From positions 31 to 64,030 of the forward strand of contig CAYRNR010000033.1 in assembly GCA_964425605.1 (NCBI GenBank): a DNA stretch of 64,000 bases. The letters run 5' to 3'. The first letter of the stretch is position 1. Each line of letters starts with the position of its first letter. Origin of the DNA: an uncultured Rickettsiales bacterium (GTDB taxonomy: Bacteria > Myxococcota_A > UBA796 > UBA9615 > CAYRNR01). Made by a program: the position numbers and the translations under genes. Under the pieces are notes generated by a model that saw nothing but the letters and a program-made list of their open reading frames with translations, was not told the origin of the DNA and did no database searches. Below, piece after piece: positions 1 to 64,000 of the stretch.

Positions 1-851
1 CGACCCGGCTGGCCGACGTGATCATTCCCCCCGTGGGCCCCCTCGAGAGCGCCCACTACCCCGTCCTCGAGCTCTCCATGGGGGTCCGCAACGTCGCCCG
101 CTACGCGCCAGCCGTGGTCCCGCCCAGGCCTGGCCGCCCCGACGATTTCCAGATCCTCACGGAGGTGCTCCACCGGGTCCTGAAGCGACGCGGCGGGGTG
201 CACAACCTCTCGGCCGCCGCTGTCGCCGGATTTCGACGCTACGCGGACTCCGAAAGGTTGCTGGCGATGCTGCTGAGGCTGGGACCCCAGGACCTCACCC
301 TCGATGAGGTCAAGGCGGCCGTCCACGGCGTGGATCTCGGGCCCCTGCAACGACGCGGCCCCTCGGTCCTGGGAAACCGCGACCACCGCGTGCACCTCTT
401 CCCGGAGCTGTTCGCCGCGGACCTGGAGCGACTCCGTGGGAGCGTCGCCCCGGACGACGATCACCCCCTGCTGCTCGTGAGCCAACGCACCGTGCGCAGC
501 ATGAACTCCTGGCTGCACAACACACCCTCCCTGGTCCGAGGCAAGCCGCGCTGCACGCTCAAGGTCCATCCCGACGATGCGGAACGCGCAGGCGTGACAG
601 ACGAGCCGCAGGTCCGGCTCGTGTCACGCACCGGCGAGATCGAGGTCCCCCTGGAGATCACCGACACGCTGATGCCGGGCGTCGTGGGCCTGCCGTTCGG
701 GTGGGGCCACCACAGAGAAGGGGCACGCCTGAGCATCGCCGCCGAGCACGCCGCAGCGAGCATCAACGACGTCACCGACGAGCGCCTCTTCGACGCGGTG
801 AGCGGGACCTCGGTCCTCGACGGCGTGCCCGTGCGGCTGGAGCGTATCTGA
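1..851 (+). CDS. molybdopterin-dependent oxidoreductase, C-terminal fragment (5' end outside window)
   Basis: The frame of listed ORF 18..851 stays open to base 3. The C-terminal segment RCTLKVHPDDAERAGV...VRLVSRTGEIEVPLEITDTLMPGVVGLPFGWGH resembles the molybdopterin-dinucleotide-binding barrel of DMSO-reductase-family enzymes. Confidence 0.6.
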   Translation, partial: TRLADVIIPPVGPLESAHYPVLELSMGVRNVARYAPAVVPPRPGRPDDFQILTEVLHRVLKRRGGVHNLSAAAVAGFRRYADSERLLAMLLRLGPQDLTLDEVKAAVHGVDLGPLQRRGPSVLGNRDHRVHLFPELFAADLERLRGSVAPDDDHPLLLVSQRTVRSMNSWLHNTPSLVRGKPRCTLKVHPDDAERAGVTDEPQVRLVSRTGEIEVPLEITDTLMPGVVGLPFGWGHHREGARLSIAAEHAAASINDVTDERLFDAVSGTSVLDGVPVRLERI

Positions 852-924
852 GCGGCGAGTCCGATCGGCGGCTATCATGCACGGGCTCCCGTGTCCCGCT
901 ACCCATCGCCTGGAGACCTGACGC

Positions 925-2097
925 ATGACCACACGGATGATCTGGCTGGCCCTGCTCGCGCTATTCCTGCTCGGCCCCGGCTGCACGGACGTCACCGACG
1001 ACGACGATGACGTTGCGGACGACGACGACACCACGGCGGGAGACGATGACACCACCACGGGAGACGACGACGCCACACCTGGGGACGACGATGATGTCAC
1101 TGCGGACGATGACGACTCCGGCGCGGGGGACGACGACGACGCGACCCCGGCGATCCGCGTGCCCGGCGAGTGGGAGCCCCACGCCGCGACCTGGTTGCAG
1201 TGGCCCGGGCCGTGGGAGCAGAGTATGCGGCCGGCGTTCGCCGACATCATCGACGTGATCCAGGACCACGAGCCGGTCCACCTGCTGACCCCCTCGCAGT
1301 CGGACGAGAACCAGGCGCGCCAGTTCCTCACCCAGCGCGGCGTGCCTGACACGAACATCACGTGGCACCAGATCCTCATCGACAACGCCTGGATGCGGGA
1401 CAACGGCCCCGTCTACGTCACCGACGGCGCCGAGACCTGGATCGCGGACTTCCGCTTCGACGCCTGGGGTGGCAACTTCGGGGGCCACATCCCGTGGCAG
1501 TTCGACGACGACGTCCCCGGCCAGGTCGCCGACTACCTGGGTATCCGCAACGAGGACCACACGGGCTACGTGCTGGAGCGGGGCAACCTGGAGTTCAACG
1601 GCGCGGGCACGCTGGTGCTGAACTGGGACTGCCAGGACGACCGCAACCCCGGCATGTCCGAGGCCGAGCACGAGGCGATCTTGAGCAGCGCATTCGGCCT
1701 GACGCAGGTCGTCTGGGCCTACGGCCACGATCCGTCGGACCTGACCACCGGCCACATCGACGGGAACGCCCGGTTCATCGACACCGACACCATCGCCATC
1801 AGCGAATCCAGCTGGGGCCAGGATATCGAGGATCCCCTGGTGGTCGCGTGCGAGGCCGCAGGCCTGGAGGTGGTCCGTATCCCCTGCCCCGGTTCGACGG
1901 ACTACATGAACTGGCTGGTGGGCAACGGGTTCGTCGCGGCCATGGCCTTTGGCAACGCGAGCGCCGACGCGGACGCGCAGGCGGTGCTGGAGTCCCTCTA
2001 CCCCGGACGCACCGTGTACATGCTCGACGCGGGCACCCTGTGGGCCGGCGGTGGGGGCATCCACTGCGTCACGAACGACCAGCCTGTGCTTCAGTAG
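925..2097 (+). CDS. agmatine deiminase / PAD_porph family lipoprotein with acidic linker
   Basis: Signal peptide plus lipobox (LLGPGC), then a roughly 50-aa D/T/G-rich linker. The body carries AWMRDNGP and a C-terminal GGGIHCVTNDQP catalytic-Cys motif typical of agmatine deiminases. Confidence 0.8.
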   Translation: MTTRMIWLALLALFLLGPGCTDVTDDDDDVADDDDTTAGDDDTTTGDDDATPGDDDDVTADDDDSGAGDDDDATPAIRVPGEWEPHAATWLQWPGPWEQSMRPAFADIIDVIQDHEPVHLLTPSQSDENQARQFLTQRGVPDTNITWHQILIDNAWMRDNGPVYVTDGAETWIADFRFDAWGGNFGGHIPWQFDDDVPGQVADYLGIRNEDHTGYVLERGNLEFNGAGTLVLNWDCQDDRNPGMSEAEHEAILSSAFGLTQVVWAYGHDPSDLTTGHIDGNARFIDTDTIAISESSWGQDIEDPLVVACEAAGLEVVRIPCPGSTDYMNWLVGNGFVAAMAFGNASADADAQAVLESLYPGRTVYMLDAGTLWAGGGGIHCVTNDQPVLQ

Positions 2098-2109
2098 GGG
2101 AGTCTCGGA

Positions 2110-4524
2110 CTAGGGTACGAAGGGGACCGTACCGGCACCCATTCCAGTCACACTCGCTCCGGAGCCCGCCGTACCGGCCACGTTCCCCGAACCGATGAAC
2201 GCGGTGGCGCTGGCATACCCCTCGGCGGTGAACAGGTCACCCGTGTCGAGGCACATGCCTACAGAGGAGCCAGCCAGGTCGGCCGTGGACCACGCGTCGC
2301 CGCTGCCCAGGAGCACGGGCGCCGCTTCCAGCGAGACCAGCGACGAGTCGTAGGACTGGCCGAGGCCGGTGAAGACCTGAGGCGGACGGAAGCCCAGCGG
2401 ACACGAGCCGAGGCCGGAGCCGTCGAAGGCGAAGATGGGCAGTCGGACGTTGCCGAGGGGGCACGAGCCGAGCCCTGTCCCGTCCAGGGTGAATCTCCTC
2501 GCCAGGACCGTCCCCAGCGGACACGAGCCGAGGCCCGTACCATCCAGATCCACGGCGAACTCGGCCTCGTCATCACCGTTCCCGAGCACGGGGCGCGTGA
2601 AAATCACACCCAGCGGACAGGAGCCGAGGCCACTTCCGGTGTCCACGAGGAAGTAGGACTCGACCATCTCGCCGAAGTCCGGGTCCTTCAGCTCCGGCCA
2701 GTGGAACGCCAGGGCCGCGTCTTCGGCCAGCCCGTCCGTCGCCCCGGCCGCGGCCAGCAGGATCTCCAGGGCGTCCGGCGCAAAGAACGCGGTGCGCGGG
2801 TGCGTGCCGATGTTGTCCTTCTTGCAGGTGGCCGCCGTGATGGACCAGGCGTGCGCCATCTCCTGCCCGGAGTCGTCGTAGCGATCGACCTTGGGCGCCT
2901 TGACCTCGCACCGACCGTCACCGCTGGTGCCGCACTTGACGATCTTCTCGCTGGCCCCGCTGAACACCACGTAGACGTCCACGCCGCCGACCAGCTCCCC
3001 GGTCTCGTCGAGCACCGTGATCTCCGCCTTGGGCTCGATCTCGTCGCCGCTGTCTTTGAGGTACGGCATGATCGCGACGTAGTACACGGGCAAGTCGCGG
3101 GCCTTGCCCTCGTCGAACTTCTTGTCGGCCTCGCGGATACGCAGCCGGCCCTGTCCGTTGCCGTCCACCCACTCCGAACCGAGATTGTCGGCGCCGAGCT
3201 GCAACGCGGAGACGGTCTCGTCCGCGCTGGCGCCCGCGGCGAGGAGCCAGCACGCCGCACCGCTGGAGACTGCCGTCGCCTGGCTGGTGCCGGCGTAGAG
3301 CATGTACGCGATCGTGGAGGGGTCGTTCAGGGCGATCGTCTCCGACAGCATGCCGTCTGGGACGCCATTCTCGTCCTCGTCCGCGCCGACGTCGCCACCG
3401 GGAGCGACGAGGTCCACCGAGGGATGGCGGTTGGTGTAGTCCACCTCCTCGACCTTGCCGTCGTCGTCCTTCATCCGCGTCGCGCCGATGGCCACGACCG
3501 CGGTGTGCGCCGCGGGGTAGGTCAGGTAGTCGGCGCCGTCGTTCCCGGCCGCGGCGAGGACGACGATTCCCGAATCCCAGGCGCTCTGAAGGGCCTCGTC
3601 CAGGGCAGGCGACAGCAGATAGCCGGCCTGGAACGACAAGCTCATGTTGATCACGTCCGCGCCGTGGTCGATGGCATGCCAGATGGCGTCCACCAGCGCC
3701 ACCTCGGTGCCGCTGTTGTTCGCGTCGAGCACCTTGATGGGCATCACCGCCACACCCGGAGCGATCCCCTCGACCGTGTCCTGGCCGGCGATCAGCGTGG
3801 CGATGTGGGTGCCGTGCTGGTGGTCGTCGTTGGCGTGTTCGTCGCCGTTGACGAAGTCGTAGGGGGCCACGATCAGGGTGTCGGCCAGGGAGGGCGCCTG
3901 GACGTAGTCACCGAGGGCGTCGCTGTGGTCCTCGTAGGCGACGCCCGTGTCGAGCACCGCCACGACGAGGGTGCCGAAGTCGGGCAGCGTCTCGTCGTCG
4001 TCCTCGTAGACCGGGTGGCCCACGGATTCGAGGTGCCACTGGTAGTCCCGTGGGCAGGATGGGTGGTCGTCGTCGTCCGCTCCGTAGACCAGGCCGACGG
4101 GCATGGCCACGTCCACGCGGGGGTCGCCGCGCAGCTGCCACAGCAGGTCGTCGCGGGTGGTCTGCGAGGGTACGCTCAGCGTCGCGAATCCCGACGCCCC
4201 GGCGGGTCTCACCACCGACCCACCGTACTCGGCCGCCACCTGCTCCGCCGCCGCGCCGTCCACGGTCCGGAGCATCACCTGCTCGCTCGAGTAGGACGGT
4301 TCGTCGGTCGCGCACGACGAGATCAACGCCGAACTCCGCGACCAGCGAGCGGTTTGAGCCGCCCTCAGCCGGGCGTCTTCGGCCACGGTGAGGGTCGCCG
4401 CGCTCTGTGTGTCAGCCGGGTCGTCCAGCGGGTTGGGATTCCAGCCCTCGTGAACCCCGAACTGCCACAGCAACACCGCGGCGGCGAGCAATCCGATGAG
4501 GCCGAGATACCGTCGTTGAATCAT
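2110..4524 (-). CDS. secreted subtilisin-like S8 serine peptidase with C-terminal G-x-GLGSCPLG repeats
   Basis: Catalytic triad motifs VAVLDTGV (Asp), HGTHIATLIAG (His) and GTSQATAVSSGA (Ser). N-terminal signal/TM MIQRRYLGLIGLLAAAVLL starts from the ATG at 4524; the listed ORF starts further upstream. Four Cys-containing repeats sit near the C-terminus. Confidence 0.85.
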   Translation of the reverse strand: MIQRRYLGLIGLLAAAVLLWQFGVHEGWNPNPLDDPADTQSAATLTVAEDARLRAAQTARWSRSSALISSCATDEPSYSSEQVMLRTVDGAAAEQVAAEYGGSVVRPAGASGFATLSVPSQTTRDDLLWQLRGDPRVDVAMPVGLVYGADDDDHPSCPRDYQWHLESVGHPVYEDDDETLPDFGTLVVAVLDTGVAYEDHSDALGDYVQAPSLADTLIVAPYDFVNGDEHANDDHQHGTHIATLIAGQDTVEGIAPGVAVMPIKVLDANNSGTEVALVDAIWHAIDHGADVINMSLSFQAGYLLSPALDEALQSAWDSGIVVLAAAGNDGADYLTYPAAHTAVVAIGATRMKDDDGKVEEVDYTNRHPSVDLVAPGGDVGADEDENGVPDGMLSETIALNDPSTIAYMLYAGTSQATAVSSGAACWLLAAGASADETVSALQLGADNLGSEWVDGNGQGRLRIREADKKFDEGKARDLPVYYVAIMPYLKDSGDEIEPKAEITVLDETGELVGGVDVYVVFSGASEKIVKCGTSGDGRCEVKAPKVDRYDDSGQEMAHAWSITAATCKKDNIGTHPRTAFFAPDALEILLAAAGATDGLAEDAALAFHWPELKDPDFGEMVESYFLVDTGSGLGSCPLGVIFTRPVLGNGDDEAEFAVDLDGTGLGSCPLGTVLARRFTLDGTGLGSCPLGNVRLPIFAFDGSGLGSCPLGFRPPQVFTGLGQSYDSSLVSLEAAPVLLGSGDAWSTADLAGSSVGMCLDTGDLFTAEGYASATAFIGSGNVAGTAGSGASVTGMGAGTVPFVP

Positions 4525-4677
4525 ATCGCCCCCCCGTCGTGGAACACTTCCCGCTCGTATGTACACATTGACACCGATCTGGCAACATCCAAGTGAAAAG
4601 ACGGACAAGGAAGCAAACGTGGAAGCGTGATGGGGTGGGGAACTGTGCGAAGCGCCGGGTCGATGCCCGGTCAGGCC

Positions 4678-6096
4678 TCAGGGCGCGAGGTCGTACAGGC
4701 TCTGCAGCGGCGTGGTCCGGCCCAGCTCGAGGGTGCCATCCCACAGCACCTCCCACACCACGGTCCCATCGGGGAGCACCTCCTTGAGGCGTCCGCCGGA
4801 TCCGTAGTTGTGCAAGGTGTTCCCGTCGGGGAGGCGGTGGACCTCCCCCATCTCCCCGGCGTCCGCACCGAGCCCGATGCCGTAGTTCCACACCTCATGC
4901 AGGATCTCGTTCGGCTCGTCGAGGGAGTACTCCCGGACCACACACTCCTCGCTGTTGCCCGTGGCGTGGGAGGAGGTGAGCAGCGTCCCGGCCTCGGTGT
5001 AGTGGCCTCCGTGTTGCCAGTGGAAGGCCGAGTCGGGTGGATCGAAGGTCCAGGCCCCGGGCATGTGGCCGAAGTGGCGCACCGTCTCACCCGTGGTGTG
5101 GTCGAACTCGACGATGGTCTCGTCCGAGTACAGCGAGATCAGGAACGTGTCGTCGATCTCGTTGTAGAACAAGGTATTGGACTGACAGTAGTTCAGCACA
5201 CCGATCTCGTCGTGGAAATCCTGGCAGGACCATAGGGACTCCTGATCGCTACCGGGCGTGAGCTTCTCCACAGTCTCCATGTATCCCTGGGCAGCGCCCC
5301 ACACCAGCGAACCGTCGGCCAGCTCGACGAAGGGGTGGTGCAACCCCGGCGTGTCGTAGGTCTCGACCACCGAGCCGTCGATCTTCACCCGTTCGATCTG
5401 GGACGCGTCGCCGTTGTCGTACTGGGCCCAGTAGGAGTTGAGATCCACGAGGATATCGGTGCCGTCGTACGACGGCCGCGAGTACAGGGACGTGAACCCC
5501 TGCGAGGTCACGGTCGCCCAGACGAGCCGGGCCTGCCGGTCGATGATCACCGTCCAGCCGCGATTCCAGGAGACCGAGCCGAGGATGTACTCCATCGTCG
5601 GCTCCCACTGAGCCGGATACGACTCGAGCAACGAGGCGACGTACACACCCTCGGGAGCCTCGTCCGTGTGCGCTACGTACTCCTCGCCGGTCCACGCCGC
5701 ATCGCCGCCATCGGCCACGGCCCGGAAGCTCACGTCGTGGTCGTAGGGCACCCCCAGCAGCAGCTCCTCCTGGGGCCCCAGTTCCAGCTCGCGGGTCGGC
5801 GATACGAGCCACTCGTCGTCCACCATGAACTCCAGGTGCACCGCAGCGGTGGTGAGCTGGTCCCAGCTCACCACGATCAACGAGCCGATCGTGTCGTGGA
5901 CTTGCCACTGGACGTTCCCAAGGGGATCGCCGGCCATGGCCGAATCGTCGTCGTCGCCCGTGGCGTCGTCGTCGCCGGAGGTGTCGTCGTCGCCGGAGGT
6001 GTCGTCGTCACCGGAGGTGTCGTCGTCATCGCTGTCCTGACACGCGATGAACAGGGCGCATAGAACCCACAAGACCCACGAAGGAACCTGACGCAT
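4678..6096 (-). CDS. lipoprotein with (TSGDDD)n acidic linker and arylsulfotransferase-like beta-propeller body
   Basis: The ATG at 6096 is preceded by AGGAGAG. Lipobox LFIAC is followed by DDDDTSGDDDTSGDDDTSGDDD. The C-terminal part (WQHGGHYTEAGTLL...HRLPDGNTLHNYGSGG) resembles the ASST family. The functional call is tentative. Confidence 0.5.
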   Translation of the reverse strand: MRQVPSWVLWVLCALFIACQDSDDDDTSGDDDTSGDDDTSGDDDATGDDDDSAMAGDPLGNVQWQVHDTIGSLIVVSWDQLTTAAVHLEFMVDDEWLVSPTRELELGPQEELLLGVPYDHDVSFRAVADGGDAAWTGEEYVAHTDEAPEGVYVASLLESYPAQWEPTMEYILGSVSWNRGWTVIIDRQARLVWATVTSQGFTSLYSRPSYDGTDILVDLNSYWAQYDNGDASQIERVKIDGSVVETYDTPGLHHPFVELADGSLVWGAAQGYMETVEKLTPGSDQESLWSCQDFHDEIGVLNYCQSNTLFYNEIDDTFLISLYSDETIVEFDHTTGETVRHFGHMPGAWTFDPPDSAFHWQHGGHYTEAGTLLTSSHATGNSEECVVREYSLDEPNEILHEVWNYGIGLGADAGEMGEVHRLPDGNTLHNYGSGGRLKEVLPDGTVVWEVLWDGTLELGRTTPLQSLYDLAP

Positions 6097-6178
6097 GGGG
6101 ATCTCTCCTAGCACTACTGAAGGGAGCTTGGCACAACTCCCGTCGGAGTCCCAGGATCGCGACCCGCCCCGCGTGTCC

Positions 6179-7867
6179 TCAGCGAGTCACGGTCAGCTGA
6201 ACGACATCGACCAGGCCGGGGTCTCGCGACGGCGCCCGTACCTCCAGCGTGTAATCGCCCGGGGGCAACTTCACGTCGCACGAATCGGCCAGGCCGGGCC
6301 ACACGGCGTCGCCGCCCGGGCGGGCGACAAAAACCGCCTCGAGCGTCAGGGTCCCCCCGGGCAGCAGGGTCACCCGCCGCCCCTCGGCCAGCGCTAGCTC
6401 GCTGAGCACACAGGACGGCGGCGGGTCCACGGACTTGCCATCCTTCAACACACGACTCGGTGACGACGCCGGGGCTCCCTCGAGCAGGAACAGATCTACT
6501 CGAAGGGCTCCGTCCGTCGTGTTCCGGTACACCAAGGGGAAGCGAACCTCGCCGCCGCTGCGGACTGAAAGTGGCACGATCTCCGCGGTGAGGTCGTCGG
6601 CCGCCGGGAAAGCGCCCACAGCGCTCACGGCGATCCGACAGCGATCCTGTTCGCGAATCGACCCCAGGGTCAGGTCGTGGCCAGCGCAGGGGTCCAGCAA
6701 CCGCCTCGACAGCACGTCCCACAAGGGATTGGGGCCGCGGTCTTTCAACGTCTCGGCGCCCTCCCCCCGCTCCACGGCTGCCCAGTAGGCCCCCCCGAAC
6801 GGCTCGACCCCAAGCTCGTAGTCGAGGCCACCCCAGGAGCCGTCACCGCGGAAGGCGTAGAAGGCCCAGTGCCAGTTCCAGCGCGCCACAACGGTCAACA
6901 GGTCGTCGAGGTAGGCTGCGGCGCCAGCCACCCGGCGGTCGCACCCGAACTCGGACAGGACGATGTGCCTCGAATCGATGTGGTGCCGGCCGGTCCATGC
7001 GGCCACCGAGGCCAGCGCCTCGCGACGCGATCCTTCGGACCAGCCTCCCGGCATCGCTTCGGGGTACTCAAAACGCCCGTTGTTGACCCGATAGGTCACG
7101 TACTCCCAGGGGTCGTAGAAGTGAAACGCGTACAGGACGGCCGGATCATCCACGGGGGAGAGGTTCGAGAGGCCGAAGGGCGAGGCGTAGAAGCCGCCGT
7201 CGAGGAGGATCGGGGTGGTCGCGTCCCCCTGGCGGATGGCCGCCACCATTTCGCGGTTGAACCGGTTCACGTCCGCCAGCGTGCCCTCGATCTCCGCGGA
7301 CCAGCGGTGGAATTCGGCCTCGCCGATCGCGTGCTGCCGTTCGGGGTGCGGCTCGTTGAGGGGGTTGTACGCGACGACCGCCGGATGTCCGTGCAGCGCG
7401 GTGGCCAGCTGAGTCCAGAACGCCAGCGCCTGGTCACGAGACGTCGGCTCGTTCCACAGCCGGTAGTCGTCCTCGTCTCCGTTGAGCTGTCGCCAACGCG
7501 CGCCTGGCAGGGAGAAGCAGGTCAACACGACCCCCACTCCGGCGTCGTGGGCATCGTCCAGGGACCGCCGCAAGGTCTGAAGGTCCTCGGGCACGAGCGT
7601 CTCGAACGCGTCCGCGTCGCCGATGAGGAAGTCGCGATGAGCCGAGGGCCAGGCATCGGGTGCGAGGCGGATGAACTCGATCCCCGCTGCGGCCGCCGCC
7701 TTCCAGTACTCCGGCTCCACCGACTCGTTCTGGCAGTTCGCGCCCTTGTGCTGCCGCGACCACCAGGACATGTCCGGATCCACCGATGTCGGTGTCTCGG
7801 CGGCTGCTCCAACCGCCAGGGTGGACACCAAACCTACCGACGCCAGCAACCAACGAACCGAGGGCAT
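6179..7867 (-). CDS. glycoside hydrolase family 5 (cellulase-like) with C-terminal beta-sandwich-like domain
   Basis: Signal peptide from the ATG at 7867. GH5 acid/base motif YNPLNEPH and nucleophile motif VLSEFGC. Confidence 0.75.
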   Translation of the reverse strand: MPSVRWLLASVGLVSTLAVGAAAETPTSVDPDMSWWSRQHKGANCQNESVEPEYWKAAAAAGIEFIRLAPDAWPSAHRDFLIGDADAFETLVPEDLQTLRRSLDDAHDAGVGVVLTCFSLPGARWRQLNGDEDDYRLWNEPTSRDQALAFWTQLATALHGHPAVVAYNPLNEPHPERQHAIGEAEFHRWSAEIEGTLADVNRFNREMVAAIRQGDATTPILLDGGFYASPFGLSNLSPVDDPAVLYAFHFYDPWEYVTYRVNNGRFEYPEAMPGGWSEGSRREALASVAAWTGRHHIDSRHIVLSEFGCDRRVAGAAAYLDDLLTVVARWNWHWAFYAFRGDGSWGGLDYELGVEPFGGAYWAAVERGEGAETLKDRGPNPLWDVLSRRLLDPCAGHDLTLGSIREQDRCRIAVSAVGAFPAADDLTAEIVPLSVRSGGEVRFPLVYRNTTDGALRVDLFLLEGAPASSPSRVLKDGKSVDPPPSCVLSELALAEGRRVTLLPGGTLTLEAVFVARPGGDAVWPGLADSCDVKLPPGDYTLEVRAPSRDPGLVDVVQLTVTR

Positions 7868-7906
7868 GGATCTCCCCGTGCAGAGCAAGATGCAGACGAT
7901 ACACCC

Positions 7907-8623
7907 CTACGAGCGGGACCGCTTGCGCACGATGGCGCGGCGCGGCGAGGTCGCCGGTCGTGAAGCACGCGGCTTGCGTTTCGGCCTGGGCGGGATCGCC
8001 GGTTGGATCCGAGGGCGCTCCCCGCGCTGCAGCTGTTCGAGGAGGTCCTTGCCGTGGTACCGCGCCTCGGCCGTGGGCTGCTCGAACAGCTCGGTGAGCT
8101 CACGCTGCGCGCGATCGTGATCGCCCAGATACGCCGCGCAGTACGCCAGCTTGCTGCGCTGCCACCCCTTGTCGGGGCCGAATGCCTGGATCCGCGTCAG
8201 TTCGCCGGCGTCCACGGCGTCCACGATGGCACGCACCGACTCATACCGCCTCAACAGGGGCAGGCCGAAGTCCACCACCAGCTGCGCCGCCTCGGCAAAC
8301 TGCGACTCGAACGTCGCCTGCTGGAACGTCGTGAACCAGCGATCCCGTCCATCGGCGAGCGATCCGATTCGCCAGTGACCGTCCATCGACCCCCAATCAG
8401 ACGCCTCGCGATGGGGTGTGACCAGCAGGTGCCAGGAGAGGTTGACGGTGTACCGCTCGGCCCCGAGCCTGTGGTCGAGTTGCAGGTTCACCCCTTGGCG
8501 CAGATCCACGAGGTCCCGATGGGCACTGAAACCCTTCCGCCGGAACCCCAGCGGCGCCAGATCGGTGCGGCAGAAAGCCCCGAACCGCTTCAACAGCTTG
8601 GAGCGCAGCGTGGATTCACCCAT
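7907..8623 (-). CDS. hypothetical protein, DUF4304-like, with basic P/R/K-rich tail
   Basis: The N-terminal pattern KRFGAFCRTDLAPLGFRRKGFSAHR...YTVNLSW resembles DUF4304. It overlaps the upstream gene end by 8 nt. Confidence 0.45.
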   Translation of the reverse strand: MGESTLRSKLLKRFGAFCRTDLAPLGFRRKGFSAHRDLVDLRQGVNLQLDHRLGAERYTVNLSWHLLVTPHREASDWGSMDGHWRIGSLADGRDRWFTTFQQATFESQFAEAAQLVVDFGLPLLRRYESVRAIVDAVDAGELTRIQAFGPDKGWQRSKLAYCAAYLGDHDRAQRELTELFEQPTAEARYHGKDLLEQLQRGERPRIQPAIPPRPKRKPRASRPATSPRRAIVRKRSRS

Positions 8624-10379
8624 CGGACGAGCCCGTTCCAGGTTCCGCGACCCGGTCGAGGATCGTCACCGTACCGTTCGCGCCGTCGACACGTATGCGC
8701 TGTCCCGTCTCGATGACCTTCGTGGCCGGACCGACGTTGACCACCGCAGGGATTCCGAACTCCCTGGCCACGATGCTGCCGTGGCTGAGCAGGCCGCCCT
8801 GGTCCATGACGATGGCCGCGGCGTTGAGGAAGTACGGCGTCCAGCCCGGGTCCGTGAACGGCGCCACCAGGATCTCTCCCGGCCGCACCTGCTCCGTGCC
8901 AGCCCGGAGGATGACCCGCGCCGGACCTGTCGCTGTGCCGGGGTTCACCCCGAAGCCCTTCAGCGTTCGAAGATCGGGATCGACGGCCTCCTCGACACAG
9001 TGGCGGGACGGATCGAACCGCCCCACCACGATCGGAGCCGGCCGCAACGTGAGGTCGCGGTCGTATCGCGCTCGGCGCTCCCGGATGCGCGACAGGGCCT
9101 CGCCGCCCCCGGCGAGCGTGGCCAGCTCGTCGATGGCCAGGAAGAACACGTCGTCGACGTGGTCCGCGGCTCCGCCCGCGAGTGCTCGGCGGCCCAGCTC
9201 CAGCAGCAACCGGCGCACACCGGCGAGCTGGCGGACCAGCTGATTCTTGACGTTCTCGCGGATCGGCGAGCAGGTACGGGCCTTGTGCAGCAGGTACCCG
9301 AACAGCCACCGCTTCAGCGGGTTGCGCAGTCTGGATCGGACCTCCTGTTCGGCGGCTCCCCTCCCCGGGACGAGCCCCTCGAACTGTTCCTGGAAGTCGT
9401 GTGTGTCCATGGCGCCCAGGTAGCTCCGGACCTGGCCGAGGATGTCGTCCGGGGCCTCGGACCAGCGCGGGTTCATCAGCTCGAGCTCGCCACGGGCGTG
9501 GTGCCCGTGCTCGGCCATGAAGCCCTCCCACCCCTGGAGGAAACGATCGCCGCCTGGCTCGCCGTCGAGACGCTCGCACAGATCGACGAATCCCTCTGCG
9601 CCTTCGACCGCCGCCGCCACCGCAGGTTCCTCTCCCGCGACCACCGCGAGCCGCCACAGCGCCAGCCCGGCGTTGGCGTTGGCGTTGTTGCCCAACCCCG
9701 CCAGGCACGCCCCGATCAACGGGTTTGCCCCCTCGCCCAGCCACTTCTTGCCGTTGTCGAACAGGACCTGCTCCCACATCACACCGACGCCCGTGGCCTC
9801 GTAGATCTCGGCGTCCTCGACCATCGTCGAGACGGCGCCAGCGGCTCGTTCGGCGAGCTGTGCATCGGACAGGGCATTCAGATCCACGCCCAGCAGCGCG
9901 CTGGACCGCTCGTGCAGACGCTGAACGATTCTGTCACCCTCCACGGGGCGGTAGGTCAGTAGACGCAGGACGAATCGGGGCATCCGGCGCAACATCCGCG
10001 AGACGCTGAAGTCGAGATCCGGGAGGTCTGCGTCGTCGATCTCGATCGCGTCGAGATCTCCAGCCGCCCCCTGCTGGCCGCCAAAGACCTCGGTCAGGCC
10101 CCGGCCTCGCATCCCGGGGATGCGACGCATCGCCCCCAGGACGGTGTTGAGGTTCGCGTAGGCCCGCCCCCCGACCCGATCGAAGAACGTATGACCCTCG
10201 ACGTTCATCCCCAGGTTCGTCATGAACCCGCTGAACAGCGACTGGATCACCGGCTGCAGCACCGACCAGCTCAGCGGCGTCACCACGTCCGGGAGCACCT
10301 CGGCGGTGTTGACGTTGCTCCACACGACGCGGTCCTGTGCGGACTGCGCCTCCGCGCTGGGGAAGACCAAGCTCGTCAT
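8616..10379 (-). CDS. PEP-utilising enzyme (PEP synthase / phosphotransferase-like, mobile His domain)
   Basis: C-terminal GILVAPFTDPGWTPYFLNAAAIVMDQGGLLSHGSIVAREFGIPAVV is the swivelling phosphohistidine domain. Start taken at the ATG at 10379. Confidence 0.75.
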   Translation of the reverse strand: MTSLVFPSAEAQSAQDRVVWSNVNTAEVLPDVVTPLSWSVLQPVIQSLFSGFMTNLGMNVEGHTFFDRVGGRAYANLNTVLGAMRRIPGMRGRGLTEVFGGQQGAAGDLDAIEIDDADLPDLDFSVSRMLRRMPRFVLRLLTYRPVEGDRIVQRLHERSSALLGVDLNALSDAQLAERAAGAVSTMVEDAEIYEATGVGVMWEQVLFDNGKKWLGEGANPLIGACLAGLGNNANANAGLALWRLAVVAGEEPAVAAAVEGAEGFVDLCERLDGEPGGDRFLQGWEGFMAEHGHHARGELELMNPRWSEAPDDILGQVRSYLGAMDTHDFQEQFEGLVPGRGAAEQEVRSRLRNPLKRWLFGYLLHKARTCSPIRENVKNQLVRQLAGVRRLLLELGRRALAGGAADHVDDVFFLAIDELATLAGGGEALSRIRERRARYDRDLTLRPAPIVVGRFDPSRHCVEEAVDPDLRTLKGFGVNPGTATGPARVILRAGTEQVRPGEILVAPFTDPGWTPYFLNAAAIVMDQGGLLSHGSIVAREFGIPAVVNVGPATKVIETGQRIRVDGANGTVTILDRVAEPGTGSSDG

Positions 10380-10492
10380 GGTGTCTCTCCCCTTGGTGCG
10401 ACGGAGCCCCATCGTTCGAAGTACGTCGTCTATCCCATCCTACACCTCCGGTTGTCGAGACAAGCCACCCCGCGGGGCGATACCCTCGGTTG

Positions 10493-11584
10493 ATGGCCAG
10501 CCGTGCGAAGAGAGCAATCCGAAAGGTCGTCTCCACCTCACGACTCACACGGGGACTCGAGCTGGGCCGTCTGGCCGCGCGGATCGGCACCCGCCAGGCG
10601 CTGATCCGCGGCGGGGCGAACGCCGACGCCAGTCACCACAAGTCGGCCGAGGCGATGCTCGAGGCCCTGGGCCAGATGAGAGGTCTCGCGCTCAAGCTCG
10701 GGCAGATGATCTCCTACGCGGACAACGATCTGCCGGCGCCCTACCGCAAGCTGCTCGCCAGGCTCCAGGCCGACGCGCCCACCATGGACAGCGCGGTCGT
10801 TCGCGAGGTGATCGAGCAGGAGCTGGGCCAGTCACCGGACGCGCTGTTCTCCTCGTTCGAGGACGAGCCGCTGGCGGCTGCCAGCATCGGCCAGGTCCAC
10901 CGGGCCAAGCTCCCGGACGGGCGGGACGTGGTGGTCAAGGTCCAGTTCCCCGGCATCGCCGACGCCATGCGCGCCGACATTCGCAACGGGGCCGTCCTGT
11001 TCGCCTTCGGGCAGCTGGCGTTCCCCAACGTGAAACGTTCGGACCTCCGGGCCGAGATGATGCAGGTCATGCTCGAGGAGTGTGACTACCGGATGGAGGC
11101 CGCCAACCAGCGCGAGTTCGGGGAGATCTGGAAGGATCACCCCGTCGTCACCGTCCCTCGGGTCCACGACGCGTTCTGCTCCGAACGCGTCATCACCACC
11201 GAGTACGTCGCCGGCCGACGCTTTGCCGATTTTGTCTCTCGCGCGCCCCAGTCCGACAAGGACCGCGCGGGCCGCGCGATGCTCGAGTTCATGCTGACCT
11301 CGTTCGTCGGACACGGCCTGTTCAACGGAGATCCACACCCCGGCAACTATCTCTTCCGCGACGACGGCACCGTGGCGTTTCTCGATTTCGGTTGTGTGAA
11401 ACGTGTGGATCAACCGATGCGCGCCGTCTTCTGCGAGTTCGTCGCGTCGACGATCGACGGGGATGCCCAGCGGTTGATGCAGGCCGTCCAGGACCTCGGC
11501 TACGCCCCTCCCGGCTCGCCCATGTCCGCCGGCGAGTGGCTGAAGGTCGAGCAGTACGTGCAGCGGCTCTGGCTCGGCGACTAG
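10493..11584 (+). CDS. ABC1/UbiB (AarF) atypical kinase family protein, terminated by an internal in-frame TAG
   Basis: LKLGQMISY..., AAASIGQVHRAKL, VVVKVQFPG and NGDPHPGNYLFRDDGTVAFLDFGCV are ABC1-family motifs. Start taken at ATG 10493, the first start clear of the divergent upstream gene. Confidence 0.8.
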   Translation: MASRAKRAIRKVVSTSRLTRGLELGRLAARIGTRQALIRGGANADASHHKSAEAMLEALGQMRGLALKLGQMISYADNDLPAPYRKLLARLQADAPTMDSAVVREVIEQELGQSPDALFSSFEDEPLAAASIGQVHRAKLPDGRDVVVKVQFPGIADAMRADIRNGAVLFAFGQLAFPNVKRSDLRAEMMQVMLEECDYRMEAANQREFGEIWKDHPVVTVPRVHDAFCSERVITTEYVAGRRFADFVSRAPQSDKDRAGRAMLEFMLTSFVGHGLFNGDPHPGNYLFRDDGTVAFLDFGCVKRVDQPMRAVFCEFVASTIDGDAQRLMQAVQDLGYAPPGSPMSAGEWLKVEQYVQRLWLGD

Positions 11585-11785
11585 GAGTGGACCTTCGGGG
11601 CCTGGTTCATCCGTGGGTGCTTGGCCCTGCTGCTCAAGAACCCCGAGATGCGCAAGTTCAGCCTGCCCCGCGAGTTCCTGTTCCTCAACCGGCTCTGGTT
11701 TGGACTCTACGCCATCCTCACCGACTTGCGCGCGAGCTCGAATTTCCACGAGATCGTGCGGGAGATACTGCCCTCGCCCCGGTGA
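11585..11785 (+). pseudogene. in-frame continuation of the ABC1 kinase ORF beyond TAG 11582-11584
   Basis: In the same frame immediately after the TAG, the sequence reads EWTFGAWFIRGCLALLLKNPEMRKFSLPREFLFLNRLWFGLYAILTDLRASSNFHEIVREILPSPR*. This is protein-like and looks like the usual ABC1 C-terminal region. Confidence 0.55.
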
Positions 11786-11815
11786 TGGGTGAGATGTGCG
11801 GGTTTGGGGGGGAAT

Positions 11816-11842
11816 CGCTGTGGACATGGCATGTCCACAGCG
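11816..11842 (+). terminator. perfect 13-bp-arm palindrome (cgctgtggacatg-g-catgtccacagcg) downstream of the ABC1 gene
   Basis: Read directly from the sequence. There is no U-tract, so it may be an intrinsic-terminator-like hairpin or a protein binding site. Confidence 0.35.
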
Positions 11843-11860
11843 ACGACGACGAGTACATAC

Positions 11861-11899
11861 GAGGAGAAGAGAAGGGAAGGGAAGGGAAGGGAAGAGGGT
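11861..11899. repeat. polypurine tract containing (GGGAA)x4
   Basis: gaggagaagagaagggaagggaagggaagggaagagggt read directly from the sequence. Confidence 0.8.
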
Positions 11900-11904
11900 A
11901 GACC

Positions 11905-12005
11905 TGAGCGTTTCTTGCGCTGAGCGCAAGTTCCAGGCCGGTCTGGGCGGTAGAGTTGGGTGGTTCTTGTGCTGAGCGCAACTTCAGGCCCAGTCTGCTG
12001 CACAG
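11905..12005. repeat. two tandem units of about 50 nt, each carrying a cttgYgc-tga-gcgcaaS hairpin (REP-like)
   Basis: tttcttgcgctgagcgcaagttccaggccggtctg compared with gttcttgtgctgagcgcaacttcaggcccagtctg. Confidence 0.6.
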
Positions 12006-12070
12006 TGCCACGGTGTTGCGGCGCGAGATAATTGAAGGTGTCGACCCGAGATAAGTCCACTCGAATTCCT

Positions 12071-12098
12071 GTTCAGATAATCCTCACTATGTGAGGTA
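12071..12098. repeat. left copy of the 28-nt direct repeat with CCTCAC-N3-GTGAGG palindrome
   Basis: gttcagataatcctcactatgtgaggta; 26/28 identical to 50151-50178. Confidence 0.9.
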
Positions 12099-12218
12099 TT
12101 TCCTGCAGTGCCATTCATTTTTCGAGCGGTCCGAGCCCATCTCTGCGCGCCTCGGCCGAGGTGAGGAGTGATTCCGATGTGGATGGGGAGCTACGAGGGA
12201 AGAGGGTGGTTCAGGGCG

Positions 12219-12860
12219 TCAGAGACAGCTCGAGCAGTCCCACGACGCCCCGGGGAAGACGAATGGCGAGCCCGGTTCCTCCACCAGTACCAAGACGCCA
12301 GTTGCCAGCTCTCCGGCCGGCTCCAGCAGGTCGGAGATGAGCTGGAGCGCGGTACATGCCGGCGTGTCCCCCTGCCCCCTTGCGGTTGCGGCACCGAAGG
12401 AAGCGACGCTCGAAGCCAGCGGGAGTGCGATGCTCAACGCGTCCGCGACCTCGGCCTTGGCTGCCTCCACGCCTTCCACGTCCTCCGGAGTTCCAGGGAG
12501 TCCCACGCAGGGGCTGGGGTCGATGACCACTGAGTCCGTGTATCCGCTGCAGTCACCCGCCTCGACGGCCTGCTTGATGGGGATGGCGACGTTGCGGGTG
12601 TAGTCGGCGGTTCCCTGCAGGATCACGCCAGCGATGCACTCGTCGAAGTCCTCGGGGGAGGCCAGGAAGGAGACCGCGATCTCCTCGCAGGCGTCCGCCA
12701 CCAGGTCCACGACGGCGTCGGGGTCGATCTGGAACGGCAGGGGATCGTCTCCCGGGGTATCCGGCGGCGTGTGGGTGGGGCAACCGCTCAGCGCCCCCAC
12801 CACCATGAACAGCAAACAGCCAGTCATCAGGGTCATCAGCAGCAGGTTTCGATTCAGCAT
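12219..12860 (-). CDS. Cys-rich lipoprotein at the prophage left end (possible lysogenic-conversion / exclusion gene)
   Basis: The ATG at 12860 has GGAGGA 7 nt upstream. Signal peptide with lipobox (LSGC). It is the last gene after the tail-fibre block. Confidence 0.6.
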   Translation of the reverse strand: MLNRNLLLMTLMTGCLLFMVVGALSGCPTHTPPDTPGDDPLPFQIDPDAVVDLVADACEEIAVSFLASPEDFDECIAGVILQGTADYTRNVAIPIKQAVEAGDCSGYTDSVVIDPSPCVGLPGTPEDVEGVEAAKAEVADALSIALPLASSVASFGAATARGQGDTPACTALQLISDLLEPAGELATGVLVLVEEPGSPFVFPGASWDCSSCL

Positions 12861-12938
12861 GTACAGGTCCTCCATGTGGGTTGCTGGGCTCGCAGACCGC
12901 TATTCCAGCGGCAGTAGAATTCTTCGCAGCTCGTCCTC

Positions 12939-13994
12939 CTAGTACAGCGGAATGCCAGTCAGGACGGCATCGTAGATAGTCACGTCGATCGCGGCGAGGT
13001 GGGGGACGTTGAAGAGCAGCTCCCACCAAATCACATACTCCGAGTCCTGGGTGCTCCAGGGCCGGTCGATTTTCAGGTCTCCCGGATGCGTGCGAGTCCA
13101 TGGAGACTGGGCTTCGAATGCCATCACGGACATGTACTGCATAGTCCGGCGACAGGTGAGGTACCGCTCGTCCGAATCCGCCTCGATGGCGATAAAATCG
13201 CCCACACCACCGCCCTGCCAACTGAGGTGGTTGCGCACGTACCTGGCTGACCCGCTTGAGTCGATGTAAGCGCGGGTATGTGCCTGCGTGGCCGTGGAGG
13301 CCCGGTATGCCCCCTCGAATCGGTTGTTCATCACGTCGGTGAGCACGTCGATCTTGTGCCGAATGGAGAAACCGTGCGCGTCTACAGACGCCATGGGGGC
13401 AGCTTGGTCGAGCTCCCATCGCAGCATCAACTGGGCGGTCTTCTCGGACCCCGAGTCGTTGTCGAGCGCGACATGAATGTAGCTCAACGCGGGGTCGGCG
13501 TTGCCCACGAGTTCCATCGTGTCGAAGGCGGCGTAATCGCCGGCCGCCTCGAGGCCTGACGTCGGGTCGGTGCCGCCTTCGCGCCAGTCGTATGTGACGT
13601 CAGCGCCACCCATCGGGACGCGATAGGCGTTGGAGAAGCCGCCGCCCCCACCGAGGCTGAGCGCGTCGACGGTCTCAGCCAAGGTCTGCACGTCGTCGTC
13701 GGTGACGCTGAGGTTCCCGCTGAACCCGGTCGCGTCCACGTCCACGCCGGCCGCCAGCGTTCCGGACCAGGTGCCCGAGTCGCACCATCTCAGGGTGTCC
13801 GAGGTGGTGTTGTAGTAGGACATGGGCTCTTGGCAGCTGCCGCCGTCGTCCCAGCCCTTGGCCTCGAGGCGCGTGTCGGCCGCGGAATCGTCAGCGAAGT
13901 CCCCGATGAACGTGGGCCACGTCTGCCATGCGGCCGAGGCCGTTGAGGGAATCAGCGCGGCGATGAACGCCAGGATGAAGATGAATCTACGCAT
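12939..13994 (-). CDS. hypothetical protein with Sec-type signal peptide, in tail-fibre position
   Basis: MRRFIFILAFIAALIPSTASA signal. It lies 8 nt downstream of the preceding tail-region gene. No family recognised. Confidence 0.6.
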   Translation of the reverse strand: MRRFIFILAFIAALIPSTASAAWQTWPTFIGDFADDSAADTRLEAKGWDDGGSCQEPMSYYNTTSDTLRWCDSGTWSGTLAAGVDVDATGFSGNLSVTDDDVQTLAETVDALSLGGGGGFSNAYRVPMGGADVTYDWREGGTDPTSGLEAAGDYAAFDTMELVGNADPALSYIHVALDNDSGSEKTAQLMLRWELDQAAPMASVDAHGFSIRHKIDVLTDVMNNRFEGAYRASTATQAHTRAYIDSSGSARYVRNHLSWQGGGVGDFIAIEADSDERYLTCRRTMQYMSVMAFEAQSPWTRTHPGDLKIDRPWSTQDSEYVIWWELLFNVPHLAAIDVTIYDAVLTGIPLY

Positions 13995-14002
13995 GTGAGC
14001 TC

Positions 14003-14203
14003 CTACTGCCCGATGCCGAACGGCATCCAGGTGTTGTTGGCCAACGTCAGCGCCTTGTAGAGCTGGCCGTCGCCGTCCTCGCTGCTGTCTCGGACCTCTT
14101 GTCCGATGCGCTCCGGCGTGAGGTTTTCGTTGGGGTTGCCGTCGTAGTCGTCAGGCTCGAGGTCCTGCTTGTAGAGAAGCGCCGGCTTGGTGATGCGTCC
14201 CAT
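14003..14203 (-). CDS. small hypothetical tail-region protein
   Basis: 66-aa ORF tightly packed in the late operon. Confidence 0.45.
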   Translation of the reverse strand: MGRITKPALLYKQDLEPDDYDGNPNENLTPERIGQEVRDSSEDGDGQLYKALTLANNTWMPFGIGQ

Positions 14204-14206
14204 CGA

Positions 14207-14563
14207 TCAGGCCCCCGCCGCGACGGAACCGTTGAAGACGAAGGCGATGTTGTCGCCGTTGTCGGCCGAGTCGAGGCAACGTCCGTAGAGGCCATCTGGC
14301 GCGCGGTACGCCGGTTCGTAGGCGCCGCCGACGACGTCCACGTCTCCGTTGCCGCTCAGCTCGAACTCTGCCTCGAGGACCAGGTCCTGGAGGCCGGAAT
14401 CGGCGTAGACCTGCAGGGTGACAGTGCCGTCCCCGGCGCCGATGCGTCGAGCGCTGATGCGGCCGAGACGACCGCGGGTTGATGCCGCGTCGGTGGCCGA
14501 GGCAGCGTCGAAGGTCGCCGCCACACCGGTGAACAAGAGCGAGTCGTGCCAGGTCTGTTCCAT
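14207..14563 (-). CDS. hypothetical tail-region protein
   Basis: 118-aa ORF, packed 3 nt from its neighbour. Confidence 0.5.
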   Translation of the reverse strand: MEQTWHDSLLFTGVAATFDAASATDAASTRGRLGRISARRIGAGDGTVTLQVYADSGLQDLVLEAEFELSGNGDVDVVGGAYEPAYRAPDGLYGRCLDSADNGDNIAFVFNGSVAAGA

Positions 14564-14573
14564 GGGTCTCTCC

Positions 14574-15203
14574 TCAGCCGATCAGGGCGGCTTCCCAGCT
14601 CACCTCGAGGGTGCGGAGCTGCAGCTCGGACGTAGCCGCGTCGCAGTCCAGCGTGACCTCGAGCGTGTAGTTGTAGTTGTCGAAGTCCAGCGTCTCCTCG
14701 AACGGCGTGTCGTACTCGTCCGTCCAGGTCGAGGAGCTGTCCGTCACGGTGAGGCTCTGCAGGACGGTACGCGTCGGGGTGGCGTCCAGCGCCTCCCGGA
14801 CGAGTTCGATGGTCATGACGGCGCTGCCGCTGGTGCGCTTGTACCAGGCGCCGATGTTGGTGATCTTCACCGACTTCATGAAGCTGAAGTGACGGTCCAG
14901 CTCGTAGGTGAGGAGCGTTGATGAAAGCGCGGCTGCGCGGACGTGCACGGGTATGGTGTACCGGTCGATCAGGCGGGTGGTGCCATTCGGCGCCAGCGGT
15001 TCGCCCGCCGAGCCGGGCTGGATGCGCAGCGTGCCGGATCGCGTGAGCAGCTCGTCGATGACGTTGTCCTCGGACATCGAGGCCAGGTCGCCCACGGCGT
15101 CGCTGACGGCGATGATGCCGTCCTGAATGGCGTCGAGGTCAGCCGAGGCGACCTGGTCACCAGAGCTGTAGTCGTGGGTTCGTGATTCGTATGCCTTGGC
15201 CAT
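14574..15203 (-). CDS. putative tail fibre / receptor-binding protein N-terminal module
   Basis: It directly follows the gp48-like gene. The N-terminus SSGDQVASADLDAIQDGIIAVSD resembles tail-fibre N-termini. Confidence 0.45.
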   Translation of the reverse strand: MAKAYESRTHDYSSGDQVASADLDAIQDGIIAVSDAVGDLASMSEDNVIDELLTRSGTLRIQPGSAGEPLAPNGTTRLIDRYTIPVHVRAAALSSTLLTYELDRHFSFMKSVKITNIGAWYKRTSGSAVMTIELVREALDATPTRTVLQSLTVTDSSSTWTDEYDTPFEETLDFDNYNYTLEVTLDCDAATSELQLRTLEVSWEAALIG

Positions 15204-15205
15204 GT

Positions 15206-15790
15206 CTATGCTCCCAGGAGGTCCCGATCACACAAGCTGTAGGGGTCGTCGCACTTGAACGTGCCGAAGCACCCGATGCCGGTCGTGTGCCCCGGCTTCA
15301 AGCGATCGATGAGCAGCTGTTCGTCGATGAGGTCCGAGTCCAGGCCGACCGATGCCGCGTCGTCCCGGTCCCACACAACGTAGAAGGTCCACTGCATCTC
15401 GAGGCAGTGCTGGTCGACGAGGCTGCCGGGGTCGTCGCAATGGAAGGCCCGGAACTCCGCGATCGTCACGATCAGCCCGGTGAGGGACTTGAGCTGCGCG
15501 GCAATGTAGGCGGGCTTCATCGTCGGCTGCCGAGTGAACGCCTCTAGTACGGCCGCCTGGCGATCCGACTCGGAGTCACCCGAGGCAGGGTGGAGATCGT
15601 AGATGGTCTCCCAACGGTCCAGAAGAGTGCTGTCGTCCGGGAAACACGCATCCACCGAGAGCGCGACCTGATCGTCCGCCTGGTCGAGGGCCTCAGTCCA
15701 TGCCTTGGCCTCCTCGAGGTGATACGCGTCCTCGTCCCTGGAGTAGGGACCCCAGACGAACAGTTTCTGGAATAGGTCGAATAGCGCCAT
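15206..15790 (-). CDS. Mu gp48-like baseplate/tail protein (DUF2313)
   Basis: Position after baseplate J. Pattern LLDRWETIYDL...AAVLEAF...IAAQLKSLTG is typical of DUF2313. Confidence 0.65.
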   Translation of the reverse strand: MALFDLFQKLFVWGPYSRDEDAYHLEEAKAWTEALDQADDQVALSVDACFPDDSTLLDRWETIYDLHPASGDSESDRQAAVLEAFTRQPTMKPAYIAAQLKSLTGLIVTIAEFRAFHCDDPGSLVDQHCLEMQWTFYVVWDRDDAASVGLDSDLIDEQLLIDRLKPGHTTGIGCFGTFKCDDPYSLCDRDLLGA

Positions 15791-16884
15791 CAGGTGGACG
15801 CATTCACAGTGATGACGCCGGGCATGATCAGCTCAGCGGTGGACGAGTCGAGCGTTGCCGTCACGTCCCCGGCCGGCACGGCCAGAGTGAAGTTTCCGAC
15901 ACCATCGACGCTGTTGATGGCCGTGTGCAGGTCGGCCCAGATGAGCGATACACCTGTCTCAAGTGTGTCGTAGTAGTTCAGGATGGCGAGTTCGATGGGA
16001 TCGTCCAGCGTGGCGACGTCGATGCCTTCGTCGGCGACCAGGTCGTTGATAGTGACGGCCTGTATCTTCGCGTCCGGTGTGACGACCTCGTGGTCGAGGG
16101 TCGTGACCGGCCGCTCCTCATCGAGCTTGTCCTCCACCGACGTGATCAGGGAAGCGCCGGGCAGGGCCAGGTGGCCGTCCACGCCTTCGGTAACGATCGC
16201 CACATCGATCGTCCCGGTACCGCGGCGCTCGGGATGGGTGAAGGCGGCGACGACACCATCGACCGACTCGGCCCACTGTCGCCAGTCCGACTCCGTCCCT
16301 CCTGCAGGGGGATTCTGGATACGGTCCAGGAGCCGAGCCAGCAGCGCCGCCGGAGTCTCCTGGTCGGTTCCGCCGGTGAAGTCCACCAGCGCGTACAGGT
16401 CTTCATCCACGCCCACGGGCGGGGCAGAGAAGGTGAACAGCTCACCCTGCGCCCAGTTGACCGAGACGCCGGTGTCGACGGACACGGCGTCCACGCCGAC
16501 GAACCCGAGGCCCGAGATGGTCTCGGCCTCGCTGGTCTTCCCCTGTTGGCCCTCGGCGTCCACGAACGGCGTGTTGATGGGCACGGCCGCAAAGGGGGTG
16601 CCGGTCACCCATACCTGGCCGTCGCTGATCGTCGGCACCTTGCGGGTGATGCCGTAGACCAAGGCCCAGCGCACCAGGTGGGCGGTGTTGGCCGTGTTCG
16701 GGAACCGTTGGTTGATCGACCAGTCGATGTACTTGGACTGCCCTTCGAGGATGGACGCGAATGCCTCGGCGCGGAGTCGAGCGTCCGATGCTTTCCCGGT
16801 GCTGAGGCCGGAGATGTTGGAGCGCAGCTTCGTCAGCAGCTCCTCACACCAGACGGCGAAGGTCTTGGGGGTCAGATCGGTCAC
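15790..16884 (-). CDS. baseplate J-like protein (Mu gp47)
   Basis: GTG start at 16884 overlaps the upstream stop (GTGA). Size and position match, with J-like sequence (GTESDWRQWAESVDGV...). Confidence 0.7.
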   Translation of the reverse strand: MTDLTPKTFAVWCEELLTKLRSNISGLSTGKASDARLRAEAFASILEGQSKYIDWSINQRFPNTANTAHLVRWALVYGITRKVPTISDGQVWVTGTPFAAVPINTPFVDAEGQQGKTSEAETISGLGFVGVDAVSVDTGVSVNWAQGELFTFSAPPVGVDEDLYALVDFTGGTDQETPAALLARLLDRIQNPPAGGTESDWRQWAESVDGVVAAFTHPERRGTGTIDVAIVTEGVDGHLALPGASLITSVEDKLDEERPVTTLDHEVVTPDAKIQAVTINDLVADEGIDVATLDDPIELAILNYYDTLETGVSLIWADLHTAINSVDGVGNFTLAVPAGDVTATLDSSTAELIMPGVITVNAST

Positions 16885-17240
16885 GGCCCCACCTCCCTGA
16901 AGACCCGGAACACAGCCGTCTCGCTGGGTCCGGTGATCGTGATGTTGAGGACAATGCCGTCGGACTGTGCCTCGGCTTTCGTGACGACCCCGGTGATGGA
17001 GCCGTCGTCGAACAGCGGCTGTAGAGCCTCCCTGACCATCGCTGGCGCACGTGCGGCCGAGCGGATGGGGTCCTTGCGTAGCGTGTGGAGCAGCGACCCG
17101 AAGTTCGCATCGCCGATACGCGTTCCTCGCCGGGTCTCCAGGCACAGGAACACCGGCGTGCTCAGGTCCTCGTCGACCTCGAAGCGGCCGGCCGTGAGCA
17201 CGTAGTCGCGTGTCTCGGGATCGAGGCGGAGGTTCCTCAT
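16881..17240 (-). CDS. Mu gp46-like baseplate protein
   Basis: 119 aa. DPETRDYVLTAGRFEVDEDLSTPV is typical of the GP46 family. Synteny supports the call. Confidence 0.65.
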   Translation of the reverse strand: MRNLRLDPETRDYVLTAGRFEVDEDLSTPVFLCLETRRGTRIGDANFGSLLHTLRKDPIRSAARAPAMVREALQPLFDDGSITGVVTKAEAQSDGIVLNITITGPSETAVFRVFREVGP

Positions 17241-17788
17241 ACCTTCACCGTCCGGGACGTCTCACCGATGGTGACGGTGATAGAGCCAGTGACGGTGCCA
17301 CCGCCGTTGGGTGCCGTGAGGCTGTGCTCGACGTCGCAGCTGTCGCCGGTCCCGGCCACCGAAACGGTGCCGTCATTGAGCACGATGTCGTTGTTGGCCT
17401 TGACGTGAATCTTGCCGTCGCTCTTCAGGTGGACGTATTGGCCGAGGTGGTCGTAGAGCGCGACCTCGCCCTCGCTGAGCACCAGGCGGTATTCGGCATG
17501 CTCGGTGGCGATGATGATCCCCTGGGCGCCGCTCGAACCCACGGGGATCACCACGGCCTCGGCGTCCACGAGGGGGTACGAGCCGAAGCCGTAGTGCTGC
17601 ATCACCCGCGCCGGCCGAGACTGTTCGACGTCGTCGCCGGCACTGAACACGGTCAGCGCTGCCTTGAGACGCGTGCCGTCCAGGAAGGTCTCCACCAGCG
17701 AGATGCGCCCGCGCCGCGACCCCAGGTGCAGGCGGCTCAGCGTGCGTGCGATGCGCTGTTCGATGATGCGGATGGCCTCCCTATCCAT
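17237..17788 (-). CDS. baseplate assembly protein V / spike (Mu gp45)
   Basis: GpV-like OB-fold N-terminus plus a C-terminal beta-helix-like tip. Synteny supports the call. Confidence 0.65.
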   Translation of the reverse strand: MDREAIRIIEQRIARTLSRLHLGSRRGRISLVETFLDGTRLKAALTVFSAGDDVEQSRPARVMQHYGFGSYPLVDAEAVVIPVGSSGAQGIIIATEHAEYRLVLSEGEVALYDHLGQYVHLKSDGKIHVKANNDIVLNDGTVSVAGTGDSCDVEHSLTAPNGGGTVTGSITVTIGETSRTVKV

Positions 17789-18791
17789 CGAAGTACTCCC
17801 CTCGTTGGAGCTTCAGGGAGGTGTAGGTGCCGTCTTTGCGACTCTTCACGAACCGCCGGCCCGTGATGAACATCGTCTCGTTGAGGCCGTTGCACTCGTC
17901 CACGACGTCGATGAGCTGGTTGGGGTTGATCGCGCTGCCGTTGGCGTCGCTGTGGGTGGCGACCCGGTAGCGCGCGATGAGCGCGCGGGCCTTGCGGCGG
18001 GTCATCTCCTCAGTCGCCCGCTTGGTCGCCTCATCCACGCTCTCGACGTCGGAGTCGATCACGATGATCTCGCGCGTGTACGGATAGTTGTCGTCGCTGT
18101 GGGAGCCGGACACCGAGTAGGCGTCGCGATCGTCGTCCCACGACCCCACCACGGTGATTTTCGAGGCGCCTTCCTTGATCGACCGTGTCACCGAGCCGCT
18201 GAGGATGTTGTTGGTGTCCGCAGCGGGCTTGGTGAGCTTGCGCTGCAGCTGTCCAATGGATGTGCCGGTGGTCGAGTACTGGCCGGCGTTGAGCGTGCCA
18301 TCGGGATCGAGCCAGAGCCGCAGGCCGCGTCGCCTCGCTATCCGTTCGATGAACTCCCAACAGCTCTCACCGGGCTCCGCCTTCGCCGAAATGTTGCCCG
18401 TGTCGGTGGTCGTGGGCGGCTTGGTCATCCCCACGTGCTGGGCCACCGTGGTCAGCAGCGCCTGCAGAGTGATCTCGGTGAACGTCCAACCCAGGGGGGC
18501 CGATTCACCAAGTAGCAGGGCCGTTTGGTCACGGCCGCGGAGCGTCAGCAGGCTCTGGGTGCGCGTGTGGTTGGTGATGACGTCGTCGACGTGGCCCGAG
18601 AAGATGGACTCACTACCGAGGAACCCCTCAACCCAGGCCCCCTCGGACACCGTCGCGAGCAGGCCGGCGTCGGCCATGCGGACGGTCACCACCCAGGCTG
18701 CCGCCGGCACGCCGAGTTCGGCGTCGGCCTCGTAGCTCAACCAGTTGGTGAACCGCTGTCCATCTACCACGAGGGCGAGCTCGGTCGTCAT
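17781..18791 (-). CDS. Mu gp44 (P) / late-control-D-like baseplate hub protein
   Basis: 336 aa. Synteny between the DNA-circulation protein and gp45. Confidence 0.65.
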   Translation of the reverse strand: MTTELALVVDGQRFTNWLSYEADAELGVPAAAWVVTVRMADAGLLATVSEGAWVEGFLGSESIFSGHVDDVITNHTRTQSLLTLRGRDQTALLLGESAPLGWTFTEITLQALLTTVAQHVGMTKPPTTTDTGNISAKAEPGESCWEFIERIARRRGLRLWLDPDGTLNAGQYSTTGTSIGQLQRKLTKPAADTNNILSGSVTRSIKEGASKITVVGSWDDDRDAYSVSGSHSDDNYPYTREIIVIDSDVESVDEATKRATEEMTRRKARALIARYRVATHSDANGSAINPNQLIDVVDECNGLNETMFITGRRFVKSRKDGTYTSLKLQRGEYFDG

Positions 18792-19210
18792 CGGTTGTAG
18801 ACCTGCAGCTCGGTCCCCTGTGGGATCGCGTTGGGGTTGGAGATCTCCTCGGGATTGAGGCGCACGATTTCGAGGCCACGGGTGATGTCCTGGTACAGCT
18901 CGAAGGCGATGAGGCCTGCGCTGGTCTCGAAGTCCGGTTGGTAGGTGATGATCTGGCGCAGGTTGGCGGCGACCTTCTCGGCCAGGGACTGCAGCCTGTC
19001 CCCGGCGTAGACCAGGTCGGTGACGGCTGTTGCAGCGTCCACGCCGTACTCGTCGCGCAGCGCGTTGATGGCGTCGTCGAGGTCGCCACGAATGTCAGCC
19101 ACTTCTCGCTCGACATCGTTGAACAGCAGGTCTGCATCCGGGTCCTTGAGGATCTGGATGTAGGCCAGCGTGGACGCGTTGGCGGCCTGGGCGTCGGTCT
19201 TGGCGGTCAT
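18788..19210 (-). CDS. tail protein, C-terminal-half equivalent of Mu gp43 (DNA circulation protein)
   Basis: The ATG at 19210 overlaps the upstream stop (ATGA). Synteny supports the call. Confidence 0.5.
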   Translation of the reverse strand: MTAKTDAQAANASTLAYIQILKDPDADLLFNDVEREVADIRGDLDDAINALRDEYGVDAATAVTDLVYAGDRLQSLAEKVAANLRQIITYQPDFETSAGLIAFELYQDITRGLEIVRLNPEEISNPNAIPQGTELQVYNR

Positions 19211-19656
19211 GGCAGCGCACCAACCGACGACGACGCCGTCGAACACGCGGCCTCAGCCTCGGCGGCGGCGCCGGCCACGCCGGCATCGGTGACGACCAGG
19301 CCGGAGACCTTGAGGTTGTCCTCGACCAGAGTGACCGTGGCCACTGCGCCGTTGAGGATGTTGGTGGAGTGCGAAGGCCGCCACTGCCGGATCCAGACTC
19401 GGTACACCTCGGAAGTCACCGGGTGCGTGAAGGAGACTGCCTCGCCCTTCGCGAACAGCGCATGGAGGGCGTCGTAGGCGGTCCTCCAGAAATCCCCGAC
19501 GAATCCAACCTGGAGGGTGCCACGATAGGGAGCACGACCCGTCGGTTCCTGCTCCGCACCATCGACGCCGTAGAACCGCTTCTCGACGAGATCCCACTCG
19601 TGGCTGTCGCTGATGTCGCTGACCGAGACGTAGAGGTCGTCGAAGAGCGCTTGCAC
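19207..19656 (-). CDS. DNA circulation protein N-terminal domain (Mu gp43-like)
   Basis: FYGVDGAEQEPTGRAPYRGTLQVGFVGDFW..., positioned directly after the tape measure gene. Confidence 0.6.
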   Translation of the reverse strand: MQALFDDLYVSVSDISDSHEWDLVEKRFYGVDGAEQEPTGRAPYRGTLQVGFVGDFWRTAYDALHALFAKGEAVSFTHPVTSEVYRVWIRQWRPSHSTNILNGAVATVTLVEDNLKVSGLVVTDAGVAGAAAEAEAACSTASSSVGALP

Positions 19657-21536
19657 TACGACCTCGAATGCTGGACGGCGAGGTCGTCGAGACTGGCGCC
19701 GTCCACGCCATCGACCTCAACGTCGAGGCGGTCGTCGCGCACGACCATGCTCAAGGACATGTTGATGCGGGCTGCGTTGAGCGCTCCCTTGGAATCCTCG
19801 ATCTCCTCTTGTGAGATGCCTCCGAGCTTCTTGGGCGCCAGCAGATCGGGTACGAGCGTGAGTTGGTTCCACGCGGTACTGCCGGCCCGCTTCGCCCAGC
19901 CCTTCAACCCGCTCTCTCCATCGAATCCAGCAACACGGGAGTGGCCGCTATCGGCGCCGGTGAACAGCGACATCCACCGAGCCATCTGTTTCTGGATGAC
20001 AGCGCCGCCGCCGGTGGGCGCCAGCACGTTGTTGAGAAGCGCGTCTCCAGCTCCCGTGCCAACCTCCCAGCCCGCGTAGCCGGCCATCAGGCTCGTCTGC
20101 AGGCCGGCCTGTCGGAGCCCGGGGCGTGCCGGACGGCCACGGCCGCCGCCACCGACACCCGGCGCCCCGGCCGCGCCTGGTACGGCCCCACCACCCAGCG
20201 CGCCGGGCCAGTTGGTCACGTACACAGGATCGCCCTTGGCCCCACCAACACCACCGAGACCACCAACGCCACCCTTGCCGCCGGCCCCGGCCGCCGTCCC
20301 GCGCATCGCTCTGAACAGCTCGGTACCGAACGTGATCGCCTTGCGGCTCGCGGTCACACCAGCCAGGGCGGTCATCGAGGCCACGATGGCGCGGATGGCC
20401 GCAGGATGCTCGTTGAGGACGCGCAGCAGCTTGGTGAAGCCCTTGAGCTGGCCGCCGGTCCCCATCAAGAGGAACTTCTCGAGCTCGGCACGGGTCGCTC
20501 GTAGCTGCTGGCGGGGCCCGTCCATGTTCCGCTCGAAGTTGTCGCTGAGCAGGGTGCCGGCCTCGGCCCCCTTCTCCAGGTAGCCGTTGAACTGGTCCAG
20601 GTCGCCGCTGACCATCTGGATCCAGTCCCGGGCTTCCTTCTCGTTGAACACGGGCTGGAGCTTGGTGACGTCGCCGCCGGAGGCAGTGGAGATGTCGCGT
20701 ACGATGTCGGCGAAGTCGCGGAACTTCTTCACGCCGGCCTCGTCCACGCCGTCGAAGATGTCCACGCCCAGCTTCTTCTTGAGCTTGTCCGCGTTTTGCA
20801 CCAGCGAGGACATGAACGCGATGGTCGAGGTCGCACCCTTGGCGGCGCCACCACGAGCTTGGTACCCCATCTGAAGGGCGGCGGCGGCCTGGATGGCGGC
20901 CTGGTCGCCCTCCATGCCCAGCGCCTTCATCCCGGCGACGGCCTCCGGGAGGTACTCGCCCATCATCTTCAGCGAGAAGGACCCCGCGTTGGCGATCATG
21001 GCCACGCCGCTGATGGTCTTCTCCATGTCCTCGGGGAGTACACCGGCCGTGGTGTTGAAGAAGTACGCCGTGCGGGCCAGGTCGTTGAGATCTGAGTCGG
21101 TCGCTGTGGCCGTCTGGCCGAGCATCTCCAGCATGCTCATGATGGTGGGGAGGTCCATCCCGGCTTCGACCAGCTCCGAGACGCCACCGAGCAGCTCACC
21201 GCCGAGCTGGCCCGTATCGAGCCCCGAAATCGCCAGAATCTGCCCCTTGAGAGCCTCCATCTCCCCGTCGGTGATCTGCGCGGTGTTGGCGATGGTGCGC
21301 AGCCGGCTGTCGAAGTCCAACATACTGCGGCCGACTGCGCCGCCGCCGATGAGGCCGGCGATGGTGCCCAGTCCGTTGATGCGTTCGGAGAGGAAGGTCA
21401 CCCCACGGCCCGCGCCGCGCATCGAGGCGTTGACGTGGTTGGCGAAGCCGGAGACGGTGCGGCGAGTGCGCTTCAGGCCGGGGCTGAACCGGTCCTTGAA
21501 CCCCAGGAGTATCTCGACTCGGCTTCTCTCCGCCAC
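19656..21536 (-). CDS. tail tape measure protein
   Basis: 626 aa, with a Gly/Ala-rich helical core (QITDGEMEALKGQILAISG...MLGQTATATDSDLNDLA). Synteny supports the call. Confidence 0.8.
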   Translation of the reverse strand: MAERSRVEILLGFKDRFSPGLKRTRRTVSGFANHVNASMRGAGRGVTFLSERINGLGTIAGLIGGGAVGRSMLDFDSRLRTIANTAQITDGEMEALKGQILAISGLDTGQLGGELLGGVSELVEAGMDLPTIMSMLEMLGQTATATDSDLNDLARTAYFFNTTAGVLPEDMEKTISGVAMIANAGSFSLKMMGEYLPEAVAGMKALGMEGDQAAIQAAAALQMGYQARGGAAKGATSTIAFMSSLVQNADKLKKKLGVDIFDGVDEAGVKKFRDFADIVRDISTASGGDVTKLQPVFNEKEARDWIQMVSGDLDQFNGYLEKGAEAGTLLSDNFERNMDGPRQQLRATRAELEKFLLMGTGGQLKGFTKLLRVLNEHPAAIRAIVASMTALAGVTASRKAITFGTELFRAMRGTAAGAGGKGGVGGLGGVGGAKGDPVYVTNWPGALGGGAVPGAAGAPGVGGGGRGRPARPGLRQAGLQTSLMAGYAGWEVGTGAGDALLNNVLAPTGGGAVIQKQMARWMSLFTGADSGHSRVAGFDGESGLKGWAKRAGSTAWNQLTLVPDLLAPKKLGGISQEEIEDSKGALNAARINMSLSMVVRDDRLDVEVDGVDGASLDDLAVQHSRS

Positions 21537-21762
21537 GTGCTACGATCTCTCCATGAGGTTGCTGAACGTCCTGAACGCTGTTTTCTGGGGAGTACTGGCC
21601 GTGGCGTTGCTTCGGGCCTGGCTCCCAGGTTGGGCGTTCGGGCTGTCCCTTCTGTTCCTCGCCGGGGTCCTGTGGCACTCGGTCACGGACTCCCCGGCTT
21701 CTTCTTCTCCGACCTCATCACCTCCCGTCCGATAGCCAGCCAGGCGGCAATCTGCCCCTCCG

Positions 21763-22242
21763 TCAGCTCATTCGCTGGAACGCCGAAGAAGGCTTGGAGC
21801 CCGTCGGCGTATCGCCACGCGAGGAGCTGTCGGAGGGTGGTACTTCCCCCAGCTCGTCGATCTCTTCCTTGGACAGTGAGCCGAGGGGGGGATTGGCCTG
21901 CGCCTGTGAGGCCGCGAACTGGTCCGCCAGCCAGTCAGCCTCCCATGGATTCAGGAACTGCCGGGCTTCCTTGACGTTCGCGCACAGCAGCTCTGAAGGG
22001 TTTTCCGGGTCCACCAGGAAGCGGCAGATCATCTGGTAGGAAAGCTCGGTCTGGTAGATGCCAGCGCCCACTTGCGTGGTCACGTCCACCTTGCGCTTTC
22101 GGCACACCTCGAGGGCGGCCTCCTGGGAGTCCAGCAGCCCGTCACCCATCACCGGAATGATGCCGACATCCATGTCGGCCCGTTTCAGGTGAACGGTGTG
22201 AACGCCCCCCTTGCCCGCAAGCATCTCAGCGAGTCGGCCCAT
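21763..22242 (-). CDS. tail assembly chaperone (frame-0 product); candidate -1 frameshift extension runs to 21683
   Basis: Located between tube and TMP. The -1 frame is open from about 21936 to the stop at 21683-21685 and reads protein-like text. A C7 run (G7 on the plus strand, 21885-21891) lies in the overlap. Confidence 0.6.
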   Translation of the reverse strand: MGRLAEMLAGKGGVHTVHLKRADMDVGIIPVMGDGLLDSQEAALEVCRKRKVDVTTQVGAGIYQTELSYQMICRFLVDPENPSELLCANVKEARQFLNPWEADWLADQFAASQAQANPPLGSLSKEEIDELGEVPPSDSSSRGDTPTGSKPSSAFQRMS

Positions 22243-22254
22243 CTACTTGTCTCC

Positions 22255-22638
22255 TCAGCCGACTCGGCCGCCGCGGAGCATCGTCCAGCTGATGCGCCGG
22301 ACGGTCTCGCCGCTCTCGTTGTTGACGGTGATGTCGTCGCTGTTCACGCCGCAGTTCTGGAACGCGTACTTGGGGCACCCGAGGCGGCGAGGCAGCAGCG
22401 TGACCACGAGGGTCTCAGGCGGAATATCTCCCCAGTCCGGGTACTCCGGCGAGTTGGGGATCTCCACCTCGAGGTCCTGGGCCTTGACCCCCCGGAACAA
22501 GCCCGAGGAGTTGTTGTCGAGACCCACGAACGGCGCGGCCTTGAGGTTGTACTTCCGCGACAACGAGATCCGCGACGTGTCCACGGGCTGCCCGTTGACC
22601 TGGAAAAAGCACTGATCGGTCAGATCGGTGACGGCCAT
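22255..22638 (-). CDS. tail tube protein
   Basis: 127 aa, immediately downstream of the sheath gene. Confidence 0.65.
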   Translation of the reverse strand: MAVTDLTDQCFFQVNGQPVDTSRISLSRKYNLKAAPFVGLDNNSSGLFRGVKAQDLEVEIPNSPEYPDWGDIPPETLVVTLLPRRLGCPKYAFQNCGVNSDDITVNNESGETVRRISWTMLRGGRVG

Positions 22639-22679
22639 GTGTATCCTCCTGGCCGGTCGTCGCCGGCCTCAGCTTCCGG

Positions 22680-24125
22680 CTACGCGGCGTTCGGCTGAGA
22701 CTTCAGCCGGTCCACCCTCGAGTACATCTTGTGCAGACCGGGTACCACCGGCGCCGGGACGCGGGTGTCCATCTGCGTCTCGTCGAACTCGTTGCGCTCG
22801 ACCACCACGCCGCCGACGTTTTCCTCGACCTGGTGGAGGTACTCGATGGTGGCGGCGCCACGCAGTAGCGCGACGAGCTCAAGCTGAGCCACCTCGAGCT
22901 TCTCGTCCGTGAACTTCGCCCGGGGGAACTTGGCCGCGAACATGGCGTCGATCTGCTTGCGCAGCCACTCCAGGACGCGCAGCGTCTGGATGTCGAGCAC
23001 GTCGTCCACAGGGGCGCCGGCATCGTTTTCGGTCTGCGTGCTGATCGTGCGGGTGATCCGCATGCGGTTGCCCGCGCCCAGCTGGATCGGGCCGACGCCG
23101 TTCCACAGCATCGATTCGACCTCGAGCTTGGTGTAGCGGTCGGCGGCCTCGGGGATGTCCAGCCCCTTCAGCTCGGTGTTGTTCAGGGGCATCGCCAGGT
23201 CGGTCTCGGCGGCGAGGGCTCCGGCGTACAAGCCAGCGAGCTCCCACGGCTCGGTCTTGAGCCCCCGGCACACGGTCGGGGCGAAGCGGAAGCTGGTGGA
23301 GAGGTTGTCCGCGAGCGTCGTCGCCGCCGCGATGGTGCCGGTGGTGGCGTAGACCGCAAATCCACCACGCATCTCCAGCGGGCCACCCAGCGTATCCAGA
23401 TGCGTGCTGAGCTTGGCCAGCTCGGTGGCATCCTCGAACCCACCGACAACGATGATGTCGTAGTGCTGCGGCTCGACGACCGCCAGGGCGGTGTCCAGAT
23501 CGGGGTGGGTGAGGCCGCTCGCCATATCGACCACCACCACAGTGATGCCCGTGACGTTGAACAGCTCGTAGCCCAGGTAGATGTCGTTGCCGCAAGGGCC
23601 CTTGTTTTTGGCGGTGACGGTGAGGTCGTCGAGGTTGTCCGCCCAGGTGACGGGCATGTCCCCGTAGGCGGCGGCGCCGGTGGCGACGAGGGCGTCCACG
23701 ATGTCCGCGGCGGTGTCGTCGACCTCGACCACGACGTCGACGTAGCGATTGCCCACCCAGACGCGACACACACCGGCCTTGGTGGCCGTACCGGTGAACT
23801 GGATCTCGCCCGTCGCTGCGACACCCGCGTCAGCGTCATCGAGCGCGATCGCGTCGAGGGTGATGCCCGGGTGCTGGCGGAACTGGGCCTTGATCAGGTT
23901 GGCCAGGACCGAGCCCTGCCCGAAGTAGGTCACGCCCTCGACATCCGACCAGATGTCCTTGAGCGCGGCCTCAGCGATGGTTCCCGACGACGTGCGCTGA
24001 CCGATCGCCAATACCGAAGGGGCGCCCACCTGGATGAGGCCAGCCGCCGAGGCGGCGGTGTTGAGTTCGACGCCACGTTCCGGAGTGCGTCGACCCGAGG
24101 GGATACCGCTGTAGATGACCGTCAT
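22680..24125 (-). CDS. contractile tail sheath protein (Mu gpL-like)
   Basis: 481 aa. Sheath-like C-terminal region (LEWLRKQIDAMFAAKFPRAKF...). Synteny supports the call. Confidence 0.8.
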   Translation of the reverse strand: MTVIYSGIPSGRRTPERGVELNTAASAAGLIQVGAPSVLAIGQRTSSGTIAEAALKDIWSDVEGVTYFGQGSVLANLIKAQFRQHPGITLDAIALDDADAGVAATGEIQFTGTATKAGVCRVWVGNRYVDVVVEVDDTAADIVDALVATGAAAYGDMPVTWADNLDDLTVTAKNKGPCGNDIYLGYELFNVTGITVVVVDMASGLTHPDLDTALAVVEPQHYDIIVVGGFEDATELAKLSTHLDTLGGPLEMRGGFAVYATTGTIAAATTLADNLSTSFRFAPTVCRGLKTEPWELAGLYAGALAAETDLAMPLNNTELKGLDIPEAADRYTKLEVESMLWNGVGPIQLGAGNRMRITRTISTQTENDAGAPVDDVLDIQTLRVLEWLRKQIDAMFAAKFPRAKFTDEKLEVAQLELVALLRGAATIEYLHQVEENVGGVVVERNEFDETQMDTRVPAPVVPGLHKMYSRVDRLKSQPNAA

Positions 24126-24388
24126 GCTTCACCTCCGGCCTTGCGGGCCTCGACGCGCTTCTTGCGGGCGGCTGCCTTGGCCTTGAGGACCTTGGCGGTG
24201 GGGATCTCCGCGAGCTCGCCGTCGCTGATCATGCGGCGGTAGGTTCGGTTGGGCTCGACGCGGCAGGCCTTGTGGGCGTCCTTTGCGGGGTCGCCACAGG
24301 GGATGCGTTCCCGCTTGCGGCCGAGCCGGGGCACCACCAGGCCCGGCTTGGCCAGGACGAAGATGGAGTTGGTCTTGGGGTTCGGCAT
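24122..24388 (-). CDS. Mu gp38-like protein (DUF2635)
   Basis: 88-aa basic protein upstream of the sheath gene. Pattern PGLVVPRLGRKRERIP...EPNRTYRRMISDGEL. Confidence 0.6.
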   Translation of the reverse strand: MPNPKTNSIFVLAKPGLVVPRLGRKRERIPCGDPAKDAHKACRVEPNRTYRRMISDGELAEIPTAKVLKAKAAARKKRVEARKAGGEA

Positions 24389-24984
24389 CAGGTGTCTTCC
24401 TCCAGCTCGGTCACGCCCTCGAGGATGGGCTCCTCTTCGTCGGGCAAGTAGATTCCGTAGTTGACGTCCTCGATCTCGGACAGGCCTGTCTCGTCCAGGA
24501 CGGACCGGGTCTCGAACGCAGTGCGCCAGCGGTACTCGTACACGCTGACGGGGATCTCCTCGGTCAGGGCTTCGAGCACCAGGTCGAAGCCGTTGGGCTT
24601 CAGGTTCCGGCCGCCGGTTGGCGCCCAGCCCAGCAGCCGCGTCCGCACGCGGTCGACGAGCTCGGCCGCGCCGATGTCGTTGCCCTTGCCCACCAGGCGT
24701 GCTTCCTCGCCGTACAGCGAGGACACCGCCACATAGATGGAAAAGCCCAGGTCCACCTTGAGGAGGGTTCCTTCGACGCTGACGCCGATGACCTCTTCGT
24801 TGCTGCTACGAGGGAATAGCCACAGCGCCGGGAAACCCGGCACGACCTCCCCCTCGACCAACTTGGCGAGCTCGCCTCCGAGGACCTTCACTGCCACGCA
24901 TGGGCCCGAGTTGGTCCGGTGGAGCGTGGCGTACAGGCGATCGACCACATCGTCGAGCACGCTCAAGATGGTGGCGTCGCTCAT
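24388..24984 (-). CDS. Mu gp37-like tail completion protein
   Basis: Synteny and size (198 aa). Confidence 0.55.
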   Translation of the reverse strand: MSDATILSVLDDVVDRLYATLHRTNSGPCVAVKVLGGELAKLVEGEVVPGFPALWLFPRSSNEEVIGVSVEGTLLKVDLGFSIYVAVSSLYGEEARLVGKGNDIGAAELVDRVRTRLLGWAPTGGRNLKPNGFDLVLEALTEEIPVSVYEYRWRTAFETRSVLDETGLSEIEDVNYGIYLPDEEEPILEGVTELEEDT

Positions 24985-25559
24985 GACGACTCCCCCAGAT
25001 GCTCGACGGCCTTGCGCTCGGCGAAGGTGACGTCATCGGGTTGGAACAGCAGGTACCGACGGGCGGGGATGTCCACGCTCTTGTACAGCGCGAACAGCGG
25101 CTTGATGTCCTTTTTGCCCACCCGCTTGGCGATGACGCCTGCGTAGTCACCGGATGCATTCTTGGTGATCAAGAAGGTGTTCTTGTAGCGCCTGGCGGAG
25201 GCCCTCACACCAGGCAGGGGGACGGTCAGGTACTTCGCCTTGACGGGCTTGACCGTGCCGCCCAGCTGGTGCAGCCGAGCTCCGCGGTGCGACGTGCCGA
25301 TCTTGAGCAGTCGCCCGCCGCGCACGGCGAAGGTGATGCTACCGGCGAGGCGACCTCGCTGGTACAGCACTCGGCCGCCCCGGTTGGTCTTCTCCCACTT
25401 CTCCGGCCGGCCTCCCTCACGGAAGTTCAGCGGAATCGAGGTCCTGACCATGTGGTGGCCCACGGCCTGGAGCACGGGGTCGAGGTTGCGACCCCGCTTC
25501 TCCAGGTCGGCCAGCCGCTCCTGGAGCTGCCGGTCATCCACGTGGGCGATGACGGTCAT
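24981..25559 (-). CDS. virion morphogenesis protein (Mu gpG family)
   Basis: LDPVLQAVGHHMVRTSIPLNFREGGRPEKWEKT... is typical of the gpG / Phage_tail_S family. Confidence 0.7.
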   Translation of the reverse strand: MTVIAHVDDRQLQERLADLEKRGRNLDPVLQAVGHHMVRTSIPLNFREGGRPEKWEKTNRGGRVLYQRGRLAGSITFAVRGGRLLKIGTSHRGARLHQLGGTVKPVKAKYLTVPLPGVRASARRYKNTFLITKNASGDYAGVIAKRVGKKDIKPLFALYKSVDIPARRYLLFQPDDVTFAERKAVEHLGESS

Positions 25560-25562
25560 CGG

Positions 25563-26000
25563 CTAGAACCCGTCCATCGTGTCGTCGGTGAACCTGCGCT
25601 CCGGAGCGTCCCGGCGAGGCAGGCGGCCAGCGACCATGGACGGGTCGTCCCCGTCGCTGCCCACGGCGCCGGTCTTGGCGATCTCCTTGAGATCCTCCAG
25701 AGCCTTCTCGTAGCCCTCCTGGACTCGCTTCGGGATCACGCTTCGACGCCGACACAGGTAGTGCCAGGCGACGACCACGGTGAGGGTCATCACCCGGGCG
25801 GGAACCGAGGAGAGGGGCACGGAGAGGCCGCCGTGCGATAGCACGGTGTTGACCTCTCCCTCCGCGTCCGAGATCGCGGCGGCGATACGAGTGATGCCGG
25901 CTGCCGTGATGGAGCCGTCGCCCTCGTCGTCGACCAACGCGATGACGTCGGACGCGGTGTGCCGCGCCTCGATGTCCGCCTGGGTGATGTAGTCCCCCAT
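25563..26000 (-). CDS. Mu gp36-like head-tail connector protein (DUF1320)
   Basis: MGDYITQADIEARHT... is a DUF1320-like N-terminus. Synteny supports the call. Confidence 0.65.
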   Translation of the reverse strand: MGDYITQADIEARHTASDVIALVDDEGDGSITAAGITRIAAAISDAEGEVNTVLSHGGLSVPLSSVPARVMTLTVVVAWHYLCRRRSVIPKRVQEGYEKALEDLKEIAKTGAVGSDGDDPSMVAGRLPRRDAPERRFTDDTMDGF

Positions 26001-26021
26001 CGGGTGTCACCTCAGTCCGCG

Positions 26022-26930
26022 CTACGCGGTGCCGTCGCTGCCCCAGATGGAGCGGTAGTCGCCCACGCCGACGGCGTAGGAGCCGCGGACGCCGTACTGG
26101 TACTCGTCGCGGTTCCAGACGTTGTCGCTGTCCTCGTTGAACCGAGCGGCGAACTTCAACGCCTCCTGGATCTGATGCACGAAGGGCGGCATCTCCTTGA
26201 CGGCGAGGAACCAGTAGGCGGGGTTGGAGTGGAGCATGGGCACCACGACGACCTCGGCCTGGCCCTTGCGGACGTTGGTCTCACCGGAGGAGCCGGTGTT
26301 CGCGACGACGATGGCGCGCGCGGCGTCCTCGAGGTCGGGGGGAACGATCAACGCCAGGCTCTCCATGCCTCCCCAGCGATAGCCGTTCTTCTCGTCCTCG
26401 AACGAGTACAGGGCGGCTCGGGCCGCCGCGAAAGAGGTGCCCGCGAGAGCGGCGGTGCCCTTGTTGTTGATGGTTACCGAGGGACGGCCCACGGTGTGGT
26501 TGGTGGCGCACAGGGCCTTGCCGTCGTGGGCCTTGGTGCCGCTGAACGCGTTGTTGAGCAGGCCGCCCATGAGGTACAGGGGGTGCGTCCGGGCGCGGCG
26601 GGCCAGGTTGTCGATCTGGGGTCCGTACAGCGCCGCACGGCCGAGTCGCATGTGCTTGCCCGGAATGGCCAGCGCGACGTCGTAGTCGATGTTGGTGATG
26701 GTCTGCTTGCCCAGCTTGAAGCCGACGACCTTTCGATCGCCCTTGCGCTCCACCGGCATCGCCATCGCTTCGGGGATCGGGTAGTCGACCACGTCCCCCT
26801 TGTCGTTGATCACGACCATCAACTGGAAACCGGGGTGGCTTCCGGAGAGGTCGAACTGCTTGTTGAACCGCGTGTTGATGGCTCGCCCGTAGGTGGCGAA
26901 CGATGCGGCACCAGCGACCTTTGCGCCCAT
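26022..26930 (-). CDS. Mu-like major head subunit (gpT family)
   Basis: 302 aa. gpT-like sequence (PIPEAMAMPVERKGDRKVVGFKL..., NPAYWFLA). Synteny supports the call. Confidence 0.8.
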   Translation of the reverse strand: MGAKVAGAASFATYGRAINTRFNKQFDLSGSHPGFQLMVVINDKGDVVDYPIPEAMAMPVERKGDRKVVGFKLGKQTITNIDYDVALAIPGKHMRLGRAALYGPQIDNLARRARTHPLYLMGGLLNNAFSGTKAHDGKALCATNHTVGRPSVTINNKGTAALAGTSFAAARAALYSFEDEKNGYRWGGMESLALIVPPDLEDAARAIVVANTGSSGETNVRKGQAEVVVVPMLHSNPAYWFLAVKEMPPFVHQIQEALKFAARFNEDSDNVWNRDEYQYGVRGSYAVGVGDYRSIWGSDGTA

Positions 26931-27001
26931 GATTTCTTCCTCCGCTTGCGGGCCCGAAGTACCCGCGTGTTGCTCTCTACTTCAGCTCTCGTCGGCGCCT
27001 A

Positions 27002-27844
27002 TCAGCCGCCGTAGATGGCCAGGACCTTGTACTTGACCGTGTTGGTGACGGTGACCTTGACGTTGGTGGCGTCGTGGGTGCCCTCGTCGATGTCGAAGCT
27101 CGTCCCGGTGGCGTAGTCCGTGGGGACGACGATGACCTGGGTGGGAGTCCCGGCCAGGCCGTGGGCGATGCTCTGCTCGCTGCCGTCTCCGGTCTGCTCG
27201 GTGGAGGCGAAGAAGCTGTTCTTCACCACCACGGGGTTGGCCGCCGCGGGCGTGGGGGCTGCGAGTCCCGCCTTCTCGTCGGCGGTGGGGACCTTGGCGT
27301 CGGCGGCGGCCAGGGCGGCCTGCAGGCCACCGGCCGGGAAGTGGGTCAGCGCGCCCTCGACGTCGATCTCGGTGGCGTCGTGCTTGCTGGTCCCGCCGTC
27401 CAGGTGGGCGTCGGCCAGGCCCTCGATGACGTCCATGTCCGGGTGGATGGCCACCCAGACTCCCTCGGAGTTGACCTCGACGATCACGCCGACGAAGAGC
27501 TCGTTGTTGACCTCGGCCGCGAGGCCCACGGTCATGTTGTCGTACATGTAGACGCGCTTGCCGATGTCAGCCACGGTCAGCGTGGACACCGTCTCGAGGA
27601 GGAAGTCCCCCGCCACGTACCGCTCGATGGACAGGTCGCCGTCCGAGCCGGCGGAGTTGTCCACGTGCTCGTTGCTGATGCCCGCGAACTTGAAGCCCAG
27701 GCCGTCCACACCGTTCACGATGTAACCGTCGCCGTCCCAGGCCAGGAGCTGGGCCGTGTACAGCGTCTCGCCGTCGCCGACCGGACCGCCCCGCTCGATA
27801 CCATCCCGCCTGCTGATCACCTGATCTTCGGTGGTCACCGTCAT
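27002..27844 (-). CDS. putative head decoration / cement protein with C-terminal Ig-like extension
   Basis: Located between the protease-scaffold gene and the major head gene. The N-terminal part is DUF2190-like. Tentative. Confidence 0.45.
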   Translation of the reverse strand: MTVTTEDQVISRRDGIERGGPVGDGETLYTAQLLAWDGDGYIVNGVDGLGFKFAGISNEHVDNSAGSDGDLSIERYVAGDFLLETVSTLTVADIGKRVYMYDNMTVGLAAEVNNELFVGVIVEVNSEGVWVAIHPDMDVIEGLADAHLDGGTSKHDATEIDVEGALTHFPAGGLQAALAAADAKVPTADEKAGLAAPTPAAANPVVVKNSFFASTEQTGDGSEQSIAHGLAGTPTQVIVVPTDYATGTSFDIDEGTHDATNVKVTVTNTVKYKVLAIYGG

Positions 27845-27917
27845 TGCTCTGTCTCCTCAGCTGGGCGGGTCTGGCCCGCTCCGTGGTTCCGCTTCCGCGT
27901 GTGGTTCGACGGCTCGG

Positions 27918-28973
27918 CTACTCGCCGGCCGCGCTGTACTTCTCGAAGTCCTCGTCGCTGAGGCCGAACTCGGCGTTGACGGACTTCTGCTCGTCGTCCA
28001 GCTCGACCGGCTCGCCGTCGTCACCCGTCGCGGCCTCCTTGCGCTCGGCCGGGGGCTTGGCCGCGGGGCCGGGCACGCTCGCCGGCATGCTGGCCAGGAA
28101 CTGCTCGGTCTGCTCGGGGTTGGCCTTGGCCATGGCCAGGGTGCTCTTGTGGAGCTCGGACTCCTTGTCCTTGGGCACCTTGCCGGCGGCGACGGCGCTG
28201 GCCACGATGGACTGGGCGCGCGTCTCCTTGCGGGTGGCCACGGCCTCCTTGATGGCGGTGACGTCCGCGTCCTCGCCCAGGCCGTACTCGGCGCAGATCA
28301 CCTCGCGGAGTTCCGCGTCCACGGGGACGCTGGCCTCGGCGGTGATGTTGAGGCCCGGCTTCTCCGCCCTCATTGCCGCCTCGACAGCTGCGGCCTTGGT
28401 GGAATCACCCTTGAGCTCGGCGATGATGTCCTCGATCTTCATGCTGCTACTCCCTCCAGCCAGCTCAGCAAGAGCGGTGGATGCCCCCCCGAAGAAGGGC
28501 ACGTTGGTACAGGCGAGATGGGTCATGAATGGACCCATCGGTTTCTTGGTCTTGGGATGGTTGACGTTGGGCTTGAACCCGATGGACACGTAGCCGTACT
28601 CGTCAGCCTTGTAGGAGTTGGTGCCCCGCTCGTTCCAGTCCATCTCGCAGGCGTATAGCCCGTCGTCGCGGAACTCGTAGCGCCCCACCGTGCCAAGCCT
28701 CGGCGCGGACAGGAACGGGATGCCAGTGCGGTGCCGCTCGTCGATGGGGGGCCGAAAGGACATCTCCTTGCGGTTGCGCTCCACGGTGGCGGCGAACTCG
28801 GCGTCGATGGTGAACGGCCCGGCGGGGTGGCCCTCGAAACGGCCGGCCGGTGCGACACGCAGTTCGGTTGGGGGCTCCTCACTGCGGGGGATGGAGACCA
28901 CCTCGCACATGACGATGTCGTCGCTACCGCCGAGCGTCGCCAGAATCGTCTCGAGTTCCTCTCGCTTCATCAC
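27918..28973 (-). CDS. Mu gpI-like head maturation protease / scaffold
   Basis: The N-terminal protease-like part (ELRVAPAGRFEGHPAGPFTID...PIDERH) plus an Ala/Glu/Lys-rich helical C-terminal half. Confidence 0.75.
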   Translation of the reverse strand: MMKREELETILATLGGSDDIVMCEVVSIPRSEEPPTELRVAPAGRFEGHPAGPFTIDAEFAATVERNRKEMSFRPPIDERHRTGIPFLSAPRLGTVGRYEFRDDGLYACEMDWNERGTNSYKADEYGYVSIGFKPNVNHPKTKKPMGPFMTHLACTNVPFFGGASTALAELAGGSSSMKIEDIIAELKGDSTKAAAVEAAMRAEKPGLNITAEASVPVDAELREVICAEYGLGEDADVTAIKEAVATRKETRAQSIVASAVAAGKVPKDKESELHKSTLAMAKANPEQTEQFLASMPASVPGPAAKPPAERKEAATGDDGEPVELDDEQKSVNAEFGLSDEDFEKYSAAGE

Positions 28974-31708
28974 ACGCCTCCAGCAATCGCCCGGAGGAGC
29001 TGCTCCACCAGGTCGAGATCAGGTGCCGAGGTCACGCCCAGGGTGCGCAGCACCTCGTCGGCATCGTCGGGGTACAACGCATGCGCCAGGGTCGAGGGCG
29101 ACGCGGCCGAGGCCCCGGCCACCAGGTCGTCCAAGCGGCGCCCCATGGCGCCGAAGACGTGTTCCAGTGCCTGCTTGTGGGCCTCGTCCCGGTCCATACT
29201 GGGATTGAGGTCCAAGGCCGCCTGGAGGCGCTCGGCCTCGAGCACCGTGGGCATGGCCCGCAGCCCGCCCTTGCGGATGGTGGCCATGACACCGCTCACG
29301 CCCGACTCGGTCAGTCGCACCAGGCCGCGCCGGAGCTGGTCCGGGGACACGGCCTCGGACGTCAGCAGCGGGCCGTCGAGGCTCTTGAACAGCCTCGCCG
29401 CCTCGTCGGGGCTGCCCAGGCCGGGGATGGACCCGAACGCCCGAGCCTTGTCCTCGGAGGGGAACTGCCGCAGCACGCGGCCCATGCCCGCCGCAGGCGC
29501 GCTGGGCCAGTCCGGCATCAGGGCGATGTCCTCGCCGCTGGCCACCTGCAAGCCCATGGACTTGACCATGGCCTCGGACAGCTCGATCGGCGTGGAGCGA
29601 CATCCGTGGTGGTTGGGCGGCGTGGCGTAGTTCCAGATCGGGTCGTCCTTCCGGAAGACCTTGCCGTCCATGTCCCTGCAGAATGCCGACGTGTCGTCGT
29701 CGAGGACCGCGTCGTACAGCCAGTACGGCGCCCGCTCCATGCCCTCGGGGGACATCTCCTCGGCGTACCGTGCGGCCATCTGCGACTGGCGGATGGCGTT
29801 CCCGTAGACAAGCTCGGCCCGGTGCTCGGACATCGGCGTGATGCCGTGGGCCTCGAAGATCTCGTCCACCTGGTCGAGCCACTCGGCGAACCCGGTGCCG
29901 TCGTACTCCGCCCGGAACAGCGAGTCCTGGACCTTCTCAACGGCGCGCAGACTCTCGACGCCGGCCAGCGTGAACGCCTTGCCACGGTGCTCGGCCTCGA
30001 GCGCGTAGTACGCCTTGGGCGTCATCCCCTGTCGCAGGGCCATCGCCTGCAGCTCGCCGAGGTTCGGCAGGTTGGGGACGTCGTCCATCGCCACCTCGGC
30101 GGCGATGTCCTCCCCGCGACGGCGGGACGCCTCGTACGTCCGCAAGTACGCCGCCAGCATCCCCCTGAAAAGGGTGTCCTCCAGCTCCGCCCGATTGGAG
30201 CTGAGGACCGGCTTCAACAGGTCTCGGGCCCGCTCGTGATCCTTCGCCTCTCCCACCGCCTGCTTGATGGCGTCTCGGATGGTGCCCCAGGCCGAGTCGG
30301 TGCGCTCCAAGAGAGCCGCGAGCAGCGGGGCCTCGTCCGGCTCAGGCGCCGCAGGTAGCCCGCGCCGCCCCGCCGTCACACCGCCTCCGCCGAGCTCGGC
30401 CTTGACCTCTGGGTCCCCGGCTGGTGGCGGAAGCTGCAGGGGCTGGCTCGCCCGCACCAGGACATCGTCGTCGTCGTGAGGTTCGGGCAGCTGGTAGCGC
30501 TCCTGGATGTACTGCCGCGTCAGCGGGTAGCCCATCTCCTGGAGGTCCTTGTCCCGGCTGACCAGCGCGGCCAGGTCCTCCTCCTCCTCGACGTTGATCA
30601 CGAACCGAGGGGGCGGGACCTCCGCGCCGAAGTTCCACATACACCACGGCGCCAGCAGCTGGTCGGTGATGGTCCCTTGCAGGGAGGTCGCATCCTCCTC
30701 CTTGATCTCCTGCTTGACCGCCCAGTGGACCTCGCCCAGCGACCGCGCACCCTTGTCACCCGACCTCGACGTCAGATTCTGGCCCAGCAGCAGCAGCGCG
30801 TAGGACTCGGCGCCCCAGTCCATCAGGTCCTTGTGGTTGCCGCCGCCCTGTTTCTCCAGGGTCTTGATGACCTCGATGGTCGCGTCATCGGGGATGACCG
30901 CGTACGTGTCGCGGCCCATGCTCTTGACGGCCGCCTCGATGACGTTGATCACCTTCGGGTTGGTACCCGGGCGGTACTTGGCCACCCGCATCGGGATCCC
31001 GAGAATCTCCAGCAGCTGCACCCAGCTCTTCAGCCCGAAGTTTCGGAACAGGTAGATCCACGCCAGGGGCCGGAACAGCCCGCCCCGGTTGATGTCGCCG
31101 GAGAGCGGATTGTGGGTGTGGACGATGAACTTCCCCGGCTGGAGGGGAGCGCCGTCGAGGGGAGCGGTCTCGGTGAGCAGGCGCAGCTCGCTGTGCGTCT
31201 CCTCGTCCACCGTGAACCACTTCTGGTGCCGCCAGGCGAAGCCGATCGGCATGACGCCGTTGGCGGACGTGTGCCAGTCCACCTCGACCGCGGCGTAGCC
31301 CTTGCCCACACCGTCCAGCAGCCACTCGAGGGCCTTGCGGAACTTCCCGTCGAGCCCCTTGAGCATGGCCTCGGCTTCCTCGGCGGCCTGCACCGAGCGG
31401 GCGTTGCTCTCGTCGCCGGGGCTGCAGCTGAACGGCGCGTTGGCCACGGGTCGTATGCGGTCGAGGTACCGGCCGAGGAGCTCGGTGTCCTTCTCGACCA
31501 TGTCCTCGAACAGCTCCATCTGTTCGTAGGCGTCACCGCCAGCAGCGGCGTCGAGGATGGCGATCAGTCGTGCCGGATTGAGCCCCTTGCTGGGGTGCAT
31601 CGAGTCGATGGTGCGGCTGCCGTACCGGCTGGGATCGCCCTGGCGGTTCCTGCCGGGGCGAAGCGGAATGCGCCGCAGACTGGCCCAAACGTCGGCCCAG
31701 ACGCCCAT
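28970..31708 (-). CDS. portal (DUF935, Mu gp29-like) fused to MuF-like minor head protein (gp30-like), plus an unassigned C-terminal extension of about 200 aa
   Basis: A single 912-aa ORF. The N-terminal half is DUF935-like (MELFEDMVEKDTELLGRYLDRIRPV...). The middle matches Phage_Mu_F (YWLYDAVLDDDTSAFCRDMDGKVFRKDDPIW...PPNHHGCRSTPIEL). The start overlaps the TerL stop. Confidence 0.75.
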   Translation of the reverse strand: MGVWADVWASLRRIPLRPGRNRQGDPSRYGSRTIDSMHPSKGLNPARLIAILDAAAGGDAYEQMELFEDMVEKDTELLGRYLDRIRPVANAPFSCSPGDESNARSVQAAEEAEAMLKGLDGKFRKALEWLLDGVGKGYAAVEVDWHTSANGVMPIGFAWRHQKWFTVDEETHSELRLLTETAPLDGAPLQPGKFIVHTHNPLSGDINRGGLFRPLAWIYLFRNFGLKSWVQLLEILGIPMRVAKYRPGTNPKVINVIEAAVKSMGRDTYAVIPDDATIEVIKTLEKQGGGNHKDLMDWGAESYALLLLGQNLTSRSGDKGARSLGEVHWAVKQEIKEEDATSLQGTITDQLLAPWCMWNFGAEVPPPRFVINVEEEEDLAALVSRDKDLQEMGYPLTRQYIQERYQLPEPHDDDDVLVRASQPLQLPPPAGDPEVKAELGGGGVTAGRRGLPAAPEPDEAPLLAALLERTDSAWGTIRDAIKQAVGEAKDHERARDLLKPVLSSNRAELEDTLFRGMLAAYLRTYEASRRRGEDIAAEVAMDDVPNLPNLGELQAMALRQGMTPKAYYALEAEHRGKAFTLAGVESLRAVEKVQDSLFRAEYDGTGFAEWLDQVDEIFEAHGITPMSEHRAELVYGNAIRQSQMAARYAEEMSPEGMERAPYWLYDAVLDDDTSAFCRDMDGKVFRKDDPIWNYATPPNHHGCRSTPIELSEAMVKSMGLQVASGEDIALMPDWPSAPAAGMGRVLRQFPSEDKARAFGSIPGLGSPDEAARLFKSLDGPLLTSEAVSPDQLRRGLVRLTESGVSGVMATIRKGGLRAMPTVLEAERLQAALDLNPSMDRDEAHKQALEHVFGAMGRRLDDLVAGASAASPSTLAHALYPDDADEVLRTLGVTSAPDLDLVEQLLRAIAGGV

Positions 31709-33417
31709 CAGTAGGCCCCCGCCCCAAAGGACATCTCACGGCCCCCACCTCGGTAGGCGAACCGCTGCGTCCCTGTCCTTGCGTGATTTAGGTAGGCGGT
31801 GGCCGTTAAGTCGGGTACGTCCTTCCGCCCCTTGGGCTGTCGAACGAACTGGCGCACAGACGGTTTCATCTCCGGCGTGCTCTTGAACCGGATTTTCCCC
31901 CGGCGAACCGGGTGGCTGATGGACATGATGCGGGTGTCTTTGTCGCCGTCCGGCACGGGGAAGCCGGTGCCGAAGATGCCGTGTACGCCCTCCTCCTTGG
32001 CGATCTTCTCCAGCAGCGGCTGCATCAGCTCCTGGAAGCCCACGTCCTCGAAGCGAGCGGCCTCGCCGATGAGGTCGAACTCGATCATCAGCCGGATGAT
32101 CTCCTTGCAGGTCTCCTCCGGCCGGCGAATGGTCTCGTCGGCGTGGTGGATGAACAGGACGCCGTTGAGTTCGTCCCACTGCTCGACGAGCAGGGCTGGG
32201 CTGTCGGACTTGCTGTTTCGGCCCAGCGCCGGGTCGCACCAGACCGTGGGCTTGGTCAGCGTCCGCCCCTCGAGGTCCGGGTCGTCGAAGTAGGTGTAGT
32301 CCTTGAGGCTGGTGGGGAAGGGCTTGCCTGTCTCGTCCGGCGCCTCCGACAGGTACTCCTTGCCGAACTCGGCCTCGCCCATGTCCTCGCGCATCTCGTA
32401 CAGCTCTGCGAGCGTCCAGCGCGCTTCCCACAGGGCGGTCTCATTGCCCGTGTCGGGGTCGGTGTTGATGGCGCTGAACTTCTTCTTGGCGAACCGCTTG
32501 AACTTCCCCTTGTCGAGCAGCTCAGTGAGCAGCGTGTACGTGGCAAGGACGGTTCCCACCAGGAACAGCCGCCCTGGGCTGGGATCGGTGAGAGGCGCGA
32601 GTCCGCCCATCACCGCACCCTTGAACCACGAAATGACCTTGTCGGTCGTGTCGTTGTTCGCGGCTTGCTCGTCGTCCTCGATATCGTCGCACTTAATTCG
32701 GTCCGGCCGGTGCGGTCCGTGCCGTCGTCCACGGATCTTCTTCTGCCCTCGACCAAACGCGGCCACCTGGCTGGTGCCGCGACGCGCGAGCGCTGGGCCG
32801 AACTCGTCGCGCAGGACGCGCTGGACGTGCTCGACGACCTGATTGAGGTCGCAATCGAAAAGGGCAGCGAGCGCGACGCGGTCGTCGTAGGTCAGCGCCT
32901 CGGCGATCTCCTCGTCGGCGAACACTGGCACCGTCACCTGCTCGCCCGAGGTGATGAACTGCGCGTCGTTCCAGGTGTTGCCGCGGTCGGTCAGGTCGCC
33001 GAAGTCCCGGCGGAAGTGATCGTTGTCCTCGAGCTCATCCTTGATGCCGCCGACGAACTCCGCGGCCGAGTCCTTGGTCGTCGAGATGATCTGCAGGTAC
33101 CAGAACTTGCGGAACGCCAGCTCCCAGAGGCTGTGCGCGAACGTGATCACCGTGGACTTGGCGTGACCACGCGGAGCGGCGACGGCCGCGAACCGCTCGT
33201 TGTCGCAGATATCGATCAGCTCGAGGTGGAAGTCCGGGGACTCCTGCGTGAAGTAGTGCCCCAGGTACGTCCTGAACCACCACCCGATATCCACCCAGCC
33301 GCGAACCCAGCGCACCGCTTGCTTGGCCGGCGAGTCGTCCTCGAACGGAGACGCGCCGAGCCACGCCTGGCGCTCCAGCTTGTCGAGCCGCTTCCACGCC
33401 TGGCGCTCGGTGGTCAC
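31708..33417 (-). CDS. terminase large subunit
   Basis: Walker-A-like APRGHAKST plus a nuclease-like C-terminal half. Synteny supports the call. Confidence 0.8.
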   Translation of the reverse strand: MTTERQAWKRLDKLERQAWLGASPFEDDSPAKQAVRWVRGWVDIGWWFRTYLGHYFTQESPDFHLELIDICDNERFAAVAAPRGHAKSTVITFAHSLWELAFRKFWYLQIISTTKDSAAEFVGGIKDELEDNDHFRRDFGDLTDRGNTWNDAQFITSGEQVTVPVFADEEIAEALTYDDRVALAALFDCDLNQVVEHVQRVLRDEFGPALARRGTSQVAAFGRGQKKIRGRRHGPHRPDRIKCDDIEDDEQAANNDTTDKVISWFKGAVMGGLAPLTDPSPGRLFLVGTVLATYTLLTELLDKGKFKRFAKKKFSAINTDPDTGNETALWEARWTLAELYEMREDMGEAEFGKEYLSEAPDETGKPFPTSLKDYTYFDDPDLEGRTLTKPTVWCDPALGRNSKSDSPALLVEQWDELNGVLFIHHADETIRRPEETCKEIIRLMIEFDLIGEAARFEDVGFQELMQPLLEKIAKEEGVHGIFGTGFPVPDGDKDTRIMSISHPVRRGKIRFKSTPEMKPSVRQFVRQPKGRKDVPDLTATAYLNHARTGTQRFAYRGGGREMSFGAGAY

Positions 33418-33896
33418 TCAGCCACCTCGAGCTTCTTGAACACGAAGCCGGCCATCTCTCGGAGGTGCTCCTTGAACGAGTACAGCACCGAGGGCGCGAA
33501 CTCCTCGAGGTACGCCACGATGGCCTCGATGGTCTCGACCACGATCTCGCGCTTGTCCCGGTCCGAGATGTCCTCACTGTCCTTGCGGTAGAAGCGCTCG
33601 GGGAACATCCGCTCCAGCGAGGCCAGGGCGTGAATCTTCTGGGGGTCGCCGTCCTTGTCCTTCAGGGCGGACCGAACCGCGTTGAGCTTCAGCTCGAAGA
33701 TGGCCGAGCGGTACTCCGTGGAGCTGGCGTTGTGCGCCTTGCGCTCATCCATCCAGTCCTGCTTGCGGCCCTTGCGCTGTAGCGCGGTGACCGTGATGCC
33801 GCTCTTCTCGGCGGCCTCCGCGTACGTACATCCCTCGAGCACCACCAGGTCGTGGGCCTGCTGGTACTGCTCCAGGGAGTACTTGCGGCGGCTCAT
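33414..33896 (-). CDS. terminase small subunit (HTH, Mu gp27-like)
   Basis: N-terminal HTH (EGCTYAEAAEKSGITVTALQRKGRKQDW). It overlaps the TerL start. Confidence 0.6.
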   Translation of the reverse strand: MSRRKYSLEQYQQAHDLVVLEGCTYAEAAEKSGITVTALQRKGRKQDWMDERKAHNASSTEYRSAIFELKLNAVRSALKDKDGDPQKIHALASLERMFPERFYRKDSEDISDRDKREIVVETIEAIVAYLEEFAPSVLYSFKEHLREMAGFVFKKLEVAE

Positions 33897-34234
33897 TCCG
33901 GTCGCCGTCCAACACCCGGAACGGTGGTCGTACCCTCGTACACGTCGATGCCGTCCGGGGTGATGCGGTAGAAGGTGAACCGGGCTTTTGCGACCTGGCG
34001 CCGCTGGCTCTCGATGAGCCCCTTGCGCTCGAGGTATCCGAGGTGCCGGCCGAGGGCGCCGCCCGACAGATCGGTCACCAGCTCGATGGGCTTGCGGATG
34101 ACTCGTTCGGCCAGCCAGTCAGCCTGCTCGTACAGAAGCTGGAGGATGACGACCCGGACGAGCTGAGCCTCCTCGGACAGCGTGTCCACGGTCTTGGGCT
34201 CGTCTTGGGAGGAGCTACGGCGGACTCGTGTCAT
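33893..34234 (-). CDS. winged-helix DNA-binding protein
   Basis: LGRHLGYLERKGLIESQRR...FYRITPDGIDV is a MarR/PadR-like wHTH. Confidence 0.55.
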   Translation of the reverse strand: MTRVRRSSSQDEPKTVDTLSEEAQLVRVVILQLLYEQADWLAERVIRKPIELVTDLSGGALGRHLGYLERKGLIESQRRQVAKARFTFYRITPDGIDVYEGTTTVPGVGRRPE

Positions 34235-34572
34235 CGGCCCATCTCCATCATCTTGAGGATCGTGTTGACGTTGGCGTCGATGCCGCCGACCTTGACGTTG
34301 ATGTCGTCGACCTGGTCTTCAATTCGATCCAGGCGCTTCTCCATGGCGTCTTGGCGCTCGTCGAGCCTCGCAACCTGGAGCTCGACGCTCTTCGCCGCGT
34401 TCCAGTCCTCGTACCTCTCGACCTCGGCCGGAGCCTTGGAGGACTCGACCTTCGTGGTCGTGGTCAGGGTCTTGGTCTTGCTGCGGAACAGGGAGGGGAT
34501 GACACGTGGAGCAACGGCGACGGCGAGCGCCAGGGAAAGCGCGGTGATGGCGATCTCCTGCAAGTACGGCAT
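34231..34572 (-). CDS. N-terminally membrane-anchored coiled-coil protein (first gene of the leftward late operon)
   Basis: Start taken at the ATG at 34572. One TM (IAITALSLALAVAVAP), then coiled coil. Spanin- or holin-accessory-like architecture; the function is unproven. Confidence 0.5.
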   Translation of the reverse strand: MPYLQEIAITALSLALAVAVAPRVIPSLFRSKTKTLTTTTKVESSKAPAEVERYEDWNAAKSVELQVARLDERQDAMEKRLDRIEDQVDDINVKVGGIDANVNTILKMMEMGR

Positions 34573-34718
34573 CAGGAGCGGTTCCCCCCGGAACAATGGG
34601 CAGTGAAGGTAGGCCGGTGGGCGGGTCGCGGGCCCCGCCGGTACCGAACGATGCGTGTCAACAAGAAAGGAGTTCCCATGCCAGCTTCCACCGGCGCCGA
34701 AGCGCCTACTGCATCAGC

Positions 34719-34766
34719 GGGGCGGGATAGGAGTCCAGGTCCCGCGCGAACCTGGACTCCCCGCCC
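34719..34766. promoter_or_regulatory. large imperfect hairpin (11-bp perfect stem ggagtccaggt/acctggactcc, 9-nt loop, extended by GC arms)
   Basis: Read directly from the sequence. It lies between the lysogeny-side genes and the late operon and has no U-tract. Confidence 0.5.
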
Positions 34767-34854
34767 AGAAACTGCACGAGACCGAAGAGGATTGGGTTGC
34801 TTCCGCGGTTCGTGCTGTCAGGACTCAGCCAACCACGGATTCGTGGGGGATGCC

Positions 34855-34903
34855 TTCGCTGTAGACACACTATTTCGCTGTAGACACAGAATCGACAGCG
34901 AAA
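34855..34903. promoter_or_regulatory. two direct 15-nt repeats TTCGCTGTAGACACA (19-nt period) plus one inverted partial copy
   Basis: Identical copies at 34855-34869 and 34874-34888. 34892-34903 is the reverse complement with one mismatch. Confidence 0.6.
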
Positions 34904-34921
34904 CCGCCAGGACGGCGGGGA

Positions 34922-35365
34922 TCAGAAGGGGAAGGAGAGGGCGATCCCGACGATGAGACAGAGTGCGGAGATCGCCGCGACGACGACCTTGGCCACGTGA
35001 CAGGTGGTCACGATGCGGTACGAGGGCGCTTCGGTCTCGAGCTGGGCACCCGCATACTCCTGCAGCTCCATCACGTTCACCAGCCGCCACGCGACGTAGT
35101 AGTTGGCGGTCCGCTGTCCCGCGTCCAAGAGCAACGCCGCAATTGCGGTGGCCATGCCGGCGACAACGAGCGCACGCGACTCGTCCGACAGAGGAAAGCT
35201 CAGCTCGGGCTTGAGGACCAACAGGCCCCAGCTCGTCGCCAGCGCACCGAGCGCAAGGGTCCGGACCGTCTTGCTCAGCTCGGCCGAGGCGTCACCGTGC
35301 ATCTCGTTGGCATCGGCGAACGAGTGCCCTACCCCCTCGGGGGCTTCATGGACCAGCTGTTTCAT
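34922..35365 (-). CDS. multi-pass membrane protein, immunity-region gene
   Basis: 147 aa with 3-4 hydrophobic helices. It lies downstream of, and on the same strand as, the repressor. Confidence 0.6.
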   Translation of the reverse strand: MKQLVHEAPEGVGHSFADANEMHGDASAELSKTVRTLALGALATSWGLLVLKPELSFPLSDESRALVVAGMATAIAALLLDAGQRTANYYVAWRLVNVMELQEYAGAQLETEAPSYRIVTTCHVAKVVVAAISALCLIVGIALSFPF

Positions 35366-35383
35366 CCTGCGCGTCCTTGGGCG

Positions 35384-35575
35384 CTACTGCTGCGCCTTGG
35401 GTGGCTTGACTGAAGACAGCCGCTTCTCGACCTTCTTCTTGCCCTTGCTGAGGCCAGTCGGCAGCTCCCCGAGGATGCTGTCGTCGCGCCGAGGCGACTC
35501 TCGACGGTCCTCATGGATGATCTCACGGTCACGGCTGTCGCCCCTGTCGCGGCGCTGTTGCTTCTTGTCGGTCAT
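35384..35575 (-). CDS. small highly basic/charged protein
   Basis: 63 aa (MTDKKQQRRDRGDSRDREIIHEDRR...). It ends 18 nt before the next gene. Confidence 0.4.
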   Translation of the reverse strand: MTDKKQQRRDRGDSRDREIIHEDRRESPRRDDSILGELPTGLSKGKKKVEKRLSSVKPPKAQQ

Positions 35576-35639
35576 GGTAGCTGAGTCCCCCAGTTCGTAC
35601 GAGTGGTTTTGGGTTCAGTCGGCCCTCTCGCCAAATACG

Positions 35640-35689
35640 AAAACGTTGCGTTTTTCGTTAGCCTTGCCTAATCAAAAACGAAACGTTTT
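35640..35689. promoter_or_regulatory. two perfect AAAACG-N3-CGTTTT palindromes in an AT-rich island (operator/enhancer candidates)
   Basis: 35640-35654 (aaaacgttgcgtttt) and 35675-35689 (aaaacgaaacgtttt), centres 35 bp apart, immediately 3' of the repressor gene. Confidence 0.6.
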
Positions 35690-35701
35690 CGCATTTGACC
35701 G

Positions 35702-36358
35702 TCAGGGCTTCTCCGCCTCGGCGGCCTCCTTCTCGCGACGCGCGCGAACTTCCTTCTTGTACTCCTCCAGTTCCCTGTCGACCTCCTCCTGGTACTCGAT
35801 GGGCACGTCGTCGGGCCGCTTCTCGTTGGCCCGCAAGATCAGGTCGATGAGCCGCTCGATGGCCCAGACGGAGGACTCGTCCTTTCGAGCGAGGAAGTCC
35901 AAGGAGGCTGAGGCAATCACCAAGATGTGTGCGTCGTCGTCGAGGGAGTAGTCATCGAGCTTGAGCTTGGCGTCGAGGTCCAGCAGCTTGGTGACGATCT
36001 CGTGGCCGTCCTTCAGCGCCTTCAACTTCTTCTTCTTCCACACTTCGCCATACGGCGCTCCGATCGTCCCGGCGAAGTCGCGGTCCTTGTCGCTGCCGGA
36101 CATCTTGAGCTTCTGCCAACGGGCCAGCATCGCCGGCCAGGGCTTGTGGCGAGAGCCTGTGAGCACCCAGGTGACGTCCTCGCCACGCTCGGCAAGAGCC
36201 ACCAGCATGGAGTGCGAGGCGGTGCGTTGTCCGCGCTCAACTTGCGAGAGAAACGAACCTGAGACGCCAAGGAGGCCAGCAAACTCCTTACCGTTCATTC
36301 CTCTTTGTTCGCGGATAGTTCGAATCCGCTGCCCCTCATTCTCATCGTGCGAATCCAT
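35702..36358 (-). CDS. phage repressor, XRE-family HTH with C-terminal oligomerisation-like domain
   Basis: IRTIREQRGMNGKEFAGLLGVSGSFLSQVERGQR is an HTH_3-type motif. It is divergent from the early operon. Confidence 0.75.
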   Translation of the reverse strand: MDSHDENEGQRIRTIREQRGMNGKEFAGLLGVSGSFLSQVERGQRTASHSMLVALAERGEDVTWVLTGSRHKPWPAMLARWQKLKMSGSDKDRDFAGTIGAPYGEVWKKKKLKALKDGHEIVTKLLDLDAKLKLDDYSLDDDAHILVIASASLDFLARKDESSVWAIERLIDLILRANEKRPDDVPIEYQEEVDRELEEYKKEVRARREKEAAEAEKP

Positions 36359-36378
36359 GCGCTACACCTTGACCGACT

Positions 36379-36690
36379 ATGAAGCATCTGTCATTGTCAT
36401 TGGACAACGCCATGCAAATCGCAATGCCTCCTCGAGAACTTCGCGCAAATCTCGTCCTCAGAGGCGTCACGATTGCTGGCGTGGCCAGAGACCTCGGCGT
36501 CAGCCGACAGCTCGTAAGTGAGGTCGTGCACCAGAGGCACGTTAATCACCGAGTTCGCCGGGCAGTCGCTAAAGCCGCTGGCCTTACCTATCGGCAGGTG
36601 TGGGGGGAGTCCGATCCCAACCGCACCACCGCAGAAGCAACCCGCCCAGAGACTAGCACGAACGAGGAGAAACTCCGAAATGCCAAGTGA
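36379..36690 (+). CDS. Ner/Cro-like DNA-binding protein (HTH_35-like); start uncertain (36379, 36412 or 36424)
   Basis: PRELRANLVLRGVTIAGVARDLGVSRQLVSEVVHQRHVNHRVRRAVAKAAGLTYRQVWG matches the Ner-family pattern. It is the first gene of the rightward operon. Confidence 0.65.
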   Translation: MKHLSLSLDNAMQIAMPPRELRANLVLRGVTIAGVARDLGVSRQLVSEVVHQRHVNHRVRRAVAKAAGLTYRQVWGESDPNRTTAEATRPETSTNEEKLRNAK

Positions 36691-36997
36691 TCGGTGTGTG
36701 CCTACGATCCCAGCACGCCTTGTGGACCATCCAGACTTCCCGTTGTTCTACGACACACCTGTCGAGACCACGATCATCCGCACGGATTTGAAACTGTGGG
36801 AACTCGATTCGAGCGGTCTGGTGCTCGCCAATTGGTGCTGGCCTCCACGAGATGACAGGGACATTTACGACCGCATCGTCGAAGCTCAGAAGACGGACCA
36901 GCCACACGCGATCGAGATCGTCGATCGAATACCAATCAACAGCCCATTGCATCTGATCAGTCGCATCAATGCGCACACGAGGCGGATCTATGTGTAG
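36680..36997 (+). CDS. hypothetical early protein
   Basis: The ATG at 36680 has GAGGAG about 10 nt upstream. 105 aa. Confidence 0.5.
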   Translation: MPSDRCVPTIPARLVDHPDFPLFYDTPVETTIIRTDLKLWELDSSGLVLANWCWPPRDDRDIYDRIVEAQKTDQPHAIEIVDRIPINSPLHLISRINAHTRRIYV

Positions 36998-37349
36998 CCA
37001 CAAGATCCAGGTCGAGGGCGTGTACCCGGCGGGTATGACGTCCCTCCTCCGCGACCTGCTGGTGGCGACCACGGGTCAGCAGCTGACCGTCGAGGCCGAC
37101 CGCATCGGCCGGCTCGTGTACTCCGGCGATGGCGCGCTGTACGCAACGGAGCTGTCCCACGTCGGACGGGAGAACTCCCAGCTCCACTTCACGGTGACCA
37201 TCCACTACGGCTGCGACCACGTGGTGGCCGTGGACAGGTGGGTCCACATCATGCGGCTGCTCTGCGACGACCTGGTCGTAAACGGCCGCGTACCGCGGTC
37301 TACCTGCAGGTGCCCGAAGGCTTCGGGCAAAGGGGAGTGCCATGCCTGA
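36990..37349 (+). CDS. hypothetical early protein
   Basis: The ATG at 36990 overlaps the preceding stop. 119 aa. Confidence 0.5.
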   Translation: MCSHKIQVEGVYPAGMTSLLRDLLVATTGQQLTVEADRIGRLVYSGDGALYATELSHVGRENSQLHFTVTIHYGCDHVVAVDRWVHIMRLLCDDLVVNGRVPRSTCRCPKASGKGECHA

Positions 37350-37665
37350 TTTGAACTCCTCCATCCAGGACGCGTTCCGCATCCTCGAGATGCTGTGCGG
37401 CGAGACTCACCAGGAGTGGTCCGCGCAGCAGATCGCGTCGAGCCTGAGCCTCTCGCTGGCGAAGGTCCGTGTCGCGCTCCACACCATGCACGACCTGGAC
37501 GTGGTCCAGGGCATCCGAAATCCCACGAACAACCGGATCGAAAGATGGATGGTCGGCCCGCGCATTCCGGCGCTGGCTTTCCGATACCAGCGTGCGCAGA
37601 CCCGCCGCCTCGACGAGATCCGGGAGATGTTGCTGTCGATGAACAACGGAGAGGTGACTCAATGA
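37342..37665 (+). CDS. winged-helix (IclR-N-like) DNA-binding protein
   Basis: IQDAFRILEMLCGETHQEWSAQQIASSLSLSLAKVRVALHTMHDLDVV. Confidence 0.55.
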   Translation: MPDLNSSIQDAFRILEMLCGETHQEWSAQQIASSLSLSLAKVRVALHTMHDLDVVQGIRNPTNNRIERWMVGPRIPALAFRYQRAQTRRLDEIREMLLSMNNGEVTQ

Positions 37666-38804
37666 GCGTACGCGATCTGATCGAACACGACGAAGGCGAG
37701 CTGCTTGACGCCAACGGCGAGCACGTCAGGAAGAACCAGGAGATCCACGACGGCCTGAACGCGCTGGAGCTGGCTCGGAAAGAAGAACGCGAGAAGCTGG
37801 CCTTCTTCAGCGGAGGTCGGGACTTCGACAAGGAGCTGGTCACCGTCGAACTTCAGCAGCACGTGCTCCACGGCACCGTCCATCTGTTCGAGGCCGGCAA
37901 GCGCCTGGTCTGGGCCAAGGAGTGCATGGACCACGGCGAGTGGGCGGGCTGGCTGGAGGAGAACTTCCCCTTCAGCCTGCGAACGGCCCAGCTCTGGATG
38001 CGAGCCGCCTACTGCGTCGCAGCAAACCCACGTCTCCGACCTCTCGCAGAGACGTCTATCGTCAAGGTCGCCGAGCTCGCGCGGTTGTCCGAGCCGGACC
38101 TGGCCGAACTCGAGGAGGACGGCACTCTCCTCGGCCGCGACCTGGACGACCTCGACCGGATGAGTGTGCGCCAGCTCAAGCAGCTCGTGCGCGACGAGAA
38201 GGCCGGCAGCGAGGCCCTCGGCGATGAGCTGAGCCGCCAGGACAAGGAGATCGAACGGCTCAAGGCCCGCGTCACCGAAGCCGAGTACTCACGGTACCAG
38301 GACACCAAGAAGCTCCTCGATGAGATCGCCAAGGCCGAGGCCAAGATGTCGATGGCGTGGGCGTACTGGCGCGGGCTCATGAGCAACCTGGACCTCAGCG
38401 TCCTGCCCCCTGACCTGGTCACCAAGATCCGCCAGTTCAGCACCGCGCAGATCTCCGTTGCGCAGTCCGAGCAGCTTGCGTTCCAGGAGGCGGCCTTCGC
38501 CACCATCAAGGCGGTGGACTCCCAGGCCGCTTCCATCCACGAGGACAGCACCGACGAGATGCCGCCGGAGATGGACGAGGTCATCAGCCGCGTCTTCAAC
38601 GCGAACAACGAGCTGCAGACCATCCAGGAGCTGGCCGCCAAGCGCGCCCTGATCCCGCTGACGGAGGAGCAGGTCGAGACCGCGGTGGAGCGCCTCCTGA
38701 AAGTCGGGCGACTGGTGGAGGAGTTCGACGAGCACGGCGAGCTCCGCTACCAAATCGATCCGGACGAGTGGGACAAGATCTGCCCCCCGGGCCGGCGGTC
38801 GTAG
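37662..38804 (+). CDS. DUF3102-like protein with long coiled-coil C-terminal half
   Basis: The ATG at 37662 overlaps the stop (ATGA). GKRLVWAKECMDHGEWAGWLEENFPFSLRTAQLWMRAA is the DUF3102 signature. Confidence 0.6.
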   Translation: MSVRDLIEHDEGELLDANGEHVRKNQEIHDGLNALELARKEEREKLAFFSGGRDFDKELVTVELQQHVLHGTVHLFEAGKRLVWAKECMDHGEWAGWLEENFPFSLRTAQLWMRAAYCVAANPRLRPLAETSIVKVAELARLSEPDLAELEEDGTLLGRDLDDLDRMSVRQLKQLVRDEKAGSEALGDELSRQDKEIERLKARVTEAEYSRYQDTKKLLDEIAKAEAKMSMAWAYWRGLMSNLDLSVLPPDLVTKIRQFSTAQISVAQSEQLAFQEAAFATIKAVDSQAASIHEDSTDEMPPEMDEVISRVFNANNELQTIQELAAKRALIPLTEEQVETAVERLLKVGRLVEEFDEHGELRYQIDPDEWDKICPPGRRS

Positions 38805-38811
38805 CGGTCCG

Positions 38812-40482
38812 ATGCCGATCACTGACGAGCTGATCGTGGGCCTCGCGGCCAAGCTCGACGCCACCCCCCACGGTGGTCGCGGGCCTGTAGTGCAAGAGAC
38901 AGCGAAGCTGTGGGGCGTGTCCCAGGGCACCCTGTACCGCCACCTCCAGCGCGTCCGGCCGTCCGGCCGGGCCACCCGCTCGGACAAGGGCAAGCGGTCC
39001 CTGCAGAGAGACGCGGTCCGCCTGGCCGCGGAGCTGATGGTCCGCACGCAGACCAAGCGCGGCAAGCTCGTCACGCGCATCGACGAGGCCCTGGGCACAC
39101 TCCAGGAGGTGGGCATCGCCGCCCAGGACTGCTCCCCCAGCACGCTGGCGCGCTACCTGCGCGAGGACCGCATCTCGCCGTGGTTCCTCAAGGCGCCCTC
39201 GGCCGCCATCCAGCGTGTGTCCAACCATCCCAACCACGTCCACGTCGTGGACGCGTCCATCTGCCTGACCTGGTACCTGCGCAAGGACGGCCGCGTGGTG
39301 CAGGTGCCCGACGAGGAGCGGGTCTTCTACAAGAACAAGCCCGAGAACTTCCTCAAGTCCAAGCGCAAGCTGTACCGCTACGTCCTCACCGACCACTGCA
39401 CGCACGCGTTCTATGTCCACTACTACTACTCCACCGGTGAGACCGCCGAGGACCTACTCGACTTCCTGTGGCGGGCGTGGACCCCCAAGGACTGCGGCTA
39501 CTACCCGCTGCACGGCGTCCCCATCATCCTCGCTGGTGACCAGGGTCCTGGCCTGAAGGCCCAGACCAACCGAAACCTGCTCAAGACCCTCGACGTCACC
39601 CCGGACCTGCACATGGCCGGCAACGCCCGGGCCAGCGGCTCGGTCGAGGGCGCGCACTACCACTGGGAGCAGTGGTTCGAGTCCAAGCTGCTGCTGTGCC
39701 CGCCGTCCGACCTGGACGAACTCAACGAGCGCGCCTTCCAGGAGGCCGCGAAGATCAACGCCACCAAGCCCATGAGCCGGCACAAGATGTCGCGCTCCGC
39801 GGCCTGGTCGGCCTGGGCTACCGACGAGCACATCCGTTTCTGCCCGGACCAGGACGTCTTCTTCCACCTGGCCGTGCGCGACGCCGAGACGCGGAAGGTG
39901 AACAACTACGGCCGGATCTCGGTGGCCATGCCCAACGTGGGCAAGACGTGGTTCGAGCTCCGCGGCCCCGTGGTCCCCGGCGAGACCGTCGAGGTCCGCA
40001 TCCACCCCTACGTCCAGCGCCAGGTCCGCGTGTGGAACTCCCAGGACGTGGAGCTCGAGGTCATCCGCCTTGAGAAGGGCGAGCACAAGTTCCTCGAGGG
40101 CGGACGGTCCGGCGGCTTTGCCGGCGAGGAGTACGACCGCCACAGGATGCAGGACGCCGAGCGTATCCGGCGTGCCGCCAAGGAAGAGCCCCTGGAGCTT
40201 CCGGCAGCGGCCGTTTTCCGCAAGCCCGCTGAGGACGTCGAGAACCTCGCGTTCCTGGGCGCACCTCGAGGTGGCCGGCCGGCGCTGCGCGAGCAGGCCG
40301 CACAGACCGCCGTCACCTACATGCGTATCGACGTCAAGGCGCAAGCCATCCAGAAGCTCAACCGGTCTCTAACCCGCGAAGAGAGCCGGCTGATCAACGA
40401 ACACACCCCAGGCCCCATCACCGCCGAGGAGATGGAGGCCCTCATCGAGAAGCTGTCTGCAGAAAAGGTGCAGACGGCGTGA
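38812..40482 (+). CDS. DDE (rve-type) transposase, Mu/Tn552-TniA-like
   Basis: N-terminal HTH (WGVSQGTLYRHLQR). Catalytic candidates are HVVDAS, LAGDQGPG and SVEGAH (D..D..35..E spacing), followed by a beta-barrel-like C-terminal domain. Confidence 0.8.
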   Translation: MPITDELIVGLAAKLDATPHGGRGPVVQETAKLWGVSQGTLYRHLQRVRPSGRATRSDKGKRSLQRDAVRLAAELMVRTQTKRGKLVTRIDEALGTLQEVGIAAQDCSPSTLARYLREDRISPWFLKAPSAAIQRVSNHPNHVHVVDASICLTWYLRKDGRVVQVPDEERVFYKNKPENFLKSKRKLYRYVLTDHCTHAFYVHYYYSTGETAEDLLDFLWRAWTPKDCGYYPLHGVPIILAGDQGPGLKAQTNRNLLKTLDVTPDLHMAGNARASGSVEGAHYHWEQWFESKLLLCPPSDLDELNERAFQEAAKINATKPMSRHKMSRSAAWSAWATDEHIRFCPDQDVFFHLAVRDAETRKVNNYGRISVAMPNVGKTWFELRGPVVPGETVEVRIHPYVQRQVRVWNSQDVELEVIRLEKGEHKFLEGGRSGGFAGEEYDRHRMQDAERIRRAAKEEPLELPAAAVFRKPAEDVENLAFLGAPRGGRPALREQAAQTAVTYMRIDVKAQAIQKLNRSLTREESRLINEHTPGPITAEEMEALIEKLSAEKVQTA

Positions 40483-40492
40483 GGAGGAACCC

Positions 40493-41629
40493 TTGTCCGC
40501 CCGGAAACAACCCCGCAAGGCCAAGCGTCTTTGGCTGGAGACCGGCCACAGCGTAGCGAAGCTGGCCAGGCTGCTCGGCTACCGCGGTCCCCACCACGTC
40601 CGCGACGTCCTCAACGCCCGCTACGCGTCGGTCAGCGACGCCACGCGCACCCGCATCGAGAACATCTTCACACGCTACGACATCCCCATCGAGGGGATGT
40701 GGGATCTCGACGACCAGGTCGCCCCCTCGCAGCCCCAGAGCGCGCAGCGCTGCCACGCCATCGCCAACACCAATCCCGACGACGACGCCCAGGAGAAACC
40801 CGTGCGAATCCCCACCCGCGAACAGCTGTCCCTGCAGACGCTCAAGCACTTCGGCCTCGAGGCCGACCCGTTCGACGACATCCCGATCGTCCAGTCCTGG
40901 GATGACCAGATCCGCCAGTACCTGCGAGCGAGCATCCAGCGCGCGGTGCAGGCCAAGGACATTCTGGCCGTCTACGGTGGCGTCGGCTCCGGCAAGTCCA
41001 CCATGCTGCGCCAGCTGCTGCTGAGCCTCGGGGACCGCCAGGTCGCCGTGTGCGCTCCGGCGGCGGTGAACCGCAAGCGGCTCACCGACTCCCACCTCGT
41101 CAGCGCTCTCCTGCGCGACTTGGGCACCGACGACCCGGGGTACTCAATGGCCGCCGAGAAGCGCTCCCAGGTCCTGCGCGAGCAGCTCGAGAAGCTCAAC
41201 GCCAACGGCGTGCTGCCGGTGCTGGTGATCGACGAGGCCCACGACCTCAGCGACCAGGCCCTCGTCGCCCTCAAGCGCATCTGGGACAGCTACACCATCT
41301 ACCGACTGCTCAGCATCGTCCTGGTGGGCCAGGAGTCCATCGAGAAGCGCCTGCGCCACAACCTCGCCCTGCAGGAGTTCGCCGGGCGGTGCCACATGTT
41401 CCGCCTGCCGGAGCTCGAGCCGGCGGACGCCTACAACTACGTCGCCCACCGCTTCAAGGTGACCGGCGGTGACGCCGCCAAGGTCTTCGCCGAGGACGCC
41501 TTCAAGGGCTTCAGCTCCGGCGTCCCGATGTACCCCCTGTGGATCAACGCCATCGCCGTCCGCGCCATGCGACTCGCCCAGGACATGGGCGACGAGCTCG
41601 TCACCACCGACCACATCAACCGCGCCTGA
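40493..41629 (+). CDS. AAA+ ATPase transposition partner (MuB / TniB / ExeA-like)
   Basis: TTG start 5 nt after GAGGAGG. Walker A GGVGSGKST and Walker B VLVIDEAHDL. Confidence 0.75.
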   Translation: MSARKQPRKAKRLWLETGHSVAKLARLLGYRGPHHVRDVLNARYASVSDATRTRIENIFTRYDIPIEGMWDLDDQVAPSQPQSAQRCHAIANTNPDDDAQEKPVRIPTREQLSLQTLKHFGLEADPFDDIPIVQSWDDQIRQYLRASIQRAVQAKDILAVYGGVGSGKSTMLRQLLLSLGDRQVAVCAPAAVNRKRLTDSHLVSALLRDLGTDDPGYSMAAEKRSQVLREQLEKLNANGVLPVLVIDEAHDLSDQALVALKRIWDSYTIYRLLSIVLVGQESIEKRLRHNLALQEFAGRCHMFRLPELEPADAYNYVAHRFKVTGGDAAKVFAEDAFKGFSSGVPMYPLWINAIAVRAMRLAQDMGDELVTTDHINRA

Positions 41630-41639
41630 GGAGGAACCC

Positions 41640-42104
41640 GTGTCCAAGACCATCACCATCGACGACCTGATGAGCAAGCTGGCCATCGCCGAGGCCGAGG
41701 TGCTCCGCGCCAGGGCTGAGGCCGACCGCAAGGTCCAGGAGATCAAGCAGCAGCTCAAGGACCAGACGGCCGAGGACCGCAAGACCATCGGCCGGCTGAA
41801 GCGCCAGCTGAAGGGCCGGGCCAAGAAGGCCTACGAGGCCGGCACCTCCCACCACAAGACCGCGCACGGGACCGTGGCCGTACGCCGCAATCCGCCCAAG
41901 CTCGAGGTCGCGGACGAGCAGGGCACCCTCCGTCTGCTGCGTGCGGCCGGGCGCACCGACCTCATCCGCATGTACGAGGAGCCCGACCTCGACGCCATGG
42001 CCGGCGAGGACGACACGTTCCTCATGTCGGTGGGGATCACCCGCAAGCAGGGCACCACCATCAACATCATCGTCGAGCACGTGATGACGCCGAGGGCGGT
42101 CTGA
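41640..42104 (+). CDS. Gam-like host-nuclease inhibitor
   Basis: GTG start behind an identical GAGGAGGAACCC cassette. N-terminal coiled coil plus a Gam-like C-terminal part (HGTVAVRRNPPKLEV...). Confidence 0.6.
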   Translation: MSKTITIDDLMSKLAIAEAEVLRARAEADRKVQEIKQQLKDQTAEDRKTIGRLKRQLKGRAKKAYEAGTSHHKTAHGTVAVRRNPPKLEVADEQGTLRLLRAAGRTDLIRMYEEPDLDAMAGEDDTFLMSVGITRKQGTTINIIVEHVMTPRAV

Positions 42105-42328
42105 TGCAGCGGGTGCGCGGCGATCAGTGCGCGTGCGGCCAGCCAGCCCTGTCCACTGGGCGGTGCCGCTCCTGCGCAGCACGCCTGGCCAACGAAACCC
42201 GGCGCGAGAACGCCCGGGCCCGAGCCGTCCAGGACCTCGAGCTGCTCGAGGAGCATCTGCGCGGCCTCAAGGCCCAGGTCCAGGCCGGGCTGGATCGCGT
42301 CGTCCAGGTCCGGGAGGCGCTCCGATGA
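42104..42328 (+). CDS. small CxC...CxxC protein with coiled coil
   Basis: 74 aa. The start overlaps the preceding stop. Confidence 0.45.
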   Translation: MQRVRGDQCACGQPALSTGRCRSCAARLANETRRENARARAVQDLELLEEHLRGLKAQVQAGLDRVVQVREALR

Positions 42329-43017
42329 ACGCCCCCCTGCCGAAGAAGCAGTGGGTGAGCGTCACCCGCCGCATCTGGGGTCTGGCCGGCCGGATCCAGA
42401 AGTCGTCTGGGGTGGACAAGGAGGACCTGGTCCGCACCCACGTTCGCAGCGTGTACGGCAAGGCGAGCCTCAAGGAGCTCACACCCGCCCAGCTCGGTGA
42501 GCTGGCCATGTGGTTGTCGCGCCAAGCTGACGGTCTGCCCCAGGCGCCCAAGGGCAAAGCGAAGCCGAAGAAGGCCTCGAAGCCGCGCAAGGTCGATCCC
42601 CGGATGGCCGACGACGACTACGCCGCAGGCGCCAAGCCCAGGCCCACCGCGCACATCACCATCACCGAGGAGCAGCGCAATGCGCTGGACCTCTTGCGCG
42701 CCGGCCTGGGCTGGGACCTCAAGCGGTACCGGGGCTTCTGCAAGCGTCAGGTCGGTTTCGCCTGGCCGCAATCTCGCCGCCAGGCCGTGTCCGTCCACGA
42801 GGGCATGGAGGCCATGCTCAAGCGCGAGTGGCCGGCTCAGCGCCAGTCCGACGTGTTCCGGCTCCTGACTACCTACCGCCCCCAGCTCACCGACTGGGAG
42901 CGCGGCTTCCTCGCGAATGTCGAGGAACGCGCGCGCGCGGGAGAGCTGCACTTCAGCCAGATCGCCAAGCTCGCCGAGATCTACCGCAAGCGGGTGGAGA
43001 CCAACGATGAACGCTAG
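42325..43017 (+). CDS. Mu gp16 / GemA-like protein (DUF1018)
   Basis: VRSVYGKASLKELTPAQLGELAMWL... is typical of DUF1018. Confidence 0.6.
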   Translation: MNAPLPKKQWVSVTRRIWGLAGRIQKSSGVDKEDLVRTHVRSVYGKASLKELTPAQLGELAMWLSRQADGLPQAPKGKAKPKKASKPRKVDPRMADDDYAAGAKPRPTAHITITEEQRNALDLLRAGLGWDLKRYRGFCKRQVGFAWPQSRRQAVSVHEGMEAMLKREWPAQRQSDVFRLLTTYRPQLTDWERGFLANVEERARAGELHFSQIAKLAEIYRKRVETNDER

Positions 43018-43354
43018 CCCCTGGCTCACCCCGGCCGACGTGGCCAAGGCCGCCGGCACGTCCGACCGCCGTGTCCAGCAGTGGTGCGAGGAGGGTCAGG
43101 TCCGCGCGATCCGCATCCGCTCGCTGTGGCGCATCTCTGGCGAGTCCGTGGGCATGGACGCGCCGTTCCTGCCCGCCAGGGGATCGTTCCGGGTGGCGGA
43201 GGTCGCCCGCTGGCTGCGGATCTCCCGCAAGACCGTCTACCGACTCATCACCGCCCAGGACCTCGAGACCATCGAGGTCAGAAACCAACAACGCATCCCG
43301 CGCGCCGCCGTCGAGCTGTTCATCGAACGGGCGTGGGGGGAGGAGCCTACATGA
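43007..43354 (+). CDS. DNA-binding protein with two excisionase/MerR-type HTH_17 repeats
   Basis: WLTPADVAKAAGTSDRRVQQWCEEGQVRAIRI and FRVAEVARWLRISRKTVYRLITAQDLETIEV. Confidence 0.6.
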   Translation: MNASPWLTPADVAKAAGTSDRRVQQWCEEGQVRAIRIRSLWRISGESVGMDAPFLPARGSFRVAEVARWLRISRKTVYRLITAQDLETIEVRNQQRIPRAAVELFIERAWGEEPT

Positions 43355-44115
43355 ACAAGTCCACCACACGCCTGGCCATGGCCCTGACCAACCGAGGCGT
43401 CAACGTCATCAACATCAGCGGGGACCTGCCGCAGGTGAGCGAATACGGCACTCGCGCCCCGGCGGACATCCGCGGCCTGGTCGTCCATCACACCGCCAGC
43501 CGACAGACCGAGCCCTCCCTCGGGTACGCCCGCAAGATCGCCCTCGACCAGATCAACCGCGGCGCCCCCGGCATCCAGTACACACTCGCCGTGGACGATG
43601 AGGGCCAGCTGTTCATCCTCCACGACCTGGTCGTCGCGCCCTGGAGCCACGGTTCGACGAGGCTGCCCGGCGACGAGAACGCGATGTTCATGTCGGTCGT
43701 CTTCTTCGGCGACTTCTGGGATCGCGAGAACCAGACAGGCATCCACCCGCACCCGTCGCAGATGTTCACGCTGCGCAAGCTCGTCGAGGTGTGCCTCAAC
43801 ATCTGGGACTGGAACCCCGCGGTCTCCATCCTCGGGCACCGTGCGCTCACCGCGACCGTGTGCCCTGGCCAGAAGCTGTCCTTGATGCTGAGAGGCTACC
43901 GCAACCCCGAGGGCCCGCCGCTCGAACGCATTGAGGATCGCCAGCAGGCGCTGTGGTTGCTCCGTCACTACAAGGGCGCCATCGACGGCATCTGGGGATC
44001 GAAGTCGGAGGCCGCTCTCGAGGCGTTCCAGAGCTTCCTGAATCCCATGCTGTCGGAGTGGGACGAGGACACCGATCGCGAGCTTCGCACTGCGCTCGCT
44101 CGGGACCTGCGCTGA
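43351..44115 (+). CDS. N-acetylmuramoyl-L-alanine amidase (Amidase_2/PGRP) with PG_binding_1 domain; endolysin
   Basis: GLVVHHTAS...YTLAVDDEGQLFIL...GHRALTATVCPG, plus C-terminal LLRHYKGAIDGIWGSKSEAALEAFQ. Confidence 0.8.
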   Translation: MNKSTTRLAMALTNRGVNVINISGDLPQVSEYGTRAPADIRGLVVHHTASRQTEPSLGYARKIALDQINRGAPGIQYTLAVDDEGQLFILHDLVVAPWSHGSTRLPGDENAMFMSVVFFGDFWDRENQTGIHPHPSQMFTLRKLVEVCLNIWDWNPAVSILGHRALTATVCPGQKLSLMLRGYRNPEGPPLERIEDRQQALWLLRHYKGAIDGIWGSKSEAALEAFQSFLNPMLSEWDEDTDRELRTALARDLR

Positions 44116-44516
44116 TGGGTGCCTGCACAGCGACACCCAGCGGCGTGGATCCGCCCAGCAAGATGCACATGCGCCGCGCCTTCCGGCTCCAGAAGCGCCT
44201 CGAGAGGATCGGCGGCTCCTGGTCTACCTGCCGCGTGATGCGGCTCGACAACCCCAGCCAGACCGCCTGCGACGTGGACTGGGCGGGGCCCGGCTTCTAC
44301 TTCCTGCGCCCCGGGTGCCTCGCCTACGAGATGCTCGCCCCGCGCATCGCCCGCGCTCACCGCGAGGTCACGCGGCTTCAACGCGAAAACGGCTACCGCC
44401 GCATCCCCGGCCCCGCGGCCGAGGAGGCCAAGGAGCTGTTCCACGAAGTGGGCAAGGCCGTCTTGCCCGAGCTGATTCGGGGGCTCTTCAGGGCCGTGCT
44501 GGGAGGTGGGCGATGA
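44115..44516 (+). CDS. hypothetical protein
   Basis: 133 aa. The start overlaps the amidase stop. Confidence 0.5.
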   Translation: MGACTATPSGVDPPSKMHMRRAFRLQKRLERIGGSWSTCRVMRLDNPSQTACDVDWAGPGFYFLRPGCLAYEMLAPRIARAHREVTRLQRENGYRRIPGPAAEEAKELFHEVGKAVLPELIRGLFRAVLGGGR

Positions 44517-44743
44517 GCAAGCGACCGTGGTGGAAGCCACCGTTGATCAGCGGCGACGACTTCATTGACGACAGTCTCGATGACGTTGAGGTGCCCATGT
44601 CTGATTTCCGCTGCAAGGAGTGTCACAGCACCGGCGACTGTCCGGAGTGCAACGACCTGGCGGTCTCGAACTGCTCCACCTGCAACGGCACCGGCCGCTG
44701 CCCCCACTGCAACAGCGACAGCACGGCCGTGGCGCTCCGATGA
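44513..44743 (+). CDS. DnaJ-type zinc-finger (CxxCxGxG-like) small protein
   Basis: CKECHSTGDCPECN...CSTCNGTGRCPHCN. Confidence 0.55.
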   Translation: MSKRPWWKPPLISGDDFIDDSLDDVEVPMSDFRCKECHSTGDCPECNDLAVSNCSTCNGTGRCPHCNSDSTAVALR

Positions 44744-45321
44744 AGGTCGGCACCAAGAGCGTCCTTTTCGGGATCCACCACTGGTGGTGGCACTTCTACT
44801 TCTGCGTCCGCGCGTGGCGCTGGCTGTACGGCCGTTGGCCGCGCCTCAGCGAGGGCGTGGCCATCTTCCTGCACGACTTCGGTCTCATCGGCTGCGACAG
44901 CCTCACCAGCTCCGACGCGTCCAACCACCCGCTCCGTGTTCAGAGTCTGGTGCACGTGCTCGCTGGATATCGCGCGGGACACCTGGTCCTTCAGCACTCC
45001 AGGGGCTGCTGCAGCCAGTGGGGCATGAGCCCCTCGATGCTGTGCTGGGCAGGGCTCCTGGCCGAGGCTCTGTGGCTGGAGGAGTCGCCGCAGACGTTCC
45101 TGAACCGCGCCGGCCGGTCCGGCGAGCTTGAGGAGTTCCGCGAGATCTCGCATGCCACCCGCGTCTGGCCTCTCGCCAGCACCGACACGGACTGGGCGAA
45201 GGATCTGGCGGAGTTCCTCCGCTCGGAGGCCATCCTCGGGGCACGTAGCGCCCTGCTGAGCACGGAAGCCAGGCAGGCCCGCCTCAAGCTCGAGCTCGAG
45301 CTCGAGCGAGGTGCGGTGTGA
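44740..45321 (+). CDS. hypothetical protein
   Basis: 193 aa with a Trp-rich N-terminus. The start overlaps the preceding stop. Confidence 0.5.
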   Translation: MKVGTKSVLFGIHHWWWHFYFCVRAWRWLYGRWPRLSEGVAIFLHDFGLIGCDSLTSSDASNHPLRVQSLVHVLAGYRAGHLVLQHSRGCCSQWGMSPSMLCWAGLLAEALWLEESPQTFLNRAGRSGELEEFREISHATRVWPLASTDTDWAKDLAEFLRSEAILGARSALLSTEARQARLKLELELERGAV

Positions 45322-45542
45322 GACCACCCGCCGACGTCCTCGCCGAGGAGATCTCCGCGCTCCAGATCCACCTCGACCAGGTCGGGATCGAGCTGAAGGA
45401 GCTGCTCGTCCACGCCGCCGACGCCGGCCTGGTCGCCGACGAACTCGCCGGCCGCATGTGCGAGTCGGCCGCCCAACGCCTCAAATCCCTGCACGAAGTC
45501 GTCACGGCTCTGCACAACCTCAACTCCCAGGAGATCCCATGA
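45318..45542 (+). CDS. hypothetical helical protein
   Basis: 74 aa. The GTG start overlaps the preceding stop. Confidence 0.4.
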   Translation: MRPPADVLAEEISALQIHLDQVGIELKELLVHAADAGLVADELAGRMCESAAQRLKSLHEVVTALHNLNSQEIP

Positions 45543-45838
45543 CCGACCCGAAGATCCCGAAACCCGGCCTGCAGTCGTTCAAGCTCGACCGCGTGGGCAA
45601 CGGCTGGCTGCTCGAGGCCGAGTTCCTCGGCCCGGACAAGACCGAGTTCACCGGTGGGAACAGCCCCACTCTCGTGCACCTGCGCGAGATCTACGCCTAC
45701 TGGAACAACGTCTGCCACCGGCTGGCCATGCTCATCCAGCTCAAGGCCGGCGATGACCCTGGGGGAGCCACCGAAGAGAACGGCGACTCCTGGACCAGGC
45801 GGGCTCAGGAGGAAGGGGGTGATGCCGATGCCGGTTAA
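45539..45838 (+). CDS. hypothetical protein
   Basis: ATG preceded by AGGAGA. 99 aa. Confidence 0.5.
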   Translation: MTDPKIPKPGLQSFKLDRVGNGWLLEAEFLGPDKTEFTGGNSPTLVHLREIYAYWNNVCHRLAMLIQLKAGDDPGGATEENGDSWTRRAQEEGGDADAG

Positions 45839-46172
45839 CGACAAGCTCAGCCAAGGGGGCCGCAAGTTCACGATGGCCTACTCGGCGTTGTGGCTGCTCG
45901 GCGGCCTCACGCTGGTGCTGTTCCTTGCCCTGGTCATCAGCCACCAGTACTCGCTCGCCTCGACGCTGGGACAGACCTGCATCGGCGCGATCTCCGGCCT
46001 CCTCGGCATCTACTTCAGCTCTCAGGCCTACGTAGACAAGAAGGTCAAGCACACCCACAACCACTTCCCGACCGCGCTGACCGCCGTCACCGAACTCAGG
46101 GCCGCTGAGCCCGTCGTGAAGATCGACGATCTCGACCAGCCCATCGTCGAGCATCCGGAGCCGACGCGATGA
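45822..46172 (+). CDS. two-TM membrane protein (holin candidate)
   Basis: Helices ALWLLGGLTLVLFLALVI and CIGAISGLLGIYFSS, with a charged C-terminus. Confidence 0.5.
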   Translation: MPMPVNDKLSQGGRKFTMAYSALWLLGGLTLVLFLALVISHQYSLASTLGQTCIGAISGLLGIYFSSQAYVDKKVKHTHNHFPTALTAVTELRAAEPVVKIDDLDQPIVEHPEPTR

Positions 46173-46423
46173 AGCTGCTCGGTTGGCTGTGGGACTTCAT
46201 CACCTGGCCGGTTGCCGCGGTCCAGCACCGAGAACAGCAGCGGGTCGAGGAGTACGCCGAGCTGGCCCTGAACCAATGGTGGCGCTCCAAGCGGGGCAAG
46301 CCGCCCTCACCCGCCCACGTGATGGTCAGCGCCGCCGAGGTCGCCCGCGAGGAGTGCGAACGCGAGGGGCGCGAACTGCCCCTGGCCGCCGCCGCTGTCT
46401 TCGACGAGCTCGAGCACCGCTGA
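46169..46423 (+). CDS. hypothetical protein with hydrophobic N-terminus
   Basis: 84 aa. The start overlaps the preceding stop. Confidence 0.45.
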   Translation: MKLLGWLWDFITWPVAAVQHREQQRVEEYAELALNQWWRSKRGKPPSPAHVMVSAAEVAREECEREGRELPLAAAAVFDELEHR

Positions 46424-46449
46424 AATCCCGAACACGAAAGGACTGACCG

Positions 46450-46956
46450 ATGAGTATCAAGGACCATATCGACCGCATGACGCTCCCTCGGGGCGAGCTG
46501 CTCGAGACCGAGAATGCGTACTGGAAATCGAGCAACCGGCTCTCGAATCTTCGCGTCAAGTACCGCCAGCTGGACGCTGGAGGCCTAGCGGCCATCCGCC
46601 AGTACCTGACCAAGAGCGTCAAGCGCGCGGTGCGCAAGGCGGTCAAGGAACACCTATCCCCCGGGCCGTTCATGTGGTCGGTGGGCAGCGTCGTGAAGCT
46701 GGAACCAAGACGGCTCGGCCCGCGCCCTGGCGAGGGGCCCGGTGGCTTCGTGTGCTCGGACGCGGTGCATCACCTCGAGGTCGAGATCAAGGTAGTCCTC
46801 GTGTGTCCCCACAAGGACAGCGAGGACCGATCTGTCGTTCCGAACGAGCAGACCGTCCTCAAGCTCACGAAGCCATGCGCTGACTGGGATGAGCTTCGGC
46901 AATTCGCCGCGAAGGCCCGCGAGATGGCGGCGGCGTTCATCGCAGTCCAAGCGTAG
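46450..46956 (+). CDS. hypothetical protein
   Basis: 168-aa ORF in the operon. Confidence 0.5.
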   Translation: MSIKDHIDRMTLPRGELLETENAYWKSSNRLSNLRVKYRQLDAGGLAAIRQYLTKSVKRAVRKAVKEHLSPGPFMWSVGSVVKLEPRRLGPRPGEGPGGFVCSDAVHHLEVEIKVVLVCPHKDSEDRSVVPNEQTVLKLTKPCADWDELRQFAAKAREMAAAFIAVQA

Positions 46957-47030
46957 GCCCGCTGTGACCTTCTCCCCCCTGAGCCGTTCCATGAACACGC
47001 CCAACGACCCGCCCCGCGACGGATGGCGAC

Positions 47031-47786
47031 ATGGGGGGACTCGACGATGCGGCAGCCGCGATGCTGCCGTCCCCGGCGTACCGCGACGACCTGGTCGAGC
47101 TGTACAACACCGACTGCCTGCAGGTGCTCCCGCACCTCACGGCCGACACCTTCGACGTGATGGTCACCGACCCGCCCTACGGGATCGCTCTGGCCGGCTC
47201 CAAGAACGGCATGTTCAAGCGCTGGGGCCGGCCGGGGCAGATGCTCGAGGGCGACGAGGACACCGAGCTCGGCCAGGCGGTCATCAACCACGTCCGGGAT
47301 CGCCTCAATCGCCCGGTGGCGGCCTTCGCCAGCCCGAAGGCGCCCTGGGCAGGGCCGTGGCGTTCCCTGCTCGCCTGGGACAAGGGGCCGGCCGTGGGCT
47401 GTGGCGGCGACATGAGGCGCTGCTGGAAACAGACCTGGGAGCTAATCCAGGTCGGCGCCAACGGCCCCCTCAACGGCAAACGGCACAGCGGCGTCATCAC
47501 CTGCTGGACGACCTCGCACAACTACCGCTACCACCCCACCCAGAAGCCCCTGCGGCTCCTGGCCTACCTCATCGACAAGCTCACCCAGCCCGGCGACGTC
47601 ATCCTCGACCCCTTCGCCGGCTCCGGCACCACCCTCGTCGCCGCCAGGCTCCTCGGCCGCCGAGCCGACGGCCTCGAGGTCGACAAGACCTTCTGTGCGG
47701 CTGCCGCCGCGCGACTCTCCGGCCAGATCGCCGAGCCTCCCGAGAAGACGCCCGCGCCCTGGCCGGTTCCGCTGCCCGAACTCTGA
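47031..47786 (+). CDS. beta-class DNA methyltransferase (N6_N4_Mtase; DPPY, so probably N6-adenine), no partner nuclease
   Basis: Motif IV VMVTDPPYG precedes motif I VILDPFAGSGTT. HPTQKPLRL is also present. Confidence 0.8.
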   Translation: MGGLDDAAAAMLPSPAYRDDLVELYNTDCLQVLPHLTADTFDVMVTDPPYGIALAGSKNGMFKRWGRPGQMLEGDEDTELGQAVINHVRDRLNRPVAAFASPKAPWAGPWRSLLAWDKGPAVGCGGDMRRCWKQTWELIQVGANGPLNGKRHSGVITCWTTSHNYRYHPTQKPLRLLAYLIDKLTQPGDVILDPFAGSGTTLVAARLLGRRADGLEVDKTFCAAAAARLSGQIAEPPEKTPAPWPVPLPEL

Positions 47787-47809
47787 ACTCAAACCCCAAC
47801 GGAGGACCC

Positions 47810-48052
47810 GTGACCTTCGACTTCATCAGCGTGCGCGACGAGATCGAGCGTCTCATCGAGCGCCACCACCGCCTGTATCGCTACATCTACCCGCCCGAGT
47901 CATGTGACGGCTGCCCAAAGTTTGGACTTGGTGCTCCCGTCGTCGAGACCACGTGGGATGCCGAGATCAAGGACTGCAGGCGGAGGGCCGACGCTCTGTG
48001 GGAACAGCTCCAGGAGCACTGCAACCAACCACTGCAAGGAGACCCGCGATGA
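47810..48052 (+). CDS. hypothetical protein
   Basis: The GTG at 47810 follows GGAGGA. 80 aa. The rest of listed ORF 46889..48052 is judged spurious. Confidence 0.45.
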   Translation: MTFDFISVRDEIERLIERHHRLYRYIYPPESCDGCPKFGLGAPVVETTWDAEIKDCRRRADALWEQLQEHCNQPLQGDPR

Positions 48053-48561
48053 ATACCCGCTCAGACGTGTGTCCCGGCTGCCTCGAATGCGAAGGCGAAG
48101 ATCACCACTGGGCCCAGTACCTGGAGGAAGCCGACGAGAACCCAGATCACCCAGCCGCCCAGGCCGGCCTGGTGATCTGGGAGGTGTGCAAGCACTGCGA
48201 CGCCTGGCGCGATCCCGAGGATGGTGAGGACGCGGACGACGTTGACGACTACATCGACGACGGCGAAGAGGACGTTCAAGACCTTCGACCTGGTGTCTGG
48301 TGGCTCTGGAACGCAACGGTCGGCTTGCTGGATGGCCATCCGGCCATCGTCGAGGTCACAGCGAAGGGCGACCAGTACGAGATCGATGTGATGTTCACCG
48401 ACGAGGAGTTCAAGACGCTGCTGTCACGGCTGACCATCTACCGCGACAACTCCGAACTCGCGCGTTGTGCGGACGGCTACGGCCCCAGAGGGGTCGAAGC
48501 AATGCTCGCGGACACGATCGCGGAAGCGATGGGTTGGACTGGGGCTGGGGATAGGCCATGA
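48049..48561 (+). CDS. acidic protein with N-terminal CxxC...CxxC zinc-ribbon-like motif
   Basis: CPGCLECEGEDHHW...CKHCDAW, followed by an acidic stretch. Confidence 0.5.
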   Translation: MNTRSDVCPGCLECEGEDHHWAQYLEEADENPDHPAAQAGLVIWEVCKHCDAWRDPEDGEDADDVDDYIDDGEEDVQDLRPGVWWLWNATVGLLDGHPAIVEVTAKGDQYEIDVMFTDEEFKTLLSRLTIYRDNSELARCADGYGPRGVEAMLADTIAEAMGWTGAGDRP

Positions 48562-49121
48562 CCGTCATCGCGGCGGCTCTTGACTCCACGGGTGCCTACA
48601 TCGCCAGCGACTCGGTCGGCACCAGCGACAACGGCCTCGTCGTCGAGCACGGTGAGAAGCTGGTGGTGCTACCCAACAACACCGTCGCCGGCTTCTCTGG
48701 GGCCTACGTGTTCGAGCAGTGGATCCGGCGGGAGTTCGCCGAAGCCATCAGGGTGACCGAGGTTCAACCTGAGGGCGCCCGGTGGCGTGATTTCGTCGAG
48801 GACGGCGTTGAGGACTGGCGCCGCCACGCTCGGTCAGAGGGACACGGCACACCGGACGAAGAAGGCGTCCTCATCGTACCCGGCTTCGCTCTCATCGTCT
48901 CACCCGCCGAGATCCTGTACGTCCAATCGGACGGCTCCGTCCTTCCGGTTGCGCACGGCTACAACGCCATCGGCTCCGGCGCCAAGGTCGCCCTCGGCTC
49001 TCTTCACTCGACCACTAGGTGGAGGAGCGCCGAGAGGCGCGTCATGGCTGCTGTCTACGCCGCCTGCGAGCATGACAACGGGTGCGGCGGGCACGTCCAC
49101 GTAAGGAGGGCGCTGCGATGA
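48558..49121 (+). CDS. HslV/proteasome-beta-like Ntn hydrolase
   Basis: M-T-VIAAALD N-terminus (Thr2 as candidate nucleophile), Lys in GEKLVVL, AGFSGAY, NAIGSGAKVALGSL. It aligns by eye along the whole length with E. coli HslV. Confidence 0.65.
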   Translation: MTVIAAALDSTGAYIASDSVGTSDNGLVVEHGEKLVVLPNNTVAGFSGAYVFEQWIRREFAEAIRVTEVQPEGARWRDFVEDGVEDWRRHARSEGHGTPDEEGVLIVPGFALIVSPAEILYVQSDGSVLPVAHGYNAIGSGAKVALGSLHSTTRWRSAERRVMAAVYAACEHDNGCGGHVHVRRALR

Positions 49122-49369
49122 TCGACACCTCCATCGCCTACGAGATCTGCTACGTCCCCAACGAGCCTACCAAGTGGGGCTACCACCTACTCGGCCGCGT
49201 CGGCCGCCGGCTCGACCTGGTCTCGATCAACAACAGGCCGGCGAGGTTCAGCTCGTCCAAGCTGGCCGGCCTCGCGCTCAAGTCCATCGTCACCCAGGAC
49301 GACCAGGTGCTATCCGGCGTCGTGACCAGACGGTTCGCGGGGTGGTCGGGCAAGGAGGCTTCCGCATGA
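49118..49369 (+). CDS. hypothetical protein
   Basis: The ATG follows AAGGAGG. 83 aa. Confidence 0.5.
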   Translation: MIDTSIAYEICYVPNEPTKWGYHLLGRVGRRLDLVSINNRPARFSSSKLAGLALKSIVTQDDQVLSGVVTRRFAGWSGKEASA

Positions 49370-49845
49370 GAGTACTCACCTTGATTCGTCCGTGGGACCA
49401 GGCCCTCATTCACCTCAGCAAAGACGTCGAGAACCGCCGAATCGCGTTCCCCGAGAAGCTGCTCGGCGAGGACATCGCCATCCACGCTGGGCAGAAGTGG
49501 GACGTCGAAGGGGCTGTCCTCATCGAGCAGCTGACAGGGGTCGTCTACAAGCCCTCGGACTGCACGCCTGGCGTCATCACCGGGGTGGTTCGTCTGATTG
49601 GGCTCCTGAGGCAGAACCTGTGGGGGCAGGCCGACATCGTGCTTTCGACGGACGAGGAACTAGACCGAGTCGCCTACACCGGGACGACGTCTCCCTGGTT
49701 CGGAGGTCCGTATGGGTGGGTTCGCGGTAACCCCAGGCCACTGAAGCGACCAGTGCCGTGGCGCGGCCGTCAGGGGCTCCAGCGGCTCGACGCGGACACG
49801 CACCGCCAGGTGATCGAGGCCCTGGAGGTGACAGAAGATGCGTGA
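49366..49845 (+). CDS. ASCH (PUA-like) domain protein
   Basis: LTLIRPWDQALIHLSKDVENRR is the ASCH N-terminal motif. Confidence 0.6.
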   Translation: MRVLTLIRPWDQALIHLSKDVENRRIAFPEKLLGEDIAIHAGQKWDVEGAVLIEQLTGVVYKPSDCTPGVITGVVRLIGLLRQNLWGQADIVLSTDEELDRVAYTGTTSPWFGGPYGWVRGNPRPLKRPVPWRGRQGLQRLDADTHRQVIEALEVTEDA

Positions 49846-50068
49846 GTACATGGAGCTCCAACGAGAGTTGTTCCTCACAGAGGCGGAAGCCAAAGCTGTC
49901 GTCGAGATCGTCAAGTACGCCAACGAGGTGGAGTGGTATGGGTTGCGGGACCGGCTCTACCAGGAGGGGCATGATCCCAGGGTGGTGATGTCCGGCATTC
50001 AGAAACTCGCCGGCCGGGCCGGCCAGGACGACCCGCTCGAGGACACCTGCTACAACCGGACAAGCTGA
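49838..50068 (+). CDS. hypothetical protein (last gene before the right repeat)
   Basis: 76-aa ORF. Confidence 0.45.
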   Translation: MREYMELQRELFLTEAEAKAVVEIVKYANEVEWYGLRDRLYQEGHDPRVVMSGIQKLAGRAGQDDPLEDTCYNRTS

Positions 50069-50150
50069 CTCGCTGCGACTAGCACCCAACTCGCCGTTTC
50101 CTAGCCATCCCCCTGTACCCAAAGTACGCATCCCGCCCACCCTCAGAGCA

Positions 50151-50178
50151 GTTCAGATAATCCTCACTGTGTGAGGTT
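50151..50178. repeat. right copy of the 28-nt direct repeat
   Basis: gttcagataatcctcactgtgtgaggtt. Confidence 0.9.
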
Positions 50179-50242
50179 TTCTGCGTCTCGTGCATGTGAA
50201 GTCGATGCGTTTCACACCAAACCTCCCGGCGCGCTGAGGGAT

Positions 50243-51391
50243 TTATCTCGGATCACCCCCCCCAGTTACCTCGGGTCGACACACCGGCCCTCCACCAAAC
50301 CACCCGCTCCCCCACACCGCGCCCATCCCCACCAGCACCACCATCGCCAGTCCACCCACCCACATCCACCCCCGCGACCGCGTACTCGCCGGGGTCACGG
50401 GAGGCGCCGCGTCCGCTCGCGTCACCACCGTCTCCATCTTGCGCGTGGTCTCCGGCGGGGTCGCTGTCTCGAGGTCGTCCGATCCCAGCGACTGCTCGCG
50501 GATCGGAGCCAGCAGCCCGACGAGCTCGGCGAGGCGCGCCTGCCCCTGCTCCAGGTCCAGGGCCAGCGGCGCGAGAGCCTTACGCATCTCTTCCGCGTCG
50601 GTAAACCGTCCGCCGGCGTCCGGGGCGAGCGCGCGCTCCAGCACGGGCCAGAGGCCATCGGGGACCTCTCCGGGATCGAGCCGACCGAGCGCGCCGGTCC
50701 GTGCCGCCTCGAGGGTCTCGATCTCACCGCCGGCCTCGAGGGGCCGCCGACCGGTGAGGAGCTCCACGAGGACCAGCGCCGTGGCGTACAGATCGCACCG
50801 GGGACCGACGGCCTCCCCGCGGGCCTGCTCGGGGCTCATGTACGCGAGCTTGCCCTTGAGCCCGCCCCGGGACTCGTGCAGCGAGGTGCGCGCGACACCG
50901 AAGTCCGTGAGGCGGACGCGGCCGTCGTGGCCGATCATCACGTTTGAGGGGCTGACGTCCCGGTGGACGACGCCGAGAGCGTCGCCGTCTTCGCCGCGGG
51001 CCCGGTGGGCGTGATGTAGCGCGGCGAGGACCTCTCGAGCCACGTGGGCGGCTAGCCGGGGCGGGACATGGACACCCGCACTCGCGGCCGCTGCCAGCAG
51101 CTGGGCCAGATCGCAGCCATCCACGCGCTCCATGACCAGGAAGTAGTCGTCCTCGACGCGCCCGAGCTCCAGCACCTGCACGACGTTGGGGTGGTCGAGG
51201 CGCACGGTGAGCATGGCCTCGCGGACCAGCATCTGCACGAAGGGGGCTCGCCGGGTGAGGTGGGGGTGGATGCGCTTGATCACCACGGGTTTGCGGAAGC
51301 CGTGTTCACCCCGCGCGAAGCCGCCGTAGACCACGGCCATGCCACCGCGACCGATCTCCTCGGTGAGGCAGTAGCGACCGAGCGTCTCCAT
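50243..51391 (-). CDS. Hanks-type Ser/Thr protein kinase with C-terminal TM anchor
   Basis: GRGGMAVVY, VIKRI, HRDVSPSNVM, DFG and SPEQ motifs. The start at 51391 overlaps the upstream stop. The listed 833-aa ORF is a composite. Confidence 0.85.
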   Translation of the reverse strand: METLGRYCLTEEIGRGGMAVVYGGFARGEHGFRKPVVIKRIHPHLTRRAPFVQMLVREAMLTVRLDHPNVVQVLELGRVEDDYFLVMERVDGCDLAQLLAAAASAGVHVPPRLAAHVAREVLAALHHAHRARGEDGDALGVVHRDVSPSNVMIGHDGRVRLTDFGVARTSLHESRGGLKGKLAYMSPEQARGEAVGPRCDLYATALVLVELLTGRRPLEAGGEIETLEAARTGALGRLDPGEVPDGLWPVLERALAPDAGGRFTDAEEMRKALAPLALDLEQGQARLAELVGLLAPIREQSLGSDDLETATPPETTRKMETVVTRADAAPPVTPASTRSRGWMWVGGLAMVVLVGMGAVWGSGWFGGGPVCRPEVTGGGDPR

Positions 51392-52476
51392 CAGCCCTCG
51401 CCCGCGCTCCCGTCGGAGGCTCCGCTGGTGACGCTGCGGGCGTGGTCGACGATCTTGGAGAACGAGATCTGGTCGACCCACAGGAAGAACAGCCCGAAGG
51501 CGAAGATGATGGACGTCTGGGTGACGTGGCAGACCACCGCGTAGGCCGCGCCCGAGTCCTTGTCCACGTTCAGCAGCGCCAGGCCGCCGATGATGAACGC
51601 CTCGAACACACCGGCGAACAGCGGCGGCGCAGGCAGCATCACGCCCACCACCAGGACCACCAGCAGCACCAGCCCCCCCAGCAGGCCGATGTGGTCGAAG
51701 TGGAACGCCTTGCACAGGGACCACATGCACAGCACGTTGAGGAACCAGATGAAGACGCTGTGGGTGACCATGGACAGGGCGAAGCGCGCGTCCTTCATGG
51801 TGCGGACGCCGTCGAGGAAAGACTGCATCATCCCCGCGACCTTGTGCGCCAGCCCCTTGTGCACGATCCCCACCACGGAATCCGTCCAGCGCACCGCACG
51901 GTCCTGGAGCACCAGGAACGCGAGCAGGCACCCCACGAAGGGTATGGTCGTGAACCCGATGGCCTTCTGGCCGTCGGCCACGAAGTTCATCTCGATCCCA
52001 CCGATGACGATGGCCTCGGGCAGGTCGGCGAAGATCACCGCCACGTAGAACATCAGGGCCAGGAAGAGGATGTCGATGGTGCGCTCGACCACCACCGAGT
52101 ACATGGACGCGCCGAACGGGGCGTCTGCGCGCTCGTGCAGGAGATACGGCCGCGCGAACTCGCCGAGCCTGAACGGCAGCGCCTGGATGGCGAGGAAGCC
52201 CACCGAGTTGATGCTGAACACCTGGCGGAACGAGACGGGGTGGACCTTGTTCACGATGCGGCCCCACCGCCAGGCCCGGCTGGCGTGCAGAGCGAGGAAC
52301 GACACGAAGCAGACCAGCCACCACAACTTGTCGACATCGCGGATGGCGCCGAGGAAGCGGTCCATGTCCACGTCGTGGAAGATGAGCACGAGCAGCCCGA
52401 TCCCGAGGCCGAAGCTGAACACCAGCTTCACCCACCTGAACCAGCCGCCACCCTTCTTGCCCTCGGCCCCGGTCAC
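51391..52476 (-). CDS. LPG_synthase_TM / UPF0104 flippase-like integral membrane protein
   Basis: About 8 TM helices with WRW..I motif (RAWRWGRIV). The GTG at 52476 overlaps the upstream stop (GTGA). Confidence 0.65.
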   Translation of the reverse strand: MTGAEGKKGGGWFRWVKLVFSFGLGIGLLVLIFHDVDMDRFLGAIRDVDKLWWLVCFVSFLALHASRAWRWGRIVNKVHPVSFRQVFSINSVGFLAIQALPFRLGEFARPYLLHERADAPFGASMYSVVVERTIDILFLALMFYVAVIFADLPEAIVIGGIEMNFVADGQKAIGFTTIPFVGCLLAFLVLQDRAVRWTDSVVGIVHKGLAHKVAGMMQSFLDGVRTMKDARFALSMVTHSVFIWFLNVLCMWSLCKAFHFDHIGLLGGLVLLVVLVVGVMLPAPPLFAGVFEAFIIGGLALLNVDKDSGAAYAVVCHVTQTSIIFAFGLFFLWVDQISFSKIVDHARSVTSGASDGSAGEG

Positions 52477-54368
52477 CGTGTCTGCTCCCCTCTGTCCGAA
52501 CCGCTGCGCCGGCGCCGCAAGCTCCAAACAAGCAGCAGGACCGGAGCGACCGAGGCGCCCTGCGCGGGGGCCGCGCGACATCCACGGCCGCCGAGCATGT
52601 CCTCGCGCGGGTCCGTACTCTCCAGGTACTCGTCGATATTCGCCACGCCGTCAAGGTCGGGATCGTCCAGGGAGTCGTCGACGGCCGTGTCCAGGAAGTG
52701 TGTCCACTCCCAGAGATCGGCCATCTCGTCCCCGTCCACGTCACGCGGGAGCCGGATATCGAGCTCGAAGGCGGCGCCCTCGGCGACGTGAATCACCTGT
52801 GCGTCCGCCAGCCGTCGCTCGCCGCCGCTGTACCAGGTGACCCATCCAGGATCGTCGAAACAGTAGCGGTAGGGCTCCGCCTGGAGTGTATAGGACCCCG
52901 GCACCAGCGGAGCCAGTCGGTATGACCCGTCCTCCTCGCTGGTGGCGAGCCTGGAGGGCAGCTCTGGATCGTCGGGCAGCGCCGTGACGTAGATCCGGTC
53001 CAGCGGGCGCCCCGACTCCCGTTCCCACACGTGCCCCTCGATCACCGCGGCCGTGGGCAGCGCCCGCGCGCCCAGGTCCAGGATCTCGCCCTGGACCACG
53101 TCGAACAGGTCGGCGTCGTTGCTCGACGAGCAGACACCATCGCCGCAGAGGTATCCAGCGAGCACGGTATCCTCGTTCGGGTCCACGTGGATCCGGTAGG
53201 AACCGCTGGCCAGGGTCCCGACGGAGAAGGAGCCGTCGACGTCCGTGTCCGCGCTCGCGTCGGCGCCCTCGCCCTCCGGGTAGGCGCGCACGGAGACGTC
53301 GTACAGCGGGTCGCCGAGGCCCGTCACGCTCCCTGCGACGACCCCCTGGGTTCCGAGGGCCACGTCCACGCCCGTCGTGACGCCGTCCTCGTCCACCGCC
53401 ACGGCGTCGGTCACCGCCGTGGCCAGCCCCTCACTGGAGACCTCGAGGGTGTACGACCCCGGCGAAAGCCCCGACAGGGTGTAGGTCCCGTCGAACCCCA
53501 GCGTCGCCGTGGCCTGGATCCACGACTGCTGATCGTGGCGAGCGTAGACGCCGCCGACGGTCAACGGCGCACCCTCGAGGTCCGTCGCCGTCCCCTCGAT
53601 GGTGGCGCCTGCGGGGATCACCATGTCCCAGCCATCGAGCACCTGGCCACGCAACGCCGTCACCGGCTCGGCCTCGTCGGCCGTGTACCCGGCCGGGTAG
53701 TAGACCACCGGGCGACCCGACACGGTCACCTTGAGCTCGTAGTTGCCCGGCACCGGCGTGGGGTCGTCGCTGCTGACGATGGCCGAGTCCAGGCCCACCA
53801 CGGTGTATCGGCCATCCACGGCCGTGTAGACGGTGGGGTCGATGTTGGAGTTGTAGTAGTCGAGGCCGCGCACGTCGATGCGGGCCCCCTCGACGGGGTC
53901 TCCGGTCGAGCCGTCGGTGACGATCCCGCTGATGGTCCCGCCGCGCGGCAGGTTGAAGTCGATGCCGTCCGCGTACCGATCGTCGCGCAGGTCCAGCAAG
54001 GTCCCGCTGCAGTAGAAGTACATGTCGGCGTAGTACGCGCCGATGAAGTCCTGCCCGTCCAGGGGCCATGCCTTGAGCCGGTGGAAGTCCGCGGGCAGGC
54101 CCATGGCGTGGTAGGCGCCGTCCGCGTCGGTGGTGAAGATCTCGTAGTGGGCCTGGACGTCGAACACCACCACGGACATGCCAGCGATGGACTCGCCGTC
54201 GGGGTACGAGACCACACGGCCCTCCACGTGGCTCGCGCCGCCCGGGTCCACCTGTCGGTTCCCGGGCCACGTCGCTCCCTCGATGACCTCCTCGTCCGCG
54301 CACCCTGGCGACGCGAGGACAAACCACGCGACGACGAGCCAGGCAGTGGAGGCTGGGCTGGATCTCAC
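52473..54368 (-). CDS. lipoprotein with repeated carboxypeptidase-regulatory-like domains and MYXO-CTERM-like tail
   Basis: Lipobox LASPGC. Repeated G.V.D..G.P..GA.V units. DxDxDG-type calcium-like motifs, then GC-RAAPAQGASVAPVLLLVWSLRRRR. Confidence 0.7.
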   Translation of the reverse strand: MRSSPASTAWLVVAWFVLASPGCADEEVIEGATWPGNRQVDPGGASHVEGRVVSYPDGESIAGMSVVVFDVQAHYEIFTTDADGAYHAMGLPADFHRLKAWPLDGQDFIGAYYADMYFYCSGTLLDLRDDRYADGIDFNLPRGGTISGIVTDGSTGDPVEGARIDVRGLDYYNSNIDPTVYTAVDGRYTVVGLDSAIVSSDDPTPVPGNYELKVTVSGRPVVYYPAGYTADEAEPVTALRGQVLDGWDMVIPAGATIEGTATDLEGAPLTVGGVYARHDQQSWIQATATLGFDGTYTLSGLSPGSYTLEVSSEGLATAVTDAVAVDEDGVTTGVDVALGTQGVVAGSVTGLGDPLYDVSVRAYPEGEGADASADTDVDGSFSVGTLASGSYRIHVDPNEDTVLAGYLCGDGVCSSSNDADLFDVVQGEILDLGARALPTAAVIEGHVWERESGRPLDRIYVTALPDDPELPSRLATSEEDGSYRLAPLVPGSYTLQAEPYRYCFDDPGWVTWYSGGERRLADAQVIHVAEGAAFELDIRLPRDVDGDEMADLWEWTHFLDTAVDDSLDDPDLDGVANIDEYLESTDPREDMLGGRGCRAAPAQGASVAPVLLLVWSLRRRRSGSDRGEQTR

Positions 54369-55579
54369 GGGGCGGGCGCCTTGTCCGCGGTCCCCTGCTC
54401 CCGGTCCAGCTGCTCGTCCACCCGCTCGGCCAGGGCGATGGCGAAGCGGTAGGCGAGCGTGATGCTGCCGCGGCTGAGCAACTTGATGCGATCGCGGCCG
54501 GTGTGCACCGGGGTCGCCGGGCGCCCCGACCGCAGCCCCTTGAGGGTGATGGCCGGGTAGCGGTGCCGAGACGCCACGCCCGCGTCGCTCAGACCGAGCA
54601 ACAACATCGGCCGTACCTGCTTGTAGTCCTCCTCCCGAGCCAGCGCCGCCGCGAGCCCGGGCAGGAGCGGGTGGTAGGTCTCACGCGAAGGGGTCTTCTC
54701 GCCCACGGCGAAGCAGATCCGCCCTGCGCCGACGTCGTCGATGTTCACCACGAAGGTGTTCTCGGGCGGCAGCGTCCGACCGAAGGTCTTGAGGAACGCC
54801 TCGACACCGCCGCAGTCCGCCTCACGGCTACCCGTCACGAGGAAACACGGCTCCGCGTGCTGGAGGGGGTGGCTGGCGAAGTACTCGGCAAGCGCCGCCA
54901 GCACGGCCAGGCCCGATCCGTTGTCGTTGGCGCCCCGGGCGGGTCGCGGAAGGCTCCAGTCCATCGACAGCAGGGTCACCACCGCGAACAGGACCACCGG
55001 GATCATCAGCAGTACGTCGAGGACCTCGAGGTGGATGCCCGGAAATCGAAGGGCGATCAGCGCGACCTGGATCCACCCTACCTCCAGGGCCAGCCGCATC
55101 GGGTGCACCTTGGTCGTGCTGTCCGCGCCCTGGAAGAACCGCCCCAGCCAGCGGTTGTGGATCAATCCCCGGCGCGCCACGTCGCCGTGGGCGACGAAGA
55201 GGATGCGGGGGATGTCCTCGTCCTTGCCCGCCATCCTGCGGGCGATGAGGTTGCTGGAGATACCCTTGGGTAGCAACCACCGGAACATCCGCCGGCGGTA
55301 CGCGGCCTCCCCGTGCAGCGACAGGATCGTCAACAGGGTCAGCACCAGCCCCGCCTTGGGGTTGGTCACGCCCCACAGCCCCCCCAGCACCAGACAGAAG
55401 CTGTGGATGGCCCACACGAGCCCAGGGTTGAGATGGCAGACACACCCCTCGACCCGCGCCTGGTAGCCCAGGCGGTTGAGGAGCCCAGCCAGCGCCTCCT
55501 GGCTCGCCCGCTCGCCACGCCCTCCGGCGGTGCGGTCGCCGAACTGCCTCAACTGCTCGATGAACGGCCGCGCTTCCAC
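54365..55579 (-). CDS. membrane-embedded M28-family metallopeptidase
   Basis: FVAHGDV and RGANDNGSGLAVL M28 motifs, interrupted by TM helices. Confidence 0.7.
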   Translation of the reverse strand: MEARPFIEQLRQFGDRTAGGRGERASQEALAGLLNRLGYQARVEGCVCHLNPGLVWAIHSFCLVLGGLWGVTNPKAGLVLTLLTILSLHGEAAYRRRMFRWLLPKGISSNLIARRMAGKDEDIPRILFVAHGDVARRGLIHNRWLGRFFQGADSTTKVHPMRLALEVGWIQVALIALRFPGIHLEVLDVLLMIPVVLFAVVTLLSMDWSLPRPARGANDNGSGLAVLAALAEYFASHPLQHAEPCFLVTGSREADCGGVEAFLKTFGRTLPPENTFVVNIDDVGAGRICFAVGEKTPSRETYHPLLPGLAAALAREEDYKQVRPMLLLGLSDAGVASRHRYPAITLKGLRSGRPATPVHTGRDRIKLLSRGSITLAYRFAIALAERVDEQLDREQGTADKAPAP

Positions 55580-55667
55580 CGTACCCTCGCTGTGATTGGA
55601 TGGCTGTCACTGTAGCACGGGCGAGCGCGACAGGCGCACGAGGTGGTGTGTTGGGTACAATCCGCAC

Positions 55668-56954
55668 ATGAGCGGAGTCGGGGAACACATCACATTCGAG
55701 GCCGCCGGGCGGAGGTTCGTGTTCGTGGTGGCGTCGTCGGCCCTGTTCGAGGTGGACGGGGAGCTCGACGACGCCGTCTGGACTCAGCTGGCCTCGGTCG
55801 GAGCGACACGAAGGACGCGGGACCCCGCGCCGGACGACGGCACGCTGGCCACCCTGGTGCTGCAGCTGCGGAGGTCGTGTAACCTCAGGTGCGCCTACTG
55901 CTACTGCGATCCCGAACCGGGCGACGGAGCGCCAGACCGTATGTCCGCGGAGACGGCCCGCGCGGCGGTGGACCTCTTGTTCGCCCACCTGCCCCCTCGG
56001 GGGCCCGCCGGCATCACCTTCTTCGGGGGAGAACCGTTGCTGGAGCTCCCCCTGCTGCGCGCCACGGCCACCCACGCGCTACAGCGAGCCGCGGAGCTCG
56101 ACCGGGAGGTCACCTTCTCCCTGACCACCAACGGCACCACCGTGACCGAGGAGGCGGCGGATCTTCTGGCGGAGATCGGCGCGCGGGTCACCGTCAGCAT
56201 CGACGGCGACCGCGAGCTCCACGACCACTACCGCGTCTTCGCCGACGGCACGGGCTCGTACGACGCAGTGAAGGCCGGCGTGAGGCTCCTCGAGCGGGGA
56301 CTCCGCCCCAGCGCCCGGGCGACACTCACGGCCGACTCGCCCGATCCAGTACCCGTGGTGGACCACCTGCTCGGCCTGGGCTTCGAGTCCGTGGGGGTGT
56401 CCGTCGCGGACGTGGCGGATCCATCGCTGGCTCCGGCCGACGCGGCGCTGGAGTTGATCGAAGCTGGGATGGAGACCCTGGCCGATCGCTACCTGGACCA
56501 GGCGCTGGCCGGCCGTCACCTGGGATTCGCCAACCTCGACGGCTTGCTGCGCACGCTGCACCGCGGGATGAACCGGGACTACCCGTGCGGCGCAGGGCTA
56601 CGGCTCGCGTGCTGCGACACGGACGGGACGCTCTACGCGTGCCATCGTCTGGCAGGGCGCGCCGCGTACGCCGTGGGGACCCTCGACGGGGGCCTGAACC
56701 GCCGCGACCGGCTGCGCGACCTGAGCCTCCGCGCGCGCACCGGCTGCCACAGCTGCTGGGCGCGGCACCTGTGCGGCGGCGGCTGCCACCACGCCCGACT
56801 CGTCGCGGGGCGCGACGTGGAACAGTTGCAGGTGTGTGCCTGGCTGCGGCGATGGATGCTCAAGGGCCTGCAGGTGTACGCGGAGCTGGTGGTGAGAGGG
56901 ACGCCGTTCCTGGCGGAATTCGTCGATCCTGCACCGCCGTGCGCGGTAGAGTAG
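55668..56954 (+). CDS. qhpD: radical SAM / SPASM peptide-modifying enzyme, QhpD-like
   Basis: CNLRCAYC (CxxxCxxC). C-terminal SPASM cysteines (CGAG...CC...C..., CHSCWARHLCGGGCHH). Followed 17 nt later by the Cys-rich peptide gene. Confidence 0.75.
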   Translation: MSGVGEHITFEAAGRRFVFVVASSALFEVDGELDDAVWTQLASVGATRRTRDPAPDDGTLATLVLQLRRSCNLRCAYCYCDPEPGDGAPDRMSAETARAAVDLLFAHLPPRGPAGITFFGGEPLLELPLLRATATHALQRAAELDREVTFSLTTNGTTVTEEAADLLAEIGARVTVSIDGDRELHDHYRVFADGTGSYDAVKAGVRLLERGLRPSARATLTADSPDPVPVVDHLLGLGFESVGVSVADVADPSLAPADAALELIEAGMETLADRYLDQALAGRHLGFANLDGLLRTLHRGMNRDYPCGAGLRLACCDTDGTLYACHRLAGRAAYAVGTLDGGLNRRDRLRDLSLRARTGCHSCWARHLCGGGCHHARLVAGRDVEQLQVCAWLRRWMLKGLQVYAELVVRGTPFLAEFVDPAPPCAVE

Positions 56955-56971
56955 CGGCGCGGAGGCGAGCG

Positions 56972-57262
56972 ATGGCCAAGGGAATCCGACCGATCAACCT
57001 CAAGGCCCACCTGCTCATGCGGCGAGGCGACGTCCAGGGGTGCGCATTCAGCGAATGCTCCTCCACGTTCGCGCCCGGCTGGGAGGTGGGCGAGTTCGGG
57101 GATCCGGACCCCTGTCCCTGGAAGTTCGACCTGGAGCTGTGCTGGGCCACCTGCTACTGGACCGGCCAGGTACCCGACATGTACATGTACCCCGACTGGC
57201 TCGGCGCCTGCGCGAACATCAACCTCGACTGGCGCAACCTGTGCACCATCCCGGACAACTGA
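56972..57262 (+). CDS. qhpC: 96-aa Cys/Trp/Asp-rich peptide, QhpC (QHNDH gamma subunit)-like precursor
   Basis: GGAGG 6 nt before the ATG. Seven Cys and six Trp. The Cys-to-Glu/Asp and Cys-to-Trp spacings match the QhpC cross-link pattern (see findings). Only the last 96 codons of listed ORF 55889..57262 are real. Confidence 0.65.
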   Translation: MAKGIRPINLKAHLLMRRGDVQGCAFSECSSTFAPGWEVGEFGDPDPCPWKFDLELCWATCYWTGQVPDMYMYPDWLGACANINLDWRNLCTIPDN

Positions 57263-57264
57263 CC

Positions 57265-58266
57265 ATGCGCTGCCTCCTGCTCCTCCTCGCCCTGGTGGCG
57301 GTCACTCCGGCCCACGCGGAGAACGCCTGGGTGGCGTCCACGTCCATCCGGATCATCGACCTGGACTCCGGCGCGCTGGTGGGGAGCACCACCGTCGCGG
57401 CCGATCAGGTGATCCGCGAGATCGCCTTCGACGACAGCGGCGCGCGCGCCTTCGTGGCGTCCATGGGCGGTCTGTTCGTCGTGGACACGGCGTCCCTGGG
57501 CGTGCTGGAGCGGATCAGCGACCGGCCCACCTGCTCGGTGGACTTCCGCGATGGCACCCTCGCAGCGCTCCACCTGAAGCCCGCGGGCGACGGGCTCGCC
57601 GAGCGGGATCAGGGGATCCCGTCCACGGTGACCCTGGCCCTGTACGACGCGGCCACCGGCGCAACGCTGGCGCAGGCCGAGGTGCACGGCCGACCGCTGC
57701 GGGTCCGCGCCACCGCAGATCGCCTCTTCGTGCTCGACTCCAACGAGGCGGTCCTGACGGTGTTCGACCGGGCCGCGTCGCGGATGGGAGAGGTGGATCT
57801 GGCTCCGGACGCAGAAGACGGGCAGGCGTTCCTGTGCGCCGATCTGAGCCTGTCCGGCGAAGGCACCCTCGCCGTGGCGCGCAGTTCGTCGGCGGGTTCG
57901 GCCGTCGTGATGGTGTGGCCCGCCGACGCCGTGGCCGACTCCAGGGTGTCCGTGGTGGACGTCGGGGCCGAGCACCGCGTCCGCGGCGCCGCGTTCGCGA
58001 TGGATTCCGAGCACGTGTACGCCACGGCCATGGGCCACGTCGCGCGCCTGTCGACGAGCGCCCCGGCGGCCACCTGGCAGCACGTCGGGCACCGCTTCGC
58101 CGCGGTGGAGACCTCCCCCAGCGGGGCGTACGTCGTGATGGCCACGCCGATCTTCGACGAGCAGCGCGGCACGGGCGGTGTGCTGGTGGCCGACGCCGAG
58201 GGCCGGACCCTGCGGGTGATCGAGCTGGTGGACATCTCCCCCTACACCCTCGCCGTCCAGCCGTGA
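57265..58266 (+). CDS. qhpB: secreted beta-propeller protein, QhpB (beta subunit)-like
   Basis: Signal peptide MRCLLLLLALVAVTPAHA. Repeated beta-strand blade-like units. Its position directly after the peptide gene matches qhpDCB order. Confidence 0.55.
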   Translation: MRCLLLLLALVAVTPAHAENAWVASTSIRIIDLDSGALVGSTTVAADQVIREIAFDDSGARAFVASMGGLFVVDTASLGVLERISDRPTCSVDFRDGTLAALHLKPAGDGLAERDQGIPSTVTLALYDAATGATLAQAEVHGRPLRVRATADRLFVLDSNEAVLTVFDRAASRMGEVDLAPDAEDGQAFLCADLSLSGEGTLAVARSSSAGSAVVMVWPADAVADSRVSVVDVGAEHRVRGAAFAMDSEHVYATAMGHVARLSTSAPAATWQHVGHRFAAVETSPSGAYVVMATPIFDEQRGTGGVLVADAEGRTLRVIELVDISPYTLAVQP

Positions 58267-59120
58267 CCGCGACGGCAGGCTTCACCGTCTCCGCCCGCGG
58301 TGATCGCCCCCTGGCCCAGCGCGCCCACCTCCCCGACTGGCTCCGCTCCGCGCGGCGCTCCCACCTGCGGATCGGCTCGTCCCTGTGCCACCGCCGGATG
58401 CCCGACGCCGCGGCCCTGGAGCGTGCGATCGGTCGGTCACGCGACGCGGGGCTGGGCCTGGAGGTGGCGACACCAGTCGTGGGTGACGTCGCCCTGGAGG
58501 CGCTCACACGGCTGCTGCTGCAGCTGGCCGAGGAGGCACCCGACGCCGAGGTCGCCGTCAACGATTGGGGAGTCCTGCGGGTCCTGATCCGCCGGGGTCG
58601 CTCCCTGCGCATCGTCGCCGGGCGACTCCTCCACCGACAGATGCGCGATCCCCGCCTGGTGACCCTGGAGCCCCGGGATCTGGGCCACGACGACTGGCCG
58701 GAGGCCTGGCGCTGGGGGTCTTCGTCCTCCCCTGCGTGGCGGGAGTTCGCCTCGGCCTGCGGCATGACCCGCTTCGAGATGGACTGGGCCCGTCCCGGTC
58801 CCGGGCCGACCCCGCCGACGGGGCTGGACGCCTCGATCCACCTCCCCTTCACGCTGGTGGGGCTGGGCAGGACGTGCCTCGACCACGGTCCCGCGGGACC
58901 GGCGGACGGGTACGGCGGTGACGAGCCCTGCGGCCAGGCCTGCACCGGGAGGCCTCGCGGGGTCGTGGAGTCGAGCTCCGCGGCGGGATCCGTGGAGCTG
59001 CTGCGGGAGGGACGCGCCGAGCTGGTTCGCCAGCCGCCCGAGGAGCTGGAGCGGGCCCGGACGTGGCTGGTCACACCGCCGCGGGGCACACGCGTGATCG
59101 TCGCCGGCGAGGGGGACTGA
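58263..59120 (+). CDS. U32-family Fe-S protein, UbiV-like
   Basis: The GTG overlaps the preceding stop. GSSLCHRR, VAVNDWGVLRVL, IVAGRLLH and the C-x17-C-x3-C cluster align by eye with E. coli UbiV. Confidence 0.6.
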   Translation: MTATAGFTVSARGDRPLAQRAHLPDWLRSARRSHLRIGSSLCHRRMPDAAALERAIGRSRDAGLGLEVATPVVGDVALEALTRLLLQLAEEAPDAEVAVNDWGVLRVLIRRGRSLRIVAGRLLHRQMRDPRLVTLEPRDLGHDDWPEAWRWGSSSSPAWREFASACGMTRFEMDWARPGPGPTPPTGLDASIHLPFTLVGLGRTCLDHGPAGPADGYGGDEPCGQACTGRPRGVVESSSAAGSVELLREGRAELVRQPPEELERARTWLVTPPRGTRVIVAGEGD

Positions 59121-59121
59121 C

Positions 59122-60084
59122 GTGGATCTGCTCGCGCCCCTCTCCGCTGCCGAGGAGGTCGAGCCCCTGGTCCGGGCCGGCGCCACGGACCTGTACTGTG
59201 GCCTGTTCGACCGGGGCTGGGCGCGGCGCTGGGGGCTGGGGAGCTGGCCCAACCGTCGCGGGCCCGGGCCGGCGAATCTGGGCGATCTGGAGGAGCTGGA
59301 ACGAACAGGTCAGGAGGCGGCCGCAGCGGGAGTCCGGCTCCACCTGGTGCTCAACTCGCCGCTGCTGGGCGACGAGCAGGAGGCCGCCGTGCTCGCCCTC
59401 GCCCGGACGGCCGTGGAGGAGCTGGGGGTCCACGGGCTGATCGTCGCCAACCCGGGCCTGTTGCGTCCCCTCGCCGACACCGGCGCCCTGGTCACGGCCA
59501 GCACCCTGTGTACGGTGCGCAACGCCGAGGCCGCGCTGTTGCTGGCCGACCTGGGCGCTCATCGTATCGTGCTCAGCCGACAGCTGGCCCTGGCGGAGAT
59601 GCGCACCATCCGCGACAGGACGCCCGGGCTGGAGCTGGAGGCGTTCGTGCTCAACGACGCGTGCGTCTTCGAGGAGGGCAGCTGCTTCACCGCTCACGCG
59701 CTGCCGGGCTGGGGCGGAACGTACTGCCTGGGTGATCGTCGGGTGCTCGAGGAGTCCGACGCCTGGGCGCGTCACCGGGCGTGGACCGACGCCCTGGGGG
59801 CCCGCGGCTTCTCCGCGGCGGGCCTCCCCCGCGGGCCGTGTGGCCTGTGCGCGCTGCCCGCGCTGGCGGACATGGGGATCGACGGCGTCAAGGTCGTCGG
59901 CCGGGAGGCGCACCCGTACAGGAAGGTCCGGTCGGTCCAGATGGTGCGTCACGTGCTAGACGGCCTCGACGCGGGCGGCCCCGAAGAGGCCTCCTCGCGC
60001 GCCCTGGCGCTGCGAGACGACGCGGGCGGCTGCCGCTCGGGCCTCTCGTGTCTGTACCCGGAGGCTCGCCGCTTCGATGAGTGA
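59122..60084 (+). CDS. U32-family protein, UbiU-like
   Basis: N-terminal LLAPLS..E..PLVRAGATDLYCG. EAFVLNDACVFEEGSC matches the E-x-F...C-x4-G-x-C part of the U32 signature. GPCGLC is also present. Confidence 0.7.
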   Translation: MDLLAPLSAAEEVEPLVRAGATDLYCGLFDRGWARRWGLGSWPNRRGPGPANLGDLEELERTGQEAAAAGVRLHLVLNSPLLGDEQEAAVLALARTAVEELGVHGLIVANPGLLRPLADTGALVTASTLCTVRNAEAALLLADLGAHRIVLSRQLALAEMRTIRDRTPGLELEAFVLNDACVFEEGSCFTAHALPGWGGTYCLGDRRVLEESDAWARHRAWTDALGARGFSAAGLPRGPCGLCALPALADMGIDGVKVVGREAHPYRKVRSVQMVRHVLDGLDAGGPEEASSRALALRDDAGGCRSGLSCLYPEARRFDE

Positions 60085-61819
60085 GTCGTCCCCCTCCCGC
60101 TGGCACGAGCTGCTCCGCGTTCTGAGCTGGCTGCGGCCCCACTGGCGGGTCCAGGTGGGGCTGCTGGGGCTCATGGCGCTGGGCACTGGGCTCTCCCTGG
60201 CCTACCCCTGGCTGCTCAAGCTGGTGTTCGACCAGGTCTTCGCCCGCGACCGCTACGAGCTGCTGCCCTGGCTCGCGGCGGGCATCGCAGCGTCCGCCGT
60301 GGCCGGCGCCGCGTTGAGCGCCCTCGCCTCGTGGCATCAGGCGCGCCTCGCCGTGACCGTGCTCCTCGAGCTGCGGACCGCCCTGTTCGACCGGCTCCAG
60401 CGGTTGAGCCTGGACTACGTCCAGCGGGCCCGGCTGGGGGACCTGCTCAGCCGCCTCGGCGGGGACCTCAACGAGGTGCAGACGGTCGCGACGTCCACCG
60501 TCATCCCGCTGGCGGGCGCGCTGCTGAACCTGACGGGTTCGGTGGTCCTGCTGGCCTGGATCTCCCCCACCCTGCTCGGCGTGGCGCTGCTCTTCGCGCC
60601 CGCGGCGTGGGCCCTGGTGCGCCTGTTCCGCCCCCGCGTCGAGGCGCGGGCGCTTCAGGTTCGCGAGCGCAACGCCGACCTGGGCAGTCAGATGGTGGAG
60701 AGCCTCCAGGAGGCGCGGTTCGTGCGCGCCAGCGGCACCGCCGATCTCGAGGTGTCGCGGTTCGCGGCCCTCAACCGCGCCCTGGCGACGAGCGTGCTCG
60801 GCTTCCAGAAGCTCTCCCTGGCGTATGGAGGCACAGGGCAGGTGCTCGTGGCGATCAACGGGCTGGCCATCTTGCTCGTGGGAGCCGCGCTGGTGCGCCA
60901 GGAGATGCTCACCGTGGGCGATCTCGTGGCGTTCGCGCTGTATCAGGCCCGACTGTTCGGTCCGGTGCGGGGCCTGACCGCCATGGCCCTCGGCCTCCAC
61001 CGCGCGCGCGCCTCGGTGAGGCGCGTATTCGAGGTCCTGGACGAGGACCTCCCCGCGGCCCCTTCCGGCGGCGGCAAGGCGCTGGACGCTCTCGAGGGGC
61101 GCGTGGAGCTTCAGCATGTGGGCTTCGCCTACGATCCGGGGCACCCCGTGCTCGAGGGCGTCTCGTTCATCGTCCCGCCCGGGCGCTCCCTCGCCGTGGT
61201 GGGGCCTTCGGGGGTGGGCAAGAGCACGCTGGTAGACCTCCTGCTGGGCCTGCGCCAACCGACGGCGGGAACGGTGAAGATCGACGGACACCCCCTCGAG
61301 ACCCTGGATCCGGGGTCGTTCCTCCCTCGCATGGCCCTGGTGAGCCAGCGCCCCGCGGTCTGGTCGGACACCTGGCGCGCGAACCTGCTCTACGGCATCG
61401 AGCCACGCGACGACCGCGAAGTGTGGGAGGCGCTGCAGCAGGTGGGCCTGCTGTCGTTCGTCGAACGCCAGGGCCTCGACGCCCACGTGGGTCAGCGGGG
61501 GGCACGCCTCAGCGAGGGGCAACGCCAGCGCCTCGGCCTGGCGCGCGCGCTGCTGCGGAGGCCCGCCGTGCTGGTGCTGGACGAGGTCACCGCCGGCCTC
61601 GACTGGGAGGCGGATCGGCTGGTCGGCGACCTGCTGGCGTCGCTGGACGGCCGCGTGACGCGCATCCTGGTCACCCACCGCCTCTCCCTGTCCGCCATCG
61701 CCGACGAGGTGGTGGTGCTCCAGGAGGGTCAGGTCGTGCAGCGTGGCGACCACGCCGCGCTCAAGGCGGCGCCGGGACTCTACCGGGATCTGCTGCGACG
61801 GCAGGTGGATGTCGGCTGA
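60077..61819 (+). CDS. ABC exporter (fused TMD-NBD), QhpF-like
   Basis: Six-TM N-terminal half. Walker A GPSGVGKST, signature LSEGQRQR, Walker B VLVLDE. Confidence 0.8.
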   Translation: MSESSPSRWHELLRVLSWLRPHWRVQVGLLGLMALGTGLSLAYPWLLKLVFDQVFARDRYELLPWLAAGIAASAVAGAALSALASWHQARLAVTVLLELRTALFDRLQRLSLDYVQRARLGDLLSRLGGDLNEVQTVATSTVIPLAGALLNLTGSVVLLAWISPTLLGVALLFAPAAWALVRLFRPRVEARALQVRERNADLGSQMVESLQEARFVRASGTADLEVSRFAALNRALATSVLGFQKLSLAYGGTGQVLVAINGLAILLVGAALVRQEMLTVGDLVAFALYQARLFGPVRGLTAMALGLHRARASVRRVFEVLDEDLPAAPSGGGKALDALEGRVELQHVGFAYDPGHPVLEGVSFIVPPGRSLAVVGPSGVGKSTLVDLLLGLRQPTAGTVKIDGHPLETLDPGSFLPRMALVSQRPAVWSDTWRANLLYGIEPRDDREVWEALQQVGLLSFVERQGLDAHVGQRGARLSEGQRQRLGLARALLRRPAVLVLDEVTAGLDWEADRLVGDLLASLDGRVTRILVTHRLSLSAIADEVVVLQEGQVVQRGDHAALKAAPGLYRDLLRRQVDVG

Positions 61820-62546
61820 CCTCCCCCTCGTCGCCGTGCTGGACTCGGGTGTGAACCCTCGCCATCCGCACCTGACCCACGTGACCCTCGAGGGATTCGC
61901 CGCACCGGACGACTCCGGCGATCTGGACGAGGCGGCTCCCCCCTGCGACGTCCACGGTCACGGAACCGCCGTGACCGCGGCGGTGTTCCGGCGCGTCCAG
62001 CGCGGGCGCCTCCTCGGCATCCGCGTCCTCGACGCCAGGCTGGCGGGTCACCATCAACTCCTCGCGGACGCCATCTCTCTGGCCGCGAGGCGGGGCGCCC
62101 GCCTGATCAACGTGTCGATGGGCACCTCCGACGAAGCGGCACGACCGCGACTGGCCGAGGCCGTCCGGTTCGCCCAAGCGGGTGGTGCCATCGTGGTCGC
62201 CGCCGTGCCTCCGGTCGGGTGTGGCTGGCCAGCAGACCTACCCGGCGTCCTCGGCGCGGTGGCGGATCCCGCGTGCCCGCCGGACCGGGCATACCCGGTG
62301 GATCCCGACCGAGGCTTGCCCGCCGCGCCCGAATGCGCTTTGCTCCGGTATCGGGCCCACTCCGACGCCATCCCCCCCGGCGGGGCCGCTCGGCGCGGGA
62401 ACCTCGGCGGCAGCAGCCTGGCCGCCGGTCACCTGACCGGCCTGGTCGCGGCGCTGCTCACGCGCGAGCCCCAGCTGGATCTCACGGGGATACTCCAGAG
62501 ACTGGGCCCGGAGACGGAAGGAGGGTGTCCATGGGACGACGTCTAG
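61809..62546 (+). CDS. small subtilisin-like S8 serine peptidase, QhpE-like
   Basis: VAVLDSGV (Asp), HGHGTAV (His), GGSSLAAGHLTG (Ser). No signal peptide. About 245 aa. Confidence 0.7.
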   Translation: MSADLPLVAVLDSGVNPRHPHLTHVTLEGFAAPDDSGDLDEAAPPCDVHGHGTAVTAAVFRRVQRGRLLGIRVLDARLAGHHQLLADAISLAARRGARLINVSMGTSDEAARPRLAEAVRFAQAGGAIVVAAVPPVGCGWPADLPGVLGAVADPACPPDRAYPVDPDRGLPAAPECALLRYRAHSDAIPPGGAARRGNLGGSSLAAGHLTGLVAALLTREPQLDLTGILQRLGPETEGGCPWDDV

Positions 62547-64000
62547 CCGCCGCGCTGGTGGCGCTGCTGATGACCGCAGCCACCCCGACCGCGCACGCCA
62601 ATCAGGGCGACATCATGGGGATCGGCGCGGCCGCCATGGGCCGCGGGGGCGGCGGGGTGGCCATCGCCGACGATGTCTTCGCGCTCTACTACAACCCAGC
62701 GGGTATGGCCCAGCTCGAGCGCGGTGCCTTCGCCTTTGGCGCCCACGGCGGTCATATGCGGCTCCAGGGCTTCCCGCCCATCGCCTGGGACGCCAACAAC
62801 GACGGCGTCATCAACCCCGAGAACCCCTACGACCGCTGGGTCGTCGAGGACTACGACTACGACGATCCCAGCGGCTTCCACGCCGGGCTGGTCAAGAGCT
62901 ACACCAAGTGGTTGCGCATGGGCCTGTGCCTGACCCTGCCGTGGAAGCGGATCATCGCCGTACAGCAGGAGGATCCGTACCTCCCCTACTACGTCCGCTG
63001 GAAGAACCGCCCCCAGCGGCTGAGCCTGTACGCCGGCGCCTCCATCCAGCCCGTGGACGGGCTGGCCTTCGGCGTGAGCGTCGCCATCCTGGCGCGCTGC
63101 AAGCTGGTGCTGGACTTCCAGATCGACGCCACGGTGGACGACTCGCAGCTCCAGGACGATCCCGAGGAGTCCCTGAACCTGGACCTGATCGTCAACCCAC
63201 AATACATCGAGCTCGACGTGCGCCCCGCGTTCGCGCCCATCCTCGGCTTCCGGCTGGACATGAAGCTGGTGCACGAGTCCCTGGCCGGCTGGACCTGGGG
63301 CGTGACCTACCGCCACCCCATCGACCTGCTCATCGAACCCACCATCCTGGGCCTGGACCTCTACGGGCGGGCGGAGGATCTGGGCTCGCTGGAGTCGATC
63401 ATCGTCCCGCTCCAGGCGCAGATCTATTTCTCCATCCTCGACTACTTCACGCCGCGGCAGCTCGCGCTGGGGACCGCGCTGCGCAAGGAGTTCTTCACGG
63501 CGTACGTGGACCTGACGTGGAACCAGTGGTCCAAGGCCGCGCCCTCGGTGGGTCGCATCGACGAGTCCGCCACAGAGGTCAAGATCGGGCTGGTGGACAT
63601 GGACCCGCGGGTGATCAACGCGCGGGAGATCGATCCCCTCGAGTGGAGGGACACCTGGGTGTTCCGCGCCGGCTTCGAGATCACCCCCAAACCCAAGCAC
63701 ATCGGCGGCAAGTTCGAGGAGATCGGCGTCGTGTTCCGCGGGGGGTATGCCTACGACCCCACCTGGATACCCGAACAGACCCGCATGACGAACTTCATGG
63801 ACTCGGACCATCACCTGGTGTCCTTCGGCACCGGCGTGCGCGTGGGCGACCCCTTCGGTGTGATCGAGGGGCCCATCAGCCTCGACGTGTTCCTTCAGCT
63901 GCAGAAGATGGTCTCCCGTACCCACACGAAGGACGGCGACCTGGTCGAAGACGGCACCGTGCCCGCCGGGTATCCCCTGGCCGGCGAGATCACCACCGAC
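62531..64000 (+). CDS. FadL/TodX/OMPP1-family outer-membrane transport protein (3' end outside window; absent from the ORF track)
   Basis: Own translation: MGRRLAAALVALLMTAATPTAHANQGDIMGIGAAAMGRGGGGVAIADDVFALYYNPAGMAQL... stays open to the window end. The signal peptide and the GA.AMGRGG...A..YNPAG motif are typical of the family. AGGAGGG precedes the ATG, and the start overlaps the S8 gene by 16 nt. Confidence 0.65.
   Translation, partial: MGRRLAAALVALLMTAATPTAHANQGDIMGIGAAAMGRGGGGVAIADDVFALYYNPAGMAQLERGAFAFGAHGGHMRLQGFPPIAWDANNDGVINPENPYDRWVVEDYDYDDPSGFHAGLVKSYTKWLRMGLCLTLPWKRIIAVQQEDPYLPYYVRWKNRPQRLSLYAGASIQPVDGLAFGVSVAILARCKLVLDFQIDATVDDSQLQDDPEESLNLDLIVNPQYIELDVRPAFAPILGFRLDMKLVHESLAGWTWGVTYRHPIDLLIEPTILGLDLYGRAEDLGSLESIIVPLQAQIYFSILDYFTPRQLALGTALRKEFFTAYVDLTWNQWSKAAPSVGRIDESATEVKIGLVDMDPRVINAREIDPLEWRDTWVFRAGFEITPKPKHIGGKFEEIGVVFRGGYAYDPTWIPEQTRMTNFMDSDHHLVSFGTGVRVGDPFGVIEGPISLDVFLQLQKMVSRTHTKDGDLVEDGTVPAGYPLAGEITTD

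What the first reader, a model, noticed from the sequence alone, without database searches (positions are those of the whole stretch)
58263..60084. UbiV/UbiU-like U32 Fe-S pair sits where the O2-dependent Trp hydroxylase QhpG is expected
In characterised qhp operons the FAD monooxygenase QhpG hydroxylates the Trp that becomes cysteine tryptophylquinone. Here no flavoprotein is present. Instead two translationally coupled U32-family genes lie between the propeller and the exporter. One is UbiV-like, with a C...C-x17-C-x3-C cluster. The other is UbiU-like, with the partial U32 signature E-x-F...C-x4-G-x-C. U32 members UbiU/UbiV, TrhP and RlhA are established O2-independent hydroxylases of ubiquinone precursors, tRNA and rRNA. 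I infer an oxygen-independent route to tryptophylquinone cofactor biogenesis acting on a peptide substrate. As far as I know this has not been described, but I cannot verify novelty without a literature or database search.
Basis: inference. Interest (0 to 1): 0.85.

Follow-up and report, generated by a model that had tools for sequence, protein, structure and literature searches.

The report
U32 iron-sulfur pair in qhp operons
Where the oxygen-requiring enzyme QhpG normally sits in the gene cluster that builds a tryptophan-derived quinone cofactor, this cluster and relatives in several phyla carry two iron-sulfur proteins related to known oxygen-independent hydroxylases, which suggests an untested oxygen-free way to make the cofactor.

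Summary
Genes at 58263-59120 (285 aa) and 59122-60084 (320 aa) are coupled to each other and to their neighbours. They lie inside a qhpD-qhpC-qhpB-like cluster with an ABC exporter and a QhpE-like protease. The 320-aa protein is a true U32 protein and a full-length homologue of E. coli UbiU, but not its orthologue. The 285-aa "partner" has no Pfam or NCBIfam match. It keeps four invariant Cys in a UbiV-like layout and models as a TIM barrel closest to the only solved U32 structure. No QhpG or QhpA is encoded in the window.

The pair follows qhp genes. It is present in every relative of this QhpA-less cluster with enough sequence. It is also in full qhpADCB operons of Acidobacteriota and Betaproteobacteria that lack qhpG. 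Aromatoleum and Thauera carry it together with qhpG. Of 15 reference-genome qhpC loci with the pair, 13 lack qhpG.

The wider partner+U32 family is mostly not qhp-linked, and 32 of 80 qhpC loci show neither gene within 10 kb.

Best reading (about 0.6): an O2-independent hydroxylase of the cofactor tryptophan in QhpC, replacing or backing up QhpG. This rests on gene context only. The searchable papers hold no description of it.

The parts
55596..56954 (+). QhpD-like radical SAM/SPASM peptide maturase. This is the longest ORF; the likely ATG start is at 55668.
   Evidence: Pfam Radical_SAM. The best NCBIfam match is TIGR03906, the QHNDH maturation protein, at 294.8 bits against a cut-off of 453. 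It scores 488 bits against a QhpD profile built from the loci.
56972..57262 (+). QhpC-like precursor peptide of 96 aa, the gamma-subunit homologue that would carry cysteine tryptophylquinone (CTQ).
   Evidence: NF037958 at 53.2 bits, above the cut-off of 50. PF08992 at E 1e-11. It aligns with chains 1jmx_G and 1jju_C. All three thioether pairs and the CTQ pair are conserved: C29/E38, C48/D53, C61/D69 and C57/W63.
57265..58266 (+). Divergent QhpB-like beta-propeller with an N-terminal signal peptide.
   Evidence: No Pfam match. The family profile against canonical QhpB gives hhalign probability 97.7%, E 1.3e-12, over 293 columns. It matches chain 1jju_B at E 1.4e-4.
58263..59120 (+). The 'partner': a 285-aa protein with four invariant Cys in a UbiV-like layout and a predicted U32-like TIM barrel. 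The family is unannotated.
   Evidence: C42, C205, C223 and C227 are invariant. hhalign against the U32 clade gives 91% over 77 columns. The AlphaFold2 model has pLDDT 80 and pTM 0.82. The best Foldseek match by TM-score and probability is 5d88, a U32 protein. No Pfam or NCBIfam match.
59122..60084 (+). UbiU-like U32 iron-sulfur protein of 320 aa.
   Evidence: PF01136 at E 1.1e-30. hhalign against E. coli UbiU gives 99.6%, E 8e-24, over 257 columns. The motif C181-x6-C188-x13-C202-x37-C240 is invariant, compared with UbiU CX6CX16CX38C (PMC6747719).
60077..61819 (+). QhpF-like ABC exporter with fused permease and ATPase.
   Evidence: Pfam ABC_membrane and ABC_tran. It scores 659 bits against the QhpF profile.
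61809..62546 (+). QhpE-like subtilisin-family protease.
   Evidence: NF049966 (QhpE) at 122.8 bits against a cut-off of 165; Pfam Peptidase_S8. The start was placed by comparison with relatives.
62531..64000 (+). FadL/TodX-type outer-membrane channel. It is coupled to the protease gene and runs off the end of the window. It is conserved downstream in most relatives of the QhpA-less clade.
   Evidence: PF03349 at E 5.6e-8. The same gene is present in L001, L005, L008 and L010.

Best explanation
The two genes encode a cytoplasmic two-protein iron-sulfur enzyme built like UbiU-UbiV. One is a UbiU-like U32 protein. The other is a very divergent partner with a U32-like fold. Each has four conserved Cys that could bind a [4Fe-4S] cluster.

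Proposed route:
1. QhpD installs the three thioether crosslinks in the QhpC precursor.
2. The pair hydroxylates the indole ring of Trp63 without O2. By analogy with UbiU/UbiV the oxygen would come from prephenate. This step is done by the flavoprotein QhpG in characterised systems.
3. The ABC transporter exports the peptide, and the QhpE-like protease removes the leader.
4. The peptide assembles with the QhpB-like propeller.

What is shown: gene content, coupling, residue conservation, homology to UbiU, and the tight and largely QhpG-exclusive association with qhp genes.

What is inferred: Fe-S binding, heterodimer formation, the substrate (QhpC Trp63), the chemistry, and the oxygen donor.
For: (a) The substrate is intact. 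QhpC keeps every residue needed for the crosslinks and for CTQ.

(b) No QhpG is encoded in the window or in any of the QhpA-less loci.

(c) The pair lies inside the operon with overlapping or abutting reading frames.

(d) The arrangement is conserved down to 42-43% U32 identity and in different genomic backgrounds.

(e) The pair also follows qhpB in canonical qhpADCB operons that lack qhpG: L027, L044, L050, L051, L056, L124, L170, L176 and L177.

(f) Among 80 reference-genome qhpC loci, 28 have qhpG only, 13 have the pair only and 2 have both.

(g) The two loci with both are Aromatoleum and Thauera, with the order qhpFEG...qhpADCB-porin-aldehyde dehydrogenase-partner-U32. Aromatoleum aromaticum uses QHNDH for anaerobic amine degradation. 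The basis is the title of Schmitt et al. 2019, as cited in PMC11231019.

(h) QhpG takes both O atoms from O2 (PMC7876137), so an anaerobic route needs another enzyme.

(i) U32 proteins are linked to O2-independent hydroxylation of aromatic rings. UbiU and UbiV each bind a [4Fe-4S] cluster through CX6CX16CX38C and CXnCX12CX3C motifs (PMC6747719), and prephenate is the O donor (PMC10990095). The Cys patterns here are close to these.

(j) The U32 protein is a full-length UbiU homologue. The partner models as a TIM barrel closest to the only solved U32 structure.
Against: - There is no experimental evidence. Hydroxylase activity has not been reconstituted in vitro even for UbiU/UbiV, TrhP or RlhA (PMC10990095).
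- The partner has no detectable sequence similarity to UbiV. Its Foldseek E-values are weak (5e-3), and the Cys-bearing loop 202-224 is modelled with low confidence.
- The wider partner+U32 family is mostly not qhp-linked. Of 80 metagenome loci, 69 show no qhp gene. 17 of these loci are at least 12.8 kb long and lie next to ETF, FAD/CCG oxidoreductase, LipA/LipB or methylmalonyl-CoA mutase genes.
- One member of the qhp-type U32 clade, L156, has no qhp gene within 10 kb.
- 32 of 80 qhpC loci have neither qhpG nor the pair within 10 kb. The hydroxylase gene can therefore lie elsewhere, and a distant qhpG in this genome is not excluded.
- The grouping of all qhp-linked U32 proteins has only moderate support in a crude neighbour-joining analysis. 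Their common ancestor includes at most 6 outsiders in 57% of replicates.
- Nothing here shows that hosts carrying only the pair, such as the Bryobacteraceae, are anaerobes.
Confidence: 0.6

Rival explanations
1. The pair acts on QhpC or the amine dehydrogenase, but at a step other than Trp hydroxylation. Candidates are forming the Cys57-Trp63 thioether, oxidising the diol to the quinone, making the two extra crosslinks implied by the additional Cys of this QhpC variant, or supplying or removing electrons for the radical SAM enzyme QhpD.
For: The operon linkage shows a connection to QhpC maturation, not the step. Fe-S proteins often act as electron carriers, and the role of the U32 clusters is unknown (PMC11574389). 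This QhpC variant has two extra conserved Cys.
Against: The pair is also present in canonical operons whose QhpC lacks the second extra Cys. Its distribution complements that of QhpG, the hydroxylase, and not that of any other qhp gene: 13 of 15 loci with the pair lack qhpG, while QhpD is present with both. In the characterised system, in vitro QhpD crosslinking used only dithionite and SAM (PMC7876137).
Confidence: 0.2
2. The pair is a general O2-independent hydroxylase for another target, such as a quinone, an RNA base or a small metabolite. It lies next to qhp genes without acting on QhpC.
For: Most partner+U32 pairs in metagenomes are not near qhp genes and lie in metabolic contexts. All characterised U32 oxidases act on ubiquinone precursors or RNA (PMC11574389). 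An ABC1/UbiB-type kinase gene is in the window at 10313-11581.
Against: The reading frames are coupled inside the operon. The adjacency is kept across Acidobacteriota, Betaproteobacteria, Planctomycetota and the QhpA-less clade, in varied flanking contexts. The proteins score far below the UbiU, UbiV and TrhP cut-offs. There is no UbiT/SCP2 or ubiquinone gene in the cluster. The ABC1 kinase is 47 kb away, beyond a prophage.
Confidence: 0.08
3. The U32 protein is a true peptidase, the original annotation of the family. It would process the QhpC leader or degrade misfolded precursor, with the partner as an accessory subunit.
For: The family is filed as peptidase U32 in Pfam. Reviews still allow for a peptidase subclass (PMC11574389). 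Loci L010 and L011 lack the QhpE-like protease and the exporter but keep the pair.
Against: A QhpE-like protease is already encoded in the window and in most loci. The invariant Cys sets match the Fe-S ligand patterns of UbiU and UbiV (PMC6747719). The complementarity is with qhpG, not with qhpE.
Confidence: 0.05

Closest known systems
UbiU-UbiV (E. coli YhbU/YhbV), the O2-independent hydroxylase of ubiquinone biosynthesis
   Same: Two adjacent genes. One is a U32 protein whose clade aligns with UbiU over 257 columns (hhalign 99.6%), with a CX6C...C...C motif. The second protein has one distant N-terminal Cys followed by C-xn-C-x3-C, like the CXnCX12CX3C motif of UbiV (PMC6747719). Known U32 oxidases insert oxygen into an aromatic ring without O2.
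   Different: Not orthologous: 54 bits against a cut-off of 440 for UbiU, and no match to the UbiV model. The partner lacks a recognisable U32 domain. The gene order is partner first, then U32. There is no UbiT. The genes are embedded in a peptide-maturation operon, so the presumed substrate is a protein-bound Trp rather than a prenylated phenol.
QhpG, the FAD-dependent monooxygenase of CTQ biogenesis (NF049967)
   Same: Same place in the pathway and often the same place in the operon. It acts, or is proposed to act, on crosslinked QhpC in the cytoplasm before export (PMC7876137).
   Different: Unrelated fold and cofactor. QhpG uses O2 as its oxygen source (18O experiments, PMC7876137). It is absent from the window and from all QhpA-less loci.
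TrhP (YegQ) and RlhA (YdcP), U32 proteins needed for O2-independent hydroxylation of tRNA and rRNA
   Same: Same U32 superfamily. TrhP is the second-best NCBIfam match (51 bits). Both depend on prephenate and Fe-S clusters (PMC10990095).
   Different: They are single proteins with extra C-terminal domains and RNA substrates. The score is far below the cut-off of 534.
Canonical quinohemoprotein amine dehydrogenase operon qhpADCBEFG(R)
   Same: Homologues of QhpD, QhpC, QhpB, QhpF and QhpE are present, co-directional and coupled. All functional residues of QhpC are conserved.
   Different: There is no QhpA (the dihaem subunit) and no CxxCH-containing ORF in 50-64 kb. There is no QhpG. QhpB is very divergent. 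QhpC has two extra conserved Cys. QhpD and QhpE score below the NCBIfam equivalog cut-offs.
LodB/GoxB and MauG, the other tryptophylquinone maturases
   Same: They carry out the same kind of task: oxygenating a peptidyl Trp to make CTQ or TTQ.
   Different: LodB and GoxB are flavoproteins related to QhpG. MauG is a dihaem enzyme (PMC11951088). None is an Fe-S or U32 protein.

Membership tests
Peptidase U32 / U32 oxidase superfamily (Pfam PF01136): the 320-aa protein | Match to the PF01136 domain above the gathering score | tested here: met
   107 bits against a cut-off of 22.4, E 1.1e-30, residues 98-289.
Peptidase U32 / U32 oxidase superfamily: the 320-aa protein | Conserved four-Cys motif of the CX6C...C...C type, which ligates a [4Fe-4S] cluster in UbiU | tested here: met
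   C181-x6-C188-x13-C202-x37-C240 is invariant in 19 clade members. UbiU has CX6CX16CX38C (PMC6747719). Cluster binding itself was not tested.
UbiU (NCBIfam NF047963 equivalog): the 320-aa protein | Score at or above the curated cut-off of 440 bits | tested here: not met
   54.2 bits. qhp-linked U32 proteins from other phyla score 73-95 bits. It is a homologue (hhalign 99.6%), not an orthologue.
UbiU/UbiV system | Association with ubiT (SCP2 domain) and other ubiquinone biosynthesis genes | tested here: not met
   There is no SCP2 or ubi gene in the cluster. The neighbours in more than 25 loci are qhp genes.
UbiV (NCBIfam NF047965): the 285-aa partner | Sequence match to the UbiV model or to a U32 domain | tested here: not met
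   No match at E up to 10 for 10 family members or at E up to 0.01 for four further members. hhalign against E. coli UbiV gives probability 0.3%. No PF01136 match.
UbiV-like architecture: the 285-aa partner | One N-terminal Cys followed by C-xn-C-x3-C, a U32-type TIM barrel, and a gene adjacent to a UbiU-like gene | tested here: met
   C42...C205-x17-C223-x3-C227 is invariant. hhalign against the U32 clade gives 91%. The model's best match by TM-score and probability is the U32 structure 5d88, with TM 0.46/0.51 and probability 1.00 but E 5e-3. The gene is adjacent to a U32 gene in most loci where both were detected, with a Uma2 gene inserted between them in L176 and L177.
U32 oxidase heterodimer | Physical UbiU-UbiV-type complex with two [4Fe-4S] clusters and prephenate-dependent hydroxylation | not testable with these tools
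   Needs protein purification, spectroscopy and activity or labelling assays.
Quinohemoprotein amine dehydrogenase (qhp) system | QhpC gamma subunit with three Cys-Asp/Glu crosslink pairs and the Cys-Trp pair of CTQ | tested here: met
   NF037958 at 53.2 bits against a cut-off of 50. All eight residues are conserved against 1jmx_G and 1jju_C.
Quinohemoprotein amine dehydrogenase (qhp) system | QhpD radical SAM maturase, QhpB propeller, QhpE protease and QhpF exporter | tested here: inconclusive
   Homologues of all four are present. QhpD (295 bits against 453) and QhpE (123 bits against 165) are below the equivalog cut-offs. QhpB is recognisable only by profile-profile comparison (97.7%).
Quinohemoprotein amine dehydrogenase (qhp) system | QhpA dihaem alpha subunit, the 'hemo' part of the name | tested here: not met
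   The QhpA profile finds nothing in the window. No CxxCH-containing ORF of 100 aa or more lies in 50-64 kb. The same holds in about 20 related loci.
Quinohemoprotein amine dehydrogenase (qhp) system | QhpG flavin monooxygenase | tested here: not met
   The QhpG profile finds nothing in the 64 kb or in any QhpA-less locus. The rest of the genome was not available.

The most novel reading that the evidence does not exclude
A dedicated clade of U32 iron-sulfur enzymes hydroxylates a protein-bound tryptophan without O2, probably using prephenate as the oxygen donor, to make cysteine tryptophylquinone. This would be the first protein substrate for U32 oxidases and the first O2-independent route to a tryptophylquinone cofactor. 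It would explain how denitrifiers such as Aromatoleum make active amine dehydrogenase anaerobically. It would also make U32 pairs candidates for other unexplained anaerobic hydroxy-Trp modifications, such as those in methyl-coenzyme M reductase. Separately, the window's cluster would encode a haem-less (QhpA-free) CTQ enzyme.
Probability: 0.55. Interest if true: 0.9.

Novelty: new variant of a known kind. Interest (0 to 1): 0.8.

Why it matters
All characterised routes to tryptophylquinone cofactors use an oxygen-dependent or peroxide-dependent oxygenating enzyme (QhpG, LodB/GoxB, MauG). Yet QHNDH is used in anaerobic amine degradation (Schmitt et al. 2019, title only).

If the qhp-linked U32 pair is the missing oxygen-free hydroxylase, it would do four things:
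- extend U32 oxidases from lipids and RNA to proteins;
- give the U32 field a small, soluble, genetically encoded substrate (QhpC) for the in vitro assay it still lacks;
- define a large unannotated protein family (the partner: about 2,100 representative clusters, all called hypothetical);
- parallel the aerobic/anaerobic enzyme duality already known for ubiquinone (UbiIHF versus UbiUV).

Tried and rejected
- **Chance or wrong frame.** Rejected: codon-position GC, exact matches to database proteins and conserved synteny all agree.
- **The pair is the host's UbiU/UbiV.** Rejected on scores and context.
- **The partner is a detectable UbiV homologue.** Tested and not found. Only a remote link to the N-terminal half of U32 proteins was seen, plus a weak fold match.
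- **Sequence search of the partner against PDB.** Nothing. The only U32 structure in the PDB is 5d88.
- **The partner family is exclusive to qhp operons.** Rejected: most metagenome loci lack qhp genes.
- **A third conserved hydroxylase candidate in qhpC loci that have neither qhpG nor the pair.** None was recurrent.
- **A QhpC sequence signature separating QhpG-type from pair-type operons.** None was obvious among the proteobacterial sequences.
- **Robust monophyly of the qhp-linked U32 proteins.** Bootstrap support for the exact 30-leaf clade is only 0.24. The common ancestor of the qhp-linked proteins includes at most 6 outsiders in 57% of replicates. The QhpA-less subclade has 0.94.
- **Organism name.** No tRNA or Rfam match was found.
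- **Schmitt et al. 2019 (J Bacteriol).** The paper could not be read, so I do not know whether it mentions these genes.
- **L036 (Planctomycetota).** The genes upstream of qhpC could not be identified.


Full report
**1. What is at the coordinates**

The plus strand of 55.6-64.0 kb carries eight co-directional genes whose frames overlap or nearly abut.

| Coordinates | Gene product |
|---|---|
| 55596/55668-56954 | radical SAM/SPASM enzyme |
| 56972-57262 | 96-aa peptide |
| 57265-58266 | secreted 333-aa protein |
| 58263-59120 | 285-aa protein, the "partner" |
| 59122-60084 | 320-aa U32 protein |
| 60077-61819 | ABC exporter |
| 61809-62546 | subtilisin-like protease |
| 62531 to beyond 64000 | FadL-type outer-membrane protein |

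GC at the third codon position is 0.89-0.90 in the proposed frames. The public protein collection holds exactly the 285-aa and 320-aa products.

The junctions are a GTGA overlap, a 1-nt gap, an 8-nt overlap, an 11-nt overlap and a 16-nt overlap.

**2. Identity of the neighbours**

- *Peptide.* It passes the NCBIfam equivalog model for the QHNDH gamma subunit (53.2 bits against 50). Aligned with the crystallised gamma subunits 1jmx_G and 1jju_C, it keeps all eight residues needed for the three thioether crosslinks and for CTQ. These are C29/E38, C48/D53, C61/D69 and C57-W63.
- *Radical SAM enzyme.* Its best match is the QhpD model, below the cut-off (295 bits against 453).
- *Protease.* Its best match is QhpE, also below the cut-off (123 bits against 165).
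- *333-aa protein.* It has no Pfam match. Its family profile aligns end to end with canonical QhpB (hhalign 97.7%, E 1.3e-12).
- *Missing genes.* There is no QhpA. The profile search finds nothing, and no CxxCH-containing ORF lies in 50-64 kb. There is no QhpG anywhere in the 64 kb. Pfam scans of the remaining non-prophage genes show no flavin monooxygenase.

The setting is thus a divergent, haem-less relative of the qhp operon, not a canonical one.

**3. The two genes themselves**

*The 320-aa protein* is a true U32 protein (PF01136, E 1.1e-30).
- Its clade aligns with E. coli UbiU over 257 columns (hhalign 99.6%, E 8e-24).
- It scores only 54 bits against the UbiU equivalog model (cut-off 440) and 51 bits against TrhP. 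It is a paralogue, not UbiU.
- In its clade C181-x6-C188-x13-C202-x37-C240 is invariant, along with C26, C243 and C310.
- UbiU ligates its [4Fe-4S] cluster through CX6CX16CX38C (PMC6747719).

*The 285-aa partner* matches nothing in Pfam or NCBIfam.
- It shows no similarity to E. coli UbiV.
- C42...C205-x17-C223-x3-C227 is invariant in 41 relatives down to about 21% identity. UbiV is CXnCX12CX3C, with the first Cys far upstream (PMC6747719).
- Its N-terminal half aligns with the U32 clade (hhalign 91%).
- An AlphaFold2 model (pLDDT 80, pTM 0.82) is a beta/alpha barrel. Its Cys loop, residues 202-224, has low confidence.
- In a Foldseek search of the PDB, the match with the highest TM-score and probability is 5d88 (TM 0.46/0.51, probability 1.00, E 5e-3). 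That is the only U32 structure in the PDB.

"UbiV-like" therefore holds for architecture and probably for fold. It does not hold as demonstrable homology.

**4. Does the pair travel with qhp genes?**

*Single-sequence searches.* These found few relatives: 9 for the partner, and 36 close relatives for the U32 protein followed by a gap to generic U32 proteins.

*Contigs examined for those relatives.*
- All but one carry rSAM-QhpC-propeller-partner-U32 wherever the sequence reaches. This holds down to 42-43% U32 identity and with different flanking genes, for example in L014.
- The exception is L004. There a basal pair ends a cluster with three radical SAM genes and no QhpC.

*Scan of one genome per GTDB species with a QhpC profile.* It found 481 loci, and the best 80 were fetched. 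I searched them in six frames with profiles built from a reference Pseudomonas taiwanensis operon:

| Locus type | Loci |
|---|---|
| QhpA present, QhpG only | 28 (plus 4 with weak QhpG-like hits) |
| QhpA present, pair only | 5 (Bryobacteraceae, Solibacteraceae, a betaproteobacterial MAG, a proteobacterial MAG) |
| QhpA present, both QhpG and pair | 2 |
| QhpA absent, pair | 8 |
| QhpA absent, partner only (truncated contig) | 1 |
| Neither within 10 kb | 32 |

- No QhpA-less locus has QhpG.
- In the canonical operons the pair usually follows qhpB directly.
- Two top-scoring partner proteins from Blastocatellia-type contigs sit in operons ordered qhpA-D-C-x-B-partner-Uma2-U32-F-E. Neither operon has a flavoprotein.

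*The two loci with both genes.* They are Aromatoleum sp. and Thauera sp.
- Their order is qhpFEG...qhpADCB-porin-aldehyde dehydrogenase-partner-U32, all on one strand.
- Aromatoleum aromaticum is reported to start anaerobic degradation of aromatic amines with two QHNDHs. The basis is the title of Schmitt et al. 2019, cited in PMC11231019. The paper itself was not available.
- QhpG inserts oxygen from O2 (PMC7876137).
- A facultative denitrifier carrying both enzymes mirrors UbiIHF and UbiUV in ubiquinone synthesis.

**5. Limits of the association**

- A profile search shows the partner belongs to a sizeable, wholly unannotated family. About 2,100 representative clusters match at E up to 1e-3 and 577 at E up to 1e-30. 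All carry the name "hypothetical protein" where a source gives one, and none has a Pfam domain.
- In a metagenome scan with the partner profile, 69 of 80 loci show no qhp gene. Most of these loci also have a U32 gene.
- 17 of those 69 loci are at least 12.8 kb long.
- Their recurrent neighbours are ETF subunits, an FAD_binding_4/CCG oxidoreductase pair, LipA/LipB, methylmalonyl-CoA mutase and a B12-radical SAM enzyme.
- In a neighbour-joining tree rooted on E. coli UbiU, the qhp-linked U32 proteins group together and apart from most non-qhp ones.
- Support for that grouping is modest:
  - the exact 30-leaf clade has bootstrap 0.24;
  - the common ancestor of the qhp-linked proteins includes at most six outsiders in 57% of replicates;
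  - the QhpA-less subclade has 0.94.
- L156 lies inside the qhp-type group but has no qhp gene within 10 kb.
- Because 32 of 80 qhpC loci have neither candidate nearby, absence of qhpG from the window does not prove absence from the genome.

**6. Mechanism proposed**

*Shown:* gene content, coupling, conserved residues, homology to UbiU, and operon co-occurrence that complements qhpG.

*Inferred:* the partner and the U32 protein form a UbiU-UbiV-like heterodimer with two [4Fe-4S] clusters in the cytoplasm. It binds QhpC after, or together with, QhpD. It hydroxylates Trp63 at the positions that become the quinone, taking oxygen from prephenate as proposed for U32 enzymes (PMC10990095). Export, leader removal and assembly with the propeller follow.

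I put this at about 0.6. About 0.2 goes to a different step of QhpC maturation. About 0.08 goes to an unrelated target. About 0.05 goes to a true peptidase role.

**7. Comparison with what is known, and novelty**

- Characterised U32 oxidases act on ubiquinone precursors, rRNA and tRNA only (PMC11574389).
- Reviews of protein-derived cofactors list only QhpG for QHNDH and LodB/GoxB for the other CTQ enzymes (PMC11951088).
- No held paper combines tryptophylquinone, QHNDH, QhpC or QhpD with U32, UbiU or prephenate.

Within the searchable literature the association is therefore undescribed. I rate it a new variant of a known kind: a U32 oxidase pair recruited to a protein substrate. It has a clear, cheap experimental test in Aromatoleum or Thauera, or in E. 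coli co-expression.

**8. Verdict**

The "UbiV-like" gene resembles UbiV in architecture only. The host cluster is a QhpA-less variant, and the phenomenon extends to canonical QHNDH operons in other phyla.

Noticed in passing
window 55596-64000; also L001-L022, L105, L167: The qhp-like cluster lacks the dihaem subunit QhpA altogether. There is no CxxCH-containing ORF in 50-64 kb. Its QhpC has two extra conserved Cys (C80 and C92 of the precursor), and its QhpB is very divergent. This looks like a haem-less CTQ enzyme whose electron acceptor is unknown.
   Followed up: partly
window about 12000-50100: A Mu-like prophage: rve transposase 38701-40479, MuB-like AAA protein 40394-41626, Mu Gam 41463-42101, DNA methylase 46995-47783, and many small minus-strand genes. 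In relatives (L001, L008, L010) a PfkB kinase gene lies directly beside the Ser/Thr kinase gene, so the prophage appears to be an insertion specific to this genome.
   Followed up: partly
window 10313-11581 (+): An ABC1/UbiB-type atypical kinase gene, a family linked to ubiquinone biosynthesis. It lies 47 kb from the U32 pair, on the far side of the prophage, and is not conserved next to the pair in relatives.
   Followed up: partly
L004 1-10921: A basal U32+partner pair (here U32 first) ends a tightly packed cluster with three radical SAM genes, one of them SPASM-type, and several unannotated proteins. There is no QhpC. U32 pairs may have been recruited to other radical-SAM peptide maturation systems.
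   Followed up: no
L097, L098, L102, L110, L116, L130, L142, L149, L150, L154, L155, L165, L166, L173: A large sister group of partner+U32 pairs has no qhp genes. They recur next to ETF alpha/beta subunits, FAD_binding_4 plus CCG/4Fe-4S oxidoreductases, LipA/LipB, methylmalonyl-CoA mutase or a B12-radical SAM enzyme. Their substrate is unknown.
   Followed up: partly
window 52473-55579 (-); L001, L008, L010, L012: An M28 peptidase gene and a protein with multiple CarboxypepD_reg domains are transcribed divergently from the cluster. They are conserved there across the QhpA-less clade. Downstream, a FadL-type outer-membrane protein, a trypsin-like protease, a TPR protein and a metallo-beta-lactamase-fold protein are conserved in many of its members. 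Whether this reflects function or only shared synteny is unclear.
   Followed up: no
L010/L011 10981-11260: In these relatives the ABC exporter and the QhpE-like protease are missing from the cluster, although rSAM-QhpC-propeller-partner-U32 is kept.
   Followed up: no
L176 9939-10571; L177 7410-7805 and 9945-10580: Blastocatellia-type canonical operons carry Uma2-family (and PDDEXK) nuclease-like genes inserted between the partner and U32 genes, and between qhpC and qhpB.
   Followed up: no
L028, L034, L043, L047, L048, L058, L074, L079 and 24 further qhpC loci: 32 of 80 reference qhpC loci have neither qhpG nor the U32 pair within 10 kb. Twelve of these do have qhpE or qhpF adjacent. No third recurrent candidate gene was seen there.
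   Followed up: partly
L156 9704-11907: A partner+U32 pair that groups with the qhp-linked clade has no qhp gene within 10 kb on a 59-kb contig.
   Followed up: no
window 3-848, 922-2094, 2113-4677 (-), 6182-7906 (-): Other genes near the start of the window: the C-terminal part of a molybdopterin oxidoreductase, a Porphyromonas-type peptidyl-arginine/agmatine deiminase, a large subtilase with a fervidolysin-like prodomain, and a GH5 cellulase.
   Followed up: no
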